Shown here piece by piece: positions 1 through 64,000 of a stretch of 64,000 nt of DNA. The notes beneath the pieces were generated by a model that was given only the letters and a program-made list of their open reading frames with translations, was not told the origin of the DNA and did no database searches. Both the position numbers and the translations under genes were made by a program. Each line of letters opens with the position of its first letter. Within the stretch, counting starts at the first letter, position 1. The DNA comes from Dehalococcoidia bacterium (lineage in GTDB: Bacteria; Chloroflexota; Dehalococcoidia; SHYB01): NCBI GenBank assembly GCA_965261455.1, contig OZ253453.1:1145526-1209525 (forward strand). The letters run 5' to 3'.

Positions 1-878
1 AGGCGTTTCGCGAAATCATCGGCTGACTTCAAGACCGCCAGCTTTTCTCCGATGAGGGAATCCATAGACGAGGCGAGTTGCACACCGGAGGCACGAACGG
101 CCACTACATGATCCTCAAGTCTTGTCTCAGTTACCTTCCTGAGGAGGAACCGTAAACGGTCAGTAGGTGCGTACTCTTGTATGCGGCCGTTAATTGCTGT
201 TTTCAATTCGTCGCAGCGCGACATCGGATCACTTACCGTCGGGTCACTGTCGCAGTAGTCCCGATAGAGAATATCAACGGCTTGGAGGATGTCTTCATCC
301 GCTGGAGAGCCGAACGTATCAATCTGATGTTGCTCCATTTGCTTGAGTTTGGTCTTGCTTTCTACAATGTGGGACTCAACCTCCACGTATCGTGCTAGCT
401 TGTGGAGGTTCTCTGCAGCGAATTCCATTTCAGTCAATCCCAACAACGGCAATAGCGCGGAGTACTTTTCGCCTTTTCTGTCGTGAATAAACCGCGAGAC
501 TTCGTCCTGCCTGAGGACCGTCTGTCTATATTGCCAATTAGGCATGCCTATGTGTTCGGCCCCTGAAATCTTCGATGACCCACTAGGTCTGAATTCGACA
601 TTGAGCTGTGAATCGTCCCTGAACTGGAACTTCAACGTGGTTTTGTCAGATTCGGATTTGTGAGTGTTGGGAATTGCATTGACTAGGTGGGAGCCACTGT
701 ATTCATTCTTGAGATGTTCTATGCCGTTATTGTTGACAACGTACTCTACCGCATCTACAAAGGACGACTTACCTGATCCATTTTCTCCATAGACAACCAT
801 GGACTTGCCGTTTGGCTCAAGCGCAACTGGGGTAGCAGCTCCACGAAACCATGCCAACTCTATGGACTTAATTCTCAT
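1..878 (-). CDS. SMC/Rad50/RecF-like AAA ATPase, N-terminal part (runs off window start)
   Basis: Not in ORF track; translated by hand from ATG 878: MRIKSIELAWFRGA...VYGENGSGKSS (Walker A), Q-loop-like LRQDEV, then helical region; no stop seen before window start. Confidence 0.85.
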   Translation of the reverse strand, partial: MRIKSIELAWFRGAATPVALEPNGKSMVVYGENGSGKSSFVDAVEYVVNNNGIEHLKNEYSGSHLVNAIPNTHKSESDKTTLKFQFRDDSQLNVEFRPSGSSKISGAEHIGMPNWQYRQTVLRQDEVSRFIHDRKGEKYSALLPLLGLTEMEFAAENLHKLARYVEVESHIVESKTKLKQMEQHQIDTFGSPADEDILQAVDILYRDYCDSDPTVSDPMSRCDELKTAINGRIQEYAPTDRLRFLLRKVTETRLEDHVVAVRASGVQLASSMDSLIGEKLAVLKSADDFAKR

Positions 879-1110
879 AGTTATCTCTTAGGTCGGTTGT
901 TGCTTGCACCATGGCTTCAATCAGCTGCCGGGCAACCTCTTTTAGGCCTGTTGCGGTTAGCTCGCGTTCGAGTAGCCTTCCACTCAAGAGTTCTTCCATG
1001 ACAGCAGAGGCTTGAGTGGTGACTTGAGGGTTCGTCTCAAAGCTTTCTTCTATTAGGGTGGCAGCCCATTTACTGTCTGCTACGTCGACTGATGGTTGTT
1101 CTTTAGTCAT
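868..1110 (-). CDS. Small acidic helical hypothetical protein coupled to the ATPase
   Basis: 80 aa ORF with GGGGGAG SD; stop overlaps ATPase start. Confidence 0.7.
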   Translation of the reverse strand: MTKEQPSVDVADSKWAATLIEESFETNPQVTTQASAVMEELLSGRLLERELTATGLKEVARQLIEAMVQATTDLRDNYEN

Positions 1111-1286
1111 GACTCCCCCTTTCGTGGTGGGAAACGCATCTCTATTGTGGAGTTGCAGGTGGGAACTGATTGCGTTGGGTGTGCTGAAGTTAGGTTCGAT
1201 GACAATGGCAGTGGGCCTAAGTTGACGGTAGGCAGAACCATCTTTGAGATGTGGATGGCACTGTGAGGCGCATTGCCCCCATCCTC

Positions 1287-4200
1287 TTACACAATCCCGT
1301 CCGAACAGACGATGCGAATGACTTGTGGCTCCGCAGGCTGGGACCGGTCGGTGTCATCGGGCGGGTTGAGGCGGTACCGCTCCCGGAGGGCTTCGAGGCG
1401 GGTCAGGAGCACGGAGCCTTCAAGCCTCAGACTCCTGATTTCGCCCAAGGCGGTCTCAACCTGTGGCGACACCTCCCCCAGGAATATCTGCCGCAGCACT
1501 TCGATGCGGCTCAACAGTCCCGCGTCCTCATGGGCCTCGCGCATGGCGATGCCGAGGTGACGTGAGATGTACCGGCGTGCCCTTGTGTCACGCGGTCTTC
1601 TGGCCCTGCCCAGCCGTCGTTGGAAGTCTATGCTGAATGCCTCGAACGCGGCCATGACGCGCTCGTTCGTGTCTGTGGGCAGTTGCTGGGCAGATGTGTT
1701 TGGGCTGCACTCGGCCGCCGCGATGAGTTGCGCCGGGCTAAGGGCGCGCGGCTCCACGCCACTGCCGACCGCATAGCAGCTTCTCACCCCCCCGGCACTC
1801 AGCAGGACCAGCGTCTCCTCCTGCCTTGGGTCATCGAAGGGAGACGATATGGATGCCATCGTCGCCGGCGAAATAAGAGGGGCCTGCGCTCCCTCAACCG
1901 CCAGCACGTTCTGCGCGTAGCGGTCGTTCACGGCCGAAGGCTGTTGCGTGCGCGCCGACAAGGCGGAGCGTATGCCGTCGGGCAGATGGGTGATCGTTCG
2001 CCACAAGTCCGGGTCATCTTCCTGGATGCGCTGGAGCAGGGTTATGGCCCGCTGATTGGCAGCCACCTCGTCCAGCCCGTCGTCCATCTCGGGCAGGGTC
2101 TTGCCCTCGTAGATGCGGTACATGGCACTGGCGTTCAGCCGCTCGGCATCGGAGAGCAGCTTGCTGTCCAGCCCGATAAGGTCGTGGAACGACTGTATGC
2201 GCCGGTGCAGTCGTTGGGTCAGCGACAGCTCCTCGTCTACCGCCACGTCGGGCCACATGTTGTGCAGGTTGATGACCTCGTGCTCAGTGCCGATGCGGTC
2301 GATGCGCCCGAACCGCTGGATGAGCCGCACCGGGTTCCAGTGCAGGTCGTAGTTCAGCACACAGGCGCAGTCCTGCAGGTTCTGGCCTTCGGATACGATG
2401 TCCGTCGCTAGCAACACCCGAATCTCAGGGCCGGGCATGGCCTCGCGTGCTCCCAGGTTCCACGTTGGGGAGAACCGCTTCACGATTCTCTCGGCATCCT
2501 GGCTGGTGCTGCCGGTCAGCCGCGCGATGTCCGCCTGCTGCCCGTTGGGATTCAACTCCCTGTAGAGATACTCCACGGTCGTCTCGGCCTCGGAGAAGAC
2601 CAACACCTTTCCCGCCTGCACTTCAGGCCGAACCAGGAAATCCCGCAGAGCCCGAAGCTTGTCGTCGTCCTCCGGCCCGATTCCCTCGACACGCCCCAGA
2701 ATGTCTTTGAGCACATCGTGGTCAGCATCGAGGTCTCGCATCCACCTGTCGGCATCGAAGTCGACGACACTGTGGACCAGCTTGTCGCGCTCGCTGCCCG
2801 CTTGCTGACGGCGCTGCTCTTCCTGTTTGAGAACTTCCAGCAGGTCGTCCACGTCGAAGGACTGCCCGGCCAGCAGACGCGTCGCCGTGCTGCCGATGGG
2901 AACGAAGCTGGAGGCCAGCGCCTCCCGGAAGTTCCGGTTGCTGGTCATCAGGGAGCGGAGCGTGGAGCGGAACGCCTCAATGCTGGACTCCAGCCGCTTC
3001 AGCAACAGAACGCCCATCAATCTGGCAATCCTGTCCCCCGCCCGGAAGAGGTCGCGGTATTCCGGCTTCGCCTCGGCTTCTTCCTTGATGTACTCCGTCG
3101 CCCGATACCTTGCCGCCTTGTGCTCGCGCAGCAACTCCTCCAACTCTGACAGTGGTCCAGCCTTGGCGTACACCTTGTCCAGCCGGTACCCCACGTTGTC
3201 CAAGATCGGGTCGGGAAAACGCACCGGCTTGCCGTCCACGAGCGCCGTATCTCCGTACAGGTCACGTATGTCCTTTCGACGGCGGCGGATGAACACCGGC
3301 AGCAGCACCTGGTCTATCTCCGCCTTGGGCACCTTCGGCTTGTCAGGAGGTAGCGGAGGCACTCCAATCGATCCCGAAGCCTGCCACGCGCCGAACTCCG
3401 CCTCGTAGTTCTCGTACAGGGCGCGGTAGACCAGCCACTCCTGGGCATTGTGGAAGTAGGCCTCCAGGCTGACTGGCTCGATGTTCAGGCCGTGCTCCGT
3501 GTCGTGGAGGAACAGCCGGAGCTGGCGGTAGATGTCCATGGGACCTAGGTTCTGTGGTGTGGCGCTGAGCAGAATCAGCTTGTGGTCGCCCGATTCCAGG
3601 TAGGTGGTAAGTCCTCTGGAACGCTGGTTAATATTGCGGAAGTTGTGTGCCTCATCCACCAGCACTGGCCCGCGATTGCGGTATGTTTGCTCAAGGGCGA
3701 TGCCTTGTCCGGGCTGGGCTGCGTCCACGTAGCGCCCCAGTTCCTCGTCGAACTCGGCTTCAGCAGGCGCAGCGATCATGCTGTGGGAGACGACCTCGGC
3801 CCCCAAGGCGAAGCGCTCGTTGAACACCTCCCACATGGGCTTCAGCCTGGCCGGGCAGAGAATAAGCGGCGGCCCCTCGTTGGGATAGCTGACCCGAAGC
3901 TGGCGCAGCAGTTCCGCTCCGATGAAGGTCTTGCCCAGACCCACCACGTCGCCGATGTAGCACCCTCCGTAGGCCTCGATCATGGACAGCCCGCGGCGCA
4001 CGGCGTCCAACTGGAAGTTGGCCAGCTCCTGGTCTCGTGGCGGAACTGTCAGCTCGCCACCACCTACGTCGGTGTAGTAGAGCTCGTAGAGCGCCTTCAG
4101 ATACACGTGGTACGGTGGGGTCTTGGCCAGGACCCACGACCGCTCCAGCTCCGTCACGAGGGCGGCGCTGATGTCTTCCGAGTCTCCCCACAGCGCGTCG

Positions 4201-4781
4201 AACCATTCGCGCAGGGCTGCCATCTCCGCGTCGCCGGTGACGCGCACGTTGAGCTCCGTGTTGCCGGTGAACCCAGCTAGGGTGAGGTTGGATGAGCCGA
4301 CTACTGCCGCGCCGGGTTCGGCGTGGTTGTCATACCAGCAGAGGTACGCCTTGGCGTGAAGAGGGCTTCGCAGGTAGGCCCGCACCTCCACCTTGCCGAG
4401 GGACACTATGTCCCTCAGCTTCGAGACAGCGACCTCTGTGCCCTGTTCCTGAGGGAGCACGGCCACGCCCTCTGCGACGCGGGCGACGGTCTCCTGGGCT
4501 ATCTGGCTTCGCTGGCTGCGGCGCACGAGGGCGTCCACGTCCAGCCGGGCACGCAGGGCTTGGTGCTGCTGGAGGCCTAGAGCGACCTCCTCCAGCACCT
4601 GCCGGTCCGTGCGCCCCACCAAAATGCGCACCTTGTCCAGTCGCGCTAGGTCGTCGGCGACGGCCCCGAAGCCGCCGATGAAGAAGTAGCCGACAGCGAT
4701 GTCGGCCTTGGCGGAACTGCCCAGCATCTCCTTCAGGCGAGCCAGCAGCGTGGGGTCCGTCGTGGAGTGCAGGATATTCAA
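1287..4781 (-). CDS. PLD-nuclease/SNF2-type helicase fusion
   Basis: N-terminal PLD motif HAKAY..GSSNLT..NTELN; DVVGLGKT, DEAH, SATP, SEGQNLQ, QRFGRIDR helicase motifs. Confidence 0.9.
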   Translation of the reverse strand: MNILHSTTDPTLLARLKEMLGSSAKADIAVGYFFIGGFGAVADDLARLDKVRILVGRTDRQVLEEVALGLQQHQALRARLDVDALVRRSQRSQIAQETVARVAEGVAVLPQEQGTEVAVSKLRDIVSLGKVEVRAYLRSPLHAKAYLCWYDNHAEPGAAVVGSSNLTLAGFTGNTELNVRVTGDAEMAALREWFDALWGDSEDISAALVTELERSWVLAKTPPYHVYLKALYELYYTDVGGGELTVPPRDQELANFQLDAVRRGLSMIEAYGGCYIGDVVGLGKTFIGAELLRQLRVSYPNEGPPLILCPARLKPMWEVFNERFALGAEVVSHSMIAAPAEAEFDEELGRYVDAAQPGQGIALEQTYRNRGPVLVDEAHNFRNINQRSRGLTTYLESGDHKLILLSATPQNLGPMDIYRQLRLFLHDTEHGLNIEPVSLEAYFHNAQEWLVYRALYENYEAEFGAWQASGSIGVPPLPPDKPKVPKAEIDQVLLPVFIRRRRKDIRDLYGDTALVDGKPVRFPDPILDNVGYRLDKVYAKAGPLSELEELLREHKAARYRATEYIKEEAEAKPEYRDLFRAGDRIARLMGVLLLKRLESSIEAFRSTLRSLMTSNRNFREALASSFVPIGSTATRLLAGQSFDVDDLLEVLKQEEQRRQQAGSERDKLVHSVVDFDADRWMRDLDADHDVLKDILGRVEGIGPEDDDKLRALRDFLVRPEVQAGKVLVFSEAETTVEYLYRELNPNGQQADIARLTGSTSQDAERIVKRFSPTWNLGAREAMPGPEIRVLLATDIVSEGQNLQDCACVLNYDLHWNPVRLIQRFGRIDRIGTEHEVINLHNMWPDVAVDEELSLTQRLHRRIQSFHDLIGLDSKLLSDAERLNASAMYRIYEGKTLPEMDDGLDEVAANQRAITLLQRIQEDDPDLWRTITHLPDGIRSALSARTQQPSAVNDRYAQNVLAVEGAQAPLISPATMASISSPFDDPRQEETLVLLSAGGVRSCYAVGSGVEPRALSPAQLIAAAECSPNTSAQQLPTDTNERVMAAFEAFSIDFQRRLGRARRPRDTRARRYISRHLGIAMREAHEDAGLLSRIEVLRQIFLGEVSPQVETALGEIRSLRLEGSVLLTRLEALRERYRLNPPDDTDRSQPAEPQVIRIVCSDGIV

Positions 4782-4815
4782 CGGCTTGCACCTGTATGGG
4801 AGGAGTGGCTTGGCA

Positions 4816-5238
4816 TCATGCCTGCCCCCCTCTCAGCAGGGCGGCGAAGCCAGCTTGTTCAAAGTCCCGGTCGTAGGCCAATGCCTCGGTGATGCCGCGC
4901 TCCTCCATGACCAGAAAGCTGGCGCAGTCCGTGAGACTCCACCGCTGGTCACTGCGAGCGGCGTACCGCTCCACCGCAGCCCTGAACTGCGCCCCCGTCT
5001 GCTCGACGACCTCAACGTACGGGTCGGTCTCCAGGTCGTGAATCATCCGTATTGCCAATCGTCGACGGAATTCCCCCATGCCCGCCATAGCGTCAAGTGT
5101 CTCGGTCAAGACCATTTGGGTTGTCACGACGTTAGTTGTTCCGAGGCCATCGGCAACGCTGACTGCCCTTGGGTGCAGAGTATCTCTGGGATTCCATACA
5201 GCTATCCAGTAGCCTGCATCAGCGAAGACGCCACTCAT
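4816..5238 (-). CDS. vapC: PIN-domain toxin
   Basis: VFADAGYWIA, SLTDCASF, YDRDF PIN motifs; TAATG-coupled to upstream small gene. Confidence 0.9.
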   Translation of the reverse strand: MSGVFADAGYWIAVWNPRDTLHPRAVSVADGLGTTNVVTTQMVLTETLDAMAGMGEFRRRLAIRMIHDLETDPYVEVVEQTGAQFRAAVERYAARSDQRWSLTDCASFLVMEERGITEALAYDRDFEQAGFAALLRGGQA

Positions 5239-5513
5239 TAGTCCTCTTCCTTGGGATGACCGTAGAGGTAGTGTTTCTTGTTCTTGGCCAGGTCAGCGGG
5301 GAGGTCTTCCCACGCCTCCGGCGGAACATCTTTCTGCATCTCCAGGACCCGCTCTACAATCCCCGCCAGCCCTTGCTTCGGTGCCGGCGTCTCCTCCGAC
5401 ACTCCCCCAGGGGTGCCCTCCACCAATACCGTCACCTCAGCGCCCTCTTCGAGGTCTAGGGGCTCAAGCGGCGTAAGGACTCCATTCGCATACTTTGCTC
5501 GCACGGTGCTCAT
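5238..5513 (-). CDS. Antitoxin family protein (AF2212/DUF104-like)
   Basis: MSTVRAKYANGVLTPLEPLDLEEGAEVTV N-terminus, LPADLAKNKKHYLYG C-terminus; GGAGG SD before ATG 5513. Confidence 0.8.
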   Translation of the reverse strand: MSTVRAKYANGVLTPLEPLDLEEGAEVTVLVEGTPGGVSEETPAPKQGLAGIVERVLEMQKDVPPEAWEDLPADLAKNKKHYLYGHPKEED

Positions 5514-5622
5514 CTGACTTCCTCCACAAAGAGCGTTTACCTTCGTATTAGTCCGTTTCCTTCGGATGGCCGTCGAGGTTCCCGATGCAAGGCTCAATTG
5601 GTGATTAACGCGTTCACCCTGT

Positions 5623-5994
5623 TCATGGGTCTTCCTCAATCAGCACTTCGCCGCATATCCGAGCGTCAACCGTAATCCTGCTCCCGACAAGCAAAGCCAT
5701 CCCAATCAGCGATTCGCTAGCAGTTTCGATGACCACCACATCACGCTGCTGTCCGTGCCATAACACTACTCCGTCATAGTTGGACATCGTCGCTTCTTCG
5801 CCAGTTGCGAGGGTCCAAGATGTTTGACCTCTATAGGTCAAACCGAGATTCTGGATTATTTCTCTAGGTAACGCTAAGTCTCCGTTGAATCCGGTGTCCA
5901 GAACGATTTCCAAAGGAAGAAACACTCCATTCCTGTCTGAGACTTCGATAGGGACTAACAGGTCCAGGCTTTCAGAAACTCTCCCTGTAATCAT
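5623..5994 (-). CDS. Clan AA (retropepsin-like) aspartic protease
   Basis: IVLDTGFNG catalytic motif and LIGMALL C-terminal motif; ATGA overlap with MTase stop. Confidence 0.85.
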   Translation of the reverse strand: MITGRVSESLDLLVPIEVSDRNGVFLPLEIVLDTGFNGDLALPREIIQNLGLTYRGQTSWTLATGEEATMSNYDGVVLWHGQQRDVVVIETASESLIGMALLVGSRITVDARICGEVLIEEDP

Positions 5995-8900
5995 GATGTA
6001 AGAGCTGGGGACCTAATCCCCATTCTGTAGGTCGTTGAATACCCGATCCGTACTGTATACGTAATCACTCCAGGTCGACGGGCCACCAATCGACGAGTGG
6101 CGGCAGCGTGGTTAACGTCTATCTCATAGTCCTCACTGTAGATGTCAATAACCGCAAAGTTACCCCGCTCGGTGTCTTGAACTATAGGGCGTATCTTTCG
6201 GTTGTAAATTGCTTGGCCCCGAACTGCGACACCGCCGACTCCGTCAAGTTTGGGTTCCGCTGATGGCTGAGGAGCCTTTTCGACCATGCCGTAGACCGCT
6301 TCGTATGACGACAATCTTTGTTGGATTGACTCCACCTCGCCGGGGGAAAAGCCATAAAGTGAACCAACCATAATGTCGAGGCGGTGTTCATGGGTTAGTG
6401 CTCTTGCAGTTGCATCCAGACCGCAGTCCACACCCCCTAATTTCAATAGGTCGAAAACTAGCTCTTCGATTTCGTTGAGGGTGGCATCTTCTGGTAAAGG
6501 AGGGAATGGAAGTTGATTAAGTTCGCCAGCCGACACTTGGGTATTGCTATTCAACCTCCTAAAGGCGAACTCCATCAAGCTAGAATTAAGTACTCCTAGC
6601 AGAAAGACGTAACGTGAACTTTGGGGCAGCGGTATAAAGTTTGTGTGGTTCTCCGAGTAAATGTTGTTTGCTGCCACGTCATCCGGGTGGATCAAAGTTG
6701 AAATGATGCGCCTGGGCTGTTCGTTGGCAGTAACGCGTTGTGTCACGATTCCCATCCCCGTAATGTTGGGAGGCACTACGGTCGTGATACCATTGGCTAA
6801 CCACTCTTTTCCGACCCGTGTACGGGACGCTCGCCTAACATATCTCTGAATGTTTTCGGCCCATATCAGTCGGCAGGAATCGTCTGCGTTGGTCGGCTGT
6901 GCATACTCTTGGTATTTGTCAAACTGTATCTTGCCCGTCTCAGCTCTAAGGCCAAGATTCGACAACTTGACGCCAAACGAATTCATGCGCTCGAACACTC
7001 GGTACTCGAAGTCTGAAGCTCCAATGTAAAAGGCCCCGTCGTATCTTTCGTCCAGGAGTACCCGATCAGATGCCACCGTAACCGTGTCCTCCGGGTCGTT
7101 AAGGTCAGTGGGTATCGAAATCGCCCGTGTGTTAACTTGGTATGACGTGGCAGGTTCCGTTTTCTTAGTTAGATGCAGGATGATGCACTCCTGCAATACA
7201 CGCTCGAAAGTGTTATGCCTGTCGCCTATCAGTACAACGCCTTTCAGATGTGACCGCTGTTTGATTACTTTCCGAAGGTTCGTGAAGTACCTATCGGTTA
7301 ACAGAGTCCTCGGGTTAATGAAAGTCAATTGGGATCCGTCTCTCATAACTTGCAAGCTTCGTTGGATGAACAGTCCATAGGTGTTCATTCGTCCATATAT
7401 ACCCTCTTTGTACGTCGCCCGAAGTCGCTCATCACTTATAACTACATACGGCGGATTGGCGACAGCGATGTCGAACCCCCGACGCTGAGAGAACACCTCG
7501 GCGAACTCAACCCGCCAGTCGGTGGCCTCGGCGGGCGCGGGCGAGTCGGCAAGCGCCTCCCTGAGCTCGTCCTCCACCCGCTCTATATCCTGCCTGAGCG
7601 CGTCCTTGCCCGTCGTGGCCTCCATGTATTGAGCCTTGAGGCCGACGAGCTGGGCCGCGACGCTTTCTGCCCTGTGGCGGAAAAGGTCCCCGTAGTTACT
7701 TGGGCTAGGGTCAGGCCCCAACAGGCTGTCGCCGCAAAGCACCTTGAAGTCCAGGTTGGGCAGAGGCGGTGGCACATCGCCCTCGTAGTCGATGGCCAGG
7801 GAGAGCCACATCCGCAGCATGGCGATGTTGACCGCGAAGTCGTCGATGTCCACGCCGTAGAGGTTGCGCTGGATGACATGCATCTTCAGATCGTACAGCC
7901 CCTTTGGGGTCACGCCCACGTTGAACAGGGTGGTCTGCAACTCCACCAGTTCCTGCATCATGCCTAGGAGGTAGGCCCCAGAGCCGCAGGCGGGATCAAC
8001 CACGGTCACCTCATCCAGCGTCTGCGCCACCTTGCGGGCAGACGCCACCGAGATGCCGGACGTGTCGCGTTCGTCCACGAATCGTGCGATGGCTTCCGGT
8101 GTGACGCCGGTGTCCTGGCCCTCCAGGTATCCCTTAAGCGCCTCGCGGCACATGAAAGAGACCACGGGGCGGGGAGTGTAGTACGCGCCGGAGTCGTGGC
8201 GTCCGGTGACAAGCTCCTCGAACACCTTACCCAGCATCTCAGGGTCCACCGCCACTTCGACGTCGAACGGCGTGGACTCCATCACGGTGAAGTTGAAGCG
8301 GTCGAAGAGGTTTCCGAGGATACTCTCAATAACGTCATCAGGCACCACCACACCTGAGCGCTTGTCCAGACCCGTCTCCTCGAACAGGCCGCCGTTGAGG
8401 AAGGGAGGCCCGCCGATGAGAGCGTACATCACCGGGTTATTACGCATCAGGTCGCGGGACTGAGGATTGTTCAGTCCAGCAAAGAAGAGGGGCCTCAGCC
8501 TGTTGACATAGAAGTTCTTGCTCTCGCCCTCAGTGGCCCGGTGGTCACTCCACAGCGCGTTGAGATAGTCCTTGTCGCCCTTGAAAGTGAGCCACCCCTT
8601 GCGCGACAGGAAGTAGACGAACATGAGCCGGTTGAAGAGGGTCTGGACGAATCGCCGCTTGATCTCAACGTCCTCGCCAAAGCCGGAGACATTGTTTTCT
8701 GCTGCCTGGAAGACCCGCTTGTACCCCGCGAAGAACTCCCTGGTAACGGGCTCAACATCGAAGGTTTGGTCCAGGGCCAGACGGACGCTGCCGCTCTCCC
8801 GGAGGTTCCAGTAGATGTTTGAGACCTGCTGAATCGCGGTGCGGCGGGACAGATCCCGCTCCACAACGAGGCGGCGCAGGACCGGCTGCGCTCTCTCGAA

Positions 8901-9293
8901 ACTGGGATAGACCAAGTGCAGTTGGCTCGCGGACGTGTTGGTGAAGACCAGGAGCAGGTCGCCGTCGAGCTGCTCCGCGACCCGCCTGGCCGCGGCGGAC
9001 GCCTCGCTCTTGCGCACACGGTCCGTCTCCGGGGTGTCCAGAGCGATGTACACCACATGCACACCGCCGGAGTAGGCTACGCGCTCAGCGTAGGCGGGCA
9101 AGGCCACGCTGCCTGCAGTGGCGCCGAGGTCCACGCTGCCGGAGGCTGGGGCGAAGTCCAGCGCCTCGACGAACAGCGCGCGCACGGCGGCGGCCCGCTC
9201 ACCCGCAGGCGCGGCGAAGATGCGTGCGATGCGGCCCTCTACCTCAACTGCGTCGTCTCGATTCCTTATGGGCATGCGTTCGCTTTCTCCCAT
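5991..9293 (-). CDS. Eco57I/type IIG-like N6-adenine DNA methyltransferase with TRD and an extra C-terminal domain
   Basis: GAYYTP, DPACGSG (SAM-binding), NPPY (catalytic), NGGLF, TaqI-like C-terminal LLGVLNSSL; start may be 9275. Confidence 0.9.
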   Translation of the reverse strand: MGESERMPIRNRDDAVEVEGRIARIFAAPAGERAAAVRALFVEALDFAPASGSVDLGATAGSVALPAYAERVAYSGGVHVVYIALDTPETDRVRKSEASAAARRVAEQLDGDLLLVFTNTSASQLHLVYPSFERAQPVLRRLVVERDLSRRTAIQQVSNIYWNLRESGSVRLALDQTFDVEPVTREFFAGYKRVFQAAENNVSGFGEDVEIKRRFVQTLFNRLMFVYFLSRKGWLTFKGDKDYLNALWSDHRATEGESKNFYVNRLRPLFFAGLNNPQSRDLMRNNPVMYALIGGPPFLNGGLFEETGLDKRSGVVVPDDVIESILGNLFDRFNFTVMESTPFDVEVAVDPEMLGKVFEELVTGRHDSGAYYTPRPVVSFMCREALKGYLEGQDTGVTPEAIARFVDERDTSGISVASARKVAQTLDEVTVVDPACGSGAYLLGMMQELVELQTTLFNVGVTPKGLYDLKMHVIQRNLYGVDIDDFAVNIAMLRMWLSLAIDYEGDVPPPLPNLDFKVLCGDSLLGPDPSPSNYGDLFRHRAESVAAQLVGLKAQYMEATTGKDALRQDIERVEDELREALADSPAPAEATDWRVEFAEVFSQRRGFDIAVANPPYVVISDERLRATYKEGIYGRMNTYGLFIQRSLQVMRDGSQLTFINPRTLLTDRYFTNLRKVIKQRSHLKGVVLIGDRHNTFERVLQECIILHLTKKTEPATSYQVNTRAISIPTDLNDPEDTVTVASDRVLLDERYDGAFYIGASDFEYRVFERMNSFGVKLSNLGLRAETGKIQFDKYQEYAQPTNADDSCRLIWAENIQRYVRRASRTRVGKEWLANGITTVVPPNITGMGIVTQRVTANEQPRRIISTLIHPDDVAANNIYSENHTNFIPLPQSSRYVFLLGVLNSSLMEFAFRRLNSNTQVSAGELNQLPFPPLPEDATLNEIEELVFDLLKLGGVDCGLDATARALTHEHRLDIMVGSLYGFSPGEVESIQQRLSSYEAVYGMVEKAPQPSAEPKLDGVGGVAVRGQAIYNRKIRPIVQDTERGNFAVIDIYSEDYEIDVNHAAATRRLVARRPGVITYTVRIGYSTTYRMGIRSPALTS

Positions 9294-9337
9294 TGTCCCG
9301 GGATTCTAAGACTCTTCCCATCATACTCTCGATTGCT

Positions 9338-9350
9338 GTTGATAATCAAC
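9338..9350. promoter_or_regulatory. Perfect palindrome GTTGATAATCAAC, candidate XRE operator
   Basis: Inverted repeat in the AT-rich divergent gap between MTase and XRE genes. Confidence 0.5.
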
Positions 9351-9383
9351 TCAATATCAGCTACCCTATAGGAGGGGTACAGC

Positions 9384-9746
9384 ATGGATTTCCCAGAGCG
9401 TTTACGTTCATTGCGAAAGCAAGCCCAACTGAGCCAACGCGACTTGGCGGAGAAGATTGGAGTCGACTTCACCTACCTGAGCAAGATAGAGAATGGACGT
9501 GTCGAGCCTCCTAGCGAAGTGGTTCTGAAGGGGATCGCTCGAGAGTTGGCTGGTGAACTGAGCCGAAACGAGACTGAATTGGCCGACGAACTGATAACCC
9601 TGGCTGGGAAGATTCCCTCAGACTTGGCGAATACGCTCTCCCGAAATCCAGGCGCCGTCCAGTTTCTGAGGTCTCTCGGCGATGACGTGCGATCACCCGC
9701 CGAGTGGCGGAGGCTAATACGGGAACGGCGGTCGGGCCAGCGATGA
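9384..9746 (+). CDS. XRE-family HTH regulator (CapH/ImmR-like)
   Basis: LRSLRKQAQLSQRDLAEKIGVDFTYLSKIENG; GGAGG SD. Confidence 0.92.
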   Translation: MDFPERLRSLRKQAQLSQRDLAEKIGVDFTYLSKIENGRVEPPSEVVLKGIARELAGELSRNETELADELITLAGKIPSDLANTLSRNPGAVQFLRSLGDDVRSPAEWRRLIRERRSGQR

Positions 9747-10387
9747 CCACTACGTTTCTGTCAGATGCCCAGCTTGAGGTCATGGCGAGCCGCCTGTTGG
9801 GCCGATACGAGTCTCTGTATGGAGCGGTGTCCCGTCCTCCGGTTCCGGTGGAGCGCATACTGGAGGATGTGCTAGACCTCAACATCCTGTGGGACAAGGT
9901 CTCCGAACCGCCTGGCCAGTCTATTCTCGCCGAGTTGGATTCCAACTTGAAGACGGTGGTCTTCAATGAATCAAGGCGTACACTCATAACTGAGACACCG
10001 GGCCTCTACCACACCATCCTTGCTCACGAGGCGGGGCATTGGGAGGCCCACGTTGATCATGCCCTCTTTGCACAGTCGCCCTTACCCGGTTTCGAGCACT
10101 ACATGAAGTGCCTCTACCGAGGCTCCGGACCTGGCCAGGACCCGCGTGAAGTCCAAGCTCACCGGTTCATGGGGTTTCTATTGATGCCCTCACCCATACT
10201 GCTGGAGGCCGCCAGAGACGTTGACCTGGTGAGTTGGCCTGCCCTCTACAGGCTCCGTGACCTCTTCCAAGTGACCATATCGGCCCTGAAGGTCAGGCTC
10301 GAAAGACTGGGACTCGTGTTCGTGACGGAGGAAGGGAATCTCTACCCATCGCGACAGGAATATGAAGGCCAGATGCGCTTAGGATAG
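9743..10387 (+). CDS. ImmA/IrrE-family metallopeptidase (CapP-like)
   Basis: PPVPVE, LAHEAGH (HExxH), EVQAHRFMGFLLMP; ATGA overlap with XRE gene. Confidence 0.9.
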   Translation: MTTTFLSDAQLEVMASRLLGRYESLYGAVSRPPVPVERILEDVLDLNILWDKVSEPPGQSILAELDSNLKTVVFNESRRTLITETPGLYHTILAHEAGHWEAHVDHALFAQSPLPGFEHYMKCLYRGSGPGQDPREVQAHRFMGFLLMPSPILLEAARDVDLVSWPALYRLRDLFQVTISALKVRLERLGLVFVTEEGNLYPSRQEYEGQMRLG

Positions 10388-10416
10388 TACCGGTCTGCCT
10401 TTGCCATGGACTTGAG

Positions 10417-10445
10417 TTGACATTCAACGCAGTCTACATTAAGAT
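10417..10445 (+). promoter_or_regulatory. sigma70-type promoter of CBASS operon
   Basis: TTGACA-17 bp-TAAGAT. Confidence 0.7.
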
Positions 10446-10476
10446 GGGTAGCATGGAGGACAGAAGGCAGATTCCT

Positions 10477-11391
10477 ATGGCACAAGATAGCGCATTCCAC
10501 ATACTGGCTCTGGATGGTGGTGGGACAAGGGGAATCTATTCGGCCCAGGTCCTCGCCAGCATCGAACAGGTGAACGATGTGCCGATAAAAGAGCAGTTCG
10601 ACCTCATCGCCGGTACCAGCACAGGCTCCATAGTGGCCGGAGCCGTCGCGGCTGGCATTCCGATGGCCAAGATTGTCGAGCTCTTCAGAACGGAGTCACC
10701 ACGCATCTTTCGGAGAAGGTGGTTTAGTTGGCTTCATGTCCGAAGCAAGTATCCAAGGCACCCTCTCGGACAAACCGTTAGGGCTTACCTGCCTGACATG
10801 ACTCTGGGAGAAATCTCGACGCCTCTTATGATAACAAGCTCCGACATCTCCACCGGCGGTGTCCACGTGTTTAAGTCCAGGTACCTCAAGGAGCTCGGAG
10901 AGCCATACGTCAGAGATGCGAATGTCGCTCTGAGCGATGCAATCCTTGCATCATGTGTTGCTCCCACCTACTTCGATCCCATGCCGGTCGGCGACTTCCT
11001 TCTGGCGGACGGCGGGTTGTGGGCGAACAACCCATCCATCATAGCTCTGACGGAGGCGGTTTCTAAGTTCGGGCGGTCGGTTAGCCAAGTGCGCATCCTG
11101 TCCATTGGCACCGGCCATTCCGTGAATCTTTATACCGAGCACAGGCTTTGGGGGCTGCTCACGGGCTGGGGGCGTCAAAAGTTGGTCGCTTACGTCCTCC
11201 GGCTACAATCCGACGCCTCGGCGAACATGGCCAAGCTCTTGCTCGCGGACAGGTATCTCCGACTTGACCCTGAAATCGCGCCTTGGGGTTTGGATGACAT
11301 CAAACATCTGGACAGCCTGAAGGCCCTGGCGATCAGGGACTTCACTCAACAGAGTGAGGCGATTATGAAGAACCTCAAGATACCACGGTGA
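10477..11391 (+). CDS. capV: Patatin-like phospholipase, CBASS effector
   Basis: LDGGGTRG, GTSTG, DGGLWANNP motifs; directly upstream of CD-NTase. Confidence 0.88.
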   Translation: MAQDSAFHILALDGGGTRGIYSAQVLASIEQVNDVPIKEQFDLIAGTSTGSIVAGAVAAGIPMAKIVELFRTESPRIFRRRWFSWLHVRSKYPRHPLGQTVRAYLPDMTLGEISTPLMITSSDISTGGVHVFKSRYLKELGEPYVRDANVALSDAILASCVAPTYFDPMPVGDFLLADGGLWANNPSIIALTEAVSKFGRSVSQVRILSIGTGHSVNLYTEHRLWGLLTGWGRQKLVAYVLRLQSDASANMAKLLLADRYLRLDPEIAPWGLDDIKHLDSLKALAIRDFTQQSEAIMKNLKIPR

Positions 11392-11449
11392 CGAGACGCC
11401 GACCGATCTAGGAGCTTCCAAGAAAACAGAACAGAAGGAGAAGATTGAG

Positions 11450-12484
11450 ATGGCCAAGAATAATAAGGACTTCCAGGACTTTCTCAGAGATGAAGTCAAC
11501 CTGAACCAAAGTCGGCTCGACCGGCTGAATACGAGCGTGCGAGCTGTAGACGCCTACCTCAAGGACCACCTGACTGGCTATCAGAAGATGGAGCGGCAGG
11601 GTTCATATGCGCTAGGTACTCTCATCAAACCCGTCGATGACAACGACGAGTACGATGCAGACATCCAGATAGTAATGAACCCCAATCCCAAGTGGCAGGC
11701 GAAAGACTACATCAACGAGGTCCAGGAGACTCTGAAGGAGAATGACAACTATGCCGACAAGCTCAATCTCAAGACTCGATGCGTCACCATCGACTATGCT
11801 GGAGACTTCCATCTTGACGTAGTTCCCCGTGTGACTTTTGGCGACAGGCACTGCGTTTGCAACCGGAATGACAACAAATTCGAGGACACTGACGGCACTG
11901 GCTACCGGGACTGGTTCAATGAGCAGAATCGGATAACTGGCGGCAATCTGAAGCGAGCCGTCAGGTTGCTCAAGTACCTGCGAGACCACAAGAACAACTA
12001 CACCGCCAAGTCGATCTTGCTGACTACGTTGGCTGGCAACACCATTAAGCCCTCGGATGAAGGTACCGAGGGGGTAAGCACTGTGGCCGACACATTGGTT
12101 ACCGTCCTAACGAGAATGGACGATTACCTCCAGCAACACCCCTACATGCCCGAGATCAGGAATCCGGTGCTGCCAACGGAAACCTTCAATCGACACTGGG
12201 ACCAGACCAAGTATGCGAATTTCAGGAACAGAGTCAATTCCCATGCGCGTATCGCAAAGAAGGCCAAAGAGGAATCCTCAAGCGAAGATGCCGTCAAGAG
12301 CTGGCAAGAGCTGTTCGGGGAGAACTTCGGCAAGGGCTCTGGTGGTAGTAGCAATGGAGGAGGCAATGGTGGGGGCGGACGAAGCAATCCGCCAAGTGGA
12401 CCAAGGAACAACCCTAGTGGAATTGCCGCCCCAGTTGTAAGCATTCCCAGGGTAGTCACCCCAAGGAAGCCTTACGCCAGATGA
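11450..12484 (+). CDS. CD-NTase (SMODS/cGAS-like cyclic oligonucleotide synthase)
   Basis: QGSYALGTLIKP..EYDAD..HLDVVP nucleotidyltransferase motifs; Gly-rich linker and PRKPYAR tail. Confidence 0.92.
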   Translation: MAKNNKDFQDFLRDEVNLNQSRLDRLNTSVRAVDAYLKDHLTGYQKMERQGSYALGTLIKPVDDNDEYDADIQIVMNPNPKWQAKDYINEVQETLKENDNYADKLNLKTRCVTIDYAGDFHLDVVPRVTFGDRHCVCNRNDNKFEDTDGTGYRDWFNEQNRITGGNLKRAVRLLKYLRDHKNNYTAKSILLTTLAGNTIKPSDEGTEGVSTVADTLVTVLTRMDDYLQQHPYMPEIRNPVLPTETFNRHWDQTKYANFRNRVNSHARIAKKAKEESSSEDAVKSWQELFGENFGKGSGGSSNGGGNGGGGRSNPPSGPRNNPSGIAAPVVSIPRVVTPRKPYAR

Positions 12485-13122
12485 AACCGACTACTGCCGA
12501 CTTGGAGGGGCTCACTCGATGCTTTCCCGGCCTGCTGTACGATGCGAATGCCAACGAGATAGCTGGCGAGATCACGTTCTGCGCAGCATACGACGGTGGG
12601 ACAGACCAGGTGCGGATCGGGAACGATGAGGCACATCGACGATTGGCGTCATTCCTTTGCGACTCATACTCCCTGCGTATCGATTTGAACTCCATTGACA
12701 GGAACGGTTGGCCAAGGGTTTATGAAGTTGGCGGCCGCCATCAGGCCATCTTGACAAAGCACAACGTCGATGTTATTGACCTGCATTTCTATCCAGACGG
12801 GTCATGTTGTCTGGGAATCAGATTCTCTCCCGAACGGTTCCTAACAGTTGAGCGGTTCACAGACGAACTTGTAATCCCGTTCTTGTATCGTTTGTCCTAC
12901 GTGGACAGAAATGGACTGCTTGCTGCCAGAAGAGACCTTTGGGGAGAGTACCCTCACGGCGATGACGGGGTCCGGCAATTCATCAGCGAAATGCTCGACA
13001 TGGCTAGTAGAGATCCTGGCAGGAATGAACTTTGTCCTTGTGGCAGCGGCCGCAAGTTCAAGAGATGCCATCTCGACGATGTGGAGGCATTGAAGAGCGC
13101 ACTCGGGCGCCAGCGTCGGTAG
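12481..13122 (+). CDS. Prokaryotic E2-like protein fused to SEC-C zinc motif
   Basis: PRVYE..HFYPDGSCCLG (E2-like H..DG..CL), GEYPHG, GRNELCPCGSGRKFKRCH; ATGA overlap with CD-NTase. Confidence 0.75.
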   Translation: MKPTTADLEGLTRCFPGLLYDANANEIAGEITFCAAYDGGTDQVRIGNDEAHRRLASFLCDSYSLRIDLNSIDRNGWPRVYEVGGRHQAILTKHNVDVIDLHFYPDGSCCLGIRFSPERFLTVERFTDELVIPFLYRLSYVDRNGLLAARRDLWGEYPHGDDGVRQFISEMLDMASRDPGRNELCPCGSGRKFKRCHLDDVEALKSALGRQRR

Positions 13123-13402
13123 TAGCGACCTGCATACACGTCTGAGAGTAGCGGCGCTCATGCTGCGGTCCTGCCACTGGCTGCTTTTCTTGCGTCGGGT
13201 AGAGCGCCACGTCTGTCTGCCAAATAGACCTGCGTCGTATTTCGCTGACCGGCCTACTGTTGTCGAGCTGTAACCTATCCAACTCCACCAAACGCCTCGC
13301 CCCTACCACAAAACCGCGTCCTAAACAAGGGCTTGCAGGGCCTTACCCTGGACGGAAGTCCCCTTCAAAATGAGATGGGCCGTTGCCGACTGGAGCAGTT
13401 GA

Positions 13403-15418
13403 TTGATCGTCGCGGAGCCAAGAACACGACCGTTGAACGGTGCGACACAAGCCGGACCGCGCTTCGAGAGGGCGGTCCGGGGCTACGTGCGCGCCTACGC
13501 GTCGCTGCACGGACGGCGCAAGGCAGCCGAGGACCTCGGCGTGTCCCGCCATACCCTCTGGCGATTCCTCGAACGGGGCCACACGGGGCGCGCCGTGCCC
13601 TCCGCCGTCCTGAGCTCCGTCGGCGGGGGCGGTCGAGCGATTGAGGCGGCCACGTTCGAGATCATCATCGACCTGGAAGGCCTGCGGCCCGACCCCGCGC
13701 TGCGCTCCCTGCGCCAGGGGCTTGAGGAGGCGCTCCTGCTGCTCTGCTCTGCGCCCCTGGCCACCGTGGACGAGCTGTCCCGCTTCGGGCGCGTTCCGGC
13801 CTCCACGCTGCGCGACCGGCTGAAGAAGTTGACCGAGCGGGGTCTTGTGGACTCCGTGCCGCACCACCTGAGCGTCCTAGGGACTCGCCCCCAGCGCCGG
13901 TACTTTCCGACGGAGAAGGGCGTCACCGCCGGGGGCGCAGCCACGAAAGGCCGAGCGCACATGCTGCGCGCCTACCCGGTGTCGAAGCAGTGGTTCCGGC
14001 TACTGGCCGAGCGTTTGGACGCCGTGGCCGTGCTCCACCGCGTCGCCGCCAGGGTCGCCGACGCTGACCCGCACGAGAAGCCCGTGCGCGTAGACCACTA
14101 CCGCAACGGTCCCTACGACATGCTGCTCACCCTGTCCGGTGGCCGCACAATCGGCCTGCTGCGCCAAGGACCGGCCCTGCCCACGTCCAGGCTCCGCTAC
14201 CGCCTCAGGAGCATCGAGCGCCTGGACAGCAGCGACACGCCCTTCGTCACCCTGGTGCTGACCCACGCAGACCAGGCCACCCGCAGGGCCATCCGTTCCC
14301 TGGGCGACCCATCGGAGCACCGCAGGACCTTCGTTGCGACGGAGGGGGAGCTTCTGGCCGGAGACCACACGGGAGTCGTCTGGCAGCAGTGCGGGAGCGG
14401 TCTGGGCGAGGCCGTGCGCATCCACGCCGACGCATCCCTGGCGGGCATCCTGGCCTTGGCGGAGCGCATGCTGGACTCATCCTACCCCTTCCTCCGGGAC
14501 AACCCGGAGCCGAAGCCCGGCTCCCTCTATCCCTCCGGCGTGCAGGCCGCCATGCCGGAGCCCACGGAGCAACTCACACCGGCCCTCTCGGTGCAGCTGA
14601 CCCGCGCCGAGAAGGACGTTCTCGACCTGCTGGCCGCCTGGCCCCTGTGCACCCGTGAGCAACTTTCCGGCTTGATGAGGGGCGTCACCCTGCGCCGGGT
14701 CAACCAGGTGCTCCGCTCACTCTCCCAGCACGGCCTCGCGCGGACGGACGAGCCCCTACACATGCTCTCCGACGAAGGGCTGACGTACCTGGCCCGCAGG
14801 GACCGGGCCGCCGTCGGCCTCACCCTCGACCGCTGGAGCGCCGAGCCTCTGTACTTGAACGCCGACATCTACGCCGGGACTGCCGTGCGAGCCCTCGCTT
14901 CTCAGATACGTCACCACGCCGGCGTCATCGATTTCGCCGCCGCCCTGTCCGCCGAGGTCGCCCGGTCCCCCGACCACGACCTATTCGACCTGCTGCCCAC
15001 GTCCCGCTCCAGCATCGGCTATCGCTACGACTGGACCACCTACGTGATCCACCCCGACGCCTCCTTCACCCTGGAATACAAAGGCCGGTGGCGTCCGTAC
15101 CTGCTGGAGTTCGAGCGCCGGGCCACGACGCCGAAACGCGTCGCCGCCCGCCTGAAGTCCTACCAGCGCTACTTCCTGAGCGGATGGGCTGAGCGGGATC
15201 ACGAGGGGCGTCTGCCCCGGGTGCTCTTCGTCTTCGAGTCCCCCGGCAGCGAGGACGCCTTCCTCGACGTCGCCGACACGGTGAAGGGGGCGCCCATCAT
15301 CACATCGAACGCAGAGACCCTTGCCGAGCGGGGCATCCTGGGGGACGCATGGGTTCTTCCGCCTCCGCACTCCCTCGACAGGAGGCCCTTGTCAGGCCTT
15401 AACCAGGGAGGACAATGA
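13403..15418 (+). CDS. Replication-relaxation (Replic_Relax)-like protein with HTH domains
   Basis: N-terminal HTH, two wHTH-like segments, C-terminal IHPDA..LLEFER..RLKSYQRY PD-(D/E)xK-type motif. Confidence 0.7.
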   Translation: MIVAEPRTRPLNGATQAGPRFERAVRGYVRAYASLHGRRKAAEDLGVSRHTLWRFLERGHTGRAVPSAVLSSVGGGGRAIEAATFEIIIDLEGLRPDPALRSLRQGLEEALLLLCSAPLATVDELSRFGRVPASTLRDRLKKLTERGLVDSVPHHLSVLGTRPQRRYFPTEKGVTAGGAATKGRAHMLRAYPVSKQWFRLLAERLDAVAVLHRVAARVADADPHEKPVRVDHYRNGPYDMLLTLSGGRTIGLLRQGPALPTSRLRYRLRSIERLDSSDTPFVTLVLTHADQATRRAIRSLGDPSEHRRTFVATEGELLAGDHTGVVWQQCGSGLGEAVRIHADASLAGILALAERMLDSSYPFLRDNPEPKPGSLYPSGVQAAMPEPTEQLTPALSVQLTRAEKDVLDLLAAWPLCTREQLSGLMRGVTLRRVNQVLRSLSQHGLARTDEPLHMLSDEGLTYLARRDRAAVGLTLDRWSAEPLYLNADIYAGTAVRALASQIRHHAGVIDFAAALSAEVARSPDHDLFDLLPTSRSSIGYRYDWTTYVIHPDASFTLEYKGRWRPYLLEFERRATTPKRVAARLKSYQRYFLSGWAERDHEGRLPRVLFVFESPGSEDAFLDVADTVKGAPIITSNAETLAERGILGDAWVLPPPHSLDRRPLSGLNQGGQ

Positions 15419-15830
15419 CCACCCAGCCGTTCCGACCACTTCCTGTAGGGGGTGTCCCAGCATGGCTGCTGGGACCATTTCCCGACCACTTGCAACCGCT
15501 CATGCCTCTTACGCCCTCCCGAGTACAAATTGGTGCAGATCTGACACGTCAGGGAGTCCCCGTCCACCTCACCTCTCCGTTGCACTTCAGCTTTGGCTCG
15601 TAGCTACATCCGCCTCACCAACGACCTTCACGACCAGGCCCATGACGGCCACTGGAGCATGTACCACCACCGGCCCCAGCCTGTCCCCACGACTTCCTGT
15701 AGGGGGACAAAAGGGCATTCCGCCACCTACGGTGTCAGCCCCCAACAGGTCGAAACGTGACAATTGTTGCAGAGCCCGAACCCCGCGGAGACTCTGTACC
15801 GGAGGGGTTGAAGGCCGGCATCATGATAGT

Positions 15831-15849
15831 GTATAGTAAGACATTATAC
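15831..15849. promoter_or_regulatory. Imperfect palindrome GTATAGT-N5-ATTATAC over a -10-like box, candidate RHH operator
   Basis: Lies just upstream of the SD of the RHH/recombinase operon. Confidence 0.45.
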
Positions 15850-15868
15850 TACAAGGGAGACGAGAGGA

Positions 15869-16090
15869 GTGACCACCCCCAGACGATCCAAGACCATCAC
15901 CTTCTCCCTGCCGCCGAAGATGGAGGCGCAGGTGCGGCAGGTGATGAAGGAGGACGACCTCTCCGTGAGCGAGCTGCTCCGGCACGGGATTCGCCTGTTC
16001 ATGGAGGAACGGGAGTGGCGCAGACGAGAGCGGCTGGAACGGCTGCGCTCCCGCCAGGACGAACAGGAAGACACAGGGAGGAGAGACTGA
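15869..16090 (+). CDS. CopG/ribbon-helix-helix protein
   Basis: KTITFSLPP..VSELLRHGIRLFM; GAGGAG SD; TGATG overlap with recombinase. Confidence 0.8.
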   Translation: MTTPRRSKTITFSLPPKMEAQVRQVMKEDDLSVSELLRHGIRLFMEEREWRRRERLERLRSRQDEQEDTGRRD

Positions 16091-17730
16091 TGAACAACCG
16101 ACTCGATCTGATGCCGGCGGCCCTCTACGCCAGAGTATCCAGCGACCGCCAGGACGTGGACCTGTCCGTGGCCGCACAGCTGCGGGCGCTCAGGGACTAC
16201 GCCGAGAAGAACGGCTACCATGTCGCCCGCGAGTACGTGGACGAGGCCGAGAGCGGACGCATCGCCGACCGGCCCCAGTTCCAAAAGATGCTGGATGAGG
16301 CCGCCAAGCCGGAGGCCCCCTTCAAGGAAATCCTCGTCTGGAAATTCAGCCGCTTCACCAGGAAGCGGGAGCACGCCGTCGCCTTCAAGGCCATGCTCCG
16401 CAGACGTGGTATCCGCGTCGTCTCCATCACCGAGCACGCCGACGATTCCCCCACCGGCAAGCTCCTTGAGGCCATCATCGAGAGCGTGGACGAATTCTAC
16501 AGCGAGAATCTGGCGCAGGAAGTTGTCAGGGGGATGCGTGAGTCTGCTTCTAGAGGCTTCTGGGTGGCCAGTCGCGTGCCCTACGGCTACCGGAAGCTCA
16601 TGGTGCAGGACGGAGCCAAGAAGCGGCCCACCCTGGAACCCGATCCCACGACAGCGACCGTGGTGGAGCGCATCTTCGGCATGGCCGAGTCCGGCAGGGG
16701 AATCCTGGACATCACCCGCACCCTCAACGACGAGGGCATCGCCAACCCCACCGGCAGGCTCTGGTCCAAGAACGGCGTCCACATCATCCTGAAGAACGAG
16801 GTGTACACGGGAACCTTGGTCTGGGGCGTCGACGCCAAGGACAAGGCGGAGCCGGTGCGGGTGGAGAAGGCCTTCCCCGCCATCATATCCAAGGCCCGGT
16901 TCCGCAGGGTGAACCGCAAGCTGCGCTCCCGCGCACCCAGGAGGAGCCACCCCCGCAGGGTGGGGAGTACCTACCTCCTCAGCGGACTGGTCAGGTGCAA
17001 GGCGTGCAACCGAGCGCTCTCCGGACAGGACGCCAAGAGCGGCAAGTTCGCCTACTACGTCTGCCAGTCGGTGATGAAGCGTGGCAGCGGGGCCTGTGAC
17101 GCCCCCAGGCTCAACGCCCGGCGCTTCGAGGAGCAGGTGGTGGGGAAGATTCGGGAGAACGTGCTCACCGAGTCCAACATCCGGGCGTTGGTGAAGCTGG
17201 TGGACGAGGAGATGGACGGCATCGCCCGCGAGCAGCGCCATAAGCTAGAGACCATAGAGTCGGAGCTTGTGGACGTGAAGCGCAGGTTGGGACGGCTCTA
17301 CGACCTGGCGGAGACCACCGACCTAGACATCGACGACTTCAAACCCAGGATACGCGAGCACCGGGAGCGGCAGGAGAGGCTGGAGTCCACGGCGACAGAG
17401 GCGAGGACGGTCCTCTCTCAGCGCAGGGAGGTCCTGGACGACGTGGAGACCATCACGGCCTACGCCCTGGACATGAGCATGTTCCTGAACGAGAGCGAGC
17501 TGACGGAGCGCAGGGCCTTCATCGAGAGCTTCGTGAAGGAGATCGTCGTCATGCCCGACAACGCCGTGGTGCGCTACACGATTCCGATGCCGGACGATAG
17601 CCCCATACCGGGGAGAGACGCCGAGGAGATGGCGCTGAACGGCTCGGTTCTGTCTACCGTCAAGTTTGGTGGGCCCTGCTGGGATCGAACCAACGACCGA
17701 TCGGTTATGAGCCGACTGCTCTACCACTGA
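16090..17730 (+). CDS. Large serine recombinase (resolvase, recombinase, zinc ribbon, coiled coil)
   Basis: ALYARVSSDRQ catalytic motif, SRFTR, PYGY, YLLSGLVRCKAC..YYVC; ATG 16090. Confidence 0.95.
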   Translation: MNNRLDLMPAALYARVSSDRQDVDLSVAAQLRALRDYAEKNGYHVAREYVDEAESGRIADRPQFQKMLDEAAKPEAPFKEILVWKFSRFTRKREHAVAFKAMLRRRGIRVVSITEHADDSPTGKLLEAIIESVDEFYSENLAQEVVRGMRESASRGFWVASRVPYGYRKLMVQDGAKKRPTLEPDPTTATVVERIFGMAESGRGILDITRTLNDEGIANPTGRLWSKNGVHIILKNEVYTGTLVWGVDAKDKAEPVRVEKAFPAIISKARFRRVNRKLRSRAPRRSHPRRVGSTYLLSGLVRCKACNRALSGQDAKSGKFAYYVCQSVMKRGSGACDAPRLNARRFEEQVVGKIRENVLTESNIRALVKLVDEEMDGIAREQRHKLETIESELVDVKRRLGRLYDLAETTDLDIDDFKPRIREHRERQERLESTATEARTVLSQRREVLDDVETITAYALDMSMFLNESELTERRAFIESFVKEIVVMPDNAVVRYTIPMPDDSPIPGRDAEEMALNGSVLSTVKFGGPCWDRTNDRSVMSRLLYH

Positions 17731-17741
17731 GCTAAGGGCCC
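17667..17741 (-). tRNA. tRNA-Ile2 (CAU anticodon, lysidine type)
   Basis: GGGCCCTTAGCTCAGTGGTAGAGCAGTCGGCTCATAACCGATCGGTCGTTGGTTCGATCCCAGCAGGGCCCACCA; resembles ileX, lacks initiator features. Confidence 0.88.
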
Positions 17742-17821
17742 GCGAGGAAACCGCGCTTCGCCATTCTACCCGTACGCCGCGGCCTCGTGCGCGGGGCGGG
17801 GCGCGCGGCTACACTGCCCCC

Positions 17822-19174
17822 ATGCCGACAGACTCCTCCCACGCCCTCTTCACCGACCTCTACGAGTTGACGATGGCCCAGGCCTTCTGGCGGCGGGGCA
17901 TGGACGCGCGGGCCTCCTTCAGCCTCTTCTTCCGCTCTCTGCCCCCCCGCCGCGGCTACCTCGTCGCCGCCGGCGTCGAGGAATGTCTCGATCACCTCGC
18001 CTCGCTGCGCTTCACTCCCGAAGACCTCACCCACCTCCACACGCTCGGACTCTTCGACGCAGCTTTCCTCGACACCCTCGGCGGACTCCGCTTCACCGGC
18101 GAGGCGCGCTGCGTTGAGGAAGGCGAGATCGTCTTCGCCAACGAACCCATCATCGAGATCAGCGCCCCCATCATCGAAGCCCAGATCGTTGAGACCTACC
18201 TGCTCAACCGCGTCGGCTTCCAGACCCTGATGGCCACCAAGGCGGCCCGGACCGCCCACGCCGCCGCCGGTCGCGCCGTCGTCGACTTCGGGGCACGACG
18301 CGCCCACGGCCTCGACGCCGCCGCCGCCCTCGCCCGCCTCGCCTACCTCACCGGCTTCGACGGCACCAGCAACGTTCGCGCCGGCGTCCGTTACGGCATC
18401 CCTGTCCGGGGCACCATGGCCCACTCCTTCGTCATGAGCTTCGAGTCCGAGGCCGGGGCCTTCCGCGCCTACGCCGAGGCTTTCCCCGATTCGGCGACCC
18501 TCCTCATCGATACCTACGACCCAGTCGAAGGCATCTCCGCCGCCATCGAGGCGGCCCGCGATCTGCGGCGCCGCGGGAGCGAGCTCCGCGCCGTGCGGAT
18601 CGACAGCGGCGACCTTGCCGCACTGTCCATCTTGGCCCGTAGGCGGCTCGACGACGACGGATTCCCCGGCGTGAGCGTGTTCGTCAGCGGCGGCCTCGAC
18701 GAGACCGTCATCGAGCGACTGCTGCGAGACGGCGCGCCCATCGACGGCTTCGGCGTCGGCACCAGTCTCGCGGTCTCTTCCGACGCCCCCGCCCCCGAGA
18801 CAGCGTACAAACTCGTCGAATACGCCGGCCGGCCGGTGATGAAGCTCAGTGAAGCGAAGTCCTCGCTTCCCGGCGTCAAGCAGGTCTTCCGGCGCTCCGA
18901 CGGCGGCATGATGGACCGCGACGTCATCGGCCTCGCGTCGGAGTCCACGCCGCCGGGCGCGGTGCCGCTGCTGCGCGCCGCCGTCCGCGGCGGGGAGCGC
19001 GTCACGCCCGCGCCCGCCCTCCCCGACCTCCGGCACCGCTTCCGCGAGCGATTCGCCACTCTGTCCGACGACTTCAAGCGCCTCGAATCGCCCCCCGTAT
19101 ACCCCGTTGAGATTAGCCAATCCTTGGCATCACTCCGCGACTCGACAGCAGCGGCGCTCAAAGGCCCGGCTTAG
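17822..19174 (+). CDS. pncB: Nicotinate phosphoribosyltransferase
   Basis: LFTDLYELTM, DFGARR, GTMAHS, LIDTYD, RIDSGD, GFGVGT. Confidence 0.95.
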   Translation: MPTDSSHALFTDLYELTMAQAFWRRGMDARASFSLFFRSLPPRRGYLVAAGVEECLDHLASLRFTPEDLTHLHTLGLFDAAFLDTLGGLRFTGEARCVEEGEIVFANEPIIEISAPIIEAQIVETYLLNRVGFQTLMATKAARTAHAAAGRAVVDFGARRAHGLDAAAALARLAYLTGFDGTSNVRAGVRYGIPVRGTMAHSFVMSFESEAGAFRAYAEAFPDSATLLIDTYDPVEGISAAIEAARDLRRRGSELRAVRIDSGDLAALSILARRRLDDDGFPGVSVFVSGGLDETVIERLLRDGAPIDGFGVGTSLAVSSDAPAPETAYKLVEYAGRPVMKLSEAKSSLPGVKQVFRRSDGGMMDRDVIGLASESTPPGAVPLLRAAVRGGERVTPAPALPDLRHRFRERFATLSDDFKRLESPPVYPVEISQSLASLRDSTAAALKGPA

Positions 19175-19420
19175 TCACGCCGAGAACAGCGCGAGTGTCT
19201 CTCTATTGCCCAGTATTGTGCTCCTTTTGGGTTCATGGTTAGATACGCCGCACTAGGTCATGAATGTAAACATCTCCACTCTCCGAACGCCGTTCCAACT
19301 GGAGACCTCGGTACAAGGCTGCACCGAGGACCACCACGTCGACCACCTCGCCGCCAGAGCGCGGCAGAAAAAGAGCTAGCCACCGCATCTAGGGCGGGGC
19401 GGCGCACAGGGAGACGCGGC

Positions 19421-19957
19421 ATGGCCGACATCGAGAGCCGCTTGCGCACCCTTGAACAGCGAGTCCGCCGCGCCGAGGACGAACTCGCCATCCGCAACGT
19501 CGTGGTGCGCTACGGACTCGCCATCGATACCGGCGACGCCGAGGGTACCGCCGACACCTTCACCGACGACACCGAGTACGACATCGGCCCCTTGTCCACC
19601 GGCGACGGGACGCCCGTCGTTATCCACGGCCGCGACGGCATCATTAACGACCTCGTCCTCGGCGAGGGCCACCAGCGCCTCCTGCCCAACTGCGCCCATA
19701 CCATCGGCCCCTTCATGGTGCGGGTCGAAGGCGACACCGCCCTCGCAGCGGGCTACTCCCGCATCTACCATCGCGACGACAAGGGCGGCGAGAACGACCG
19801 CTTCACTCTCTTCCGCATCGGCCTCAACCAGTGGCGGCTGACGCGGACCGACAACGGCAAATGGCGGGTCGCCCACCGCAGCTCCCGTATCCTCGGCAAC
19901 GAGGGCGCCCAAGACCATCTCGCCGAGGGCCTGCGACGCGCTGGCCCGGAGAGCTAA
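19421..19957 (+). CDS. SnoaL/NTF2-like protein, paralog 1
   Basis: EDELAIRNVVVRYGLAIDTGD..G..WRV NTF2 pattern. Confidence 0.85.
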   Translation: MADIESRLRTLEQRVRRAEDELAIRNVVVRYGLAIDTGDAEGTADTFTDDTEYDIGPLSTGDGTPVVIHGRDGIINDLVLGEGHQRLLPNCAHTIGPFMVRVEGDTALAAGYSRIYHRDDKGGENDRFTLFRIGLNQWRLTRTDNGKWRVAHRSSRILGNEGAQDHLAEGLRRAGPES

Positions 19958-19992
19958 CCGCCGTCCGGACGAAGGCGGCGAGGGAGAACGAC

Positions 19993-20475
19993 ATGGCCAA
20001 CATCGAAGCGCAAGTCGCCGATCTCGAACGGCGCATTCAGGCCCTCGAGGACGAGCTCGAAATCACCAACCTCATGCACGCCTACGGCCCCGCCGTCGAT
20101 ACCGGCAACGCCGAGGCCACCGACCGGCTCTACACCGAGGACACCATCTACGAGACCGACGCCGGCCGGCCGCCCATGGTGGGCCGCGAGGGCGTGCAGG
20201 CGATGGTCACGGGCCGCGGTCACCAGTCGCTCCTGCCCAACTGCGCCCACACCATGGGCCCGGCCATCATCAAGCTGGACGGCGACAAAGCCACCGCCAT
20301 TGGCTACTCCCGCGTTTACGTGCGCAAGGACAAGGAATTCGCCCTCTGGCGCCTCTCCACAAACCGCTGGGAGTTCGAGCGGCGCGACGGACGCTGGCAA
20401 GTCCACCGCCGCGAAAACGCCCTCGTCGGCACGCCCAAAGCGCAGGAAATCTTCACCCGCGGCCTTCAGGACTAA
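19993..20475 (+). CDS. SnoaL/NTF2-like protein, paralog 2
   Basis: EDELEITNLMHAYGPAVDTG; shares LLPNCAHT and GYSR with paralog 1. Confidence 0.85.
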   Translation: MANIEAQVADLERRIQALEDELEITNLMHAYGPAVDTGNAEATDRLYTEDTIYETDAGRPPMVGREGVQAMVTGRGHQSLLPNCAHTMGPAIIKLDGDKATAIGYSRVYVRKDKEFALWRLSTNRWEFERRDGRWQVHRRENALVGTPKAQEIFTRGLQD

Positions 20476-20560
20476 GCCCGCGGCCCCCAGGTGAGGGCCG
20501 CTCCACCAGGCGCGATGCTATAATGTGGCCTGCTTCGCGTCCGAAGCAGGGAGGCCATCC

Positions 20561-21445
20561 TTGGATCTGATTCGCAGCCTGCTCTTCGTCCCCGGCAACA
20601 ACCCCCGAATGCTCGACAAGAGCCTGGGCCAGCCGGCGGACGTTCTCGTCCCCGACATCGAAGACTCCGTACCTCCGGACGAGAAGGCCAACGCCCGAGG
20701 CATCGTCGCCGAGTTCCTCCCCAAGATGGCCGGCAAGCGCGTCTTCGTCCGCGTCAACGGGATGCAGACGGACTGGACCTACGACGACCTCCTGGCCGTC
20801 GTCTCCCCCCACATCGAGGGCATCAGCATCGGCAAGATGGAGTCGCGGGAAATGGCGATCGAGCTCGCCGCCCTCCTCACCGCTATCGAGCGCGAGCGCG
20901 GCCTGCCCATCGGCCACACCCGCATCATCCCCTGGATCGAGACCGGCCTCGGCGTGGCAAACGTGCTAGAGATCGCGCGCTCCACGCCCCGCATGCTCGG
21001 CCTCGCCTTCGGCGCCGAGGACTACACCGCCGACATGGGCGTCGCCCGCACCAAAGGCTCCGAAGAGATTGCCACGGCCCGCGCCATGACCGCGATCGCG
21101 GCCCGCGCCGCCGATCTCGTCTGCTTCGACACCCCAGACCCCGACTACAAGGACATCGACGCCATGGTCGCCGACGCGAGGCGTGCCAAGGCCGTGGGCT
21201 GCACGGGCAAGTTCGTCATCCACCCCAACCAGGTGGGCCCGGTCAACGACGTCTTTCGCCCCTCCGCGGCGGAAGTCGAGCACGCCCGCCGCGTCGTGCA
21301 AGTATTCGAGGAAGCCACGCAAGAAGGCAAGGCCGCCGTCGCCCTCGACGGCAAGATGGTCGATACGCCCGTCTGGAAGCGGGCCGTCAAGCTGCTCGAC
21401 GTAGCTGAGAAGATCGAGCGGCAAGAAGCGGCTGCGCGCCGCTAG
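20561..21445 (+). CDS. CitE/malyl-CoA lyase family CoA-ester lyase, paralog 1
   Basis: RSLLFVPGN, DIEDSV, FGAEDY, GKFVIHPNQ, DGKMVD; extended -10 TGCTATAAT at 20516-20524. Confidence 0.9.
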   Translation: MDLIRSLLFVPGNNPRMLDKSLGQPADVLVPDIEDSVPPDEKANARGIVAEFLPKMAGKRVFVRVNGMQTDWTYDDLLAVVSPHIEGISIGKMESREMAIELAALLTAIERERGLPIGHTRIIPWIETGLGVANVLEIARSTPRMLGLAFGAEDYTADMGVARTKGSEEIATARAMTAIAARAADLVCFDTPDPDYKDIDAMVADARRAKAVGCTGKFVIHPNQVGPVNDVFRPSAAEVEHARRVVQVFEEATQEGKAAVALDGKMVDTPVWKRAVKLLDVAEKIERQEAAARR

Positions 21446-21459
21446 CCCCGGGAGGACCC

Positions 21460-22332
21460 TTGGAGCCACTGCGATCCCTTCTTTTTATCCCAGGTAACCG
21501 CGAACGTTTCTTGGAGAAAGCTCCCGATGTCGGGGCCGACGCCCTCGTGCCCGACTTGGAGAGCGGCGTCCCCGAATCGGAAAAGGGCGCGGCGCGGGAA
21601 ATGATCCGCGCCGCCCTCCCCACGCTCAAGAGCAAGGGGCAGACCGTGCTCGCGCGGGTGAGCTCCATCGACTCCAGTCACATCTGGGCCGATCTTAATT
21701 CGCTCATCTCCGAAAACCTCGATGGCGTGGTCCTACCCCAGATCTCCTCAGCGGACGACATCCGCCGCCTCGACGAGATGATCACCAGCCTCGAACACGG
21801 GAAGCATCTCCCCTTCGGGCTCACCCGCATCATCCCGTTCGTCGAAAGCGCCCTCGGCGTCATCCGCGCTTTCGAGATCGCCACCGCCTCCTCCCGCGTC
21901 GTCGCCATCGCCTTCGGCGCCGAGGACTTCTCCGCCGACATGGGGATTCCCCGTAGCGAGGACAGCGAGGAGATTCTCTACGCGCGCAGCCACGTCGCCA
22001 TCGCCGCCCGCGCCGCCCACAAGCTCGCCATCGACGCCCCCTTCGTCGCCTACCAGGACGCCGCGGGGATCGAGGCCGACGCCCAACAGGCGCTGCGCCT
22101 CGGCTTCAAAGGTAAGTTCGCCATCCACCCCGACCAGGTCGGCACGCTGAACGAGATCTTCAGCCCCTCCGAGGAGGAACTGGAGCAAGCGCGGCGCGTC
22201 ATCCGCGCCTTCCAGCAGGCCGAGTCGGAGGGCCGCGGCACCTGCGCCCTCGACGGCAAGATGATCGATACCGCGATGGCCCTCCAGGCGCAGAAGCTCA
22301 TCCACACGGCGCAGGCCCTCACCGGCCGCTAG
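21460..22332 (+). CDS. CitE/malyl-CoA lyase family CoA-ester lyase, paralog 2
   Basis: RSLLFIPGN, DLESGV, FGAEDF, GKFAIHPDQ, DGKMID; GGAGG SD. Confidence 0.9.
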   Translation: MEPLRSLLFIPGNRERFLEKAPDVGADALVPDLESGVPESEKGAAREMIRAALPTLKSKGQTVLARVSSIDSSHIWADLNSLISENLDGVVLPQISSADDIRRLDEMITSLEHGKHLPFGLTRIIPFVESALGVIRAFEIATASSRVVAIAFGAEDFSADMGIPRSEDSEEILYARSHVAIAARAAHKLAIDAPFVAYQDAAGIEADAQQALRLGFKGKFAIHPDQVGTLNEIFSPSEEELEQARRVIRAFQQAESEGRGTCALDGKMIDTAMALQAQKLIHTAQALTGR

Positions 22333-22477
22333 CCCCCTCCTCCTGTCCCCCTCCAGGGAAGCACGCCAAAAGCCTCTCCCGCTGTGGAAGAGACGGGGAG
22401 CACCTGGCGCCCGCAGGGCGCCCCTTCCCAACAGCCACCAAAATTCGTCGAATCCATCAACTCCGCGCCCCCTTTAA

Positions 22478-22564
22478 ACCAAAAGGCCCGCTCTCGACAG
22501 GGCGGGCCTTGCTCGCGTCGGACGCCCCCGCGGAGGCCGCCCGACCAAAGAACACATGCTCTCT
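22478..22564 (-). ncRNA. Candidate ~85-nt sRNA
   Basis: Promoter TTGACA-18-TATCGT, internal hairpin, intrinsic terminator, no convincing ORF. Confidence 0.5.
22481..22510 (-). terminator. Intrinsic terminator
   Basis: AAGGCCCGCCCT-GTCG-AGAGCGGGCCTT hairpin followed by U-rich tail on minus strand. Confidence 0.7.
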
Positions 22565-22600
22565 ACGGTAACGATAAACCCCCTTGACAAGGCCTGTCAA
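22549..22600 (-). promoter_or_regulatory. Promoter with SOS-box-like site
   Basis: -35 at 22595-22600, -10 at 22571-22576, AGAAC-ACAT-GCTCT at 22549-22562. Confidence 0.55.
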
Positions 22601-22666
22601 GTATCATTGACGCGGAAAATCCGTCAAAATTCAGAACAGACCGCTCGCTCACATCAGCCGCAGCGG

Positions 22667-23851
22667 CTAGCTAGAGATCTCCCCCGCCGGCGGGGACGGC
22701 GCCCACTCCGTCCAGCCGCCGGGGCGGCCCGCCAACTGGTTTAGATGCGCCGCGGTCAAACGCGGCAGCGGCAGACCGGCTTCGATTCGCGCCGCCAAAC
22801 CCCGCCGCTCGGCCTCGCCGTCCAGACACACCAGCCCGGCGGCGGGAGCCTCTTTTGCCTGGACCAGCACACGGAAGCCGCCGAGCCCCGCCGGATCGAG
22901 GATGCTGCGCAGGCCCTTCAGGTCGGCCTGCTTCGGCGCATCCGATGCGGCGATGGCGTCGAGGAAGACCTCCGCGCCGAGGTTGGTCAGGAACTCCCGC
23001 TGCGTCATCAGCGTGACCGGCATGAGGCCCACGTCCTCGCCTGCTTCGATCAGGGCGGTGAAATCCACGTGCGCCGTCAAGTCTTGCCGCCCCACCCGCG
23101 CGTAGGGGTCGTCGCTCGCCGTGTGCCGGTAGTATGCCCGCAGCGTGCCCTCACAGCGGCGCTCCGAGTACAGCCGCTCGGCGGGATCGCCGTAGTCGAT
23201 GGTGATCGCGTAGCCCCGCGCCAACCGCGCCGCGGCGTCCCTCATCCAGTCCGCGGCCTCCAGCGAGACTTCCGCCGTCCAACCCTCCCCCAATTCGGCG
23301 CCCTCCGACGCAAGCCGGGGCGTCGAGGGCTCATCCAGCGCCTCGACGAAGCGCCCATCGTCCGCCAACGTTACGTAGACTTCTCGGAGCTCCCGCCCAA
23401 CCATCCGGACGCGATGGACGGGGAAGGCGTCGAAGAGCTCGTTGCTCAGCAGGCAGCCCACGACGCCGGAGGAAAGCGCGGAACGCCGGCCCTCGACTTC
23501 CTGGTACGCGATGGCGGCGGCGAAAGCGGCGTCCAGCGCCGAAGCGAAGTCGGTCACGTCGCGCGCCAGCCGCCCGCCCCCCGCGCCGGCCTCGACGACG
23601 TCGAACCGCTCGGGGCATCCCAGCAGCCGCCACATCTGTTCAAGCTGCACCGCGATCAGGGCGCCAAAGGCCGGATGCGCGTGCGGGCTGGTAAAGAAAT
23701 CCCCCGCCGCGCCGATGCGGGCCGCCTCACCGCCGACGACGTAGTACCCGCCGGGCCCATACAGCGCAAGCTCCATGAATTCGGCGAAGGTAATCCGCCC
23801 CTTCGCCTCGATTGCGGCCCGTACGCAGCCCTCCGCTCTACCCTGATCCAT
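22667..23851 (-). CDS. MidA/NDUFAF7-family SAM-dependent methyltransferase
   Basis: ITFAEFMELALY..GYY, GDFFTSP, EAGAGGG, SNELFDAFP, IDYG, QDLTAHVDF. Confidence 0.9.
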   Translation of the reverse strand: MDQGRAEGCVRAAIEAKGRITFAEFMELALYGPGGYYVVGGEAARIGAAGDFFTSPHAHPAFGALIAVQLEQMWRLLGCPERFDVVEAGAGGGRLARDVTDFASALDAAFAAAIAYQEVEGRRSALSSGVVGCLLSNELFDAFPVHRVRMVGRELREVYVTLADDGRFVEALDEPSTPRLASEGAELGEGWTAEVSLEAADWMRDAAARLARGYAITIDYGDPAERLYSERRCEGTLRAYYRHTASDDPYARVGRQDLTAHVDFTALIEAGEDVGLMPVTLMTQREFLTNLGAEVFLDAIAASDAPKQADLKGLRSILDPAGLGGFRVLVQAKEAPAAGLVCLDGEAERRGLAARIEAGLPLPRLTAAHLNQLAGRPGGWTEWAPSPPAGEISS

Positions 23852-23918
23852 AGCACTCGCAGCATACATGCCCCGTGCCAAAATTGACGCGCCCCGCGCT
23901 GGGCCGTAGCATTGAGGT

Positions 23919-24187
23919 GCCGTGCTAGGCGGGGAGCTAGCGGTGCCCTGTATCCGCAATCCGCTACAGCGGGGCTGAATTCCCACCTAGAGGTCCGATG
24001 GCTCCGGGTTGAGCCGGCGACGGCGGCGCTGACGAGCGGGTCCTGCGCGGCGAAGGTCTATGAACTCCGCCAGGTCCGGAAGGAAGCAACGGTAAGTAGG
24101 CGCCTTCGGGCGCCGCAGGCGTGCCTGCTCCGAGCCGCTCGACGCCGGTGATCTCGCCGCTACGACGATCGAAGGTGGGTGCACGGC
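23919..24187 (+). ncRNA. ffs: Large bacterial SRP RNA (with Alu domain)
   Basis: GCCGTGCTAGGCGGGGAG..GCGGTGCCCTGT..GCAATCCGCT Alu motif; CAGGTCCGGAAGGAAGCA helix 8; terminal GCCGTGC/GCACGGC stem. Confidence 0.95.
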
Positions 24188-24225
24188 CTATCTTTCGTTT
24201 CTTGCCGTCCCACGAGACGAGTCTC

Positions 24226-25116
24226 ATGTCGCCGACCACGACCGACGCGCCCTCACCGCGGAGCGGCCCCAGCCCCGCGCGGCTCGTCCGCGCCTTCCTC
24301 GACCGCCACGGGCTCAGGCCGCGCAAGAGTCTTGGGCAGCACTTCCTCATCGACGCCGGCGCCCTGCGCCGCATCGCCGACGCCGCCGAGCTCAACGCCG
24401 ACGACCTCGTCGTCGAGGTCGGCCCCGGGCCGGGGACGCTCACCCGTGAGCTTCTCGCCCGCGCCGGCTCCGTCATCGCCGTTGAGAAGGACGAGCGCGC
24501 CGCAGAGGGGCTGCGCGACGGCTACGCCGACGACCCCCGGCTTCGCGTCGTCGCCGCCGACATGCTCGCCACCGACCCCGGGGAGCTGACCGGCGGCGCC
24601 GCCTATAGCGTCGTCGCCAACCTTCCCTACTACGCGGCCTCGCCGATCCTGCGCCGCTTGCTCGAAGCTTCGCACCGGCCCGAGCGGGTCGTCGTGCTGC
24701 TCCAGCGCGAAGTCGCCGAGAGCGCCGCCGCCAAGCCCGGCGTCATGTCGATCTTCTCCGTCGCCATCCAGGTCTACGCTACCGCGCGCATCGTGGGGCA
24801 CGTGAAGGCGGGAAGCTTCACGCCGCCGCCGAAGGTCGAGTCCTCCATCGTTCGGCTCGATCCCTATCCACGGCCCCGCGGCTTCGCGCACGGCGAGGCC
24901 GACGCCTTCTTCGAGATCGTCCGCGCCGGATTCGGCACCCGCCGCAAGCAGCTCGCCAACGCCCTGACGCACGGGCTCGCCGAGGACCGCGTCCGCATCG
25001 TAGCGGCGCTCAACAGCGCGGGCGTCGACCCCAGGCGCCGCGCCGAGACGCTGACCATTGACGAATGGGGCGCGCTCCACCGCGCCATCCAAGAGACCCG
25101 CGCCCATGCCGCCTGA
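24226..25116 (+). CDS. rsmA: 16S rRNA dimethyladenosine transferase
   Basis: KSLGQHFL, EVGPGPG, ANLPYY, FTPPPKVES, RRKQL. Confidence 0.95.
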   Translation: MSPTTTDAPSPRSGPSPARLVRAFLDRHGLRPRKSLGQHFLIDAGALRRIADAAELNADDLVVEVGPGPGTLTRELLARAGSVIAVEKDERAAEGLRDGYADDPRLRVVAADMLATDPGELTGGAAYSVVANLPYYAASPILRRLLEASHRPERVVVLLQREVAESAAAKPGVMSIFSVAIQVYATARIVGHVKAGSFTPPPKVESSIVRLDPYPRPRGFAHGEADAFFEIVRAGFGTRRKQLANALTHGLAEDRVRIVAALNSAGVDPRRRAETLTIDEWGALHRAIQETRAHAA

Positions 25117-25984
25117 GCCGCCCCTCAGCATCCCGGCCCTCGCGAAGATCAACCTCTCGCTCGAAATCCTGGGCCGGAGGGACGACGGCTACCACGACGT
25201 CGCCACGGTGCTGCAAACCGTCGACCTCGCCGACGAGCTCGAGCTCGCGCCCGCCTCCGAGATCATCGTCGAAGGCGACACCGAGGGCATACCCTTGGCC
25301 GAGAACCTGGTCTACCGCGCCGCGGTCTTGCTTCAGACGCATCTCGGCGAGACTCGCGGCGCGCGCGTCACGCTCCATAAGCGCATCCCCATGGCCGCCG
25401 GACTCGGCGGCGGCAGCACCGACGCCGCGGCCGCGCTCGTGGGCCTCTGTCGGCTCTGGGAACGCGAACTTCGCCGGGGGGAGCTCGCCTCCTTGGCCGC
25501 CGAGCTTGGCTCCGACGTTCCCTTCTTCCTCTACGGCGGTACGGCGTTGGCCGAGGGACGCGGTGAGCGCGTCACTCCCCTCCCGCCCCTGCGCCACGCC
25601 GACCTCGTGCTCCTCGCGCCCCCCATCGATCTGCCTTCCAAGACCGCGACGCTCTACCGTTCACTAGACCCCGCCGACTTCACCGGCGGGGACGTCACCC
25701 GCGCGCTCGTCGACGGGCTCCGCAAGCGCCTTCCACCCACGCCCGACGACCTCTTCAACGGCTTCACCCGCGCCGCCCTCGAACGCTTCGACGGACTCGA
25801 AGGCTATTGGTCCCGTTTCGAGGAGGCCGGCGCGGACAACGTCCACCTCTGCGGCGCGGGGCCGTCGCTCTTCTCGCTGGCCCGAAGCAGGGACGAGGCC
25901 GAGTCGCTGCACGAGCGCTGTCTCGCCGCCGGACTGCCCGCCTTCGTTGTGAGCGCCGCCCCCAACCCTTATACTCTTCGTTAA
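25106..25984 (+). CDS. ispE: 4-diphosphocytidyl-2-C-methyl-D-erythritol kinase
   Basis: AKINLSL, IPMAAGLGGGSTDAAA, LGSDVPF. Confidence 0.95.
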   Translation: MPPEPPLSIPALAKINLSLEILGRRDDGYHDVATVLQTVDLADELELAPASEIIVEGDTEGIPLAENLVYRAAVLLQTHLGETRGARVTLHKRIPMAAGLGGGSTDAAAALVGLCRLWERELRRGELASLAAELGSDVPFFLYGGTALAEGRGERVTPLPPLRHADLVLLAPPIDLPSKTATLYRSLDPADFTGGDVTRALVDGLRKRLPPTPDDLFNGFTRAALERFDGLEGYWSRFEEAGADNVHLCGAGPSLFSLARSRDEAESLHERCLAAGLPAFVVSAAPNPYTLR

Positions 25985-26047
25985 ACGGGGCTTCGTTGAA
26001 CCAGGCTTCGACAGCCTCGGACTCCTCGCCTTTCCGGAGGCTCCTCC

Positions 26048-27850
26048 TTGCTCAAGACTCATGGCTGCGGTGAGCTTCGCCCCGCGCATGCCGGCCAGAC
26101 CGTCACCCTCGCGGGATGGGTCCACCGGCGGCGCGACCACGGCGGCCTCACCTTCATCGATCTGCGCGACCGCTCCGGTCTCATCCAGGTCGTCTTCAAC
26201 CCCGAAACGAACGCCAAGGCCCACGCCCAGGCCCAAGACCTGCGCGGCGAGTGGGTCGTCCAGATCGCCGGCGCCGTCGGGCCGCGTCCCGAAGGCACCG
26301 AAAATCCCAAGCTCGCCACCGGAGAGATCGAGGTGAGCGCGGCGTCGCTCACCGTCCTCAACCAGGCCAAGACGCCGCCCTTCAACATCAACGAAGACGC
26401 CGCTGTCGACGAGAGCCTGCGCCTGCAATACCGCTACCTCGATCTGCGCAGGGAACGGATGCAGGCGAACCTCGGGCTGCGCCGCAAGGTGGTCAAGTAC
26501 ATCCGCGACTACCTCGACGAGCGCGACTTCTGGGAGATCGAGACGCCGGTGCTGGTCAAGAGCACGCCCGAGGGCGCCCGCGACTACCTCGTCCCCAGCC
26601 GCCTCAGCCCCGGCCAGTTCTACGCGCTCCCCCAATCGCCCCAGCAACTCAAGCAACTCCTCATGGTCGCCGGCCTCGAACGTTACTACCAGATCGCCCG
26701 CTGCTTCCGCGACGAAGACCAGCGCGCCGACCGCCAGCCCGAGTTCACCCAACTCGACCTCGAAATAAGCTTCGTCGAGGAGGCCGACATCCTCGACCTC
26801 GTCGAGGGCCTCTTCGCCGGGCTCGTGGCCGAGACCGCGCCGCACCTCAAAGTCGTCACGCCGTTCCCCCGCCTCAGCTTCGCCGACGTCATGGCGCGCT
26901 TCGGCACCGAAAAGCCCGACGTCCGCTTCGGGATGGAGCTCGCCGACCTCACCGACGTAGCCCGTGAGACCGACCTCAACGTCTTCAAGGCCGTCGCCGA
27001 CGCCGGCGGCGTCGTGAAAGGCTTTGCCGCGCCGGGATGCGGCGATTACAGCCGCCGCCAGATCGACGAGCTCATCGACTTCGTGAAGATTCGCGGCGCC
27101 AGCGGCCTCGTCCCCATCGGGCTCGGTGCGCCTCCCGCCCAACTCACCGCCGCGGACGTCAAGTCGCCCGTAGCCAAGTTCCTCACCGTGGAGCAGGTGC
27201 GGACCATCGCCGAGCGCACCGGCGCGGAGAAAGACGGCCTCGTCCTCATCGTGGCCGCCGACGAGGCGGTCGCCAACACCGCCCTCTCCCAGCTCCGCGT
27301 CGAGATGGGACACCGGCTCGGCATGATCGACGAGGACGCCATGGGCTTCGCCTTCGTGGTCGGTTTCCCTCTCATGGAATGGAACGAAGACGAGGGCCGG
27401 TGGGACGCCCTGCACCATCCCTTCACCGCGCCCCACCCCAACGACGTCGATCTCCTAAGCGTCGAGCCGGGTAAGGTCCGCGCCCGCGCCTACGACTGCG
27501 TCGCCCAGGGCGTCGAGCTCCTCAGCGGCAGCATCCGAATCCACGACCGCACCCTGCAGGAGCGCATGTTCGCCGCCCTCGGCTACGCCCCCGACGATAT
27601 CGAAGAGCGGTTCGGCCACATGCTGCGGGCCTTCGAGTACGGCACGCCGCCCCACGGCGGCATGGCGGCGGGAATCGACCGAATCGTCATGCTCCTCGCC
27701 GGAGCCGAGACTATCCGCGAGGTGATCCCCTTCCCCAAGACCCAGAACGCCGCCGACCTTCTGTTGAACGCCCCCTCGGCGGTGGACGAAGCCCAGCTTC
27801 GCGACCTCCATCTCCGCGTCGTGGAGCCGTCCCCTGGACAGCGCGCCTAA
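26048..27850 (+). CDS. aspS: Aspartate-tRNA ligase
   Basis: RRDHGG, PEGARDY, LPQSPQ, CFRDED, HHPFT, PPHGG. Confidence 0.97.
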   Translation: MLKTHGCGELRPAHAGQTVTLAGWVHRRRDHGGLTFIDLRDRSGLIQVVFNPETNAKAHAQAQDLRGEWVVQIAGAVGPRPEGTENPKLATGEIEVSAASLTVLNQAKTPPFNINEDAAVDESLRLQYRYLDLRRERMQANLGLRRKVVKYIRDYLDERDFWEIETPVLVKSTPEGARDYLVPSRLSPGQFYALPQSPQQLKQLLMVAGLERYYQIARCFRDEDQRADRQPEFTQLDLEISFVEEADILDLVEGLFAGLVAETAPHLKVVTPFPRLSFADVMARFGTEKPDVRFGMELADLTDVARETDLNVFKAVADAGGVVKGFAAPGCGDYSRRQIDELIDFVKIRGASGLVPIGLGAPPAQLTAADVKSPVAKFLTVEQVRTIAERTGAEKDGLVLIVAADEAVANTALSQLRVEMGHRLGMIDEDAMGFAFVVGFPLMEWNEDEGRWDALHHPFTAPHPNDVDLLSVEPGKVRARAYDCVAQGVELLSGSIRIHDRTLQERMFAALGYAPDDIEERFGHMLRAFEYGTPPHGGMAAGIDRIVMLLAGAETIREVIPFPKTQNAADLLLNAPSAVDEAQLRDLHLRVVEPSPGQRA

Positions 27851-27961
27851 GCCCTCGGCGGCCCGCCCCATCCGCCCCCGCCGTTGGCGCATAGTGAGGC
27901 GGTTGCTATACTGAAACGGACGGTTAGCGGCGCAGCCCGCAACCTCAGAGGCCCTTCTCCC

Positions 27962-29326
27962 GTGAAAGTCACCCTCGAACAGCTTCCCGAGCGTCAGGTT
28001 ATCCTCGATATCGAGGCCGACCCTGAGGAGGTTGAGGCGTCTCGCAAGAAGGCCTACCGGAAACTCGTGGGGCGCGTCAACATCCCAGGGTTCCGAAAGG
28101 GTAAGGCGCCCCTCGCCATGCTCGAACGCTGGATCGGCAAGGAAGCCCTGCTCGAGGAGGCCCTCAACTTCCTCATCCCCGACGCCACCGGCAAGGCCAT
28201 CGAAGACCAAGATGTCGAAGCCGCCGGCGCCCCCAGCATCGAAGTCTCCGGCCTCGACCCCGTCGCGTGGAAGGCCACCGTCCCCCTCATCCCAACCGTC
28301 GACCTCGGCGACTACCGCAACCTCCGCATCGAGTCCGAGCCGGTCGTGGTGGACGAAGACGAGGTCGAGCGCGTCATCGAAGACATCCGGTTCAACGACG
28401 CCCCCTGGGAACCCGTCGAGCGGCCCGTCGAATTAGGCGACTTGGTCACCCTCGACGCGGTCATCGAGGAGGCCGGCCAGACCATCGCCGATCAGAAGGA
28501 CGCTCAGTTCCGGCCCACCGAAGGCGAGCCCAGACCCATCCCCGGATTCTCGGAAGAGCTCGTGGGGATCGAGCCCGGCGGCGAGAAGCGGTTCACCATC
28601 GAGTTCGAGGAGTCGGACGAGCGCAAGGAATTCGCGGGACGTTCGTTCGGCTTCGCCGTCACAGTCAAAGAGATCAAGGCCAAGAACCTTCCCGAGATCG
28701 ACGACGAGTTCGCCAAGGGCGTCGAGGACGGCTTCGAAGACCTCGCCGCCCTGCGGGCGCATGTGCGCGGCCGGCTTGAAGAGCGCGCCGCAGCAGCCGC
28801 CAAGGAGCGCCTCCGCGAGCGCGCCCTCGACCGGCTGATCGAAAACGCAGCGGTCGCCTTCCCGCCCACCCTCGTCGATCACGAGGCCGAGCACCTGCTC
28901 GAAGAGCAGGCCCGCCAGGCAGGCCAAAACTCCGGCGGCGTCGACGCCTACGTGCAGACCCTCGGCAAAGAGAAGGACGAGCTCGTCGAGGAAATGAAGC
29001 CGGCGGCCCGGGCGCGTATCGTCCGCTCGCTCGTCGCGGTCGAGCTCAAGACCGCAGAGGAAATCGAGGTTGCCCCTGAGGAGATCGACGCCGAGGTTGA
29101 GACCCTCCTTGGCTCCGCCGCGCCCGGGTACCGCGAGGAGTTCCGGCGCATCTTCGATACTGACGACAGCCGCCAGAGAATGGAGCAGTCGGTCCTGACC
29201 CGCAAGACGCTCGACCGTTTGGCGGCGATCATGACCGGAGACGAAACGCAAGAAACGACCGAAACAGCCTCGCCCGAGACCGGCGCGTCGGCGGAAGAAC
29301 AGGAACAAGAGGAGCCCACTCCGTGA
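27962..29326 (+). CDS. tig: Trigger factor
   Basis: [10 protein letters not shown]; upstream of clpPX; extended -10 TGCTATACT at 27904-27912. Confidence 0.95.
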
Positions 29327-29952
29327 CGATGACCCCTTACGACCACACCCCTCAGCCCAGCAACATCATCCCAATGGTCATCGAGCAGAGCGCTCGCGGC
29401 GAACGGGCCTTCGACATCTACTCACTGCTGCTCAAGGAGCGCATTGTCTTCCTGGGCACGCCGATCCAAGACCAGATCGCGAATCTCATCATCGCGCAGC
29501 TTCTCTACCTCGAACGCGAGGACCCTGAGAAGGACATCAGCCTCTACATCAACAGCCCAGGCGGTGTGATCAGCGCCGGGCTCGCCATCCACGACACGAT
29601 GAAGCTCCTACGGTGCAATGTGGCCACGATCTGCGTCGGAAGCTGCGCGAGCATGGCTACCGTGCTTCTCAGCTCGGGATCGAAAGGCAAGCGGTACGCC
29701 CTCCCCAACTCCACGATCCACATGCACCAAGCGATGGGCGGGGCCCAGGGCCAGGCGTCCGACATCGAGATCGCGGCCAGGGAAATCCTGCGCATGCAGG
29801 ATGTCATTCGGAACATCCTGGCCAACAACACCGGCCAAAGCTACGATAGAATCGCCCAGGACTCGGACCGCGACTTCTATCTGGACGCGGCGCAGGCCAA
29901 GGAGTACGGTCTGGTGGACGAAGTGTTATCGGACCCGCAGCAATCAAAGTAG
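29323..29952 (+). CDS. clpP: ATP-dependent Clp protease proteolytic subunit
   Basis: [29 protein letters not shown]. Confidence 0.97.
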
Positions 29953-30001
29953 ACTGAGCACCCGCGGAACGCGCCGCAACCAGACACGGAGGCCTAGCCG
30001 A

Positions 30002-31306
30002 ATGCCTGCAGGACGTTCATCACGGTCGCAGTACGAGTGCTCCTTCTGCGGAAAGCAGCAGCACCAAGTCAAGCGACTCATCGCCGGCCCCGGCAAAGTT
30101 TACATCTGCGACGAATGCGTGCGCCTCTGCCAGCGCATTATCGACGAAGAGGCTCCCGCGGCCGCGGAGACGAAGTCCGCGGCGGCCATCGGCAACCTCG
30201 CTCCCCAGCAGATCTACGCCCAGCTCAGCGAATACGTCGTCGGGCAGGAGCGCGCCAAAAAGGTCCTCAGCGTCGCCGTCTACAATCACTTCAAGCGCAT
30301 CCGCCCCCAAGGGCTCAGCGACGACATCGAGGTCGAAAAGAGCAACATCATGCTCGTCGGGCCCACCGGCTGCGGCAAGACCCTCCTCGCCCAGACTCTC
30401 GCCCGCATCCTCGATGTGCCCTTTGCCATCGCCGACGCCACGTGCCTGACCGAAGCCGGTTATGTAGGGGAGGATGTCGAGAACATCCTCCTCCGTCTTA
30501 TCCAGGCCGCCGATTGGGACATCCCCCGCGCCGAGAGGGGCATCATCTACATCGACGAGATCGACAAGATCGCTCGCAAGGGCTCCAACCCCTCGATCAC
30601 CCGCGACGTTTCCGGGGAGGGCGTCCAGCAGGCGCTTCTCAAGATCATCGAAGGCTCCTCCGCCAACGTGCCCTCTCAGGGCGGGCGCAAGCACCCCTAC
30701 CAGGAATTCATCCAGATCAAGACGGACAACATCCTCTTTATCTGCGGCGGCGCCTTCGAAGGCCTCGACAAGATCGTGAGCCGGCGCACGGGGCTCACCT
30801 CGAGCCTCGGCTTCAAGGCGGCGCGGCCCACCGGCGGCGATGAGCCTGAGGCCATCGACCGCCAGCGCATCCTCGACTACATGATTCCTGACGACCTTCT
30901 CGAGTTCGGCCTTATCCCCGAATTCGTGGGACGCCTCCCCGTCGCTTGCAGCCTTGACCCGCTGACCCAAGAGTCGCTCGTCCGCATCCTCACCGAGCCG
31001 AAGAACGCCCTCACCAAGCAATACCAGCGGCTCCTCCACCTCGACAAGGTCGAGCTCGTCTTCGACGACGACGCCATCGAAGCCGCCGCCCAAGAGGCTA
31101 TGCAGCGCAAGACCGGCGCGCGCGGGCTCCGCACCGTCATCGAAGAAGTTCTGATGGAAGTCATGTACGACATCCCGTCCATGCCCAAGGTCCGCAAGTG
31201 CGTGATCACGGCGGACTGCATCGTGCGGAAGCGCCGGCCGTTGTTGCTGACCGGCGCGGGCCAGGAGATTCCCGCCGTCGCTCCCGATCAGCAGAAGACG
31301 GCCTAA
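30002..31306 (+). CDS. clpX: Clp protease ATP-binding subunit
   Basis: CSFCGK zinc finger, [31 protein letters not shown]. Confidence 0.97.
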
Positions 31307-32103
31307 GCCGGCCCGCCCAGCCCGGCTTCGATCTCCCCTGTCAGGTCCAGCCCCTCGATGGGCCGGCCCTGCCCATCGGTCACCGCCCCGCCATCGATGC
31401 GCGCGCGGCCCTGAGCGAAGGCTCGCAGCGTCTCCACCACCAGCAGCCGCTCGCGGGCCGTCCCCGCCTCCCGAATCGCTTGGAACAGCGGCAGCGCCTC
31501 TCCCGCGCTCTCCCGCAGCTCCTCGACGGACCGGCCCTGCACCTCGTCCCACAACGGCTCGAAGGATCCCCCCGCGATGGGAAAGGTCGAGAACGAGACG
31601 ATGGGGCCTCGGTCGACCTCCGGGGTCACCGACTGCATCATGTTCCCGCTCGCGGACGCCCTCGTTTCGATAAGCCGCCAGATGACGTCCTGCCACATAC
31701 CGATGGGGCCGCCGGGGGCCGCCGGGTGCAGGTTGATCGCGGTGTACCGCTCGCAGAGCGCGGGGCTGAAGATGAGCAGGTAACCGGCGAGCACGCAGAG
31801 GTTCGGCTCGTAGGGGGCCAGCCGCTCGATCACCTCATGGTCGTACTTCACCCGCCAGCCGGCGGCGTTATCTCTCAGGCTGGCCTTGAAGCGGCGGAAG
31901 GAGCGCGTCACCAGCGGAAAGCCAAAGCCGCGCACGGCCTCGAAGAAGCGGTCGGTCGGCTCGAATTCGCCCGGCTCGCGGTTGCTGAACACGAACTCGA
32001 CGCGCGCCGGCAGTCGGCCCTGCTCGATCGCGTCGCGGACCGCGGTCACGAGTTGGAGCGATCCCTGCCCCCGTCCGGTAGCGAAGAGACCGATGCGAAA
32101 CAC
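31303..32103 (-). CDS. purN: Phosphoribosylglycinamide formyltransferase-like protein
   Basis: GRGQGS, VFSN, LAGY, INLHPA, EVDRGP. Confidence 0.8.
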
Positions 32104-32135
32104 GCGGGCTTCACGTCCTCCGGCCGGGCGCCGGC

Positions 32136-32810
32136 CTAGTTGCGCAGGGTGAAGCGCAGGTACTTCGAGCGCACTTTGTTGACCGTCGACACCAAGTGCA
32201 CCAGCGGCGAGGAGCGCCGCCCCATGATGCTCGCCTCTCGCAGCGAGGCGAGGAAGCCATCGGGGCCTTCGAAAGGCGGCATCACCACGGCCACCGCGCC
32301 GAGCTCTAGGGTGCAGTGGGCGTCGCTGCCCGCGCCCATCGCGAAGCCGTGCTCCGTCGCGAACGCCTTGGCGCGCTCGTTGTCGCGCTCCAATGTCGTG
32401 CGGGCGTTGAACACCTCGACGATGTCGATGTACGGGAGAATGCCGGAAACTTGGTCCTCGTCCAGCGGCGAGTTCCGCACCCGGTCGTAGGGGTGCGGTA
32501 TCGAGACCAAGCCCCCCTGCTCCTTGATAGCGCGGCAGGTCTCCACTGGCCCGAGACCCGGCGGGATGCGCTCGCGCAGAAAGAATCCGGTGATCTCGCC
32601 GTACGGCGTCTTGATCTCCTCGGCCACGATTACCTTGAGCTCCGGCGGCGCTAGATCGCGGACCTCAAGCGCGCCGTCCACCTCGTTGTGGTCGGTGACC
32701 GCGATGCACGACAGGCCCACCTTGAGCGCGCGCTTCACCAACGACTTCGGCGGGGTGCCGCAGTCCTTGGAGCGCCAGGTGTGCATATGGAAATCGCCGC
32801 GCAGCATCAT
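32136..32810 (-). CDS. PHP-domain phosphoesterase
   Basis: DFHMHT, AVTDHN, PHP, GSDAH. Confidence 0.9.
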   Translation of the reverse strand: MMLRGDFHMHTWRSKDCGTPPKSLVKRALKVGLSCIAVTDHNEVDGALEVRDLAPPELKVIVAEEIKTPYGEITGFFLRERIPPGLGPVETCRAIKEQGGLVSIPHPYDRVRNSPLDEDQVSGILPYIDIVEVFNARTTLERDNERAKAFATEHGFAMGAGSDAHCTLELGAVAVVMPPFEGPDGFLASLREASIMGRRSSPLVHLVSTVNKVRSKYLRFTLRN

Positions 32811-32857
32811 GCCCGCCCTCTCACGTCGTTCTCGTGCGCCGCTCAGCATTCCCGGGC

Positions 32858-33109
32858 TCAGACATCCAGACCATCCTCGCGGATCTCCCCGGACTCTGTC
32901 CTCGTAACGAAAGCCGTCTGCAGCTCCTTGATCCGCAACTCGGCGGTGTCGAGGCGCTCCGAGCAAGTCTTCACCAGTCCCATGCCCTGCTCATAGAGCG
33001 ACGTGGCCTCCGCCAGCGTCAGGCCGCCCTTTTCAAGGGCCTGCACCGTCTCCTCCAACCGCCGGAAGGCCGCCTCGAAATCGACTGCATCCGCCGCCGT
33101 GTCGCTCAC
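32858..33109 (-). CDS. xseB: Exodeoxyribonuclease VII small subunit
   Basis: FEAAFRRLEETVQALEKGGLTLAEATSLYEQG; TAAGAT 6 nt before GTG 33109 (leaderless-like). Confidence 0.93.
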   Translation of the reverse strand: MSDTAADAVDFEAAFRRLEETVQALEKGGLTLAEATSLYEQGMGLVKTCSERLDTAELRIKELQTAFVTRTESGEIREDGLDV

Positions 33110-33399
33110 CACGCTATCTTAGCCCGGAACGCCCCCGCATTCCAGAACGCCGCATCCGCCGGGGACCGCGAGCCGAGTCCCTTCCGACCTCTGCTCTCTC
33201 CGGGGGAGTTTGCGAGAGGGCGCCCTCCCGCGTCTTCTCCCAACGGAGACCTTTGCGTAACCGGGGCTCGTCCCGTCTCCGCAATTCCGCAGGAGGCTCG
33301 TCTCCCTTGCCGGCAAGGGGCCCGCTCTCCCGCAATCGTCCAGCCTTCCAGCAACTCCGGTCGATGGCCCCAAACGGCCCACGGGGGCGATACCGGACT

Positions 33400-33450
33400 G
33401 AAACATATGTTCGCTATGCCTACTTTACGGCTGCTTGCCGGGCTTGTCAA
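33400..33450 (-). promoter_or_regulatory. Promoter with SOS-box-like site
   Basis: TTGACA (33445-33450)-17-TAAAGT (33422-33427); CGAAC-ATAT-GTTTC on minus at 33400-33413. Confidence 0.6.
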
Positions 33451-33484
33451 GGGCGGTTGTAAACGGCTCTAGCGGGGCGGCGCC

Positions 33485-34750
33485 CTACGACTCCCAGAGC
33501 GCCATCTGCTCCGCCGCGCGCGCCTTGGCGCTTCGACGGCGTCGGGCCGGAGGCGGAGGCGGATGACCCGCCTCTGCTACCACGGCACGGAAGGCGCCGT
33601 CGCTGACGTGGGCCACGATCGCGTCGCCGCCGGAGACCTGCGCCGTCCGCGATACGACGCCGCTGTCCCGCTCCCTTTCGACGAGCGCGTAGCCCCGGTC
33701 GAGGGTGTTCGCCGGATTCAACGACGCCAACTGCAAGCGGCGGCTTCGAAGGCGTTCCCGCATTAGCGCCGTCTCGCGGGCAGCGGCAGCGAACGCCACA
33801 CGCGATAGCTCGTCGAGCCGCTGGCGGCGCGACGCAATATCCGGAGCGCCGCGCTGGACGCCGAGGGCCAACTGACCCACCTCATCCCGCTTCGAGTCGA
33901 GCAGCCGTGTCAGCTCGCCGCCGAGCGCCGCGCGCGCTTCGGCGAGACGCTGCGCGAGGTCGCGGCGGTCGGGCACGCAGAGCTCGGCGGCGGCCGAGGG
34001 CGTCGGGGCGCGCAGATCGGCAACGAGGTCGGCGATGGTCGTATCGGTCTCGTGGCCTATGGCGCTGACGACCGGGACGCGGCTGGCGTGAATCGCCCGC
34101 GCCACCGACTCCTCGTTGAACGCCCACAAATCTTCGAGCGACCCCCCGCCCCGCGCCAGAATCACCACGTCGACGCCGCCCAGGTCGTTCACCGCTCGCA
34201 GCGCCGCAACGACTCCCGGCGCGGCCGCGGCGCCCTGCACCGGCGTATGCGCCATCACCAGCTCGATGAGGGGAAAGCGCCGCTCGATGACCGTCTGAAT
34301 GTCGTGGCGCACCGATCCCGTGCGCGACGTGATCGCGGCGACGCGGCGCGGCATGGCGGGAATGGGCCGCTTCCGCGACGGGTCGAAGAGCCCCTCTTCC
34401 TCCAGTTTCGCTTTGAGGCGCAGGAAGGCCATGTGCAGGACGCCGACGCCCTCGGGCTGGACCTGGTCGGCGTAGACCTGCACCTCGCCGCGCGCCGTAT
34501 AGAACGCCACGCGCCCGTGCACCGTCACCGACGCGCCGTTCTCCAGATGCTCCGCGCCGATGCCGCCGTTGCGGAACATCACGCCGCGAAGCTGCGCCTC
34601 CGCGTCCTTCAACGAGAAGTACGAGTGCCCCGCGCCGGAGCGCGACAGATTCGAGACCTCGCCCGTTATGTAGAGATCGGCGAGGTTGGCGTCGGCGTCC
34701 AGCGTATCGCGGAGGTACCGCGAGACCTGGGTGACGGTATAGACGGGCAT
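33485..34750 (-). CDS. xseA: Exodeoxyribonuclease VII large subunit
   Basis: GEVSN..GHSYFSLKD, ARGGGSLEDLWAFN, SAIGHETD, APTPSAAAE. Confidence 0.97.
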   Translation of the reverse strand: MPVYTVTQVSRYLRDTLDADANLADLYITGEVSNLSRSGAGHSYFSLKDAEAQLRGVMFRNGGIGAEHLENGASVTVHGRVAFYTARGEVQVYADQVQPEGVGVLHMAFLRLKAKLEEEGLFDPSRKRPIPAMPRRVAAITSRTGSVRHDIQTVIERRFPLIELVMAHTPVQGAAAAPGVVAALRAVNDLGGVDVVILARGGGSLEDLWAFNEESVARAIHASRVPVVSAIGHETDTTIADLVADLRAPTPSAAAELCVPDRRDLAQRLAEARAALGGELTRLLDSKRDEVGQLALGVQRGAPDIASRRQRLDELSRVAFAAAARETALMRERLRSRRLQLASLNPANTLDRGYALVERERDSGVVSRTAQVSGGDAIVAHVSDGAFRAVVAEAGHPPPPPARRRRSAKARAAEQMALWES

Positions 34751-34803
34751 AGCGGCCCCATCATCGCGCCGCAGGCCGCCGCGGGGCAAGGGGGCGGCGG
34801 CGT

Positions 34804-35892
34804 CTACGCCGCGGAGGCGTCCATCTTCGGAGCCGTGGTCAGATCGCGCGCCTTGCCGTTCTCCAGCACCACGATGTCCTCGATGCGGACGCCGCCCCAC
34901 TCGGGGAGGTAGACACCCGGCTCGATGGTGAACACCATCCCGTCCTGTAGCTCGTCCTTCATGTTGCGCGAGACGCGCGGGTTCTCATGAATGTTGAGGC
35001 CGACGCCGTGCCCAGTGCCGTGGCCGAACTTGTCGCCGTAGCCCGCCTTCTCGATCACGTCCCGCGCCAGCTTGTCCGCGTCATGGCCCGACATCCCGGC
35101 CTCCACCGCGTTGATCGCCGTCTCCTGCGCCACCAGCACCGTGTCGTAGACGCGCTTGTAGGTGTCGTCGGGCGCGCCGATGTAGTGGGTGCGCGTGATG
35201 TCGGAGCAGTAGCCCTGGAGCTTGGCCCCCATGTCGATCACGATGGGCTCGTTGGCCTTGATCTTGGTATCGCTGGGCCGGTGATGGGGCCGCGCCGCGT
35301 TCGGCCCCGCGCCGACGATGATGTCAAACGACGTGCTCTCCGCGCCCTGCTCCCGCATCGACCGCTCCAGCCGCCACGCGATCTCCCGCTCCGTCATCCC
35401 CGGCTCCAGCCGCTCCGACACCTCCACCATCGCCCGGTCGGCGATCTCAACGGACCGGGTCAGGAGCGCGAGCTCCTCTGCGTCCTTGTAGATGCGCAGC
35501 GATTCGGCGAGGTCCGCCGTCGGGACCAGCTTGGGGCGTAGGGCCGGCTTGAGCTTGCGCAGCGTCGACTTCAGCATCTCGTGGAAGGCGTAGGTCGCGT
35601 CATGGGCCTCGAAACCCAGCTTGCCCGGCCCGCCGGCCTCGATGAGCGGGTGCAGCCAGGTCTTCATCTCGCCGGTCATCTTCACCAACTCGAACTCCGG
35701 CGCTTGGATCTTCGACTGCTCCCAGTAGCGGAAGTCGGTTGCGATGTACGCCCGTTCCGGCGAGATGAACAGGTACCCCGCCGAGCCGGTGAACCCCGAG
35801 AGGTAGCGCCGGTTCTGGGGATTCGAGATCAGGACCGCATCGACGCCCTCGTCCGCGAGACGTTCGCGGAGGCGCTGTACGCGTTGGTTCAT
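34804..35892 (-). CDS. Xaa-Pro aminopeptidase (M24B)
   Basis: YLSGFTGS, DMG..YCSDITRT, HGTGHGVG, TIEPGVY, GVRIED. Confidence 0.93.
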   Translation of the reverse strand: MNQRVQRLRERLADEGVDAVLISNPQNRRYLSGFTGSAGYLFISPERAYIATDFRYWEQSKIQAPEFELVKMTGEMKTWLHPLIEAGGPGKLGFEAHDATYAFHEMLKSTLRKLKPALRPKLVPTADLAESLRIYKDAEELALLTRSVEIADRAMVEVSERLEPGMTEREIAWRLERSMREQGAESTSFDIIVGAGPNAARPHHRPSDTKIKANEPIVIDMGAKLQGYCSDITRTHYIGAPDDTYKRVYDTVLVAQETAINAVEAGMSGHDADKLARDVIEKAGYGDKFGHGTGHGVGLNIHENPRVSRNMKDELQDGMVFTIEPGVYLPEWGGVRIEDIVVLENGKARDLTTAPKMDASAA

Positions 35893-35981
35893 GCGGGGCT
35901 CCTCGGAGGGTCTGGCCGCACCGGCGAGGCGCGGCGGCCCGCCCATTCTAGCCCCCAGCGCCCTTCCCGCTCTACCCCGCG

Positions 35982-36419
35982 CTACTCGTTCGCCAGGGCT
36001 GCCAGCATTTCAAGGGCCGCTACGTAGCCCCGCCAGCCGAAGCCGCTGACCACACCCCGCGCGATGGGCGAGATCACCGACGTGCGGCGCCACTCATCGC
36101 GGGCGAAGACGTTGGACAGGTGGACCTCCGCGATCGGCTTCCCCGTGTCGACCAGCGCGTCGTGAATGGCGTAGCTGTAATGACCGAACGCCCCGGGGTT
36201 GATGACGATGCCGTCGGCCCCGCCCGCCTCGGCCTGAAGATGGTCGATGATGGCCCCCTCGCCGTTGGCCTGGAAGAACGAGACCTCGACCCCCAGCGCC
36301 GCGGCGCGCTCCGCGATCAAGCCGTTCACCTCGTCGAGCGTCTGGCTGCCGTAGAGAGCCGGGTCGCGCTGGCCGAGCCGGTTCAAGTTAGGACCGTGAA
36401 TCACGAGGTAGCGGGCCAT
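35982..36419 (-). CDS. aroQ: Type II 3-dehydroquinate dehydratase
   Basis: HGPNLNRLGQRDP..YG, INPGA, EVHLSN. Confidence 0.95.
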   Translation of the reverse strand: MARYLVIHGPNLNRLGQRDPALYGSQTLDEVNGLIAERAAALGVEVSFFQANGEGAIIDHLQAEAGGADGIVINPGAFGHYSYAIHDALVDTGKPIAEVHLSNVFARDEWRRTSVISPIARGVVSGFGWRGYVAALEMLAALANE

Positions 36420-36420
36420 C

Positions 36421-37410
36421 CTAGCCCTCCTGATCATCGCCGTGCCCGCCCCGCGCCAGCGGGTGGGCCGATTCATATATCTTCCGGGCCTGCACCTGGG
36501 TGACGTGGGTGTAGATCTGCGTCGTCGCGGGGCTGCTGTGACCCAAAAGCTCCTGGACCACGCGGAGGTCGGCGCCGCCATCGAGCATGTGCGTCGCGAA
36601 GCTGTGGCGCAGCGTATGGGTATGGATGCGTTCGGCGTCGAGTCCGGCGCGCCGCGCCGTCTCCTTGACGATGCGCTGGATCGAGCGCGGCGTGAGCCGC
36701 CGCCCGTAGCGGTTGAGGAAGGCCGCGTCGCTGCGCCGCCCACGCCGTCCCTCCGCCCCGTTCTCCCGCGCCGCCTTCTCTCCGGTGAACACGTGGCGCT
36801 CGCGGAGATAGCGCCGCAGCGCGGCGGCGGCGGGCACGCCGATGTAGGCCATGCGTTCCTTCGCCCCCTTGCCTCTGACGCGAAGCTCGCGCTCGGTCAG
36901 GTCCATGTCGCCGATGTCGAGGCCCGCCGCCTCACTGACGCGCAGGCCGGCCGCGTACACCAGCTCGAGGATCGCCTGGTCCCGCAGCCCCTGGACCGTG
37001 CTCGTGTCGACGGCGGCCAGCATACGCACCGCCTCCGTTTGCGTGAGGAAGCTCGGCAGTCTTTGCTCTTGCTTTGGCGCGAGTGCCCGCCCCTCTCGCG
37101 ACCGCTTGCTCCACAGCGGGCGCGCCGGGACGACGCCACGCATCGAGAGGAAGCGGAAGAAGGCCCGGACCGCACTCAGACGCAGCGCGATGCCGCTCTT
37201 GGCCAGGCCCGAATTGCCCAGCGACGCCATGTACCGCCGTATGATCGGACGTTCGACAGACGCTAGGTCATCGACGCCCTCGACCTCCAGGAAAGTGAGA
37301 AACCGGCGCGTATGCGTCGCATAGGCCTCTTCAGTGCGCGGCGAGAGACCCCGCTCCGCGCCCAAGTGGCGGATGAAGTCCTGCACACGCGCTTCAAATT
37401 CGGCATTCAT
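36421..37410 (-). CDS. xerC: Tyrosine recombinase XerC/D
   Basis: GLRVSE, GKGAKER, HTLRHSFATH, LLGH..TTQIYT; topA-dprA neighbourhood. Confidence 0.85.
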   Translation of the reverse strand: MNAEFEARVQDFIRHLGAERGLSPRTEEAYATHTRRFLTFLEVEGVDDLASVERPIIRRYMASLGNSGLAKSGIALRLSAVRAFFRFLSMRGVVPARPLWSKRSREGRALAPKQEQRLPSFLTQTEAVRMLAAVDTSTVQGLRDQAILELVYAAGLRVSEAAGLDIGDMDLTERELRVRGKGAKERMAYIGVPAAAALRRYLRERHVFTGEKAARENGAEGRRGRRSDAAFLNRYGRRLTPRSIQRIVKETARRAGLDAERIHTHTLRHSFATHMLDGGADLRVVQELLGHSSPATTQIYTHVTQVQARKIYESAHPLARGGHGDDQEG

Positions 37411-37519
37411 GGCGAGAACATAGGTCTGAAACGGTTCCGAACCTCTTTCATGCTAACTAGCGGCGTCCCTTCATGTCAAAGGGCGCCCTCCCCTCTGGTC
37501 CGGCCTCTCCTCCTCTGGG

Positions 37520-37690
37520 GACCCTTGCGTAACCTTGGTCCGCAGGCTCCGGCAAGGTCGCGCAGCCCCCCTCCCCCCGCCCTCACCCCAACCCTCTCCC
37601 AGCGGGAGAGGGGGCAAGACCCCTCTCCGCCTCCCTCTCCCAAGCCAGCGGACGGCGCTCTCTCCCTCGCCGCTGGTTATGCAAAGGCCT
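37520..37690. repeat. ~170-bp MITE/REP-like element, copy 1
   Basis: Imperfect TIRs GACCCTTGCGTAACC..GGTTATGCAAAGGCC; core near-identical to 62628-62798. Confidence 0.7.
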
Positions 37691-37858
37691 CCTGTGGGGG
37701 AGACTGAGAGAGGGCGCGCGCCGCTAGGCGCGCGGGCGCCCACAGGGCGCTCCTCCCTCCCACGAGAGAGTCACGCAAAGGTCTGAGGGTGGATAGGGCC
37801 GAAGGAAAGGGCGAGTCGCGACTCGGCCCCTAGGGAAGGGAGGCGGCGATACCCCGTC

Positions 37859-40156
37859 CTACCCCGCCGCGACGGGCTCGCGCTCCGGCGCGGGCGCTTC
37901 CTCCGGCTCGGGGCGCGCGCCTTTGTAGTCGCACTTGACGCAGCGGGCGCCGTTGCGCGGCGCCTCCGTCAGCAGACCGCCGCACGAGGGGCACGGCTCG
38001 GCGAGGGGCCTCCGACCGGTGAGGAACTTGCACTTCGGATAGTTCGCGCAGCCGTAGAACGTCCTGCCTTTGCGGTTGCGCCGCTCGACGAGGTTCCCAC
38101 CGTCCTCCGGGCAGGGCGCGTCGGCCTTCTTCTCGATCCGCTTCATCCCCTTGCACTCGGGGTAGCCGGTGCAGGAGAGGAACGGCCCATACCGGCCGTG
38201 CTTCACGATCATCGGCTTGCCGTCGAGCTCGCACACCTCGTTGGCGTACGCTTCCTCTAGGGCCTTGTCCACCTTCACCTCGACCTTGTTGAGCGGCTTC
38301 GTTCCCTTGCACTCGGGGTAGCCGGTACAGGAGAGGAAGAGGCCGAAGCGGCCCTTCTTGATCACCATGGGCTTGCCGTCGAGGTCGCACACCTCGTCGG
38401 AGACCTCCGGCTTGCGCTCCAGCGTCTCGGTCGCCGTCGCCACCGCGGCCTCGAATGGGCCGTAGAAATCGCTCAGGTAGGGCGTCCAACCCTTCTCACC
38501 GCGGGCGATCTCGTCGAGGCCCTCCTCCATGACGGCGGTGAAGCTCGGGTCGATGTAGCTGGAGAACGCCTCGACGAGGAGGTCGTTGACGATGACGCCC
38601 AGCTTCTCGGGCTGCAGCAGCCCGTTGTCCTTCTTCACGTAGCCCCGGTTCTGGATCGTGGAGACGATGGCGGCGTAGGTCGAGGGGCGGCCGATGCCCG
38701 CCTCCTCCAACGCCTTCACCAGCGACGCCTCCGAGTAGCGCGGCGGCGGTTGGGTGAACTTCTGCTGGGGGTCGAGCTTCTTGAGGTCCAGCCGCTCGCC
38801 CTTCTCCAGCGGGGGCAGCGCGCCCTCCTCTTTCTCGTCCTCGTCGTTGGTGTCCGAGCCTTCGGCATAGAGCGTGAGGAAGCCCGCGAACTTCTGCACC
38901 GACCCGGTCACGGTGAGCACGTACGTCCGCGGCGCGCCCGCGGCCTCGACCTGCACCGACGTAGCGTCGAAGACGGCGTTCGCCATCTGGCTCGCGACCA
39001 TGCGCTTCCAGACAAGGTCGTAGAGCCTGAACTGATCGTTGGAGAGCGCCGACCGAACGCTCGCCGGATCGCGCATGATCGAAGTGGGCCGGATCGCCTC
39101 GTGGGCCTCCTGCGCTCCCTTCGACTTCGCGGCGTAGGCCCGCGCGCGCGGCGGCAGGTACTCCTTGCCGTATTTGCCCGCGACGTACTCCCGCGTCTCC
39201 GCGAGCGCGCTCGCGGAGACCACCGGCGAGTCGGTCCGCATGTAGGTGATGAGACCCATCGTCTCCGCGCCGAGCGACAGCCCCTCGTAGAGCTGCTGCG
39301 CCACGGTCATCGTCTTGCGGGCGGAGAACCGCAGCTTGCGCCAGGCCTCCTGTTGCAGCGTACTCGTGATGAACGGCGCCGTCGGCCTGCGCTGCGTCTC
39401 GCGCTTCTTCACCGAGCCGACGGTGTAGATGGCACCGCGCAGGTCTTCCACCAGCGCCGTCGCCGTTTGTTCGTCGTGGACTTCCAGCTTGCCCTTTTCG
39501 CCCTTCACCGAGGCCAACGCCGCGTTGAAGCTCTTGACCTTGCCGCTATTGGCCGACTGCTTGGCGAGGTTCGCCAGAATGCGCCAATACTCGACGGGGA
39601 CGAATTTCTCGATCTCCCGCTCGCGATCGACGATGATGCGAAGCGCGACGGACTGCACCCGTCCCGCCGAGAGGCCGCGGCGCACCTTCTTGCCCAGCAG
39701 CGGGCTGAGACGGTAGCCGACGAGCCGGTCGAGGATGCGCCGCGTCTGTTGGGCGTTCACCAGGTCGATGTCGATCTCGCGGGGGTGGTCGAAGGCGGCG
39801 TCGATGGCCGGCTTGGTGATCTCGTGGAACACGACGCGGCGGACGGGCTTCTTCCCCGTCTTGATCGCCTCGCTCAGGTGCCACGCGATGGCCTCACCCT
39901 CACGGTCGGGGTCAGTCGCCAGATACAGCGCGTCGGCTTTCTTCACCGCCTGGTCGAGCTCTTTGACCAAGGCCTTCTTATCCTCGGGCACAACGTACTT
40001 CGGCTCGAAGTCGTTCTTGACGTCGACGCCGAGCGTGCGCTCGGGAAGGTCGCGGATGTGACCGATGGATGCTTTCACGTCGTAGTCGCGGCCAAGAAAG
40101 CGCCCGATGGTCCGGGCCTTGGCCGGCGACTCGACGATCACAAGGTTCTTTGTCAT
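37859..40156 (-). CDS. topA: DNA topoisomerase I
   Basis: LVIVESPAKA, DPDREGE, SAGRVQS, ITYMRTDS, C-terminal zinc ribbons. Confidence 0.98.
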   Translation of the reverse strand: MTKNLVIVESPAKARTIGRFLGRDYDVKASIGHIRDLPERTLGVDVKNDFEPKYVVPEDKKALVKELDQAVKKADALYLATDPDREGEAIAWHLSEAIKTGKKPVRRVVFHEITKPAIDAAFDHPREIDIDLVNAQQTRRILDRLVGYRLSPLLGKKVRRGLSAGRVQSVALRIIVDREREIEKFVPVEYWRILANLAKQSANSGKVKSFNAALASVKGEKGKLEVHDEQTATALVEDLRGAIYTVGSVKKRETQRRPTAPFITSTLQQEAWRKLRFSARKTMTVAQQLYEGLSLGAETMGLITYMRTDSPVVSASALAETREYVAGKYGKEYLPPRARAYAAKSKGAQEAHEAIRPTSIMRDPASVRSALSNDQFRLYDLVWKRMVASQMANAVFDATSVQVEAAGAPRTYVLTVTGSVQKFAGFLTLYAEGSDTNDEDEKEEGALPPLEKGERLDLKKLDPQQKFTQPPPRYSEASLVKALEEAGIGRPSTYAAIVSTIQNRGYVKKDNGLLQPEKLGVIVNDLLVEAFSSYIDPSFTAVMEEGLDEIARGEKGWTPYLSDFYGPFEAAVATATETLERKPEVSDEVCDLDGKPMVIKKGRFGLFLSCTGYPECKGTKPLNKVEVKVDKALEEAYANEVCELDGKPMIVKHGRYGPFLSCTGYPECKGMKRIEKKADAPCPEDGGNLVERRNRKGRTFYGCANYPKCKFLTGRRPLAEPCPSCGGLLTEAPRNGARCVKCDYKGARPEPEEAPAPEREPVAAG

Positions 40157-40190
40157 AGCGTCACCACGTTAGTGCACCGCTTCACAAGCG

Positions 40191-41351
40191 TCAACCGGGC
40201 CGCGGCGCGGCGGGCCTTCCGGTTTGCGTCGGCCCGCCGATTTGGGAAATATAACTCATTGGTCCAATCTCTTTCACCAAGCCCTTGAGCTCCATGAGCG
40301 CCAGCGTGCCGCTCACCACGGGCATCGGCAGCCCCGACTCCTCGCGGATCGCGTCGATGTGCGTCGGTTCGCGGGACACCAGCGCGAGCAGCGCCGCCTC
40401 GGTCTCGTCCGCCGGCTCCACGCTCGGCAGGGGAAGCTGGCGGGCCGGGACGGTCAGATTGAGCTCTTCGAGCACGTCCGCCGCATTGCGCACCAGCTTC
40501 GCGCCGCCCTCCTGGACCAGGCGGTTCGTCCCCGCACTGGCCGGCGACAGCACACTGCCCGGGACCGCGAACACCTCGCGGTTCTCGTTCAATGCGTAGG
40601 TCGTGGTGATCAAGGCGCCGCTTCGCTCCGGCGCCTCCGTCACGATCGTCCCCAGCGTGAGGCCGGCCAGTATCCGGTTGCGCCGGGGGAAGTATTCCGG
40701 CTTGGGTTTCGTCCCCAGGGGGTAGTCGCTGAGAAGCGCGCCGTTCTCTGTGATGCGCTCCGCCAGCGCCCGGTGGCTGGTGGGATAGACCATGTCGAGC
40801 CCGCACGCCAGCACCGCGAGGGTCCGACCCTGCGCGTCCAGCGCCGCCTTGTGGGCCTCGGCGTCGACGCCGAGGGCCAGGCCGCTGACAATTGTCATGC
40901 CGTTGCGGGCGAGCTCTTCGGTCACCATGCGGGTGACCTCGCGGCCGTAGCTCGTCATGTCGCGCGTGCCAACAACCGTGATCGAACGCTCGTCCGCCTC
41001 GGTCAGCGTCCCCCGGACGTAGAGCACCGGCGGCGGATCGTAGGTCTCGCGCAGCCGCGCGGGATAGGCCTCGTCGCGGAGCGTGAGCGCACGGACTCCG
41101 GCCCGATCGAGGCGGTCGGCTTCCGCCCGCGGGTCCATGGACGGCCGCGCCTCGACGACGGCGCTGACGACCTTGGAGTCGAGGCCGGCGCGCCGCAGCG
41201 CCGAGGCCGGGGCGCTCCACGCCTCCTCCATCGAGTCGAAGCCGGCGATCAGCGCGTTGAACCGCACCCGCCCCATGCCGTGGATGCGGTGGAAGGCGAT
41301 CCAGTAGGGGGCGTCGGCCTCTATCGAGCGGGGTGGGGAGGGGTCGTTCAT
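40191..41351 (-). CDS. dprA: DNA-processing protein DprA
   Basis: VVGTR, VSGLALGVD, FPRRNR, SGALIT, VFAVPG. Confidence 0.95.
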   Translation of the reverse strand: MNDPSPPRSIEADAPYWIAFHRIHGMGRVRFNALIAGFDSMEEAWSAPASALRRAGLDSKVVSAVVEARPSMDPRAEADRLDRAGVRALTLRDEAYPARLRETYDPPPVLYVRGTLTEADERSITVVGTRDMTSYGREVTRMVTEELARNGMTIVSGLALGVDAEAHKAALDAQGRTLAVLACGLDMVYPTSHRALAERITENGALLSDYPLGTKPKPEYFPRRNRILAGLTLGTIVTEAPERSGALITTTYALNENREVFAVPGSVLSPASAGTNRLVQEGGAKLVRNAADVLEELNLTVPARQLPLPSVEPADETEAALLALVSREPTHIDAIREESGLPMPVVSGTLALMELKGLVKEIGPMSYISQIGGPTQTGRPAAPRPG

Positions 41352-41382
41352 CAGGGGGGTATGGGGGGTTATGACGATGAAG

Positions 41383-41472
41383 TGGCGGAGCGGGTGGGAT
41401 TTGAACCCACGGTACCCGAAGGTACACACGCTCTCCAGGCGTGCCTGTTCAACCAGACTCCAGCACCGCTCC
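41383..41472 (-). tRNA. tRNA-Ser (GGA)
   Basis: Cloverleaf with long variable arm, loop CT-GGA-GA, ends GCCA. Confidence 0.95.
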
Positions 41473-41489
41473 GTGTAATCGCACCAAGC

Positions 41490-41579
<90 letters not shown>

Positions 41580-41699
41580 GCGCGGGCGGCCGCCGCTTGG
41601 TATCGCGGCGCCTGACGCCCCAGCGAGCGCCAACAGAAGAGCCGCCGATTACTATAGCCGACGCTCCCCGCCGCTGGCAACGAACAATTGACACAACCT

Positions 41700-42045
41700 G
41701 CGCCGCGCAGGGGCACCTCTATCCCGCAGGGGCGAGTCGCACCCGCCATTCCCTCCGGTCCCTTCCCTGCCCCTATCCGTCATTCCCACGAAAGTGGGAC
41801 TCCACTCCACTCCCGTAGGGGCGATTCTCGAATCGCCCTTCCCGACCTCTCCCCCTTTGGGGAGATTGAGAGAGGGCGCGCGCCCAACGGGCGCGTCCGA
41901 GGGGTGGGGCCGGGAGGTCTTGCCTCTTCTCCCAGCGGGAGAAGACTGAGATGAGGGGCCCCCTCGCAACCACCATCGGTTATCAAAGCCCGCCACCTCA
42001 CGCGTCCCCGCCCGACCAAGACCTCCCTCCCTCTAGGAGGGACTG
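41700..42045. repeat. Cluster of REP-like palindromes
   Basis: TCCCACGAAAGTGGGA, GGGCGATTCTCGAATCGCCC, TCTTCTCCCAGCGGGAGAAGA, GGGGAGATTGAGAGAGGGCGCGCGCC (also near 37697). Confidence 0.65.
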
Positions 42046-42104
42046 AGCGATTGCCCTCGTGCGTTGACACGGGTTTGACCGCGGTGTAGCGTCCCGTTCA
42101 CTCC

Positions 42105-43412
42105 GTGAAACCTCCCTTCGTTCACCACGTCCTCCACCGCGACGGGCGCTCCGTCTTCTACGGCTGGTGGATCGTCTTCTCCGCCGGCGGTCTCACCATG
42201 CTCGGCGGCGCATTCTACTTCTTCGGCTTCAGCGCCTTCCTGCTTCCCGTCGAAGAAAGCCTCATGACCGACCGCGGCCCCCTCTCTCTCGCCGTGAGCA
42301 TCTCGACCCTCGAAGGCGCAGCCCTCGGCCCCATCCAGGGCTACTTCGTCGACCGGTACGGCCCAAGGCCCGTCATGATGCTCGGCGTCACCCTCATGGG
42401 CGTCGGCTTCATGCTCCTGAGCACCGCCGATTCCCTCCTCGAGTTCTATCTCTTCTTCATCCCCTTCATCGGCATCGGAGCGGGTCTCGGCATTATGTCA
42501 CCCGCCTTCGTGGCGGTGAGCAATTGGTTCATCAAGAAGCGCGGGGTCGCCTTCGGCATCGCGATGACCGGCATCGGCATCGGCGGGCTCCTCGTGCCGC
42601 TGACCCGCTACCTCATCGCCGAATACGGCTGGCAGGACGCCGCCTTCATCATCGGCGTCATCATCCTGATCGTCGGCCTGCCCTTCACCCTGCTCATGCG
42701 TCAGCGGCCCGAGCACTACGGCCTGCTCCCCGATGGCATCACCGAGGAGGAGGCCCGCCGCGACGCCGAGGCCCCCGCGGGCGCGGTGAGCATGCACACC
42801 GAAATCGACTTCACCGTAAAGGAGGCCCTCACCTCGGCGGCTTTCTGGCAGCTAGGCGTCGGCTTCGGGCTCCGGAACATGCTCTCCTCCGCCGTCCTCA
42901 TTCACCTCATCGCCGCCGTCGTCGACCGCGGCCACTCCGAGGCGTTCGGTGCCACAGTCCTCGCCATCATGGCCGCCATCAGCATCCCCAGCCGGATCAT
43001 CTCCGGCCTGGTGCAGGACCGCATAGAGAAGCGCAAGGTGGGCGCCGCCGTGGGCGTGGTCACCTCCTTGTCCCTCGCCTTCTACCTGATGAGCGACAGC
43101 CTGTGGGCCTTGGGCGTCTTCGCGGCGCTCTTCGCGGTGGCCTGGGGCGCGGCGAGCCCGACCCAACAGGCGATCCGCGGCGAATACTTCGGGCGGCTGC
43201 ACTACGCCAAGATCAATGGCTTCGCCAACCTCTTCATGACCGCGGGCTCCGTCGCCGGCCCCGCCATCGCGGGCTACGTCCACGACGCCGTCGACACCTA
43301 CGACCCCACCTTCCTCGGCTTCGCCGCCATCTCGCTCGTCTCCGGCCTCGTCATCTGGCACGCGAGGCGGCCCACCCTCAAGCCTCGCAGCCCGTCGGTC
43401 GCAGCGCCATAA
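42105..43412 (+). CDS. MFS transporter
   Basis: FYGWWIV, DRYGPR, NWFIKKRG, EYFG, multiple TM helices; TTGACA-17-TAGCGT at 42064-42092. Confidence 0.92.
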   Translation: MKPPFVHHVLHRDGRSVFYGWWIVFSAGGLTMLGGAFYFFGFSAFLLPVEESLMTDRGPLSLAVSISTLEGAALGPIQGYFVDRYGPRPVMMLGVTLMGVGFMLLSTADSLLEFYLFFIPFIGIGAGLGIMSPAFVAVSNWFIKKRGVAFGIAMTGIGIGGLLVPLTRYLIAEYGWQDAAFIIGVIILIVGLPFTLLMRQRPEHYGLLPDGITEEEARRDAEAPAGAVSMHTEIDFTVKEALTSAAFWQLGVGFGLRNMLSSAVLIHLIAAVVDRGHSEAFGATVLAIMAAISIPSRIISGLVQDRIEKRKVGAAVGVVTSLSLAFYLMSDSLWALGVFAALFAVAWGAASPTQQAIRGEYFGRLHYAKINGFANLFMTAGSVAGPAIAGYVHDAVDTYDPTFLGFAAISLVSGLVIWHARRPTLKPRSPSVAAP

Positions 43413-43413
43413 T

Positions 43414-43847
43414 CCCCACGGGCTGCCCATCGAAGCGCGTCGAAAGCGTTAGCGCTCCGTGAGTGAGGCCCGCGGAAGGCATAGGGGAACCAGGGCGCAA
43501 CCCCGAAAAAAGGCTGAGTTGGGTAGCGTCCGCGGCGCCGCAGGAGCAGCGCTAAGGGCGCGGGCCCGGCGGGGGTTACCGCGCCGGGCCGCTTCTCCAA
43601 ACTCACCCTTGCAACTCCGGCATGGCCTCGTCGGCCCCTAGGAGACCGGCCATGTGGAGTTCTTCGAGTCAGCCGCTGAGGTCAGCGGCTGACTCGCTCA
43701 AAGCGCCGACAGGCGGCGCCCGGTGCGCCTACGCGCAAGAGCCCCTCGAAGGAGCTCTGGCGCGCGCCCGTGGCCGTTTACAGGCTTCCCAAGGAAGCGT
43801 GGGTATGCGTCTTGGCCTGGCGTCGAACGGGCTGGGTCGCATGGGGA
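43414..43847 (-). ncRNA. Candidate ~430-nt structured RNA of unknown class
   Basis: Many nested helices, closing terminal stem, G-U pairs favour minus strand, TACCAT -10 at 43849-43854. Confidence 0.5.
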
Positions 43848-44008
43848 CATGGTAGGAGACGGGGGCGGGGACGGGGAAGGGGCGGATGTCGCGGAGAAGT
43901 GGCTGTTTCTTCGCCGGCGGGCCGTCCGCGGATCCCGCAAAGGCCCCGCGAGGAGCATTGGGAACCTTTGCCGTGCCGGCGGCGCTGAGGAGCGCGCGCC
44001 CTCAGGGG

Positions 44009-44887
44009 CTAGGCGGGGATTTTGGCCGCGAGCGCGCTCGTCGAGACGATGTGCTTGTTGAGCCCGAGCCGGTGCGGCTCGATATTCATCGCCAAGCCGA
44101 GGATCTGCGGCAGATGGATCACGGGCAGGTTGATCTGCGTCTTACGGGCCTTGGCGGCCTCGGGCTGCTGCCCATCCAGGTTGAGGTGGCACAGCGGGCA
44201 CGGCGTGACCATCGCGTCGGCCCCTTGGCCCTTGGCCTCCAACAGGTGCGCCCCCGCCATCCTCAGCGAGTTGTCCCGGTTCATCGTCAGGATAGGAAAG
44301 CCGCAGCACTTCGTCTTGCCGCTGAAGTCGACCGGCGTCCCGCCAATCACGGTGATCAACTGTTCGAGGTACGAGCCCCGCTCCGGAAATTCGTCGTAGC
44401 CCAGCTTCTCCGTGGGCCGCACCACATAGCACCCGTAGAACGGAGCCAACGCGAGGCCGGTAAGCGGCTTGGTCACGTGCTCCTTCAGCCGGTCCAGGCC
44501 GTAGTCCTCGACCAGAATCCACATGAAGTGCTTTACTTCCGTGGTGCCGTTGTAGCTCAGGCCCTCCGGCTCGAGGTACTTGTTGATGAAGGTGCGGTAG
44601 TCGGGATCGGCCTTCAGCCGGTGGTTGGCCTGGCTCATGACGCCCTGGCAGGTGCTGCAAATGGTCATGAGCGGAAGGCCGCGCTGCTCCGCCATGGCGA
44701 AAGTGCGGGCGTTGAGGGTGTCGCCCAGCTCAGGGTCGCGCTCCTGGAGCACACCCGCGCCGGTGCAGGCCGCCTCTTTCAGGTGTTCGAGGGTGAAGCC
44801 CAAGCGATCGCCCACGAGCTTCATGGCTTGGAACAGCTCGGGCGCGCCGCCCTGAGCGACGCATCCCGGGTAGTAGGCGTAGCGCAT
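44009..44887 (-). CDS. CCG-domain (HdrB/SdhE-like) subunit of succinate dehydrogenase
   Basis: YYPGC, FYGC, CCG, CPLCHLNLD; directly after sdhB. Confidence 0.88.
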   Translation of the reverse strand: MRYAYYPGCVAQGGAPELFQAMKLVGDRLGFTLEHLKEAACTGAGVLQERDPELGDTLNARTFAMAEQRGLPLMTICSTCQGVMSQANHRLKADPDYRTFINKYLEPEGLSYNGTTEVKHFMWILVEDYGLDRLKEHVTKPLTGLALAPFYGCYVVRPTEKLGYDEFPERGSYLEQLITVIGGTPVDFSGKTKCCGFPILTMNRDNSLRMAGAHLLEAKGQGADAMVTPCPLCHLNLDGQQPEAAKARKTQINLPVIHLPQILGLAMNIEPHRLGLNKHIVSTSALAAKIPA

Positions 44888-45841
44888 TTACTCTTTCTCC
44901 ATCTCCTGGAAGATCCGTTTCACCTGCTCGTGCCCGGGGCGCTTGTGGTGCATGATCGGAGGGAACTTGCCCTTGAGCAGCGCCCGCACCGCCGTGGGCG
45001 CCATACGAATCTGCGCCGGCGCGTCGTCGAGCCCAAACGACTCGTAGCCGATCTTGAGCTCGTCCACCCAACCGCTCTCCGACACCGACTTGGCGAACGA
45101 GTCGCTGTGCCGCGTCCCGTTGTTGTCGGTGAACCCCGACTCCTGGGCGGTGCGCCGCAGGTCGACGATACGCTCCATGGGAGCCACGTCCTTGGGGCAG
45201 ACCTCGACGCAGGCGAAGCAGTGGGTGCAGTCCCAAACGCCGCTATATTTGCTCAACTCCTTGAGCCTATCGTCGCGGGACTCCTGCGTCTCTCTGGGGT
45301 CGGCGACGAAGCGGTAGGCCTTGGCCAAGGCGGCGGGACCGATGAAGTTCTCATCGACTTCGAGCGAGGCGCAGTCGGAGACGCAGGCGCCGCACATGAT
45401 GCAGTTCATCGTGTGCGCCAGATCGCCCATAGCGTCCTGGGAGGCGATGTACTCGCGGTCGGGCGCCGGCTGATGCGCCCGCAGGAAGGGCTGCACCTGG
45501 CGGATCTTGCTCCAGAAGCCCGACATGTCGGTGACAAGATCCTTCAACGGCTTCATGTTGCCCATGGGCTCGACGGTGAACGCGCCCTCATCGTCGGCGA
45601 CGTCTTCAATCTTGGTGATGCACGCGAGCTTCGCTCCGCCGTTCACCCGCATGGCGCAGGAGCCGCAGATCGCGCTTCGGCAGGAGCAGCGCACTGCCAG
45701 CGTTTCGTCTTGATACTCGCGAATTCGGATCAGCGCGTCGAGGACGGCGTCGTTGTCCTCGACCTCGACGGAGAAGTCTTCGTAGCGCGACTCCTTGGTC
45801 TCAGGGTCGTAGCGCTTGACCTTCACGTTGACGGTCTTCAA
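44888..45841 (-). CDS. sdhB: Succinate dehydrogenase/fumarate reductase Fe-S subunit
   Basis: SCRSAICGSC, CIMCGAC, CTHCFACVEVCP. Confidence 0.95.
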   Translation of the reverse strand: MKTVNVKVKRYDPETKESRYEDFSVEVEDNDAVLDALIRIREYQDETLAVRCSCRSAICGSCAMRVNGGAKLACITKIEDVADDEGAFTVEPMGNMKPLKDLVTDMSGFWSKIRQVQPFLRAHQPAPDREYIASQDAMGDLAHTMNCIMCGACVSDCASLEVDENFIGPAALAKAYRFVADPRETQESRDDRLKELSKYSGVWDCTHCFACVEVCPKDVAPMERIVDLRRTAQESGFTDNNGTRHSDSFAKSVSESGWVDELKIGYESFGLDDAPAQIRMAPTAVRALLKGKFPPIMHHKRPGHEQVKRIFQEMEKE

Positions 45842-47526
45842 TAGACTCTCCTCTCTGGAGGCCAGTTAGTGATCGTGACGGGCTCGTAGCCGATAGCCGG
45901 GCCCTCCGGCGAGTGGTAGGCCATCGTGTGCTTGAGCCATTCCGCGTCGTTGCGCTCGGGGTAGTCCTCCCGCGCGTGGGCGCCGCGGCTTTCCTTGCGA
46001 GCGAGGCCGGAGACGGCGATGGTCTCGGCGCAGACGAGCATGTTCTCCAACTCCAGCGTCGAGAGGAGGTTCCAGTTGAAGACCTTGCCGCGGTCCCGCA
46101 CCGTCAGGCTCTGGAAGCGCCGGGTCAGGTCGCGGACCGTGTCCAGGGCCTCTTGCATGCCCTGCTCGTTGCGGAAGACGCTGATGTTCTTGTCCATGGC
46201 GTCACCGAGCTCAAGGCGCAGTGCCGCCGCGGTGTAGCCCGGATAGGGACGCTCCATCAGGTCTTGGAACTTGGAGGTTTGCTTCCCGACCAGATCGTCC
46301 TCGTTGACCATAGGGAAGGGGCCGGCTTGGCGGGCGTACTCGACGGCGTAGGCGCCGGAGCGTCGCCCAAAGACGACCGTTTCGAGGAGGGAGTTCGCGC
46401 CCAAGCGGTTGCCCCCATGGATGCTCACGTTGGCGCATTCGCCAGCGGAGAAGAGGCCGGGGACCGCCGTCGCGCCGTTGGTGTCCGTCTTGATCCCCCC
46501 CATGATGTAGTGCATGCCGGGCCGGATGGGCACGGGGTCTTTCACGATATCGACACCGGCGAAGAGCGTCGCAAGCTCCGCGATCTGCCCCAGGCGCTCC
46601 TTGATGAGCTTCTCCCCCAGGTGGCGGCAATCGAGGAGGACGCAGCCGTCCAGGCCCCGCCCCTCGCGGATCTCTATCGCCTCCGCGCGGGAGACCACGT
46701 CGCGCGAGGCGAGCTCCAGCTTATTCGGGGCGTACTTCGACATGAAGCGGTCGCCCTCGGCGTTGACAAGATAGGCACCCTCACCCCGGGCGCCCTCGGT
46801 GAGCAGCGCGCCGTTACCCTTCAGGGTGGTGGGGTGGTACTGCACCATCTCCATGTCCATGAGCGGGGCGCCGATCTGATACGCCAGCGCCTGCACGTCT
46901 CCGGTGCAAATGAGACCGTTGGTGCTGGGCTCGTAGACGCGGCCCAGACCGCCGCCCGCCAGGATCACGGCTTTCGCCTGGATCACCTCGATGTCGCCGG
47001 TCTTGATGTCCATGGCGACGACACCGGTGCAGACGCCTTCTTCCTTCAGCAACTCGAGGACGAACCACTCCTCGTAGACGCGCATACCCGCCTTCATGAG
47101 CTGTTCGTACATCACGTGCAGACAGGCCTGGCCGGTGATGTCGCCGACGAAGAAGGTCCGCTGGTTCGTCGCGCCGCCGAAGGCTCGTGTCTTGAGGCGG
47201 CCGTACTCGTCGCGGGCGAAGATCACGCCCATGTGCTCGAGTTCGTAGATGTCTTGGGGGGCGTCCCTCGCCATGACTTCAATGGCGTCTTGGTCGCCGA
47301 GCCAGTCGCTGCCCTTGACGGTGTCGTAGGCGTGGACTTCCCAAGTGTCGTCGTCGCCCTCGGCGCCCATGGCGGCGTTGATGCCGCCCTGGGCGGCGTT
47401 CGAGTGGCTCCGCACCGGGTGTACCTTCGTCAGCACCGCTACGTCCGCGCCGAGGCGAAATGCTTCAATTGCGGCGCGCATACCGGCAAGGCCGGCACCG
47501 ATGACGAGGACATCGTGCTGGTGCAT
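45838..47526 (-). CDS. sdhA: Succinate dehydrogenase/fumarate reductase flavoprotein
   Basis: IGAGLAG, RSHSNAAQGG, QYHPT, HGGNRLGANSL, ESRGAH. Confidence 0.96.
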   Translation of the reverse strand: MHQHDVLVIGAGLAGMRAAIEAFRLGADVAVLTKVHPVRSHSNAAQGGINAAMGAEGDDDTWEVHAYDTVKGSDWLGDQDAIEVMARDAPQDIYELEHMGVIFARDEYGRLKTRAFGGATNQRTFFVGDITGQACLHVMYEQLMKAGMRVYEEWFVLELLKEEGVCTGVVAMDIKTGDIEVIQAKAVILAGGGLGRVYEPSTNGLICTGDVQALAYQIGAPLMDMEMVQYHPTTLKGNGALLTEGARGEGAYLVNAEGDRFMSKYAPNKLELASRDVVSRAEAIEIREGRGLDGCVLLDCRHLGEKLIKERLGQIAELATLFAGVDIVKDPVPIRPGMHYIMGGIKTDTNGATAVPGLFSAGECANVSIHGGNRLGANSLLETVVFGRRSGAYAVEYARQAGPFPMVNEDDLVGKQTSKFQDLMERPYPGYTAAALRLELGDAMDKNISVFRNEQGMQEALDTVRDLTRRFQSLTVRDRGKVFNWNLLSTLELENMLVCAETIAVSGLARKESRGAHAREDYPERNDAEWLKHTMAYHSPEGPAIGYEPVTITNWPPERRVY

Positions 47527-47644
47527 AGGGGCCCCTCCCAAAGGCGCGTGAATCTTATCACAACCCAATCCGGCGTTCAACGGAAACCGGGGGCGGCGCG
47601 GACCGCGTCAACAGATTGACCACCGCCGCATACGGCGGTGTATT

Positions 47645-48493
47645 TCAGGAAAGGGCGCGCCGGCTCCGCTCGAAGCCAGACCCCGCTGCCGCCGTCCGCC
47701 GGCCCTGGCGGCTCTGCGGTATCTTCGCCAGAATCCACTCCCGCCGCCGCCATCCCTCGAACAGGACGAAGACCACGGCCACCATCGCAATGCCGACGAC
47801 GGCGTCGGCGATGTAGTGATTCCCGGTGATGATGATGGCGAAGAACGTCACCGTGGGATAGAGCACCCCCAGGAGCTTGAGCACCTTGGGACCGGTGTTC
47901 CAGAACAGGAAGCCGAAGATGAACGTCCAGGAGAAATGCAGACTCGGCATCGCGGCGTAGATGTTGTAGTACGAGGCGGTCTCGCGGCTCGCGTACCATC
48001 CCGGCCCGTAGACTGCGATGCCGTCGACGAAGCCGAAGCCCTCGACCAGCCGGGGAGGCGCCAGCGGGAACGAGGCGAAGATGATCAGCGCCGCGACGAA
48101 CGTGAGGAGTATCAGCGCCCGGTAGTGGAAATACCGCTCTCGGCGCTTCCAGTAGAAGAAGACCGCCGTCACCGCAATGATGGGGAAGTACGTGACGATA
48201 TAGAGGTAGTTGAAGAGCTGCATCACCCAAGCGCCGCCGTGTTCCAGCGCCCACGACTGCCACGACGCCTCCCAAAAGGCGCCGGCCGCCTGCTCGAAGG
48301 AGATGAGCGAGCTCGCGTTCTCGAAGCCGAGAACCTCGACCTCGGAAACGAGGCTGTTGCGCACGAACATGTACGCGAAGTACGCCCCGGCGATCAGGAC
48401 CACTTCGCGCACGGCCGACTTATAGCCGTCCGTGGCCAAGAGGTTGTCCGCTATGCCCCGGAGCAAGGGGGGCTGTTGCGCTAAATCTCGCAT
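47645..48493 (-). CDS. PAP2-superfamily membrane protein (Aur1/IPC-synthase-like)
   Basis: PLAPPR, AAMPSLH, TGNHYIAD. Confidence 0.85.
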   Translation of the reverse strand: MRDLAQQPPLLRGIADNLLATDGYKSAVREVVLIAGAYFAYMFVRNSLVSEVEVLGFENASSLISFEQAAGAFWEASWQSWALEHGGAWVMQLFNYLYIVTYFPIIAVTAVFFYWKRRERYFHYRALILLTFVAALIIFASFPLAPPRLVEGFGFVDGIAVYGPGWYASRETASYYNIYAAMPSLHFSWTFIFGFLFWNTGPKVLKLLGVLYPTVTFFAIIITGNHYIADAVVGIAMVAVVFVLFEGWRRREWILAKIPQSRQGRRTAAAGSGFERSRRALS

Positions 48494-48503
48494 AGGTCCG
48501 GTC

Positions 48504-49754
48504 TCACCCGCGCTTGGCCAGTTCGCCTTCCCGCGCACTCTTGGCGACGCCGGCGCCATTCAATACCGGAAGCTCGACCCGATGCGGCGCGGTCCCGTTG
48601 ACGCGGCTCCGGGCGGCCCACCGCGCGCCGTGGGGTGAGCTCAGAAAGACGCTGCAGTCCAGGCAACCGACGCGTTCCTCCGGCGCCTCGCCCTTGAAAA
48701 GCGCGCGCGCGGCGGTGTAGCGCTCGTTATTCCAAATGTCGCGGATGCTGTGCTCGCCGACGTCGCCGAAGTCCTGCTCCTTGTCGGTGAGATAGCAGCA
48801 GGGCGCCACGCCGCCGTCCCAATTCACTACCGCGCTCCGCCATAAACGCCAGCACGCCGCGCCGTCCTCTTTGTACGGCCGGTCAAAGGCGGCCTCGCGG
48901 ATGTAGCGGGAGTCGCCCGCCGGCACCCACTTCTCCGCCAGCGAGGGGTCGTCCATCCCCCAGGGGAAGTCGACCTTCTTGAAGATGATGCCGTTCACCC
49001 CGATCTCCTCGGCCACGGCGCGCGCCGCCTCGATCTGATGCTCGTTCTGCTTCATCACGATGAACTGCCATTCCAGGTAGGGCGTTTCGACGCCGAGGCG
49101 CCGCTTCGTTTCCACGAGCAGACGCAGGTTATCGAGCACGCGGTCGAGGCGCCCCGCCACGCGGTACTGCTCGTAGACCTCCTGCGTCACGCCGTCCAGC
49201 GAGACGATCATGGTGTCCAGGCCCGAGCGCACCACCGCTTCCGCCATTTCCAGCGTGAGCGGTTTGTTGAGGTTCGTGCTGATGATGGTGGCGAGGCGCG
49301 CCCGGTGAGCGTAGGCAATGTACTCGTCGATGTCCTTGTTCAAGAACGGCTCACCCCAGCTATAGAGGGTGAGCCACACGCAGTAGTTCCTAATCTCATC
49401 GACCGTCTTCCGGTACGTCTCGAAGCTCATGACGCCCTTATCGCGGTGGATATTGCCTAAGCCGGTGTGGCAGAGGGGGCACTTGAGCTGGCAGATGTTG
49501 GTGGTGTCGACTTCCCACTCGTAAGGCTTGCCACGCACGCGCTTCCTGGTGAGCTTGAGCTCCGCTTCGATCAAGAGGATGTTGATCAACTTGCGCCATG
49601 AGAAGTAGCGCAGAGCGACCTCGGCGCGCTGCCCTGCTCGTCCGGGGTCGAGCAGGGGAACCACCCCTCCGTTGGCGCGCAACAGCCGGTCCAAGACGCC
49701 GGATAATCTGAGGAGAAGCCGTGGGAGAAGGGGCGAGCTCGTAGGCTTGCTCAT
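48504..49754 (-). CDS. Radical SAM/SPASM-domain protein
   Basis: CQLKCPLC, WGEPFL, C-terminal CWRLW..GGVAPCC..CLDC. Confidence 0.9.
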   Translation of the reverse strand: MSKPTSSPLLPRLLLRLSGVLDRLLRANGGVVPLLDPGRAGQRAEVALRYFSWRKLINILLIEAELKLTRKRVRGKPYEWEVDTTNICQLKCPLCHTGLGNIHRDKGVMSFETYRKTVDEIRNYCVWLTLYSWGEPFLNKDIDEYIAYAHRARLATIISTNLNKPLTLEMAEAVVRSGLDTMIVSLDGVTQEVYEQYRVAGRLDRVLDNLRLLVETKRRLGVETPYLEWQFIVMKQNEHQIEAARAVAEEIGVNGIIFKKVDFPWGMDDPSLAEKWVPAGDSRYIREAAFDRPYKEDGAACWRLWRSAVVNWDGGVAPCCYLTDKEQDFGDVGEHSIRDIWNNERYTAARALFKGEAPEERVGCLDCSVFLSSPHGARWAARSRVNGTAPHRVELPVLNGAGVAKSAREGELAKRG

Positions 49755-49880
49755 CGCTCGGCACATTATAGGGAAGCCTTCAACCTTTTCAAACCAGGCG
49801 GTGGCGCGCCTAAGAACACACCATGAGGTCGCCGCGCGCCCTCACCGACTCTCTCGGAGAGTGGCGCGGGCTGGAGCCGG

Positions 49881-50432
49881 CTAGGCGCCCTCGTCGGCGA
49901 GGACGAGGAGTAGCGCCGCAATGCTCTTGGCGTCCTCGATCTCGCCCCCGGTGATGAGCTTCCGCACCTCGGAGAGGGCCGTGGGCGCGAGCTCGATCTG
50001 CTCGTCCACGTCGCCTTCCAAGGGGTCCTCGGTTAGGTCGCGGGCCACGTAGAGGCGCAGGTATTCCGTACTGTAGCCCGGTGAGGCGTAGCAGCCGCCG
50101 ATAGGATCGATCCGGCCCGCCGCGAAGCCGGTCTCCTCGCGGAGCTCGCGCTGCGCCGCTTCAAGGGGGTCTTCACCGGGGTCGAGGGTCCCCGCCGGAA
50201 TCTCTAGGAGCCATTTGCCCGCGGCGTGGCGGTATTGGCGCACCAGGATGACCCGGCCCTCCGCATCGATGGGGACCATCGCCACCGCGCCGCGGTGCTC
50301 GACGATGTCCCGCTTGACGCGGTGCCCGTCGGGGGTCTCGATCAGATCGACGCGCACCTTGATGACGCGCCCCTCGGCCACGACCTTCGAGTCGATCGTC
50401 TTCATTCCCTTGGCGCTCCGTTCGGAAAGCAT
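49881..50432 (-). CDS. NUDIX hydrolase (ADP-ribose pyrophosphatase-like)
   Basis: PAGTLDPGEDPLEAAQRELREETG Nudix box, SPG, IEDAK. Confidence 0.92.
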   Translation of the reverse strand: MLSERSAKGMKTIDSKVVAEGRVIKVRVDLIETPDGHRVKRDIVEHRGAVAMVPIDAEGRVILVRQYRHAAGKWLLEIPAGTLDPGEDPLEAAQRELREETGFAAGRIDPIGGCYASPGYSTEYLRLYVARDLTEDPLEGDVDEQIELAPTALSEVRKLITGGEIEDAKSIAALLLVLADEGA

Positions 50433-50441
50433 GGGCCGGTC

Positions 50442-51299
50442 CTAAGGCGGGCCGGCGGCGGCTGCGCCGGGCAGCCGGTCCAGCCCCAGCCGCTGCGCCA
50501 GCGTCTCGAAGAAGTAGGGGGGCTTGCGGGCGCGGAGGAACTTGGCCGTCTTGGCGCTCTTGCTCGCCCGCACCCGGTCCCCGGGCCCGAGGTCGTGGTC
50601 GTTGTGGCCGTCGAGGCTGACGACGGCGCCGCCCCCGCCGGCGATTTCGAGCTCGACGCGGCTCTCCTCGCCCAAGACCAGAGGCGTCGACATGGAGAGA
50701 TGGGGGGACACCGGCGCCAGCACGAGCTGCCGGCTCTGCGGTTCCAGGACGGGGCCGCCCACCGCCATGGCGTAGCCGGTGCTGCCCGTGGCCGTGGCCA
50801 GGATCACGCCGTCGGCGCGGTAGGCGGCGAGGAACGCGCCATCCACGTAGGCGCGCACCGTAATGAGCTGCGCCACGCCGCCGCGGCTCACCACGGCCTC
50901 GTTCAGAGCCCAGTCCGTCAACGACTCGCCCTCGCGCGTCACCTCGACATCGAGGGTGGCGCGCTCCTCCACCCACACGCCGGGTTTCAGATAGTCGGGG
51001 ACGCGCTCCAACGCATCGGCGCCGCGCATCTCCGTCATGAATCCAAGCTTGCCCATGTTGACGCCGAGGATGGGCGCACCGAGCACCACGGCCAACTTGG
51101 CCGTGCGGAGGATGGTCCCATCGCCGCCGACGGTGACGAGGACCTCCGACTCGGCGCACGAGTCGAGGATCTCCGCCTCGTTCCTCGAGTTCGCCAGCGG
51201 GCAGTCGTAGGACAGCCCCTTCAGGCGGTCACGGAGGGCGCAAGCCAACTCGAGGGAGGCCGGGTTCGCGGCGTTGTAAACAATGCCGATGCGTTTCAC
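50442..51299 (-). CDS. nadK: NAD kinase
   Basis: GGDGT, ALNE, DGVILATATGSTGY. Confidence 0.95.
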   Translation of the reverse strand: MKRIGIVYNAANPASLELACALRDRLKGLSYDCPLANSRNEAEILDSCAESEVLVTVGGDGTILRTAKLAVVLGAPILGVNMGKLGFMTEMRGADALERVPDYLKPGVWVEERATLDVEVTREGESLTDWALNEAVVSRGGVAQLITVRAYVDGAFLAAYRADGVILATATGSTGYAMAVGGPVLEPQSRQLVLAPVSPHLSMSTPLVLGEESRVELEIAGGGGAVVSLDGHNDHDLGPGDRVRASKSAKTAKFLRARKPPYFFETLAQRLGLDRLPGAAAAGPP

Positions 51300-51385
51300 G
51301 GGTGGACTCGGAGTAGGGCTCGCTCTGAAAACCGGACAAGCTTATGCCGGAGAGGATAACAGCCGCGGGGAAGCAGCGGGGTCGG

Positions 51386-52840
51386 TCAGACGGGGAAGGC
51401 CTTGACGGCGTTTACCGCGAAGTCCAAGAGGAAGCCGGGCGCGAAGCCGAAGAAGAGCACTCCAGCCGTGGTGAGCAGGAGCGGCACCGCCATCGAAGGC
51501 GCCGCGGTGATCGGCTCCTCCGATTTCGCGGGGCTCATGAACATCGTTTTCACCACGCGGAGATAGTAGTAGGCGGAGATCGTCGAGTTGATCCCGCCCG
51601 CGACCGCGAGCCAGACGAGGTCGGCGTTGACCGCCGCGTTGAAGACATAGAGCTTGCCCCAGAACCCCACCGTCGGCGGCAGGCCGGTGAGCGAAATCAG
51701 GGCGATGGCGAGCAGCGCGGCGAGCAGCGGCGCCCGCTTGCCCAGGCCGGCGTACTCGTCGATCTCGTTGCTCCGTAGCCGGTGATCGACCGCGATGACG
51801 ACGAAGAAGGCGGCGAGATTGGTGAAGGCGTAGCCGCCGAGGTAGAAGAGGACGCCCTGCGGGCCGAGCGCCTCGCCTCCGGGCGCCCGCGCCGCCACGG
51901 CGGCGACGCCGATGAGGATGTATCCCGCGTGCGCCACCGCGCTATAGGCGAGCAGGCGCTTGATGTCTTGCTGGAACATCGCGGTCAGGTTGCCCACCGT
52001 CATCGTAATGACGGCGAGGACCGCGAAGAGCATGCTCCAGTCCAGCACGAGGCCGGGGAAGGCGGCGTAGAAGACGCGGAGGAGCAGCGCGAATCCCGCC
52101 GCTTTGCTGGCGACGGAGAGAAAGGCCGTAATCGGCGTCGGGGCGCCCTGATACACGTCGGGGACCCACATGTGGAAGGGGAACGCGGAGATCTTGAACC
52201 CGAAGCCGGCGACAAGCAGCACCACGCCGACCAGCAGGCCGGGCTGATCGAGCAAGCCCACGGATCCCACGGCGCGGGCGATCTCGCCCAGCTCGGTCTC
52301 GCCGGTAAACCCGAAGATGAAGGCCATGCCGTAGATCATCAGCCCCGAGCTCACGCCGGAGAGCACGAGGTACTTCGCTCCCGCCTCCGTCGAGCGCTGG
52401 TCCTTGAAGAACGTCACCAGCGCGATGGCGGAAAGGGTGCTGAGTTCGAGCGAGACGTAGATGGTGAGCAGCTCGCCCGTGCCGGAGAGGAGCATGAGGC
52501 CCGACGTTGCGAACAGCACCAGTGCGTAGTACTCGCCCTGGAACCGGGGGAACTGCGACGCCGCGCTCTGCGACGCCATCGCCGCCATGCCGGCAACGCC
52601 GATGAACAGCAGCTTGAAGAACACCGCGTAGCTATCGACGATGAAGAAGCCGTTGAAGGCCGTGTCCTGTTCGCCCCAGAGGACGATGGTGAAGCCGAGC
52701 GGGATGCCGAGCAGCAGCGTCGCCAGCGGCGCGAGCAGACTCTTCCGTTCGATGAACAGATCGGCCAGGATCACCAGCACGGCGATTCCCGCCATGCTGA
52801 TCTCCGGTGAGAGCAGATAGAAGTCGCGGGCTTCGATCAT
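51386..52840 (-). CDS. nuoN: Complex I subunit N
   Basis: FKISAFPFHMWVPDVYQGAPT, KRLLAYS. Confidence 0.95.
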   Translation of the reverse strand: MIEARDFYLLSPEISMAGIAVLVILADLFIERKSLLAPLATLLLGIPLGFTIVLWGEQDTAFNGFFIVDSYAVFFKLLFIGVAGMAAMASQSAASQFPRFQGEYYALVLFATSGLMLLSGTGELLTIYVSLELSTLSAIALVTFFKDQRSTEAGAKYLVLSGVSSGLMIYGMAFIFGFTGETELGEIARAVGSVGLLDQPGLLVGVVLLVAGFGFKISAFPFHMWVPDVYQGAPTPITAFLSVASKAAGFALLLRVFYAAFPGLVLDWSMLFAVLAVITMTVGNLTAMFQQDIKRLLAYSAVAHAGYILIGVAAVAARAPGGEALGPQGVLFYLGGYAFTNLAAFFVVIAVDHRLRSNEIDEYAGLGKRAPLLAALLAIALISLTGLPPTVGFWGKLYVFNAAVNADLVWLAVAGGINSTISAYYYLRVVKTMFMSPAKSEEPITAAPSMAVPLLLTTAGVLFFGFAPGFLLDFAVNAVKAFPV

Positions 52841-52874
52841 CGCCTCCGCGGCCCTCTCCGTGCGCGGCCCCGGG

Positions 52875-54329
52875 TCATGAGGCCGCCTCCAGGATGTTCA
52901 TGATCGGGGCGAGCCCGGCGTCGAAGTAGTCGGTCACCAGCGCGGGATAGATGCCGACGATGAAGATGACGATGATCATGCCGGCCAGCGGCACGGCCTC
53001 GGTGAGCGTGGCATCGCTGATCGAGGCGAAGCGGCGCTGCTCCGGCCCGAAGAAGATGCGCCGCACCGTCCAGAGAATATAGCCCGCGCTCAAGAAGACG
53101 CCGACGATGGCGAGGATCGTCGCCTCGCGGTAGGCCTCGAACGAGCCGATGAACACCAGCACCTCGGCGACAAACCCGCTCATCGACGGCAGGCCGATGG
53201 CGGCGAAGCCGGCGACGACAAAGGCGACGGCCAACACCGGCATCCGGCCTGCCAGGCCGCCGAGGTCCGGAATGTGCCGCGTGTGCGCCTTCTCATACAC
53301 GTACCCCGCGAGCATGAACAGCAGCCCCGTGATCGTGCCGTGGGTGAACATCTGCATCGCCGCCCCGGTCAGGCCGATCTGGTGCAGCGACGCGACACCG
53401 AGCAGGACGAAGCCCATGTGGCTGATGGAGCTATAGGCGATGAGGCGTTTTATGTCACGTTGCCGGAAGACCATGACCGCGCCGTAGAGCACGTTCACCA
53501 CCGCCAGCGTGGCCAACAGCCAGGCCCAGTTCGCCGTCACTTCAGGGAAGAGGCTGACGTTGAGCCGCAGGATCGCGTAGCCGCCCATCTTCAACATCAC
53601 GCCGGCCAGCAGCACGCTGGCGGCGGTAGGAGCATCGGTGTGAGCGTCGGGGAGCCAGGTGTGGAAGGGCCAGACGGGCAGCTTCACCGCGAAGGCGGCC
53701 AGGAGCAGGAAGAAGACGCCCTCGGCGGTGATCAGCGCCGTGGTGAACGGCGTATCCCGCAGTTCCATCATGTCGAACGTGCCCGTCGAGAAGAAGATCA
53801 CCAGAAATCCGGCGAGCATCAGCGCGCTGCTTCCCGCCGTGTACAGCAGGAACTTCATCGCCGAGTACTCTTTGCGTCCGCTTCCCCAGATGCTGATCAG
53901 CATGTACATGGGGATCAGCTCGACTTCCCAGAACAGGAAGAAGAGCAGCAGGTCGAGCGAGACGAAGACGCCGAGAATGCCCGTCTCCAGCAGCAGCAGC
54001 CAGAAGAAGAACTCCTTGACGCGGACCTTCACCCCCCAGGAGACCAACACCGCGCCCACGCCGAGCAGACCCGTCAGCGCCAGCAGCGGCGCGCTCAGTC
54101 CGTCGACGCCGACGAAGTACTGCACCTTCAGGGCCGACAGCCAACTGTGCTGCTGCACCCACTGCGGCTCGCCCGCGTCGAGGTCGATGCCCGCCCAGAC
54201 GATCAGGCCGAGGACGAGCACCGCGATCGTCGCCGCTAGGGCTGCCCACCGGACATGGCGGTCTTCCCTAAGGAAGAGCAGGATGAAGAGAGCCGCCGCC
54301 GCGGGCAGGAAGACCGTCGCCGTTAACAC
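52875..54329 (-). CDS. nuoM: Complex I subunit M
   Basis: FWEVELIP, KLPVWPFHTWLPDAH, LKMGGY. Confidence 0.95.
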   Translation of the reverse strand: MLTATVFLPAAAALFILLFLREDRHVRWAALAATIAVLVLGLIVWAGIDLDAGEPQWVQQHSWLSALKVQYFVGVDGLSAPLLALTGLLGVGAVLVSWGVKVRVKEFFFWLLLLETGILGVFVSLDLLLFFLFWEVELIPMYMLISIWGSGRKEYSAMKFLLYTAGSSALMLAGFLVIFFSTGTFDMMELRDTPFTTALITAEGVFFLLLAAFAVKLPVWPFHTWLPDAHTDAPTAASVLLAGVMLKMGGYAILRLNVSLFPEVTANWAWLLATLAVVNVLYGAVMVFRQRDIKRLIAYSSISHMGFVLLGVASLHQIGLTGAAMQMFTHGTITGLLFMLAGYVYEKAHTRHIPDLGGLAGRMPVLAVAFVVAGFAAIGLPSMSGFVAEVLVFIGSFEAYREATILAIVGVFLSAGYILWTVRRIFFGPEQRRFASISDATLTEAVPLAGMIIVIFIVGIYPALVTDYFDAGLAPIMNILEAAS

Positions 54330-54395
54330 CGCGCGCCCCCGTTCTCAAGGGCGCCGGCCGAGCGCGTGACGCTGTCGATTACCACATACATCCGG

Positions 54396-56381
54396 TTAGC
54401 CCCATATCCAGAACGCCGCCGCGATGAGGATGACGCCCGAGGCGATGAAGGCCCCGTAGGCCTGCACCTGACCGTTCTGGAGCGTGGACGGCCACCGTCC
54501 CAGATTCCGGCCCAACCAGCCGGTGAAGTTCACCGCCCGGTCCACGAGGTGGGTGTCGATGAACTCGACCACCGCGCCGACGCCGTCGATGAAGACGCGG
54601 CGCACGATGATCTCTTCGTAGAGGGTGTCGATGTAGTAGCGGTTCGCGAGGACTCGGTAGACGGGCGCAAAGCGCCGCGCCACCGCCGCCGGCGACGGCG
54701 CGCCCAACCGGTACATGGAGTAGGCGAGGACGACCCCCGCCGCGCCCACGGCCGACGAGATCGCGGCGACGCCGACGTTGAACTCGTGCGGGTGAGCCTC
54801 GCCGAGGAAGATCGACAGGCTGAAGGCGCCGATGTTGAGGAAGTCCCAGGGCAGGTCGGCCAGCCCAAAGAAGACCGCCGGGACGGCCAGCGCCACCAGC
54901 GGCAGGGTAATGAGCCACGGCGATTCGTGCGGCGCGCCGTGCCCGTGGGCCGATCCGTGATCGGACGCTGCCACAGCCGCGTCCGCCTCGCCGTTCCCGG
55001 CGGGGGCCTGGGCCGCGGCCTCGGCTTCTGCGCCGCCCCTGTACTCGCCGGAGAACGTCATGAACAACATACGGAAGACGTAGAACCCGGTGATACCGGC
55101 GGTCAGCACGGCGATCCAGTAGAGCGCGGCCCCGCCGCCGATCCCGAACGTGTTCTCCGAAGCAGCGAGCAGGATCGCGTCCTTGCTCCAGAAGCCGGCG
55201 AGGGGGAAGATCCCCACCAGCGCCAGCGCCCCAATCATCATCGTCCCGTAGGTGCGGGGCATGAACCGGCCCAAGCCGCCCATGTAGCGCATGTCGTAGG
55301 TCTCAGTGGTGTGGTGGACGCTGCCCGCACCCAGAAAGAGCAGCGCCTTGAAGAAGGCGTGGGCGAGCAGGTGGAAGATCGCCGCGCCGAACGCACCCGT
55401 CCCCAGGGCGAGGAACATATAGCCGAGCTGGCTCACCGTCGAGAAAGCGAGCACGCGCTTGATGTCGTTGTTCACCAGCGCCATCGTCGCCGCCAGCATC
55501 GCCGTCCCGCCGCCGATCCACGCCACGACGGTCAGCGCCGACTCGGAGTGCTCGAACAGCGGGAACATCCGCGCCACCAGGAACACGCCCGCGGCCACCA
55601 TCGTTGCGGCGTGGATGAGCGCGCTCACCGGCGTGGGGCCTTCCATCGCATCCGGCAGCCAGACGTGCAGGGGGAACTGCCCCGACTTGCCCACGGCGCC
55701 GGCGAAGATCCCCAGGCAGAGCCACGTCAGGCCCACCCCCGCGATCGCGCCGATTTCCGCCGCATGATTGAGCGCCTCGATGTCGAGCGTCCCCGCGAAC
55801 ACGAAGGCCCAGGCAATGGCGATCATGAAGCCAACATCGCCCAGCCTGGTGACGAGAAATGCCTTCTTCGCCGCTCGCGCCGCCTCGGGCTTGCGGAACC
55901 AGAAGCCGATGAGTAGGTACGAGCTCAGCCCCACGAGCTCCCAGAACACGAACAAGAAGACGAGCCCCGACGCCATCACCAACCCAAGCATCGACGCGGT
56001 AAACAGCGACATGTAGGCGAAGTAGCGCGTGAAGCTCTCGTCGTCCTTCATGTACTGCAGGCCGTAGACCTGTACGAGGAGGCTCACGCCGGTCACGATG
56101 ACCGCCATCACCGCGGTCAGGCCGTCCATCGTGACGCCGACGTTGATCGTGAGCGAGCCGACGGTCAGCCACTCGCGCGTCTCGAAGCCCAAGTCGTGCC
56201 CCGGCGCGTTGATGACCTCGATCAGCGCCCACACGGAAAGGACGAAGGCCGCGGCCATCGCGGCCACGGTCAGATACCCCGCGCCGCGCCATCGCGACCC
56301 CATGACGGGCCGCAGCAGGGCGATCAGGACGAACGACCCCAGGGGGAGGAAGAAGATGGACCAAACGTCGATTTCGGGCAC
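54396..56381 (-). CDS. nuoL: Complex I subunit L
   Basis: GKSGQFPLHVWLPDAMEGPTPVSALIHAATMV. Confidence 0.97.
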   Translation of the reverse strand: MPEIDVWSIFFLPLGSFVLIALLRPVMGSRWRGAGYLTVAAMAAAFVLSVWALIEVINAPGHDLGFETREWLTVGSLTINVGVTMDGLTAVMAVIVTGVSLLVQVYGLQYMKDDESFTRYFAYMSLFTASMLGLVMASGLVFLFVFWELVGLSSYLLIGFWFRKPEAARAAKKAFLVTRLGDVGFMIAIAWAFVFAGTLDIEALNHAAEIGAIAGVGLTWLCLGIFAGAVGKSGQFPLHVWLPDAMEGPTPVSALIHAATMVAAGVFLVARMFPLFEHSESALTVVAWIGGGTAMLAATMALVNNDIKRVLAFSTVSQLGYMFLALGTGAFGAAIFHLLAHAFFKALLFLGAGSVHHTTETYDMRYMGGLGRFMPRTYGTMMIGALALVGIFPLAGFWSKDAILLAASENTFGIGGGAALYWIAVLTAGITGFYVFRMLFMTFSGEYRGGAEAEAAAQAPAGNGEADAAVAASDHGSAHGHGAPHESPWLITLPLVALAVPAVFFGLADLPWDFLNIGAFSLSIFLGEAHPHEFNVGVAAISSAVGAAGVVLAYSMYRLGAPSPAAVARRFAPVYRVLANRYYIDTLYEEIIVRRVFIDGVGAVVEFIDTHLVDRAVNFTGWLGRNLGRWPSTLQNGQVQAYGAFIASGVILIAAAFWIWG

Positions 56382-56579
56382 TTAGATTTTCCGCATGATC
56401 TCGTCGGCCACGTGCTCCCTGCCTCGGGGCACGTAGACGATGAACTTCGAGGTCTCGCTCCAACTCGTAATGTCGCCGTCGGGAAGGATCCGTGACGGCA
56501 GACCCTCGGCCTCGAACAGCTCCTTCCACATCTCGGCGAGGAGCAGGTTCGGTGCCTGTTTATAGGGGGACCAGGACAC
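56382..56579 (-). CDS. Small DUF2007-like soluble protein inside nuo operon
   Basis: 65 aa ORF filling the nuoK-nuoL gap; APN..AEM.K..FEAEGLP..VYVP..A.EI pattern. Confidence 0.7.
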   Translation of the reverse strand: MSWSPYKQAPNLLLAEMWKELFEAEGLPSRILPDGDITSWSETSKFIVYVPRGREHVADEIMRKI

Positions 56580-56582
56580 GCG

Positions 56583-56891
56583 TTAGCCTTTCATGCCGTC
56601 GACGGCGGTGATGTCGACGGATTCCTTGTTCCTGAAGAGTGCGATGACAATGGCCAACGCGAGAGCAACCTCCGCCGCCGCCACCGTGATCACGAACATG
56701 GCGAACACGTGGCCCGTCAGCGCCTGCGGCGTCACGAAGCGGGTGAAGGCGATGAAGGCCAGGTTCGACGCGTTGAACATTAGCTCGATGGACATCAGGA
56801 CGGTGACGATGTTGCGCTTCGCCAGCGCACCCGCCAGACCGATGCAGAAAATGATCGCGGAGAGGACTAGATAGTGTTCGAGGCCCGCCAT
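56583..56891 (-). CDS. nuoK: Complex I subunit K
   Basis: LMSIELMFN, VAAAEVA. Confidence 0.95.
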   Translation of the reverse strand: MAGLEHYLVLSAIIFCIGLAGALAKRNIVTVLMSIELMFNASNLAFIAFTRFVTPQALTGHVFAMFVITVAAAEVALALAIVIALFRNKESVDITAVDGMKG

Positions 56892-56893
56892 GC

Positions 56894-57397
56894 TTAGTCC
56901 TCGTCCTGCCCCTTCGCGATGACGATGGCGCCGATCATTACCGCGAGCAGGAGCACGCCGGCGATGATGAAGGCGAGCACATAGACGTTCACGATGAGGT
57001 CGGCGATGGCCGTCGTGGTGTTGTCGAGCGGTTCGCTCTTGGAGAGCCGCCAGTCCGTGTTGACGATGGCGGTGACAAACGTGGCCAGGAGGAGCGCCGC
57101 CAGGCCCATCGCGGGCCGCATGAGCTTGCCGGAGGGGTTGCCCTGCTGCACGTCGCGCGTGAGCAAGATGGCGAAGACGATCAGAATCGAGATGCCGCCG
57201 CCGTAAATGAGAATCTGCACCACGGCGAGGAAGTCGGCGTTCAGCGTGATGAAGAGCCCGGCGACACAGAGGAACGTCACGACCAGCAGCAGCGCCGCGC
57301 GGAAGATGTCGCGCACCAGCACGACGCCGAGAGCGGAGCCCGCCGCCGCCGCGCCCAGTATCCAGAAAGCGATCGAGTTGCCCGCGCCAACGTCCAT
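56894..57397 (-). CDS. nuoJ: Complex I subunit J
   Basis: ADFLAVVQILIYGGGI. Confidence 0.93.
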   Translation of the reverse strand: MDVGAGNSIAFWILGAAAAGSALGVVLVRDIFRAALLLVVTFLCVAGLFITLNADFLAVVQILIYGGGISILIVFAILLTRDVQQGNPSGKLMRPAMGLAALLLATFVTAIVNTDWRLSKSEPLDNTTTAIADLIVNVYVLAFIIAGVLLLAVMIGAIVIAKGQDED

Positions 57398-57401
57398 GGT
57401 C

Positions 57402-57893
57402 TTAGCGGCCGGCCTCCCCGCCGGTCAGCGAGGTCCCGCTCTCGAAGTCGACGCCGTGGAGGTGCGGCCTGGCGAAGGCGCTCGGCTTCTTGCGCGACGT
57501 GCGAAGCTCGTCGATGTGGACCACCATGCTCTTGCGGGTATAAGTGGCGCGCTCGAAGCCGGTGCCCATGAAGAGTGCGTCGTAGGGACAAGCCTCGACG
57601 CAGAGGCCGCAGAACATGCAGCGCCCGGTGTCGATGTCGAAGACTTCGAGGGCGTAGTCGTCCCCCACGTTCGGGTTGTCCTGCGGGGCCGTCTCGATGC
57701 GGATGGTGCCCAGGGGGCAATACTTGGCGCAGGAGGCGCAGCCGGTGCAGCGGTCTTCGTACCACACGAACTCGTAGCCCCGGTAGCGCGGATGCTCGGG
57801 CAGCCGCTGCTCGGGGTATTCAACAGTGACGGGCTTGCGGAAGAGGTGCTTCAGTGTGAGCGCCATCCCCTTGAGGATTCCTTCTCCGTACAT
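57402..57893 (-). CDS. nuoI: Complex I subunit I
   Basis: CTGCASCAKYCP, CMFCGLCVEACP. Confidence 0.95.
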   Translation of the reverse strand: MYGEGILKGMALTLKHLFRKPVTVEYPEQRLPEHPRYRGYEFVWYEDRCTGCASCAKYCPLGTIRIETAPQDNPNVGDDYALEVFDIDTGRCMFCGLCVEACPYDALFMGTGFERATYTRKSMVVHIDELRTSRKKPSAFARPHLHGVDFESGTSLTGGEAGR

Positions 57894-57895
57894 CC

Positions 57896-59182
57896 CTACC
57901 CTCCCCCGACCTCGCCGCGCACGGCGGCCGGCTCACCGACGATGATCGGACGCGACGGATCGACGATCCGGCGGGTCCGGCCTTGGAAGCCCAAGATACG
58001 CGTCATGACGACAATGGAGCCGATGGCGATGGCGAAATTGACCGGAATGATCCAATAGGGCAAGTCTGCTGCGTCGCGGAAGGCCACGACCTCGGCGGCG
58101 ACGACGAACAGGTTCACGAGAGAGAGCGGCAGGAGGAACTTCCAGCCGAACCCCATGATCTGATCGACGCGCAGCCGGGGGACCGTCGCCCGCACCCAGA
58201 TCAGCACCCCGATCACGAAGCCCATCTTCAGTACGAGCCACAGATAGGGCGGGATCGGCTCGGGGCCCTTGAAGCCGCTGAGGAACAGCGTCGCGGTGAT
58301 GGCCGAGAAGCCGATGATCGCCGCGTACTCGGCGAGCTGCACCACCGTCCACTTCATCCCGCTGTACTCGGTGTGGAAGCCGGACACGATCTCCGAGTCC
58401 GCCTCCAGCAGATCGAACGGGGCGCGGTTGAGCTCGGCGGAGACGGCGATGGCGAAGACGATGAACCCGAGCGGCATCCACGCCAGGTTGGGCGCGAACC
58501 GCTGCTGCTCGACGATCTCGGTAAGGTTCAAGCTGCCGGTGAGCACCACCACGCCCATGATCGAGAGCACCAGCGGTATCTCGTAGCTCACCAGGAGCGC
58601 CACGGCGCGCATCGCGCCGAACAGCGAGTACTTGTTGTTCGAACTCCACCCGCCCATGAAGACCGCGATCTCCGCCGCCGTGGTCACGCCGATGACGTAG
58701 AGGATCCCGACATCGATGTTGGCCAGGACGGCACCGAACGGCCCCCAGGGAATCACCGCGAACATCGCGAAGATCATGGCCGCAAACGCGAGCGGCGCCA
58801 GGCCGAAGAGGAACTTGTCGGCGGCGCGCGGCGTCGTGTCTTCCTTCGTCATCAGCTTCAGCGCGTCGGCGACGGGCTGGAGGAGACCGAACACTCCGAC
58901 CCGGTTGGGGCCGGGGCGTTGCGTGAAGCGCCCCAACAGCTTGCGCTCCATCAGGATGACGTAGGGCACGCCAAGCGTCGCGACGTTCACCACAAGCAGG
59001 CTCCCGATGACGCCCAGGACAATGTAGATCAGCGGATCGGGCCAGCCGCCGGGAACGGCGCCGCCCATCGCGCGGCACAGGCCGTCGCCCATCCGCGGCA
59101 GGAAGTTGATGCCCCACTCCTGCCACAGGGACATGTCGGTCCAGAACCCATCGGGCTTGCACCCGGTCGCGAGGTGTTCCAC
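57896..59182 (-). CDS. nuoH: Complex I subunit H
   Basis: ERK..QRPGPNRVG..QPVADALKL, RAPFDLLEA; GTG start overlapping nuoD stop inferred. Confidence 0.93.
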   Translation of the reverse strand: MEHLATGCKPDGFWTDMSLWQEWGINFLPRMGDGLCRAMGGAVPGGWPDPLIYIVLGVIGSLLVVNVATLGVPYVILMERKLLGRFTQRPGPNRVGVFGLLQPVADALKLMTKEDTTPRAADKFLFGLAPLAFAAMIFAMFAVIPWGPFGAVLANIDVGILYVIGVTTAAEIAVFMGGWSSNNKYSLFGAMRAVALLVSYEIPLVLSIMGVVVLTGSLNLTEIVEQQRFAPNLAWMPLGFIVFAIAVSAELNRAPFDLLEADSEIVSGFHTEYSGMKWTVVQLAEYAAIIGFSAITATLFLSGFKGPEPIPPYLWLVLKMGFVIGVLIWVRATVPRLRVDQIMGFGWKFLLPLSLVNLFVVAAEVVAFRDAADLPYWIIPVNFAIAIGSIVVMTRILGFQGRTRRIVDPSRPIIVGEPAAVRGEVGGG

Positions 59183-60285
59183 TAGCGGTCCACCTCGCCC
59201 ATATTGATGTCGATGCTGCCGAAGATGGTGACCAGGTCGGCCATCTTCCAACCGATGAGCATTTCAGGGAGTGCGGTGAGGTTGATCAGGGAGGGCGACC
59301 TGATGGCGCAGCGGTACGGCGCCACGCTCCCGTCGCTCACCAGGTGGAAGCCGAGCTCGCCCTTGGGAGCTTCGACCTTTCCATAGGCCTCGCCGGCGGG
59401 CGGGCGCAGCAGCATGGGAAGGTCGGTGCGGTGCGGCCCCGGCGGCATCTGCTCCACGCACTGATGGATGATGCGCAGGCTCTGGCGCATCTCCTCCAGC
59501 CGCACCAGGAAGCGGTCGTAGTTGTCGCCGTCGCTCCCCGTCGGAATGTCGAACTCGAACCGGTCGTAGACCTCATAGGGATCCGACTTTCGCAGGTCCC
59601 AGGCCAGGCCGCTGGCGCGGAGGACGGGACCGGTCGCGCCGGCGTTCACCGCTAGGTCGAGCGGGAGTACGCCGACGCCCTTGCACCGGCTGATCAGGAT
59701 TTCGTTCTCGCGCATGAGCTGCTCGTACTCATCGAACTTGCGGGGCAGCTCGTTGACCACCTCGGCCAGCGCGGGGAAGAACTCCGGGGGCAGGTCGTCG
59801 TTGACCCCGCCGGCGCGCATGTAGGTGTGCGTAATCCGCGCCCCGCACACCATCTCGAACAAGTCGAGGATGCGCTCGCGGTCGCGGAACATATACATGA
59901 GCGGGGTGGCGAAGGCGCCGAGGTCTTGGAGGAAGAACCCGGTGGCGACCTGGTGCGACGCGATGCGCATCAGCTCCGCCATCAGCACCCTGATGTACTG
60001 GCCACGCTCCGGGACCTCGACGCCGAGCAGCCGCTCGACGCCGATCACGTAGGCCAGGTTGTTCGACATCGACGCGGTGTAGTCGAGCCGGTCGGTGAGC
60101 GTGACCACCTGCGTCCACGTGCGCTCCTCGGCCAGCTTCTCCGAGCCGCGGTGCAGATAGCCGAAGATGGGCTCAACGTCCTGGATCACTTCGCCGTCGA
60201 ACACCACCCGCACACGAAAGACGCCGTGGGTGCTGGGGTGATGCGGCCCCAGGTTGACGGTGATCGGCTCTGACTGAAGGGTCAC
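59182..60285 (-). CDS. nuoD: Complex I subunit D
   Basis: GPHHPSTHGVFR, GYLHRG, DRLDY, GEVDR. Confidence 0.96.
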   Translation of the reverse strand: MTLQSEPITVNLGPHHPSTHGVFRVRVVFDGEVIQDVEPIFGYLHRGSEKLAEERTWTQVVTLTDRLDYTASMSNNLAYVIGVERLLGVEVPERGQYIRVLMAELMRIASHQVATGFFLQDLGAFATPLMYMFRDRERILDLFEMVCGARITHTYMRAGGVNDDLPPEFFPALAEVVNELPRKFDEYEQLMRENEILISRCKGVGVLPLDLAVNAGATGPVLRASGLAWDLRKSDPYEVYDRFEFDIPTGSDGDNYDRFLVRLEEMRQSLRIIHQCVEQMPPGPHRTDLPMLLRPPAGEAYGKVEAPKGELGFHLVSDGSVAPYRCAIRSPSLINLTALPEMLIGWKMADLVTIFGSIDINMGEVDR

Positions 60286-60309
60286 GGCATATCGCTCGAG
60301 CGCCCCGGG

Positions 60310-60762
60310 CTACGGCCTCCGGAGCAGGAAATCCTTCCGCAGGGGATAGCCCTCGAAGCCCTCCCACAGGACGATGCGTTTCAGGTCGGGATGCCCGTCG
60401 AAGCGCACCCCCATCAGGTCGAAGACCTCGCGTTCCTGGAAGTTGGCCGACTTCCACACGCCGGTCACGCTGGGGACCTCCGGCGCCCCGCGGCCATAGG
60501 CCCGGGTCTTCACCAGGGCTCCGTGATTCTGCCGGTAGGAGGTCAGCCGGTAGATAATCTCGAAGTAGTCCACGTAGTCCACCGCGGTCAGGTGAATCAG
60601 CGCGGCGAAGTCGAGGTCGGGATCGTCGCGGAGGAAGCGCGCCGCATCCGCCACCGAGGGCGCGTTCAGCACCACCGCCGCCTCGCCGCTTTCGGCGACT
60701 GACCCGGGAACGGCGGCGCGCAGCCGGTCCGCAAGCTCGTTGCCGGAAAGGGCTTTAGTCAC
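60310..60762 (-). CDS. nuoC: Complex I subunit C
   Basis: [28 protein letters not shown]. Confidence 0.95.
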
Positions 60763-61423
60763 GGGCGAACGTCCTGCGCTTCCCGATGCTGCCCCGCGTG
60801 ACCTTCTCGTGGAGCTTCATGATCGCGTAGAGCAGCGCGTCGGGCCGAGGCGGGCAGCCGGGCACGTACACGTCCACGGGCACGATGCGGTTGACTCCCG
60901 GCGTCACGCTGTACGAATCGTAGTAGGGGCCGCCGCTGGTGGCGCACACCCCCATCGAGATAACCCAGCGCGGCTCCGCCATCTGCTGGTAGATCCGCCG
61001 GATGGGAACCGCCATCTTCCAGGTCACCGTCCCCGACACGATCATCAGATCGGCCTGGCGCGGCGAGGCGCGGAAGGCTTCCATGCCGAAGCGCGCAATG
61101 TCGAAACGCGACATGGCGCTGCCGATCATCTCGAAGGCGCAGCAGGCCAGCCCGAAGGTCAGGGGCCACATCGAGTTCTTGCGCCCCCAGGAGACCAGCG
61201 CGTCGACCGACGTGACCAAGACGTTGCGCTGCGCCTCCTCGGAGATCACCAGTGGGTCGTCCATCACCTGGCGGGGCGAGTCGAGGATGAGCTGGTTGAT
61301 CTCGGCGCCCTCTTCGGCGTCGAGGCGGCGCGACAGCTCGCGGGGGATCGCGTAGGGGTTTGCGGTCTGGGTGTCGTCTGGATCGGGCACGGCTAGCTCC
61401 ACTGCAGGGCGCGCTTGCGCCAT
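60755..61423 (-). CDS. nuoB: Complex I subunit B
   Basis: [22 protein letters not shown]; exact start uncertain. Confidence 0.95.
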
Positions 61424-61773
61424 TCATAGAGGAGGCCCAGGGTGATGATCCCCACGAAGACGGCCACCGCGCCGAAGCCGAACCATTCAAGCCCGCGCGC
61501 GTTGACGGCCCAGGGGAACAGGAAGACGGCCTCGATATCGAAGATGAGAAACGAGAGCGCGAAGTAGTAGTAGCGGAAGTTGAACCGCACCCAGGAGCCG
61601 CCGATGGTGCGGACGCCGCACTCGTAGGTGTCGCTCTTGACGCTGTCGCGGACCTGGGGCTTGATCCCGACCACGGTGAGCAGGTAGGGGATGAGCAGCA
61701 TGCTCAACGGGACCGCCACGGCGAAGATGAGGAAGATCCCGATGAAGCCGAACTCACTCACGACGGCCCCCAA
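61393..61773 (-). CDS. nuoA: Complex I subunit A
   Basis: [26 protein letters not shown]. Confidence 0.95.
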
Positions 61774-61914
61774 AACGTGAAGCGCATTGGATGAATCACG
61801 CGATGCCTCGGCTTAGGAGTAACGCGGCCGCTCCATGCGCGCCTGAAGTGCGGGCGCTCAATGTAGCACAGGGCCCTAGGGCTTTCAAGTGAATTTTTTA
61901 ACAAAGTTTCCGGG

Positions 61915-62250
61915 CTACGCGTCCGAGCCGGCGCGCTCCTCGAACACCTCCGACGCCACCCGCAGCGCGTTCCCCGCGCAGGGCCAGCTCGCGTAGAAGG
62001 CCATCATCAGCATCACTTCGGCGATCTCCTCCTCGGAGCAGCCGTTGTTCAGGCCCAACTGCACGTGAGCGCGAATCTGGTCGGTGCGGTAGAGCGCGGT
62101 CAGCGCCGCGATCACGCACAGGCTCCGCTCCCGGTGGGTCAGGTCCGGCCGGTCCCAGATCTCCCCAAACAGCAAGTCGTCGGTGATCTCCCCGTACCGC
62201 GGCGCGATCTTGTCGTACATCGCCCGCGCTTTCCTTGGCAGTCCCCGCAT
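61915..62250 (-). CDS. Carboxymuconolactone decarboxylase family protein
   Basis: LFGEIWDRPDL..RERSL, H...GLNNG..EEI..FYASWP; GGAGG SD. Confidence 0.88.
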   Translation of the reverse strand: MRGLPRKARAMYDKIAPRYGEITDDLLFGEIWDRPDLTHRERSLCVIAALTALYRTDQIRAHVQLGLNNGCSEEEIAEVMLMMAFYASWPCAGNALRVASEVFEERAGSDA

Positions 62251-62627
62251 GGCGTACCTCCTCGGCCCTCTAGGGCCGCCGCCATTCTACCCGCCCCTGT
62301 TTGCCCTTCTCGCCCTAGCTGATACGAGAGGCCGGTATGGAAAGGGGTGTGAAAGGGTCGGAAGATCCCTGATTAGGGCCCAAAGCGGCCCGCCTTGGGT
62401 CGCGTATTCGATGGTTTAGGGTCTTCCCGTGGGGCTTCCGCGTCTTTCGCGGAGGACGGAAAGGCTTCCAACAGGAGTGGGCTGTGGTGAGGGCACGGCC
62501 GAACTCCTGCCAATTCCGCCACTAAGGCGCCAATTCCGCCCCACACGGGGGGCGGCTCTTCGACCGTCCTGGCGCCTCGCGGCGGTGGAAGGGAGCGGCG
62601 CGGGTTCGAGGGTCTTCCCGTCGAGGA

Positions 62628-62798
62628 GACTCTTGCGTAACTCGGAGGGCGGGCTTCAGCAAGGTCGCGCGGCCCCCGCCTCCCCCCGCCCTCACCCCAA
62701 CCCTCTCCCAGCGGGAGAGGGGGCAAGACCCCGCGCCGCCTCCCTTTCCCAAGGCCAGCGGACGGCGTTCTTCCCCTCGGCGGAGTCTTTTGCAAGGG
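62628..62798. repeat. ~170-bp MITE/REP-like element, copy 2
   Basis: Core shared with 37520-37690. Confidence 0.7.
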
Positions 62799-62923
62799 GA
62801 ATTATATACAATCCTACCCAAGCGCCGTGCCGCTGGGGAGGCTTGACCGAGGAACAGATACGGCTCATGGCCGAAGGCATGGAAGGCAAGCGACTCCGCT
62901 ACGCCGACCTGATTGCTAAGTAA
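62796..62923 (+). mobile_element. Internally deleted IS1595-family remnant
   Basis: GGGGAATTATATAC end-like sequence followed by TEEQIRLMAEGMEGKRLRYADLIAK*, resembling IS1595 transposase C-termini. Confidence 0.6.
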
Positions 62924-63002
62924 CGAGTCACGGTTGCTTGTCTCCGCGTCCTTTTCCTACGGCCAGTGGCAAAGCCCGCTCGCCAGTCGGAGCGCCCCCG
63001 AT

Positions 63003-63260
63003 TCACTCAGCGCTCTCAGCCGATGCTTCCTGCTTCTTGAGGTACACCACCGCGCCGACCAGCGGGACCATCACGAGGAACCACAAGACGACCACGTGGC
63101 CGCTTTCGACCGCGACCGCGAGGCCCTTGCCGCTGCCGGCATAGGCATCGCTCCCCAAGGCCGAGATGGCCTCAATGAGTAACCACGCCCACATCGAGAC
63201 GGTCCACAGCACGGTTAACCACTTTGCGGCGACGGCCGGCGACTCAATGTCGATCTGCAT
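63003..63260 (-). CDS. Small two-TM hypothetical membrane protein
   Basis: AGGAGG SD before ATG 63260; two hydrophobic segments. Confidence 0.6.
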   Translation of the reverse strand: MQIDIESPAVAAKWLTVLWTVSMWAWLLIEAISALGSDAYAGSGKGLAVAVESGHVVVLWFLVMVPLVGAVVYLKKQEASAESAE

Positions 63261-63362
63261 AGCTGCCCCCCTCCTGTTTGATATCCCGGACCCGATGGTG
63301 TCGGCCTGCATGTCGCTGTGGGCGGCCTGCCGGTTCCTTGATCTCACTTGAGGCTGGCTCTT

Positions 63363-63875
63363 CTAGCCCGGCCCCCCACCCCAGCTCGCTAGGGCCTTCT
63401 GGCATGCTTCCGCGAACTGCTCTCCAAGGTGCGCAGTAGCATCATCGGACCCCACCGACTGAATTGCGCTTGTTAACTCTTGGAACCGGTCCTCGTCGTA
63501 GGGCTCATCGGCGTCCTGTGTTCTGAGTGCGTCGACCGCTTGCCCTAGGGCCTTGAGCCAAGGCTCGTGGTACCCTCTTCTGAACTCAACCGAGAGCGGG
63601 CCATCGTAGCTCTCTTGGTGTTCTAGGTGCGCCTCCGCTCGCTCCAAGGCCTCGCCCCAAGTGTGACGACCCTCGAGGGTCGTGACCCAGTTCTGGATGC
63701 CCTCCCTGCTGCAACTGTACTCAGCATACTCCGCTATGTAGGTGGCGGAGGAATCGGGGCCGTCCTGCCCTCCATTGCCTCCCCCGCACCCGACCACCAG
63801 TAGCAGGAGGGCTGCCGCAACCAGCACGCCCGCTGCCCAACAGGGGCGGCCAGCACTCAAACCACTATCTCTCAT
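63363..63875 (-). CDS. Hypothetical lipoprotein
   Basis: Hydrophobic signal ending LVVGC lipobox, Gly linker, helical body. Confidence 0.7.
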   Translation of the reverse strand: MRDSGLSAGRPCWAAGVLVAAALLLLVVGCGGGNGGQDGPDSSATYIAEYAEYSCSREGIQNWVTTLEGRHTWGEALERAEAHLEHQESYDGPLSVEFRRGYHEPWLKALGQAVDALRTQDADEPYDEDRFQELTSAIQSVGSDDATAHLGEQFAEACQKALASWGGGPG

Positions 63876-64000
63876 CTCACGTCCTTACGGGGCCTCTTCC
63901 TCCTGCGCGCTGGTGGCGGCGGAGCCGTGGGGACCGTTTCCCGTGTTCGTCGGCAGGGGCGACAGCCGTGCTCCCTTCCGGCCCCGTCGCCTCGTGCGCC

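Follow-up and report, generated by a model that had tools for sequence, protein, structure and literature searches.

The locus described here raises the question of why a restriction-like DNA methylase should end in a small extra domain whose last codons run into the gene of a retropepsin-like protease. Bacteria and archaea commonly encode small proteases of the retropepsin type, few of which have an assigned role. The case at hand lies in a window of 64,000 nucleotides from a Dehalococcoidia genome (GCA_965261455.1 OZ253453.1:1145526-1209525), where five genes follow one another on the minus strand: methylase, protease, DUF104 antitoxin, PIN toxin and helicase. The answer that we favor, with a probability of about one half, is that the extra domain and the protease form a toxin–antitoxin-like module of plug and protease that has been hard-wired to the methylase. 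The features to which we refer are the following.

5991..9293, minus strand: methylase, Eco57I/type IIG-like N6-adenine, 1100 aa, made up of core, target-recognition region, linker and fused tail (ORF with Pfam and PADLOC)
6231..6284, minus strand: Pro/Gly-rich linker of 18 aa between methylase body and tail (translation)
5994..6230, minus strand: fused tail domain, 79 aa (translation, relatives, AlphaFold model)
5623..5994, minus strand: retropepsin-like aspartic protease with a DTGF motif, 123 aa (ORF, TIGR03698, Foldseek)
5594..5626, minus strand: 11-codon ORF with an ATG overlapping the protease stop (junction alignment with loci L049 and L052)
5238..5513, minus strand: DUF104/AF2212-like/COG2880 antitoxin, 91 aa from an internal ATG (PF01954)
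4816..5238, minus strand: VapC-type PIN toxin, 140 aa (phmmer against PDB)
1287..4781, minus strand: HKD (phospholipase D-type nuclease) plus Snf2 helicase, 1164 aa (Pfam, PADLOC)

This layout agrees with the initial annotation, which had the methylase continue through a Pro/Gly linker into a small domain, its stop coupled to a DTG retropepsin and followed by an antitoxin–VapC pair and the helicase. In the raw sequence, the methylase TGA and the protease ATG overlap as ATGA. The antitoxin ORF spans 5238-5639 with a likely start at 5513, and the PIN toxin start shares one base with the antitoxin stop. The window also holds a defence island by Pfam and PADLOC, with CBASS, CapH/CapP-like regulators and a Lamassu-type ATPase nearby.

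The methylase is of the Eco57I/type IIG-like N6-adenine class. It scores 97 bits against Eco57I (PF07669, cut-off 25.3), 42.4 against MmeI_Mtase and 35.5 against N6_Mtase, and matches the PADLOC model REase_MTase_IIG at 1.3e-63; the SAM-binding motif DPACGSG and the NPPY motif are invariant in an alignment of seven fused orthologues. No nuclease family of Pfam or PADLOC matches residues 1-170, and the operon encodes a separate HKD-Snf2 protein, which is presumed to be the restriction partner. That protein has PLDc_2 (40.6 bits) and Helicase_C (63 bits) domains, and its best PADLOC label is C3a139 "HKD+Snf2" (2.8e-59, residues 11-865). There is some resemblance to class 1 DISARM, with its DrmMI methylase, DrmD Snf2 helicase and DrmC PLD nuclease: the methylase weakly matches DrmMI and PglX, as against strong matches to type IIG models, and the helicase matches DrmD and has a PLD (HKD) domain. 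The locus is not assigned to DISARM: its scores fall well short of the curated thresholds (DrmD, 152.8 bits versus 610; DrmC_I, 19.3 versus 133), and neither DrmA nor DrmB was matched among the 12 ORFs scanned at the locus with Pfam and PADLOC.

The protease belongs to a divergent subfamily, scoring under the curated cut-offs of the family models (TIGR03698 clan_AA_DTGF, 50.7 bits versus 57.35; PF13650, 18.9 bits versus 24.3). All 29 homologues in the alignment keep the DTGF motif (D33-F36) and Gly98 unchanged. The AlphaFold model (pLDDT 94.4) has the predicted shape of a single-lobe retropepsin with the catalytic Asp-Thr/Ser-Gly motif, and Foldseek places a Rickettsia protein on top (5c9f_A, E 2.1e-5, TM 0.64/0.60, rmsd 3.8 over 126 columns) and the XMRV and HIV-1 proteases next. 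The single-lobe fold and a DTG-type motif are common to the window's protease, the retroviral proteases and APRc of Rickettsia conorii (PDB 5c9f), to which the identity is about 20%. APRc is membrane-embedded, whereas the window's protease has no membrane or secretion part and is accompanied by a dedicated upstream partner protein.

The partner is the tail. Its model (pLDDT 88.9) has the order alpha-beta-beta-alpha-beta, and the fold check proposed in the initial annotation returned no solved match; neither Pfam (E <= 10) nor NCBIfam (E <= 1) yielded a match to the sequence. The tail is a member of an unnamed family, with no Pfam model, of small partners of retropepsins. The family has 808 relatives at E <= 1e-3, counted as clusters at 50% identity, and most are free-standing proteins of about 90 aa. 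A likeness to DUF5678, proposed in the initial annotation, was not confirmed: none of 109 tail-family members match DUF5678 (PF18929) at E <= 1, neither the tail nor these relatives match at the model cut-off, and a DUF5678 scan of the whole source genome missed the tail and matched at another place only. Aligning the 109 tails with 15 DUF5678 stretches by hhalign, one of the latter from an unpublished genome (G262), gives a weak result (E 0.021, probability 2.25%, 49 columns in register). The two groups are of similar small size, and the order of helix, G-x-W/F-V-A-V strand hairpin, helix and strand is apparently alike in that weak alignment. One tail-family protein, P0043, has a sub-threshold DUF5678 match (E 4.5e-4, 20.4 bits versus 23.2), and at L150 a tail domain is followed by a stretch that by eye is DUF5678-like, ahead of a DTGA protease. 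Unlike the tail family, DUF5678 is seldom followed by a protease: of its 20 loci in the phylum, only 1 shows a downstream match, and that a weak one. The broader part of the proposal, that of small free-standing proteins ahead of clan AA proteases, is true of the tail's own family.

Elsewhere, the tail and the protease are two overlapping genes, with about 90 aa upstream and a DTGF protease of about 120 aa downstream. The tail had been called a module grafted onto the methylase, and the free copies of the same small protein standing before retropepsins bear this out. In the phylum sample, 23 of 30 tail loci have the protease as the neighbouring gene, and in 29 of 29 top protease loci the tail is directly upstream, with no protease seen on its own. 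The converse is common: in 12 of the 30 tail loci, the protease is absent or decayed. Both counts are samples within one phylum. Among 19 metagenome loci, the protease is present in 13, and three of the six misses are cut by contig ends. Tail genes have a patchy distribution, being present in 34 of 401 genomes and reaching four copies in a single genome. In P0018, P0038 and P0043, the tail and protease make up one chain. Other tails carry DNA-binding heads of antitoxin type, AF2212-like in P0011, P0014, L013 and L053 and DUF433 in P0045. The linkage is of the toxin–antitoxin type, consisting of adjacent, co-directional small genes with orphan upstream genes and no lone protease, and the pair looks like a small mobile module of that sort.

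The comparison to type II toxin–antitoxin pairs, such as DUF104/COG2880-PIN, can be carried further. Those are also two small overlapping co-directional genes with a patchy, multi-copy spread and with orphan upstream and decayed downstream genes. The AbrB-like (AF2212) or DUF433 heads sometimes found on tail proteins belong to the same comparison; COG2880 is described in PMC2701414 as an AbrB-superfamily antitoxin of PIN toxins. Direct protein–protein neutralisation, as in type II pairs, is predicted for the tail and protease. The differences are that the downstream gene is ordinarily a nuclease, kinase or similar toxin and here is an aspartic protease, a putative toxin, and that the "antitoxin" here is the C-terminus of an 1100-aa methylase. 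Two points tell against the analogy. Classical type II antitoxins are labile, whereas this plug would sit on a large and presumably stable protein, and most free-standing tails are the bare domain without a DNA-binding domain. A literature search turned up no publication that links "retropepsin" to "antitoxin" in this way.

Co-folding of the domain and the protease, one of the checks first proposed for this locus, supports binding. With two protease copies, the complex has a median score of 0.73, versus 0.22 for the best of three controls. Among 157 solved complexes, 116 attain that mark, as do 2 among 215 mismatched pairs; these calibration counts hold only roughly here, since the model was run on alignments made for this analysis. 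The runs have at least 88% of contacts in common, with a partner pLDDT of 82 or more. In the model, the tail touches D33 and residues 35-38 of both protease copies through its residues 65-76, so the C-terminal segment is predicted to lie in the protease cleft over both catalytic aspartates. A caveat is that this placement in the cleft may echo the many retropepsin–peptide complexes already solved. Residues 65-76 are moderately conserved family-wide, and none is among the nearly invariant columns.

It had been allowed at the outset that the fusion might be a singleton from a lost stop codon or an assembly error. Instead, the fusion is found repeatedly, and purifying selection acts on it. When longer proteins were searched for, eight hits were obtained, six of which are full-length methylase-tail proteins of 1024-1136 aa with tail identities of 66-99%, and the fusion is found in seven further 90%-identity clusters. 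Eight of 41 genome loci are fused (L043-L049 and L052), and in all eight, the protease starts at or just after the tail stop. The tail dN/dS is 0.08-0.19 in the eight pairs with computable dS, the other seven of the 15 pairs being saturated. At least three target-recognition types precede the tail among the fused methylases. Across the seven fused orthologues, the linker columns are variable and the tail columns conserved, and no stop codon has been regained in the variable linker at any of the eight fused loci. The fused cases found are all in one class, Dehalococcoidia, with none in the 19 JGI metagenome loci; a tree built from 257 tail domains lacks the resolution to tell whether the fusion had a single origin. 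The recurrence under selection suggests that the methylase holds the protease in check. At L050 and L051, the tail is on 223-aa ORFs composed of a C-terminal methylase fragment plus the tail. By sequence comparison, the fragment was left behind when a cassette was exchanged in a methylase that, over residues 1-628, is near-identical to the L048 enzyme, and the tail has a dN/dS of 0.16 versus L048. Covalent attachment to the full methylase is not essential, because the tail works detached from it in L050 and L051.

In the reading that we favor, then, the last 79 residues of the methylase would be the cognate partner of the adjacent protease, the partner gene having been joined in frame to the methylase C-terminus in one Dehalococcoidia methylase clade, with the target-recognition region ahead of it swapped several times. 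The tail would dock on the protease dimer and cover both catalytic aspartates with its C-terminal segment, acting as a pseudo-substrate plug, and the protease would be latent only while the methylase-tail protein is present. Loss or truncation of the methylase cassette would leave an unplugged protease, and this would make the restriction-like operon (methylase plus HKD-Snf2 helicase-nuclease) addictive. The toxicity of the protease, its inhibition by the tail and the resulting addiction are the inferred parts of this reading.

A more ambitious version, which we hold as a tentative one-in-several possibility, takes the methylase as a sensor platform with a plugged retropepsin dimer; phage interference or cassette loss would then unplug the protease and kill the infected or cured cell. 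If true, this would be a protease-based guard or addiction device built into a restriction-like system, and it would give a first assigned role to the small retropepsins that are widespread in prokaryotes, together with their unnamed partner family. The closely allied proposal of a guard acting by abortive infection seems about as speculative. Here, much as in the initial annotation but with no VapC step, the protease would be freed to damage cell or phage proteins once the methylase was bound, unfolded or degraded by an anti-restriction factor of a phage, or once its synthesis stopped during infection. Its template is the PrrC anticodon nuclease, which the EcoprrI type I restriction enzyme keeps latent: in both, a harmful enzyme in a restriction–modification operon is proposed to be silenced by physical association with a restriction–modification protein. 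The present system differs in that the effector would be a protease, the association would rely on a dedicated domain that is covalently part of the methylase, and no phage trigger is known for it. The same anatomy and binding model that fit the addiction module fit a guard, as do the tight three-gene operon of L049, where the tail/protease and protease/helicase junctions both overlap, the setting of the window in a defence island (CBASS, CapH/CapP-like regulators, Lamassu-type ATPase) and the retention of the fusion across at least three target-recognition types. The lack of a known trigger weighs on the other side, together with the abundance of free-standing modules outside any restriction context, the retention at L048 of methylase-tail and protease without the helicase, and the fact that PADLOC has no model matching the protease. 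The module was not found on viral contigs, which is neither for nor against a phage link.

It is rather unlikely that the protease is non-toxic and has a housekeeping role, with the tail as its docking site or substrate. One such role might be to trim the methylase, in its linker or its tail; another might be to degrade the HKD-Snf2 protein when the genome is under-methylated, as a built-in restriction alleviation. In L049, the protease gene separates the methylase gene from that of the nuclease-helicase and both junctions overlap, which would suit this; a C-terminal segment modelled in the substrate cleft fits a substrate as well as an inhibitor, and the single-chain tail-protease proteins resemble self-processing polyproteins. 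Yet most modules have no methylase or helicase nearby, and the linker is not conserved. Moreover, tails without proteases occur, and no protease without a tail was seen (29 of 29 top loci have one), an asymmetry that fits the idea of a protease in need of neutralising better than the idea that it serves the complex. Still less probable is a neutral accident, in which the stop between the methylase and the partner gene was lost, the tail works as it does when free and the link is inconsequential. Adjacent co-directional genes fuse easily, and at L050 and L051, the tail lives on a fragment (dN/dS 0.16 versus L048), yet the fusion persists across orthologues with 66-99% tail identity despite repeated exchange just upstream, and 8 of 8 fused loci have kept the linker open.

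The significance of the addiction module that we favor is that one retropepsin subfamily is tied to a dedicated partner family of 808 clusters that has neither a Pfam model nor a solved fold match, with a concrete proposed mechanism in the C-terminal pseudo-substrate plug. The methylase fusion shows that a restriction-like enzyme can have the module built in and retain it through exchanges of its specificity regions. Should the protease prove toxic, it would be a new toxin class for toxin–antitoxin biology and would provide a new route to an addictive or self-guarding defence locus.

That leaves the two small genes following the protease. The antitoxin scores 38.5 bits against PF01954 (AF2212-like, cut-off 21.6). 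The toxin has no Pfam match and only 15.2 bits against the NCBIfam VapC model (cut-off 80), and phmmer against PDB aligns residues 3-133 with M. tuberculosis VapC20 (5wzf_A, E 3.5e-9). As judged from these matches, an AF2212-like antitoxin above cut-off with a PIN/VapC toxin, the pair is assignable to VapBC. The initial annotation had the freed protease cut the antitoxin and release VapC, and we consider this very improbable. The gene order of the window and of L043-L047 favors it, as does a precedent: the gene of the Microcystis orthocaspase MaOC1 is followed, as at this locus, by a type II toxin–antitoxin pair whose antitoxin MaOC1 reportedly cleaves (PMC7935541). MaOC1 is a cysteine protease, versus an aspartic one here, and the adjacency at the present locus is not conserved among relatives. 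The five-gene order, for which a wider recurrence had been proposed as a check, goes no further than the near-identical relatives L043-L047. At L049, the helicase directly follows the protease without the pair; L048, L050 and L051 have a ParE-type pair in its place; and L052 has some 4 kb of other genes lying between the protease and DUF104-PIN pairs. The G+C of the pair is 0.606, versus 0.50-0.51 for the tail and protease, and its site is a recombination scar where helicase 5' fragments are repeated in relatives. Since its order is not conserved, its G+C differs and it sits at a recombination site, the VapC-release step is without comparative support. By these comparisons, the pair is most simply a separate cassette inserted at a hotspot by the helicase 5' end and not a part of the module. 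The locus also provides a documented cassette hotspot lying between its methylase and helicase genes, a help in interpreting the defence islands of Dehalococcoidia. The 11-codon ORF at 5594..5626 probably marks the left edge of the inserted cassette as a vestige of the original helicase start, a reading drawn from an alignment with the L049 protease-helicase junction and a 26-codon helicase remnant at L052, in which only the first 7 bases match.

The operon that carries the tail reads along the minus strand. The linker, the tail and the coupling of the methylase to the next gene, as described by the initial annotation, were all found in the raw sequence and its translation. The features are as follows.

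5991-9293, minus strand: methylase, 1100 aa (ORF)
6231-6284, minus strand: linker between methylase body and tail (translation)
5994-6230, minus strand: tail, the 79-aa C-terminus of the methylase (translation)
5623-5994, minus strand: 123-aa protein, a retropepsin-like protease (ORF)
5238-5639, minus strand: ORF of an AF2212-like small protein, likely start at 5513, giving 91 aa (PF01954, 38.5 bits)
4816-5238, minus strand: 140-aa PIN/VapC-like protein (match to VapC20, 5wzf_A)
1287-4781, minus strand: helicase, 1164 aa (PLDc_2 and Helicase_C)

The methylase is of the Eco57I type (PF07669, 97 bits); the MmeI_Mtase and N6_Mtase models also match, and the top PADLOC labels for it are those of type IIG and type II methylases. 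Its stop overlaps the protease start as ATGA. Against the aspartic protease models, the 123-aa protein falls short of the cut-offs (TIGR03698, 50.7 vs 57.35; PF13650, 18.9 vs 24.3). Its structure model (pLDDT 94.4) matches a Rickettsia retropepsin-like protease (5c9f_A, E 2.1e-5, TM 0.64/0.60) and then the XMRV and HIV-1 proteases, and its DTGF motif is invariant in 29/29 homologues. The match of the 140-aa protein to VapC20 has an E value of 3.5e-9, and the family of the small protein preceding it, COG2880/DUF104, is placed in the AbrB superfamily as an antitoxin for PIN toxins (PMC2701414). The PADLOC candidate "HKD+Snf2", which joins a phospholipase D-type nuclease domain to a helicase, covers helicase residues 11-865 (2.8e-59), and DISARM models score far under their own cut-offs on this operon. 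A promoter and terminator scan of positions 4600-9500 gave counts not above those of shuffled sequence. Separate translation of the tail from an internal start was considered and dropped because orthologues do not retain the linker-region Met.

The tail belongs to a family that was not previously described. It has no match in Pfam or NCBIfam, and Pfam gave only chance-level matches on 109 of its relatives. Among 1.84 billion cluster representatives, a full phmmer scan picked out 808 relatives at E <= 1e-3, of which 76 reach E <= 1e-10. About 110 of the best 150, counted from the table, are listed at 140 aa or less and so are free-standing; in others the domain is repeated two or three times in tandem. 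An AlphaFold model from the 109 sequences (pLDDT 88.9) has the order helix-strand-strand-helix-strand. Foldseek against the PDB found nothing for it at E <= 0.001, the best VIA-align wide match (FdhD, Z 3.9, rmsd 3.9, 67 aligned) is within noise, and the ESM Atlas holds only unnamed "hypothetical protein" clusters of 86-92 aa (0.90-0.91). Among the longer relatives, 18 were read as sequences and 36 scanned against Pfam, with these architectures among the cluster representatives.

P0005, P0006, P0013, P0020, P0021, P0010, P0048: methylase C-terminal fragment and tail
P0011, P0014: AF2212-like head and tail
P0045: DUF433 and tail
P0018, P0038, P0043: tail and retropepsin in a single chain

In P0038 (358 aa), the tail and retropepsin are followed by a hydrophobic C-terminal region that is membrane-spanning in appearance, and therefore some members of the module may be membrane-anchored.

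The initial annotation had likened the tail to DUF5678 (PF18929), and this assignment found no support in four tests beyond a weak in-register alignment. The DUF5678 model matches 0/109 tail relatives at E <= 1. A scan of the window's genome with that model did not pick up the tail, a weak protease match lies downstream in only 1/20 DUF5678 loci of the phylum, and hhalign of the two families gives an E value of 0.021 and a probability of 2.25%, which is weak, though in register; these last three comparisons take in one locus from an unpublished genome, G262. A distant relation may nonetheless exist: P0043 has a sub-threshold DUF5678 match. One locus (L150, 512-1402) encodes a 201-aa protein with a tail domain and then a C-terminal stretch that is DUF5678-like by eye, and a DTGA motif is present in the gene after it; the protein may be a link between the two families.

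The methylase-tail fusion is real, recurrent and selected. A search of longer proteins gave eight matches among 129 candidates, six of them full-length methylase-tail proteins of 1024-1136 aa whose tail identities are 99, 82, 75, 71, 67 and 66%. In an alignment of the fused orthologues, the tail is highly conserved and the linker columns are variable, and one representative (P0158) has the same tail behind a different target-recognition region. With one genome scanned per species, 41 tail loci came up, all in Dehalococcoidia/Chloroflexota MAGs, and eight of these are fused. Five of the fused loci, L043-L047, are closely related to the window (95-97%, two from one MAG), and the other three, L048, L049 and L052, more distantly (48-63%). 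The protease starts at or just past the tail stop in all eight. Tail dN/dS is 0.08-0.19 in the 8/15 pairs with computable dS, the remaining pairs being saturated at synonymous sites. Since the fusion recurs and its tail is under purifying selection, it is not the one-off product of a lost stop codon or of faulty assembly that the initial annotation had allowed for. In a phylum sample of 401 genomes, the tail family occurs in 34 and the fused form only in the window's genome; among the JGI metagenome tail loci, 0/19 are fused. A FastTree of 257 tail domains (84 columns) does not separate a single origin of the fusion from repeated ones: the 25 methylase-linked tails come together at the earliest in a split of 93 rows (support 76).

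In two loci, L050 and L051, the methylase is unfused; over residues 1-628 it is near-identical to the L048 methylase, and beyond them it diverges. Downstream of it come three small ORFs, a 223-aa ORF and the protease. In the 223-aa ORF, the C-terminal part of the recognition region of this unfused methylase occurs a second time and leads on into linker and tail. The arrangement is a fusion broken by insertion, with a third recognition type ahead of the tail. The three inserted ORFs (L050, 8198-9506; L051, 8201-9527; 212-223, 74-79 and 144 aa) have no Pfam matches, and a further toxin-antitoxin pair may be encoded by the last two.

As judged from gene arrangement, the tail and protease match the signature of type II toxin-antitoxin pairs: the genes overlap, their distribution is patchy, copies are multiple (up to four per genome), some tails have DNA-binding heads, upstream genes occur as orphans, and no top-scoring protease lacks a tail. 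The protease lies directly downstream in 23/30 tail loci of the phylum sample, where kin genomes are not independent, so that this and the other fractions describe samples and are not statistical tests; a profile search found short protease remnants at three further loci. Starting from the protease, 56/401 genomes have a match, and the tail is directly upstream in 29/29 of the best protease loci outside the window. The counts from this sample (34 genomes, 23/30, 56/401 and 29/29) each include one locus from an unpublished genome, G077, and the central claims are independent of both G077 and G262. Among 30 loci from species representatives (L054-L083), the protease is present in 17-18 and the other 12 are orphan tails, some beside visible protease remnants. 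In JGI metagenomes, it is present at 13/19 tail loci, and 3/6 misses are cut by contig ends. Neighbours of the tail-protease loci are often toxin-antitoxin genes. In viral contigs, 72 pattern matches for the module gave 0 confirmed. Two loci show multiplied tails: in L076, one 276-aa frame with three tail domains precedes a protease (8729-9858) and a second tail-protease pair follows (10001-10634), and in L077 (9645-10961) one protease is preceded by three separate tail genes.

Modelling of the complex supports tail-protease binding. Two protease copies and one tail, each from an alignment that we built, gave a median score of 0.73 (runs 0.73, 0.71 and 0.74), with 0.22 for the best of three controls; co-folding of the two had been proposed by the initial annotation, and the predicted outcome is binding. 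In calibration, the mark was reached by 116/157 solved complexes and 2/215 mismatched pairs, which is only a rough guide for a job with our own alignments and three chains. At least 88% of contacts are common between runs, and partner pLDDT is at least 82. The predicted interface has two parts. In the first, protease residues 54-58 pair with tail strand 55-60; in the second, tail residues 65-76 make contact with Asp33 and residues 35-38 in each of the protease copies, which would place the C-terminal segment of the tail as a plug in the catalytic cleft. Because many retropepsin-peptide complexes have been solved, this cleft placement may echo their likeness rather than a signal specific to the pair. 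The model is compatible with the tail as inhibitor or as substrate alike.

The genes between protease and helicase are variable. In L049, the methylase-tail, protease and helicase follow one another with overlapping junctions and no toxin-antitoxin pair, between housekeeping flanks (AspRS and AsnC). L048 is without the helicase, and its protease is followed by a 189-aa gene of unknown kind and a gene for a ParE toxin; a comparable ParE pair is present in L050. In L052, a 26-codon remnant of the helicase 5' end (10605-10682) comes immediately after the protease; other genes then fill about 4 kb, ahead of two DUF104-PIN pairs, of which one is decayed, and a full helicase. Thus the DUF104-VapC pair, which the initial annotation had drawn into its guard model, is read as one of several interchangeable insertions at the methylase-helicase site; the conserved unit would be methylase-tail and protease, usually plus the HKD-Snf2 helicase. 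Fragments of the first 26-52 helicase codons are also repeated between methylase and helicase in L104 (7670-8925) and in unfused relatives from genome G036, with up to three repeats (L105, 6501-9575). The fragments resemble traces left by cassettes that were repeatedly inserted or exchanged at the 5' end of the helicase gene. In the window, an ATG overlapping the protease stop opens an 11-codon ORF whose first 7 bases match those at the helicase start of L049 and L052. G+C is 0.634 in the methylase core, 0.495 in the recognition region, 0.511 in the tail, 0.495 in the protease, 0.606 in the toxin-antitoxin pair and 0.64 in the helicase. Positions 5500-7500 thus hold recognition region, tail and protease as one low-G+C block (~0.50) between the methylase core and helicase at ~0.63-0.64, and this shared composition suggests that the three were imported as one cassette. 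We therefore read the locus as undergoing cassette exchange between a conserved methylase core and the 5' end of the helicase gene.

The meaning that we attach to these results is the capture of a toxin-antitoxin-like module by a restriction-type methylase. In our main reading, to which we give a probability of about one half, the methylase has a plug-and-protease module of the toxin-antitoxin kind hard-wired to it. Latency of the protease would then depend on continued synthesis of the methylase-tail, and this dependence would make the locus addictive. A guard triggered by phage would be built on the same fusion, module and predicted binding, and we consider it unlikely. More doubtful still is that the tail recruits a processing or restriction-alleviation protease, to which a model that would admit the tail as substrate is also open. 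A neutral fusion, set beside the conservation of the tail, is improbable. We give least credit, and very little, to the cascade of the initial annotation, in which a freed protease cuts the linker or the antitoxin and releases VapC. The initial interpretation as a whole is supported in part: the recurrent fusion, the tail-protease module and the modelled binding bear it out, and the DUF5678 identity and the VapC pair as conserved partner find no support. Familiar points of comparison are PrrC-EcoprrI, restriction alleviation by ClpXP and the biology of APRc. A full-text search of literature mostly outside the subscription journals turned up no paper in which a retropepsin is paired with an antitoxin-like protein or joined to a methylase. 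Related arrangements that have been described are retropepsin-domain proteins of ~100 aa beside type III CRISPR loci in Sulfolobales (PMC3973734) and a caspase homologue whose reported target is the antitoxin of a neighbouring pair (PMC7935541).

The operon lies in a defence island. Divergent from the methylase is a CBASS operon (9384-13122, plus strand).

9384-9746, plus strand: HTH protein, CapH/CapP regulator-like together with the peptidase
9704-10387, plus strand: M78/IrrE-like peptidase, CapH/CapP regulator-like together with the HTH protein
10417-11391, plus strand: patatin effector
11450-12484, plus strand: CD-NTase
12481-13122, plus strand: E2-like protein with SEC-C motif

Beyond it, a 671-aa ORF (13403-15418, plus strand) of ~70% G+C, vs 50-64% around it, has no PADLOC match. 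On the other side, the N-terminal part of an SMC/LmuB-like ATPase (3-1110, minus strand; PADLOC LmuB, 1e-16) runs off the window start and is preceded by an overlapping 80-aa ORF (868-1110); a Lamassu-type system probably adjoins the helicase.

What the first reader, a model, noticed from the sequence alone, without database searches (positions are those of the whole stretch)
43414..43854. Unexplained ~430-nt multi-helix RNA candidate downstream of the sdh operon
Seen in an intergenic region with no credible ORF: imperfect closing stem (CCCCACG..GCCCATCGA with TCGAACGGGC..CATGGGG); nested TTAGCGCT/AGCGCTAA and CCGCGGA/TCCGCGG; GGCCCGGCG/CGCCGGGCC with a GUAA loop on minus; AACTCC-CATGGCC/GGCCATG-GGAGTT; a perfect 14-15 bp hairpin at 43665-43696; and two more hairpins at 43732-43765 and 43784-43798. 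Three helices have A-C mismatches on plus that become G-U pairs on minus, a TACCAT -10 sits at the minus-strand 5' end, and UGAGUU/AACUCA could form a pseudoknot. I see no signature of RNase P, tmRNA, 6S, T-box or cobalamin riboswitch. Inference: a possibly undescribed large ncRNA.
Basis: partly seen in the sequence, partly recalled or inferred. Interest (0 to 1): 0.75.

Follow-up and report, generated by a model that had tools for sequence, protein, structure and literature searches.

The report
Decayed copy of terS-like mini-gene repeat
The structured stretch is not a lone new RNA gene but one worn-down, non-coding copy of a repeated mini-gene, found only in one genus of uncultured Dehalococcoidia, whose intact copies encode a small phage-type DNA-binding protein.

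Summary
The hairpins are real. The region folds better than shuffles on both strands (z -4.8 plus, -6.7 minus) and matches no Rfam family.

- The own genome has 18 strong copies.
- Six genomes of one genus gave 41 two-ended copies.
- None was found in 34 genomes of other genera.

The conserved unit is window 43470-43894, or from 43419 in a three-copy subgroup, not 43414-43854. It reads on the minus strand.

Each unit has four parts: a 50-bp conserved upstream block with -35/-10-like hexamers, an ATG 6 nt after the -10-like hexamer, an open frame, and a structured 3' part.

In 13 of 14 long copies the frame is open for 110-151 codons. It encodes a helix-turn-helix protein that matches phage small-terminase profiles.

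The window copy lacks 198 nt of that frame and keeps only a 37-codon remnant.

Two hairpins show compensatory changes across copies. G-U pairs outnumber A-C mismatches on the minus strand.

I found no terminal inverted repeats, no target duplications and no recent copies. I have no expression data.

Verdict: a gene-derived repeat relic. It may still be transcribed. An independent RNA function is unproven.

The parts
43470..43894 (-). Core repeat unit, subfamily A copy. The sense strand is the window minus strand.
   Evidence: This span is shared with 8 further long copies in the own genome at 69-87% identity. Both end motifs were found by nhmmer.
43419..43469 (-). 3' extension shared only with two copies of the closest relative genome (L018, L034).
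   Evidence: BLAST similarity runs to window 43419/43420 for L018 and L034 only. The flanks of the other copies differ.
43845..43894 (-). Most conserved block of the whole family. It carries a -35-like TTCCCC (43873-43878) and a -10-like TACCAT (43849-43854). Read on the plus strand it is a G-tract run.
   Evidence: Identity between subfamilies is 0.79-0.83 here against 0.25-0.68 elsewhere. The hexamers are present in 40 of 40 copies with an 18-nt spacer. The strict sigma-70 consensus scan finds no promoter here. A G-quadruplex-type motif is present in 27 of 40 copies.
43729..43842 (-). Remnant frame of 37 codons plus stop, starting at the conserved ATG (43840-43842) 6 nt after the -10-like hexamer.
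   Evidence: The ATG lies 6 nt after the hexamer in 35 of 40 copies and 8 nt after in 5. Subfamily A remnants are 3-53 codons long and their frames are not shared. Long copies keep 110-151 codons from the same ATG.
43784..43798 (-). Short hairpin in the former 5' part of the frame.
   Evidence: Visible. Variants with changes on both sides can be seen in the alignment. I did not count it with controls.
43732..43765 (-). Hairpin.
   Evidence: Other copies keep a hairpin here with changed stem letters (alignment). I did not count it with controls.
43665..43696 (-). Hairpin of 14-15 bp, perfect in this copy.
   Evidence: Across 20 distinct subfamily A rows, 80.7% of cells pair and 4 of 15 pairs show a change on both sides.
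43613..43661 (-). Long hairpin (AACUCC...GGAGUU on the sense strand). It is the best supported structure.
   Evidence: 18 pairs are 98-100% paired and 6 show changes on both sides. It has 39 G-U cells against 2 A-C cells on the sense strand.
43563..43590 (-). Hairpin GGCCCGGCG/CGCCGGGCC. In long copies its loop holds the stop codon of the frame.
   Evidence: 95-99% of cells pair, mostly in invariant columns, and one pair shows changes on both sides. The stop-in-loop reading comes from my reading of the sequence printed.
43508..43605 (-).
   Evidence: It is present in the minus-strand minimum-energy fold. 86.2% of cells pair, with weak covariation.
43470..43519 (-). 3' end motif of the unit, with a U-run and two short hairpins.
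   Evidence: The nhmmer profile hits always lie within 900 nt of a 5' block: 15 two-ended copies in the own genome. 92-94% of cells pair.

Best explanation
Window 43470-43894 (minus strand) is one subfamily A copy of a repeat family found only in one genus of uncultured Dehalococcoidia.

The ancestral unit is a self-contained mini-gene of about 600 bp. It has four parts:
- a 50-bp conserved upstream block with -35/-10-like hexamers;
- an ATG 6 nt after the -10-like hexamer, so the mRNA would be leaderless;
- a frame of 141-151 codons for a helix-turn-helix protein related to phage small terminase (TerS);
- a structured 3' part of about 100-170 nt.

The window copy has lost three internal blocks (36, 60 and 102 nt) and the reading frame, and keeps a 37-codon remnant. 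It is therefore a non-coding relic.

Shown:
- its membership of the repeat family;
- its derivation from the coding form;
- the conserved upstream block and start codon;
- two hairpins kept by compensatory change;
- an excess of G-U over A-C on the minus strand.

Inferred:
- the block is a promoter and the relic is still transcribed from the minus strand into a hairpin-rich RNA of about 370-420 nt;
- the upstream block is also the binding site of the family's own helix-turn-helix protein, so relic copies may act as extra binding sites.

I see no evidence that the relic has an RNA function of its own.
For: Repeat status and boundaries:
- nhmmer with the 3' tail profile finds 21 hits in the own genome, 18 of them at E < 0.01.
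- 15 of these pair with the other end motif.
- Six genomes gave 41 two-ended copies.
- The element was found in 5 of 6 other genomes of the genus and in 0 of 34 genomes of other genera.

Coding ancestry:
- 13 of 14 long copies are open for 110-151 codons from the conserved ATG. Length differences near the N-terminus are all multiples of three.
- dN/dS is 0.31-0.46 for most pairs within the full-length subgroup.
- The frame's products match PHROG 4044, 'terminase small subunit', at E 1.2e-5 and 1.3e-4. All 21 remote relatives scanned match it too, at E 2e-8 to 1.5e-23.
- 19 of 38 relatives match Pfam PF20901 at E <= 0.01, and 4 of these score above Pfam's cut-off.
- The window copy aligns to the intact copy end to end apart from gaps of 36, 60 and 102 nt.

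Upstream block:
- Identity between subfamilies is 0.79-0.83 against 0.25-0.68 elsewhere.
- The hexamers and the ATG spacing are kept in 40 of 40 copies.

Structure:
- In the two central hairpins 90.8% of cells pair, against 26-45% when partners are slid.
- 10 pairs change on both sides, against 1-6 when slid.
- The covariation score is 0.207. No shuffle of 500 reached it.

Strand:
- G-U cells outnumber A-C cells on the minus strand: 39:2 in the long hairpin, 33:10 in the 14-15-bp hairpin and 57:16 in the 3' part.
Against: - I have no expression data. The only RNA runs found are metatranscriptome contigs, and none lies on 43208-43914.
- The strict sigma-70 scan finds no promoter. The hexamers match only 7 of 12 consensus positions by my count.
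- Whole-element folding energy is lower on the plus strand in 38 of 40 copies.
- RNAalifold gives different structures for the two strands, each rich in G-U by construction.
- The 3' part shows little covariation beyond the controls: 3 pairs with changes on both sides, a count reached by 209 of 500 shuffles.
- Orthologous copies differ at 18-21% of sites. That is about the rate of the fastest codon phase of neighbouring genes, 14-17%, so most of the relic evolves nearly neutrally.
- dN/dS between subfamilies is 0.7-1.5, so the shorter 110-116-codon forms may not be functional genes.
- Binding of the protein to the upstream block is pure inference.
Confidence: 0.72

Rival explanations
1. The non-coding copies (subfamilies A and C) are a true multi-copy family of structured ncRNAs. 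They were recruited from the terS-like mini-gene, each has its own promoter, and they have a function of their own, for example regulating the intact paralogues or a resident phage-like packaging module.
For: - The upstream block and start are kept in all 26 non-coding copies examined.
- Two hairpins are kept by compensatory change.
- G-U cells exceed A-C cells on the sense strand.
- Several copies sit at the same site in species whose flanking genes differ by 7-15%, so they have not been deleted.
Against: - The overall substitution rate is about neutral.
- Covariation is weak in the 3' part.
- Subfamily C shares little beyond the two ends.
- I have no expression data.
- The conserved block lies upstream of the presumed RNA start, so it may be a DNA-level signal.
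Confidence: 0.2
2. The family is a MITE-like non-autonomous mobile element. Its ends are conserved because a recombinase supplied in trans, now lost or unrecognised, acts on them.
For: - It has many dispersed copies with conserved ends and variable interiors.
- Copies are present or absent between genomes whose flanks are 95-97% identical. The window copy is missing from the orthologous spacer of the closest relative. A copy of the relative is missing from the own genome at 2805423/2805425.
Against: - I saw no terminal inverted repeats and no target-site duplications in the 31 copies whose flanks I printed.
- Every occurrence of either end motif in the own genome lies in a short unit, so no larger partner carries these ends.
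- The closest paralogues are only 87-89% identical, so there is no recent activity.
- The presence/absence sites differ by 0.9-1.1 kb blocks full of other REP-like repeats, or by wholesale spacer replacement, not by clean insertions.
Confidence: 0.2
3. The copies act at the DNA level. They would be binding sites for terS-like proteins, that is decoy operators or pseudo-packaging (pac) sites for the resident phage-like head-packaging module.
For: - The most conserved part is a 50-bp block outside the presumed transcript.
- The family's protein is TerS-like.
- The genome holds a terS-terL-portal module and two further terS-like genes.
- From general knowledge, pac sites of several pac-type phages lie inside terS. 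No call here tested this.
Against: - I have no binding data.
- The resident terS is only about 31% identical in protein sequence.
- None of the hits in the DNA searches with the element lay in the resident terS gene.
- No relatives were found in viral contigs.
Confidence: 0.07
4. The apparent structure is chance folding of a GC-rich spacer.
For: The genome is 66% G+C and both strands fold strongly.
Against: - No shuffle of 100 folds as well on either strand.
- The same hairpins recur in 20 distinct diverged copies with compensatory changes.
Confidence: 0.02

Closest known systems
Phage small terminase (TerS) genes: PHROG 4044 and Pfam PF20901 (Sf6_terminase)
   Same: The intact copies' product matches PHROG 4044. 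It has a confidently modelled helix-turn-helix at residues 31-85. Its remote relatives are small proteins of the same PHROG family.
   Different: - It stands alone between host genes, without terL beside it.
- It is multi-copy and most copies are decayed.
- It has its own conserved upstream block and an ATG at the presumed transcript start.
- Its own sequences do not reach any Pfam cut-off.
- The window copy no longer encodes it.
MITEs and other small non-autonomous repeats of bacteria (reviewed in PMC10969869 and PMC3184786; I saw only the search listing with abstract starts)
   Same: Small size, tens of copies, intergenic location, fold-back potential, no recombinase gene inside, and restriction to one lineage.
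   Different: It has no terminal inverted repeats, no target duplication and no partner insertion sequence. It derives from a DNA-binding-protein gene, not from a transposase gene.
REP/BIME palindromic repeats.
   Same: They share the same spacers. Several copies are flanked by REP-like units, one of which gave over 100 BLAST rows in the genome.
   Different: REPs are hairpins of 20-40 bp (a general definition that I recall). This unit is 380-610 bp and has a gene-like layout.
Large or repeat-associated structured RNAs in Rfam (HEARO/omega-RNA, OLE, GOLLD, ROOL, group II intron domains)
   Same: Length of some hundreds of nt, several helices, and multi-copy occurrence in some of these families.
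   Different: No Rfam model matches, even at E up to 10. The window copy is flanked by transporter and sdh genes.
Orphan terS with a structured RNA leader in the same genome
   Same: It is a second case of a stand-alone terS-like gene joined to structured non-coding sequence in this organism. tblastn finds that gene as a distant paralogue: 33% identity, E 2.6e-8.
   Different: It has a different architecture. From my reading, the gene there and two other paralogues have ordinary upstream regions, and two carry LexA-box-like palindromes. They lack the 50-bp block, are not leaderless in layout, and do not belong to this repeat family.

Membership tests
Any Rfam family (4227 models) | Covariance-model score at or above the family's gathering score | tested here: not met
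   No match falls in 43300-44100 at gathering score. The best row in E-value mode is 17.9 bits against a cut-off of 50, E 1.9.
MITE | Terminal inverted repeats | tested here: not met
   The two ends share only a 5-nt palindromic start. They have different conserved motifs.
MITE | Target-site duplication flanking the copies | tested here: not met
   I saw no direct repeat across the junctions of the 31 copies printed. The empty-site comparisons are not clean.
MITE | A related autonomous element with the same ends | tested here: not met
   All end-motif hits in the own genome lie in units of 380-610 bp. The other genomes were searched only around element hits.
MITE | Small, multi-copy, no transposase inside | tested here: met
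   18 strong copies of 380-610 bp. The only frame inside is TerS-like.
Small terminase, TerS (applies to the family's intact copies, not to the window copy) | Profile match to TerS families | tested here: inconclusive
   PHROG 4044 matches at E 1.2e-5 and 1.3e-4. Pfam and NCBIfam give nothing significant for the family's own sequences. Foldseek gives no match with E < 1, and small-terminase DNA-binding domains appear only among the weak rows.
Small terminase, TerS | Encoded next to a large terminase in a head-packaging module | tested here: not met
   In two relatives the intact copy sits in a spacer block of about 1 kb between host genes that are adjacent in the own genome. The genome's terS-terL-portal module lies elsewhere, at about 2.974-2.979 Mb.
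Small terminase, TerS | Open frame in the window copy | tested here: not met
   Only a 37-codon remnant is left, and 198 nt of the frame are missing.
Structured ncRNA (generic) | Helices supported by compensatory changes beyond controls | tested here: inconclusive
   Met for the two central hairpins. Not clearly met for the 3' part. The other hairpins were not counted with controls.
Structured ncRNA (generic) | A transcript of defined ends | not testable with these tools
   Only metatranscriptome contigs were on hand, and none lies on the element.

The most novel reading that the evidence does not exclude
A stand-alone terS-like mini-gene multiplied to about 18 copies per genome in one Dehalococcoidia genus without any recognisable transposase. 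Its decayed copies were kept because they still work. They could work as promoter-bearing structured RNAs. Alternatively they could be a dispersed set of binding sites for the family's DNA-binding protein, tied to the resident phage-like packaging module, for example as chromosomal pseudo-pac or decoy sites.
Probability: 0.15. Interest if true: 0.7.

Novelty: new variant of a known kind. Interest (0 to 1): 0.4.

Why it matters
The result removes a false lead. The candidate is not a new single-copy large ncRNA but a member of a repeat family.

The family itself is unusual in three ways:
- It derives from a phage-type DNA-binding gene rather than from a transposase.
- Every copy keeps a 50-bp upstream block and a start codon placed as for a leaderless mRNA.
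- It keeps some hairpins by compensatory change even in copies that no longer code.

Together with another orphan terS noted earlier in the same genome, this suggests that terS-like genes have taken on a host-side life in these uncultured Dehalococcoidia.

For annotation, these units should be masked or labelled as repeats or pseudogenes. The 110-151-codon frames should be called from the first ATG.

Tried and rejected
- **Rfam.** Neither gathering mode nor E-value mode found anything.
- **Small frames in the window copy.** Pfam found nothing.
- **Pfam and NCBIfam on the long copies' product.** Only chance-level rows.
- **PDB sequence profile search.** Nothing with E < 1.
- **AlphaFold model.** Mean pLDDT was 53.9, with only residues 31-85 confident. 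Foldseek against the PDB gave no match at E <= 0.001.
- **Viral contigs.** No relatives found.
- **Expression.**
  - The one run search gave only metatranscriptome contig sets with small word shares.
  - Laid on 42400-45400, those contigs fall on parts of the flanking genes, and none lies on 43208-43914.
  - This is no evidence either way.
- **Large terminase.**
  - Pfam families PF03354, PF03237 and PF20441 gave no hit in the own genome.
  - This was misleading. A terL-like gene next to a terS-like gene and a portal gene was found later by reading the region.
  - It was confirmed by PHROG 2 at E 7e-40 and by Pfam Phage_portal at E 5e-81.
- **Choosing the strand by folding energy.**
  - The plus strand folds lower in 38 of 40 copies.
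  - I put this down to its G-richness.
  - Counting G-U in each strand's own RNAalifold structure is circular. I used only the named hairpins for the strand argument.
- **Empty-site analysis for exact ends and target duplications.**
  - The orthologous spacer of the closest relative is entirely different: 341 bp against 621 bp.
  - The other presence/absence sites differ by blocks of 0.9-1.1 kb that include REP-like repeats.
- **Extra conservation of orthologous copies.** Identity of the element is 82-99% against 81-100% for the flanks between the two closest genomes, with no consistent difference.
- **Orientation relative to neighbouring genes.**
  - This used a rough GC3-based gene call.
  - The downstream gene is co-oriented in 9 of 14 cases, which is not distinguishable from chance.
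- **Literature.**
  - Two full-text searches found no paper on such elements. I saw only the listings and abstract starts. I read no paper and no supplement.
  - The terms of the first search were 'terminase small subunit', 'dispersed repeat', 'pseudogene' and 'leaderless'.
  - The terms of the second were 'Dehalococcoidia', 'repetitive extragenic', 'MITE', 'intergenic repeat' and 'Chloroflexi'.
- **Earlier notes of this scan.** Look-ups near the place and by sequence returned nothing.

Full report
**Setting.**
- The window lies in a single-contig genome of 3.58 Mb and 66% G+C.
- Public record titles of related genomes name them as metagenome-assembled Dehalococcoidia bacteria.
- The finding sits between an MFS transporter gene (42105-43412, plus strand) and a minus-strand operon. 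The operon holds a CCG/HdrB-like subunit (44009-44887), an iron-sulfur subunit and a flavoprotein of succinate dehydrogenase type.

**Checking the observation.**
- The stretch 43414-43854 folds better than dinucleotide shuffles on both strands. The energy is -242.9 kcal/mol (z -4.83) on plus and -238.2 kcal/mol (z -6.74) on minus. No shuffle of 100 did as well on either strand.
- No Rfam family reaches its gathering score here. At E up to 10 only chance-level rows appear, the best at 17.9 bits against a cut-off of 50.
- The four small frames in the stretch match no Pfam family.

**It is a dispersed repeat.**
- A DNA search of the own genome found eight further long copies at 69-87% identity. 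It also found a 66-nt right-hand tail at about ten more places.
- An nhmmer profile of that tail gives 21 hits, 18 of them at E < 0.01.
- A profile of the other end gives 16 hits. 15 of them lie 380-610 nt from a tail. No end motif occurs on its own beside a larger element.
- The shared sequence runs from window 43470 to 43894. Two copies of the closest relative genome share a further 50 nt, down to 43419.
These are the closing stem, TTAGCGCT/AGCGCTAA and CCGCGGA/TCCGCGG.

**Distribution.**
- Among 40 relative genomes, the element was found in 5 of 6 genomes of the same genus. The sixth is 74% complete. It was found in 0 of 34 genomes of other genera.
- With loci fetched from these genomes I collected 41 distinct two-ended copies.
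- I analysed 40 of them and left out one 309-nt copy (L022). They comprise 21 of subfamily A (378-443 nt, including the window copy), 14 of subfamily B (480-607 nt) and 5 of subfamily C (393-401 nt).

**The long copies are genes.**
- Read on the strand opposite to the window's plus strand, the B copies carry an open frame.
- The frame starts at an ATG that is conserved in every copy. The ATG lies 6 nt after a TACCAT or TACTAT hexamer. That hexamer in turn lies 18 nt after TTCCCC or a one-letter variant.
- Counts over the 40 copies:
  - -10-like hexamer: TACCAT 35, TACTAT 5.
  - -35-like hexamer: TTCCCC 31, TTGCCC 4, TTCCCT 3, TTCCGC 2.
  - Gap from the -10-like hexamer to the ATG: 6 nt in 35 copies, 8 nt in 5.
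- From that ATG, 13 of 14 B copies are open for 110-151 codons, and one is frameshifted at codon 48.
- Length differences in the N-terminal linker are all multiples of three.
- Within the full-length subgroup dN/dS is 0.31-0.46 for most pairs and 0.64-0.76 for a few. Between subgroups it is about 0.7-1.5. The full-length form is therefore under purifying selection, while the shorter forms are doubtful.
- A profile search of 1.84 billion representative proteins found 74 relatives at E <= 0.001, mostly proteins of 90-250 residues.
- All 23 proteins scanned against PHROGs match family 4044, 'terminase small subunit'. Two of these are the family's own products, at E 1.2e-5 and 1.3e-4.
- 19 of 38 relatives match Pfam PF20901 at E <= 0.01, and 4 of those score above Pfam's cut-off.
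- The AlphaFold model is confident only for a helix-turn-helix at residues 31-85. Foldseek gives nothing significant.
- The sources give these proteins no name.

**The window copy is a relic of that gene.**
- Aligned with the intact copy of the same genome, it matches from end to end except for three gaps of 36, 60 and 102 nt inside the frame.
- From the conserved ATG (43840-43842) only 37 codons remain open.
- Subfamily A remnants are 3-53 codons long and are not in a shared frame.
- In 4 of 5 subfamily C copies a stop follows two codons after the ATG.
- I infer the direction of change, from coding to non-coding, from the fact that the full-length frame matches the wider TerS family along its length.

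**What is conserved.**
- Between subfamilies, the first 50 nt of the unit (window 43845-43894) are 79-83% identical. The rest is 25-68% identical.
- This block lies upstream of the ATG. It holds the two hexamers, and on the plus strand it is a run of G tracts. A G-quadruplex-type motif is present in 27 of 40 copies.
- A strict sigma-70 consensus scan does not call a promoter here. The promoter reading therefore rests on conservation and spacing and is inference.

**Structure.**
- I counted the two central hairpins of subfamily A on a MAFFT alignment of 21 copies (20 distinct rows).

| Measure | As aligned | Partners slid by 1-3 columns | 500 shuffles |
|---|---|---|---|
| Cells paired | 90.8% | 26-45% | not compared |
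| Pairs with a change on both sides | 10 | 1-6 | not compared |
| Covariation score | 0.207 | 0.03-0.09 | 0.160 ± 0.009; none reached 0.207 |

- The long hairpin 43613-43661 is 98-100% paired, with 6 covarying pairs.
- The 14-15-bp hairpin 43665-43696 is 80.7% paired, with 4 covarying pairs. Part of that loss is due to misaligned gaps.
- The 3' part (43470-43605) is 92% paired against 37-64% when slid. Its columns vary little, however. Only 3 pairs show changes on both sides, a count that 209 of 500 shuffles reach.
- I saw the hairpins at 43732-43765 and 43784-43798 vary on both sides in the alignment, but I did not count them with controls.

**Which strand.**
- In the named hairpins, G-U cells on the minus strand outnumber A-C cells, which would be G-U on plus. 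The counts are 39:2, 33:10 and 57:16.
- The structure used for the 3' part came partly from a minus-strand prediction, so the third count leans that way.
- Whole-element energies point the other way: plus is lower in 38 of 40 copies. I attribute that to the G-rich tail.
- Consensus folds of the two strands differ, and each is G-U-rich by construction.
- No read data were available to settle the strand.

**Age and mobility.**
- The nearest paralogues are 87% identical within the genome and 89% across genomes.
- Several copies sit at orthologous sites in species whose flanking genes are 85-93% identical.
- In such pairs the element differs at 18-21% of sites. The fastest codon phase of the neighbouring genes differs at 14-17%. 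Most of the element therefore drifts.
- The window copy is absent from the orthologous spacer of the closest relative. The flanks there are 97% identical, but the whole 621-bp spacer is replaced by 341 bp of other repeats.
- In the other four genus members the two flanking genes lie 4-9 kb apart.
- Elsewhere, presence/absence involves blocks of 0.9-1.1 kb rich in REP-like repeats.
- I found no inverted terminal repeats and no target duplications.
- The family looks old and inactive. How it spread remains unknown.

**Context in the genome.**
- tblastn with the intact product finds the family's own four B copies.
- It also finds three distant paralogues at about 1.310, 2.978 and 3.516 Mb, at 31-33% identity.
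- The paralogue at 2.978 Mb is followed by two phage genes: a large-terminase-like gene (PHROG 2, E 7e-40) and a portal gene (Pfam PF04860, E 5e-81).
- The three Pfam large-terminase families I tried first had missed this gene.
That note describes a structured leader, and I did not re-examine it.

**Verdict.**
It is wrong in its boundaries and long-range stems.
- The interpretation as a new large ncRNA is only partly supported.
- The best reading is a non-coding relic of a terS-like mini-gene repeat. The relic probably still carries a working upstream signal and folds, on the minus strand, into hairpins inherited from the parent mRNA.
- Whether the relics do anything is open.

Noticed in passing
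own genome about 2,974,000-2,979,015 (locus L079:4290-9016, minus strand): A phage-like head-packaging module. It holds a terS-like gene with two tandem helix-turn-helix units (PHROG 4044, E 3.9e-19), a large-terminase-like gene (PHROG 2, E 7e-40; no Pfam hit) and a portal gene (PF04860, E 5.4e-81). I did not determine whether it is a prophage or a gene-transfer-agent-like cluster.
   Followed up: partly
own genome upstream of the terS-like genes at about 1,310,871 and 2,979,015: Both upstream regions share a similar promoter-like stretch followed by a GAAC-N4-GTTC palindrome. I recall this as the LexA box of Gram-positive type.
   Followed up: no
many spacers of the own genome, for example right of the copies at 2179387, 3411868, 724912 and 1953689, and the orthologous spacer in L052:2285-2625: Short REP-like palindromic repeats fill the spacers. 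A query holding one 33-nt unit gave over 100 BLAST rows in the genome. Spacers differ completely between genomes whose genes are 97% identical.
   Followed up: partly
window 43845-43894, plus strand, and the same block in other copies: The conserved upstream block reads on the plus strand as four or more G tracts with 1-2-nt loops. It is a canonical G-quadruplex motif in 27 of 40 copies. The whole genome has 512 such motifs on both strands.
   Followed up: partly
window 23920-24186 (+); 17670-17741, 41386-41472 and 41493-41579 (-): A bacterial large SRP RNA (177.7 bits) and three tRNA genes, two of them 87 nt long and adjacent.
   Followed up: no
own genome, 15 two-ended copies: By a rough GC3-based gene call, the gene downstream of the unit in its sense direction is co-oriented in 9 of 14 cases, often 20-184 nt away. 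The upstream gene is divergent in 8 of 13 cases. This hints that some units sit as promoter-bearing leaders in front of host genes, but it is not statistically distinguishable from chance. The window copy instead lies between convergent genes, 115 nt after the stop of the sdh-like operon and in the same direction.
   Followed up: partly
subfamily A copies L001, L002, L003, L024, L030: Five copies share a 37-codon arginine/proline-rich remnant frame of similar sequence. The other A copies are in different frames, so I take it as non-functional.
   Followed up: partly
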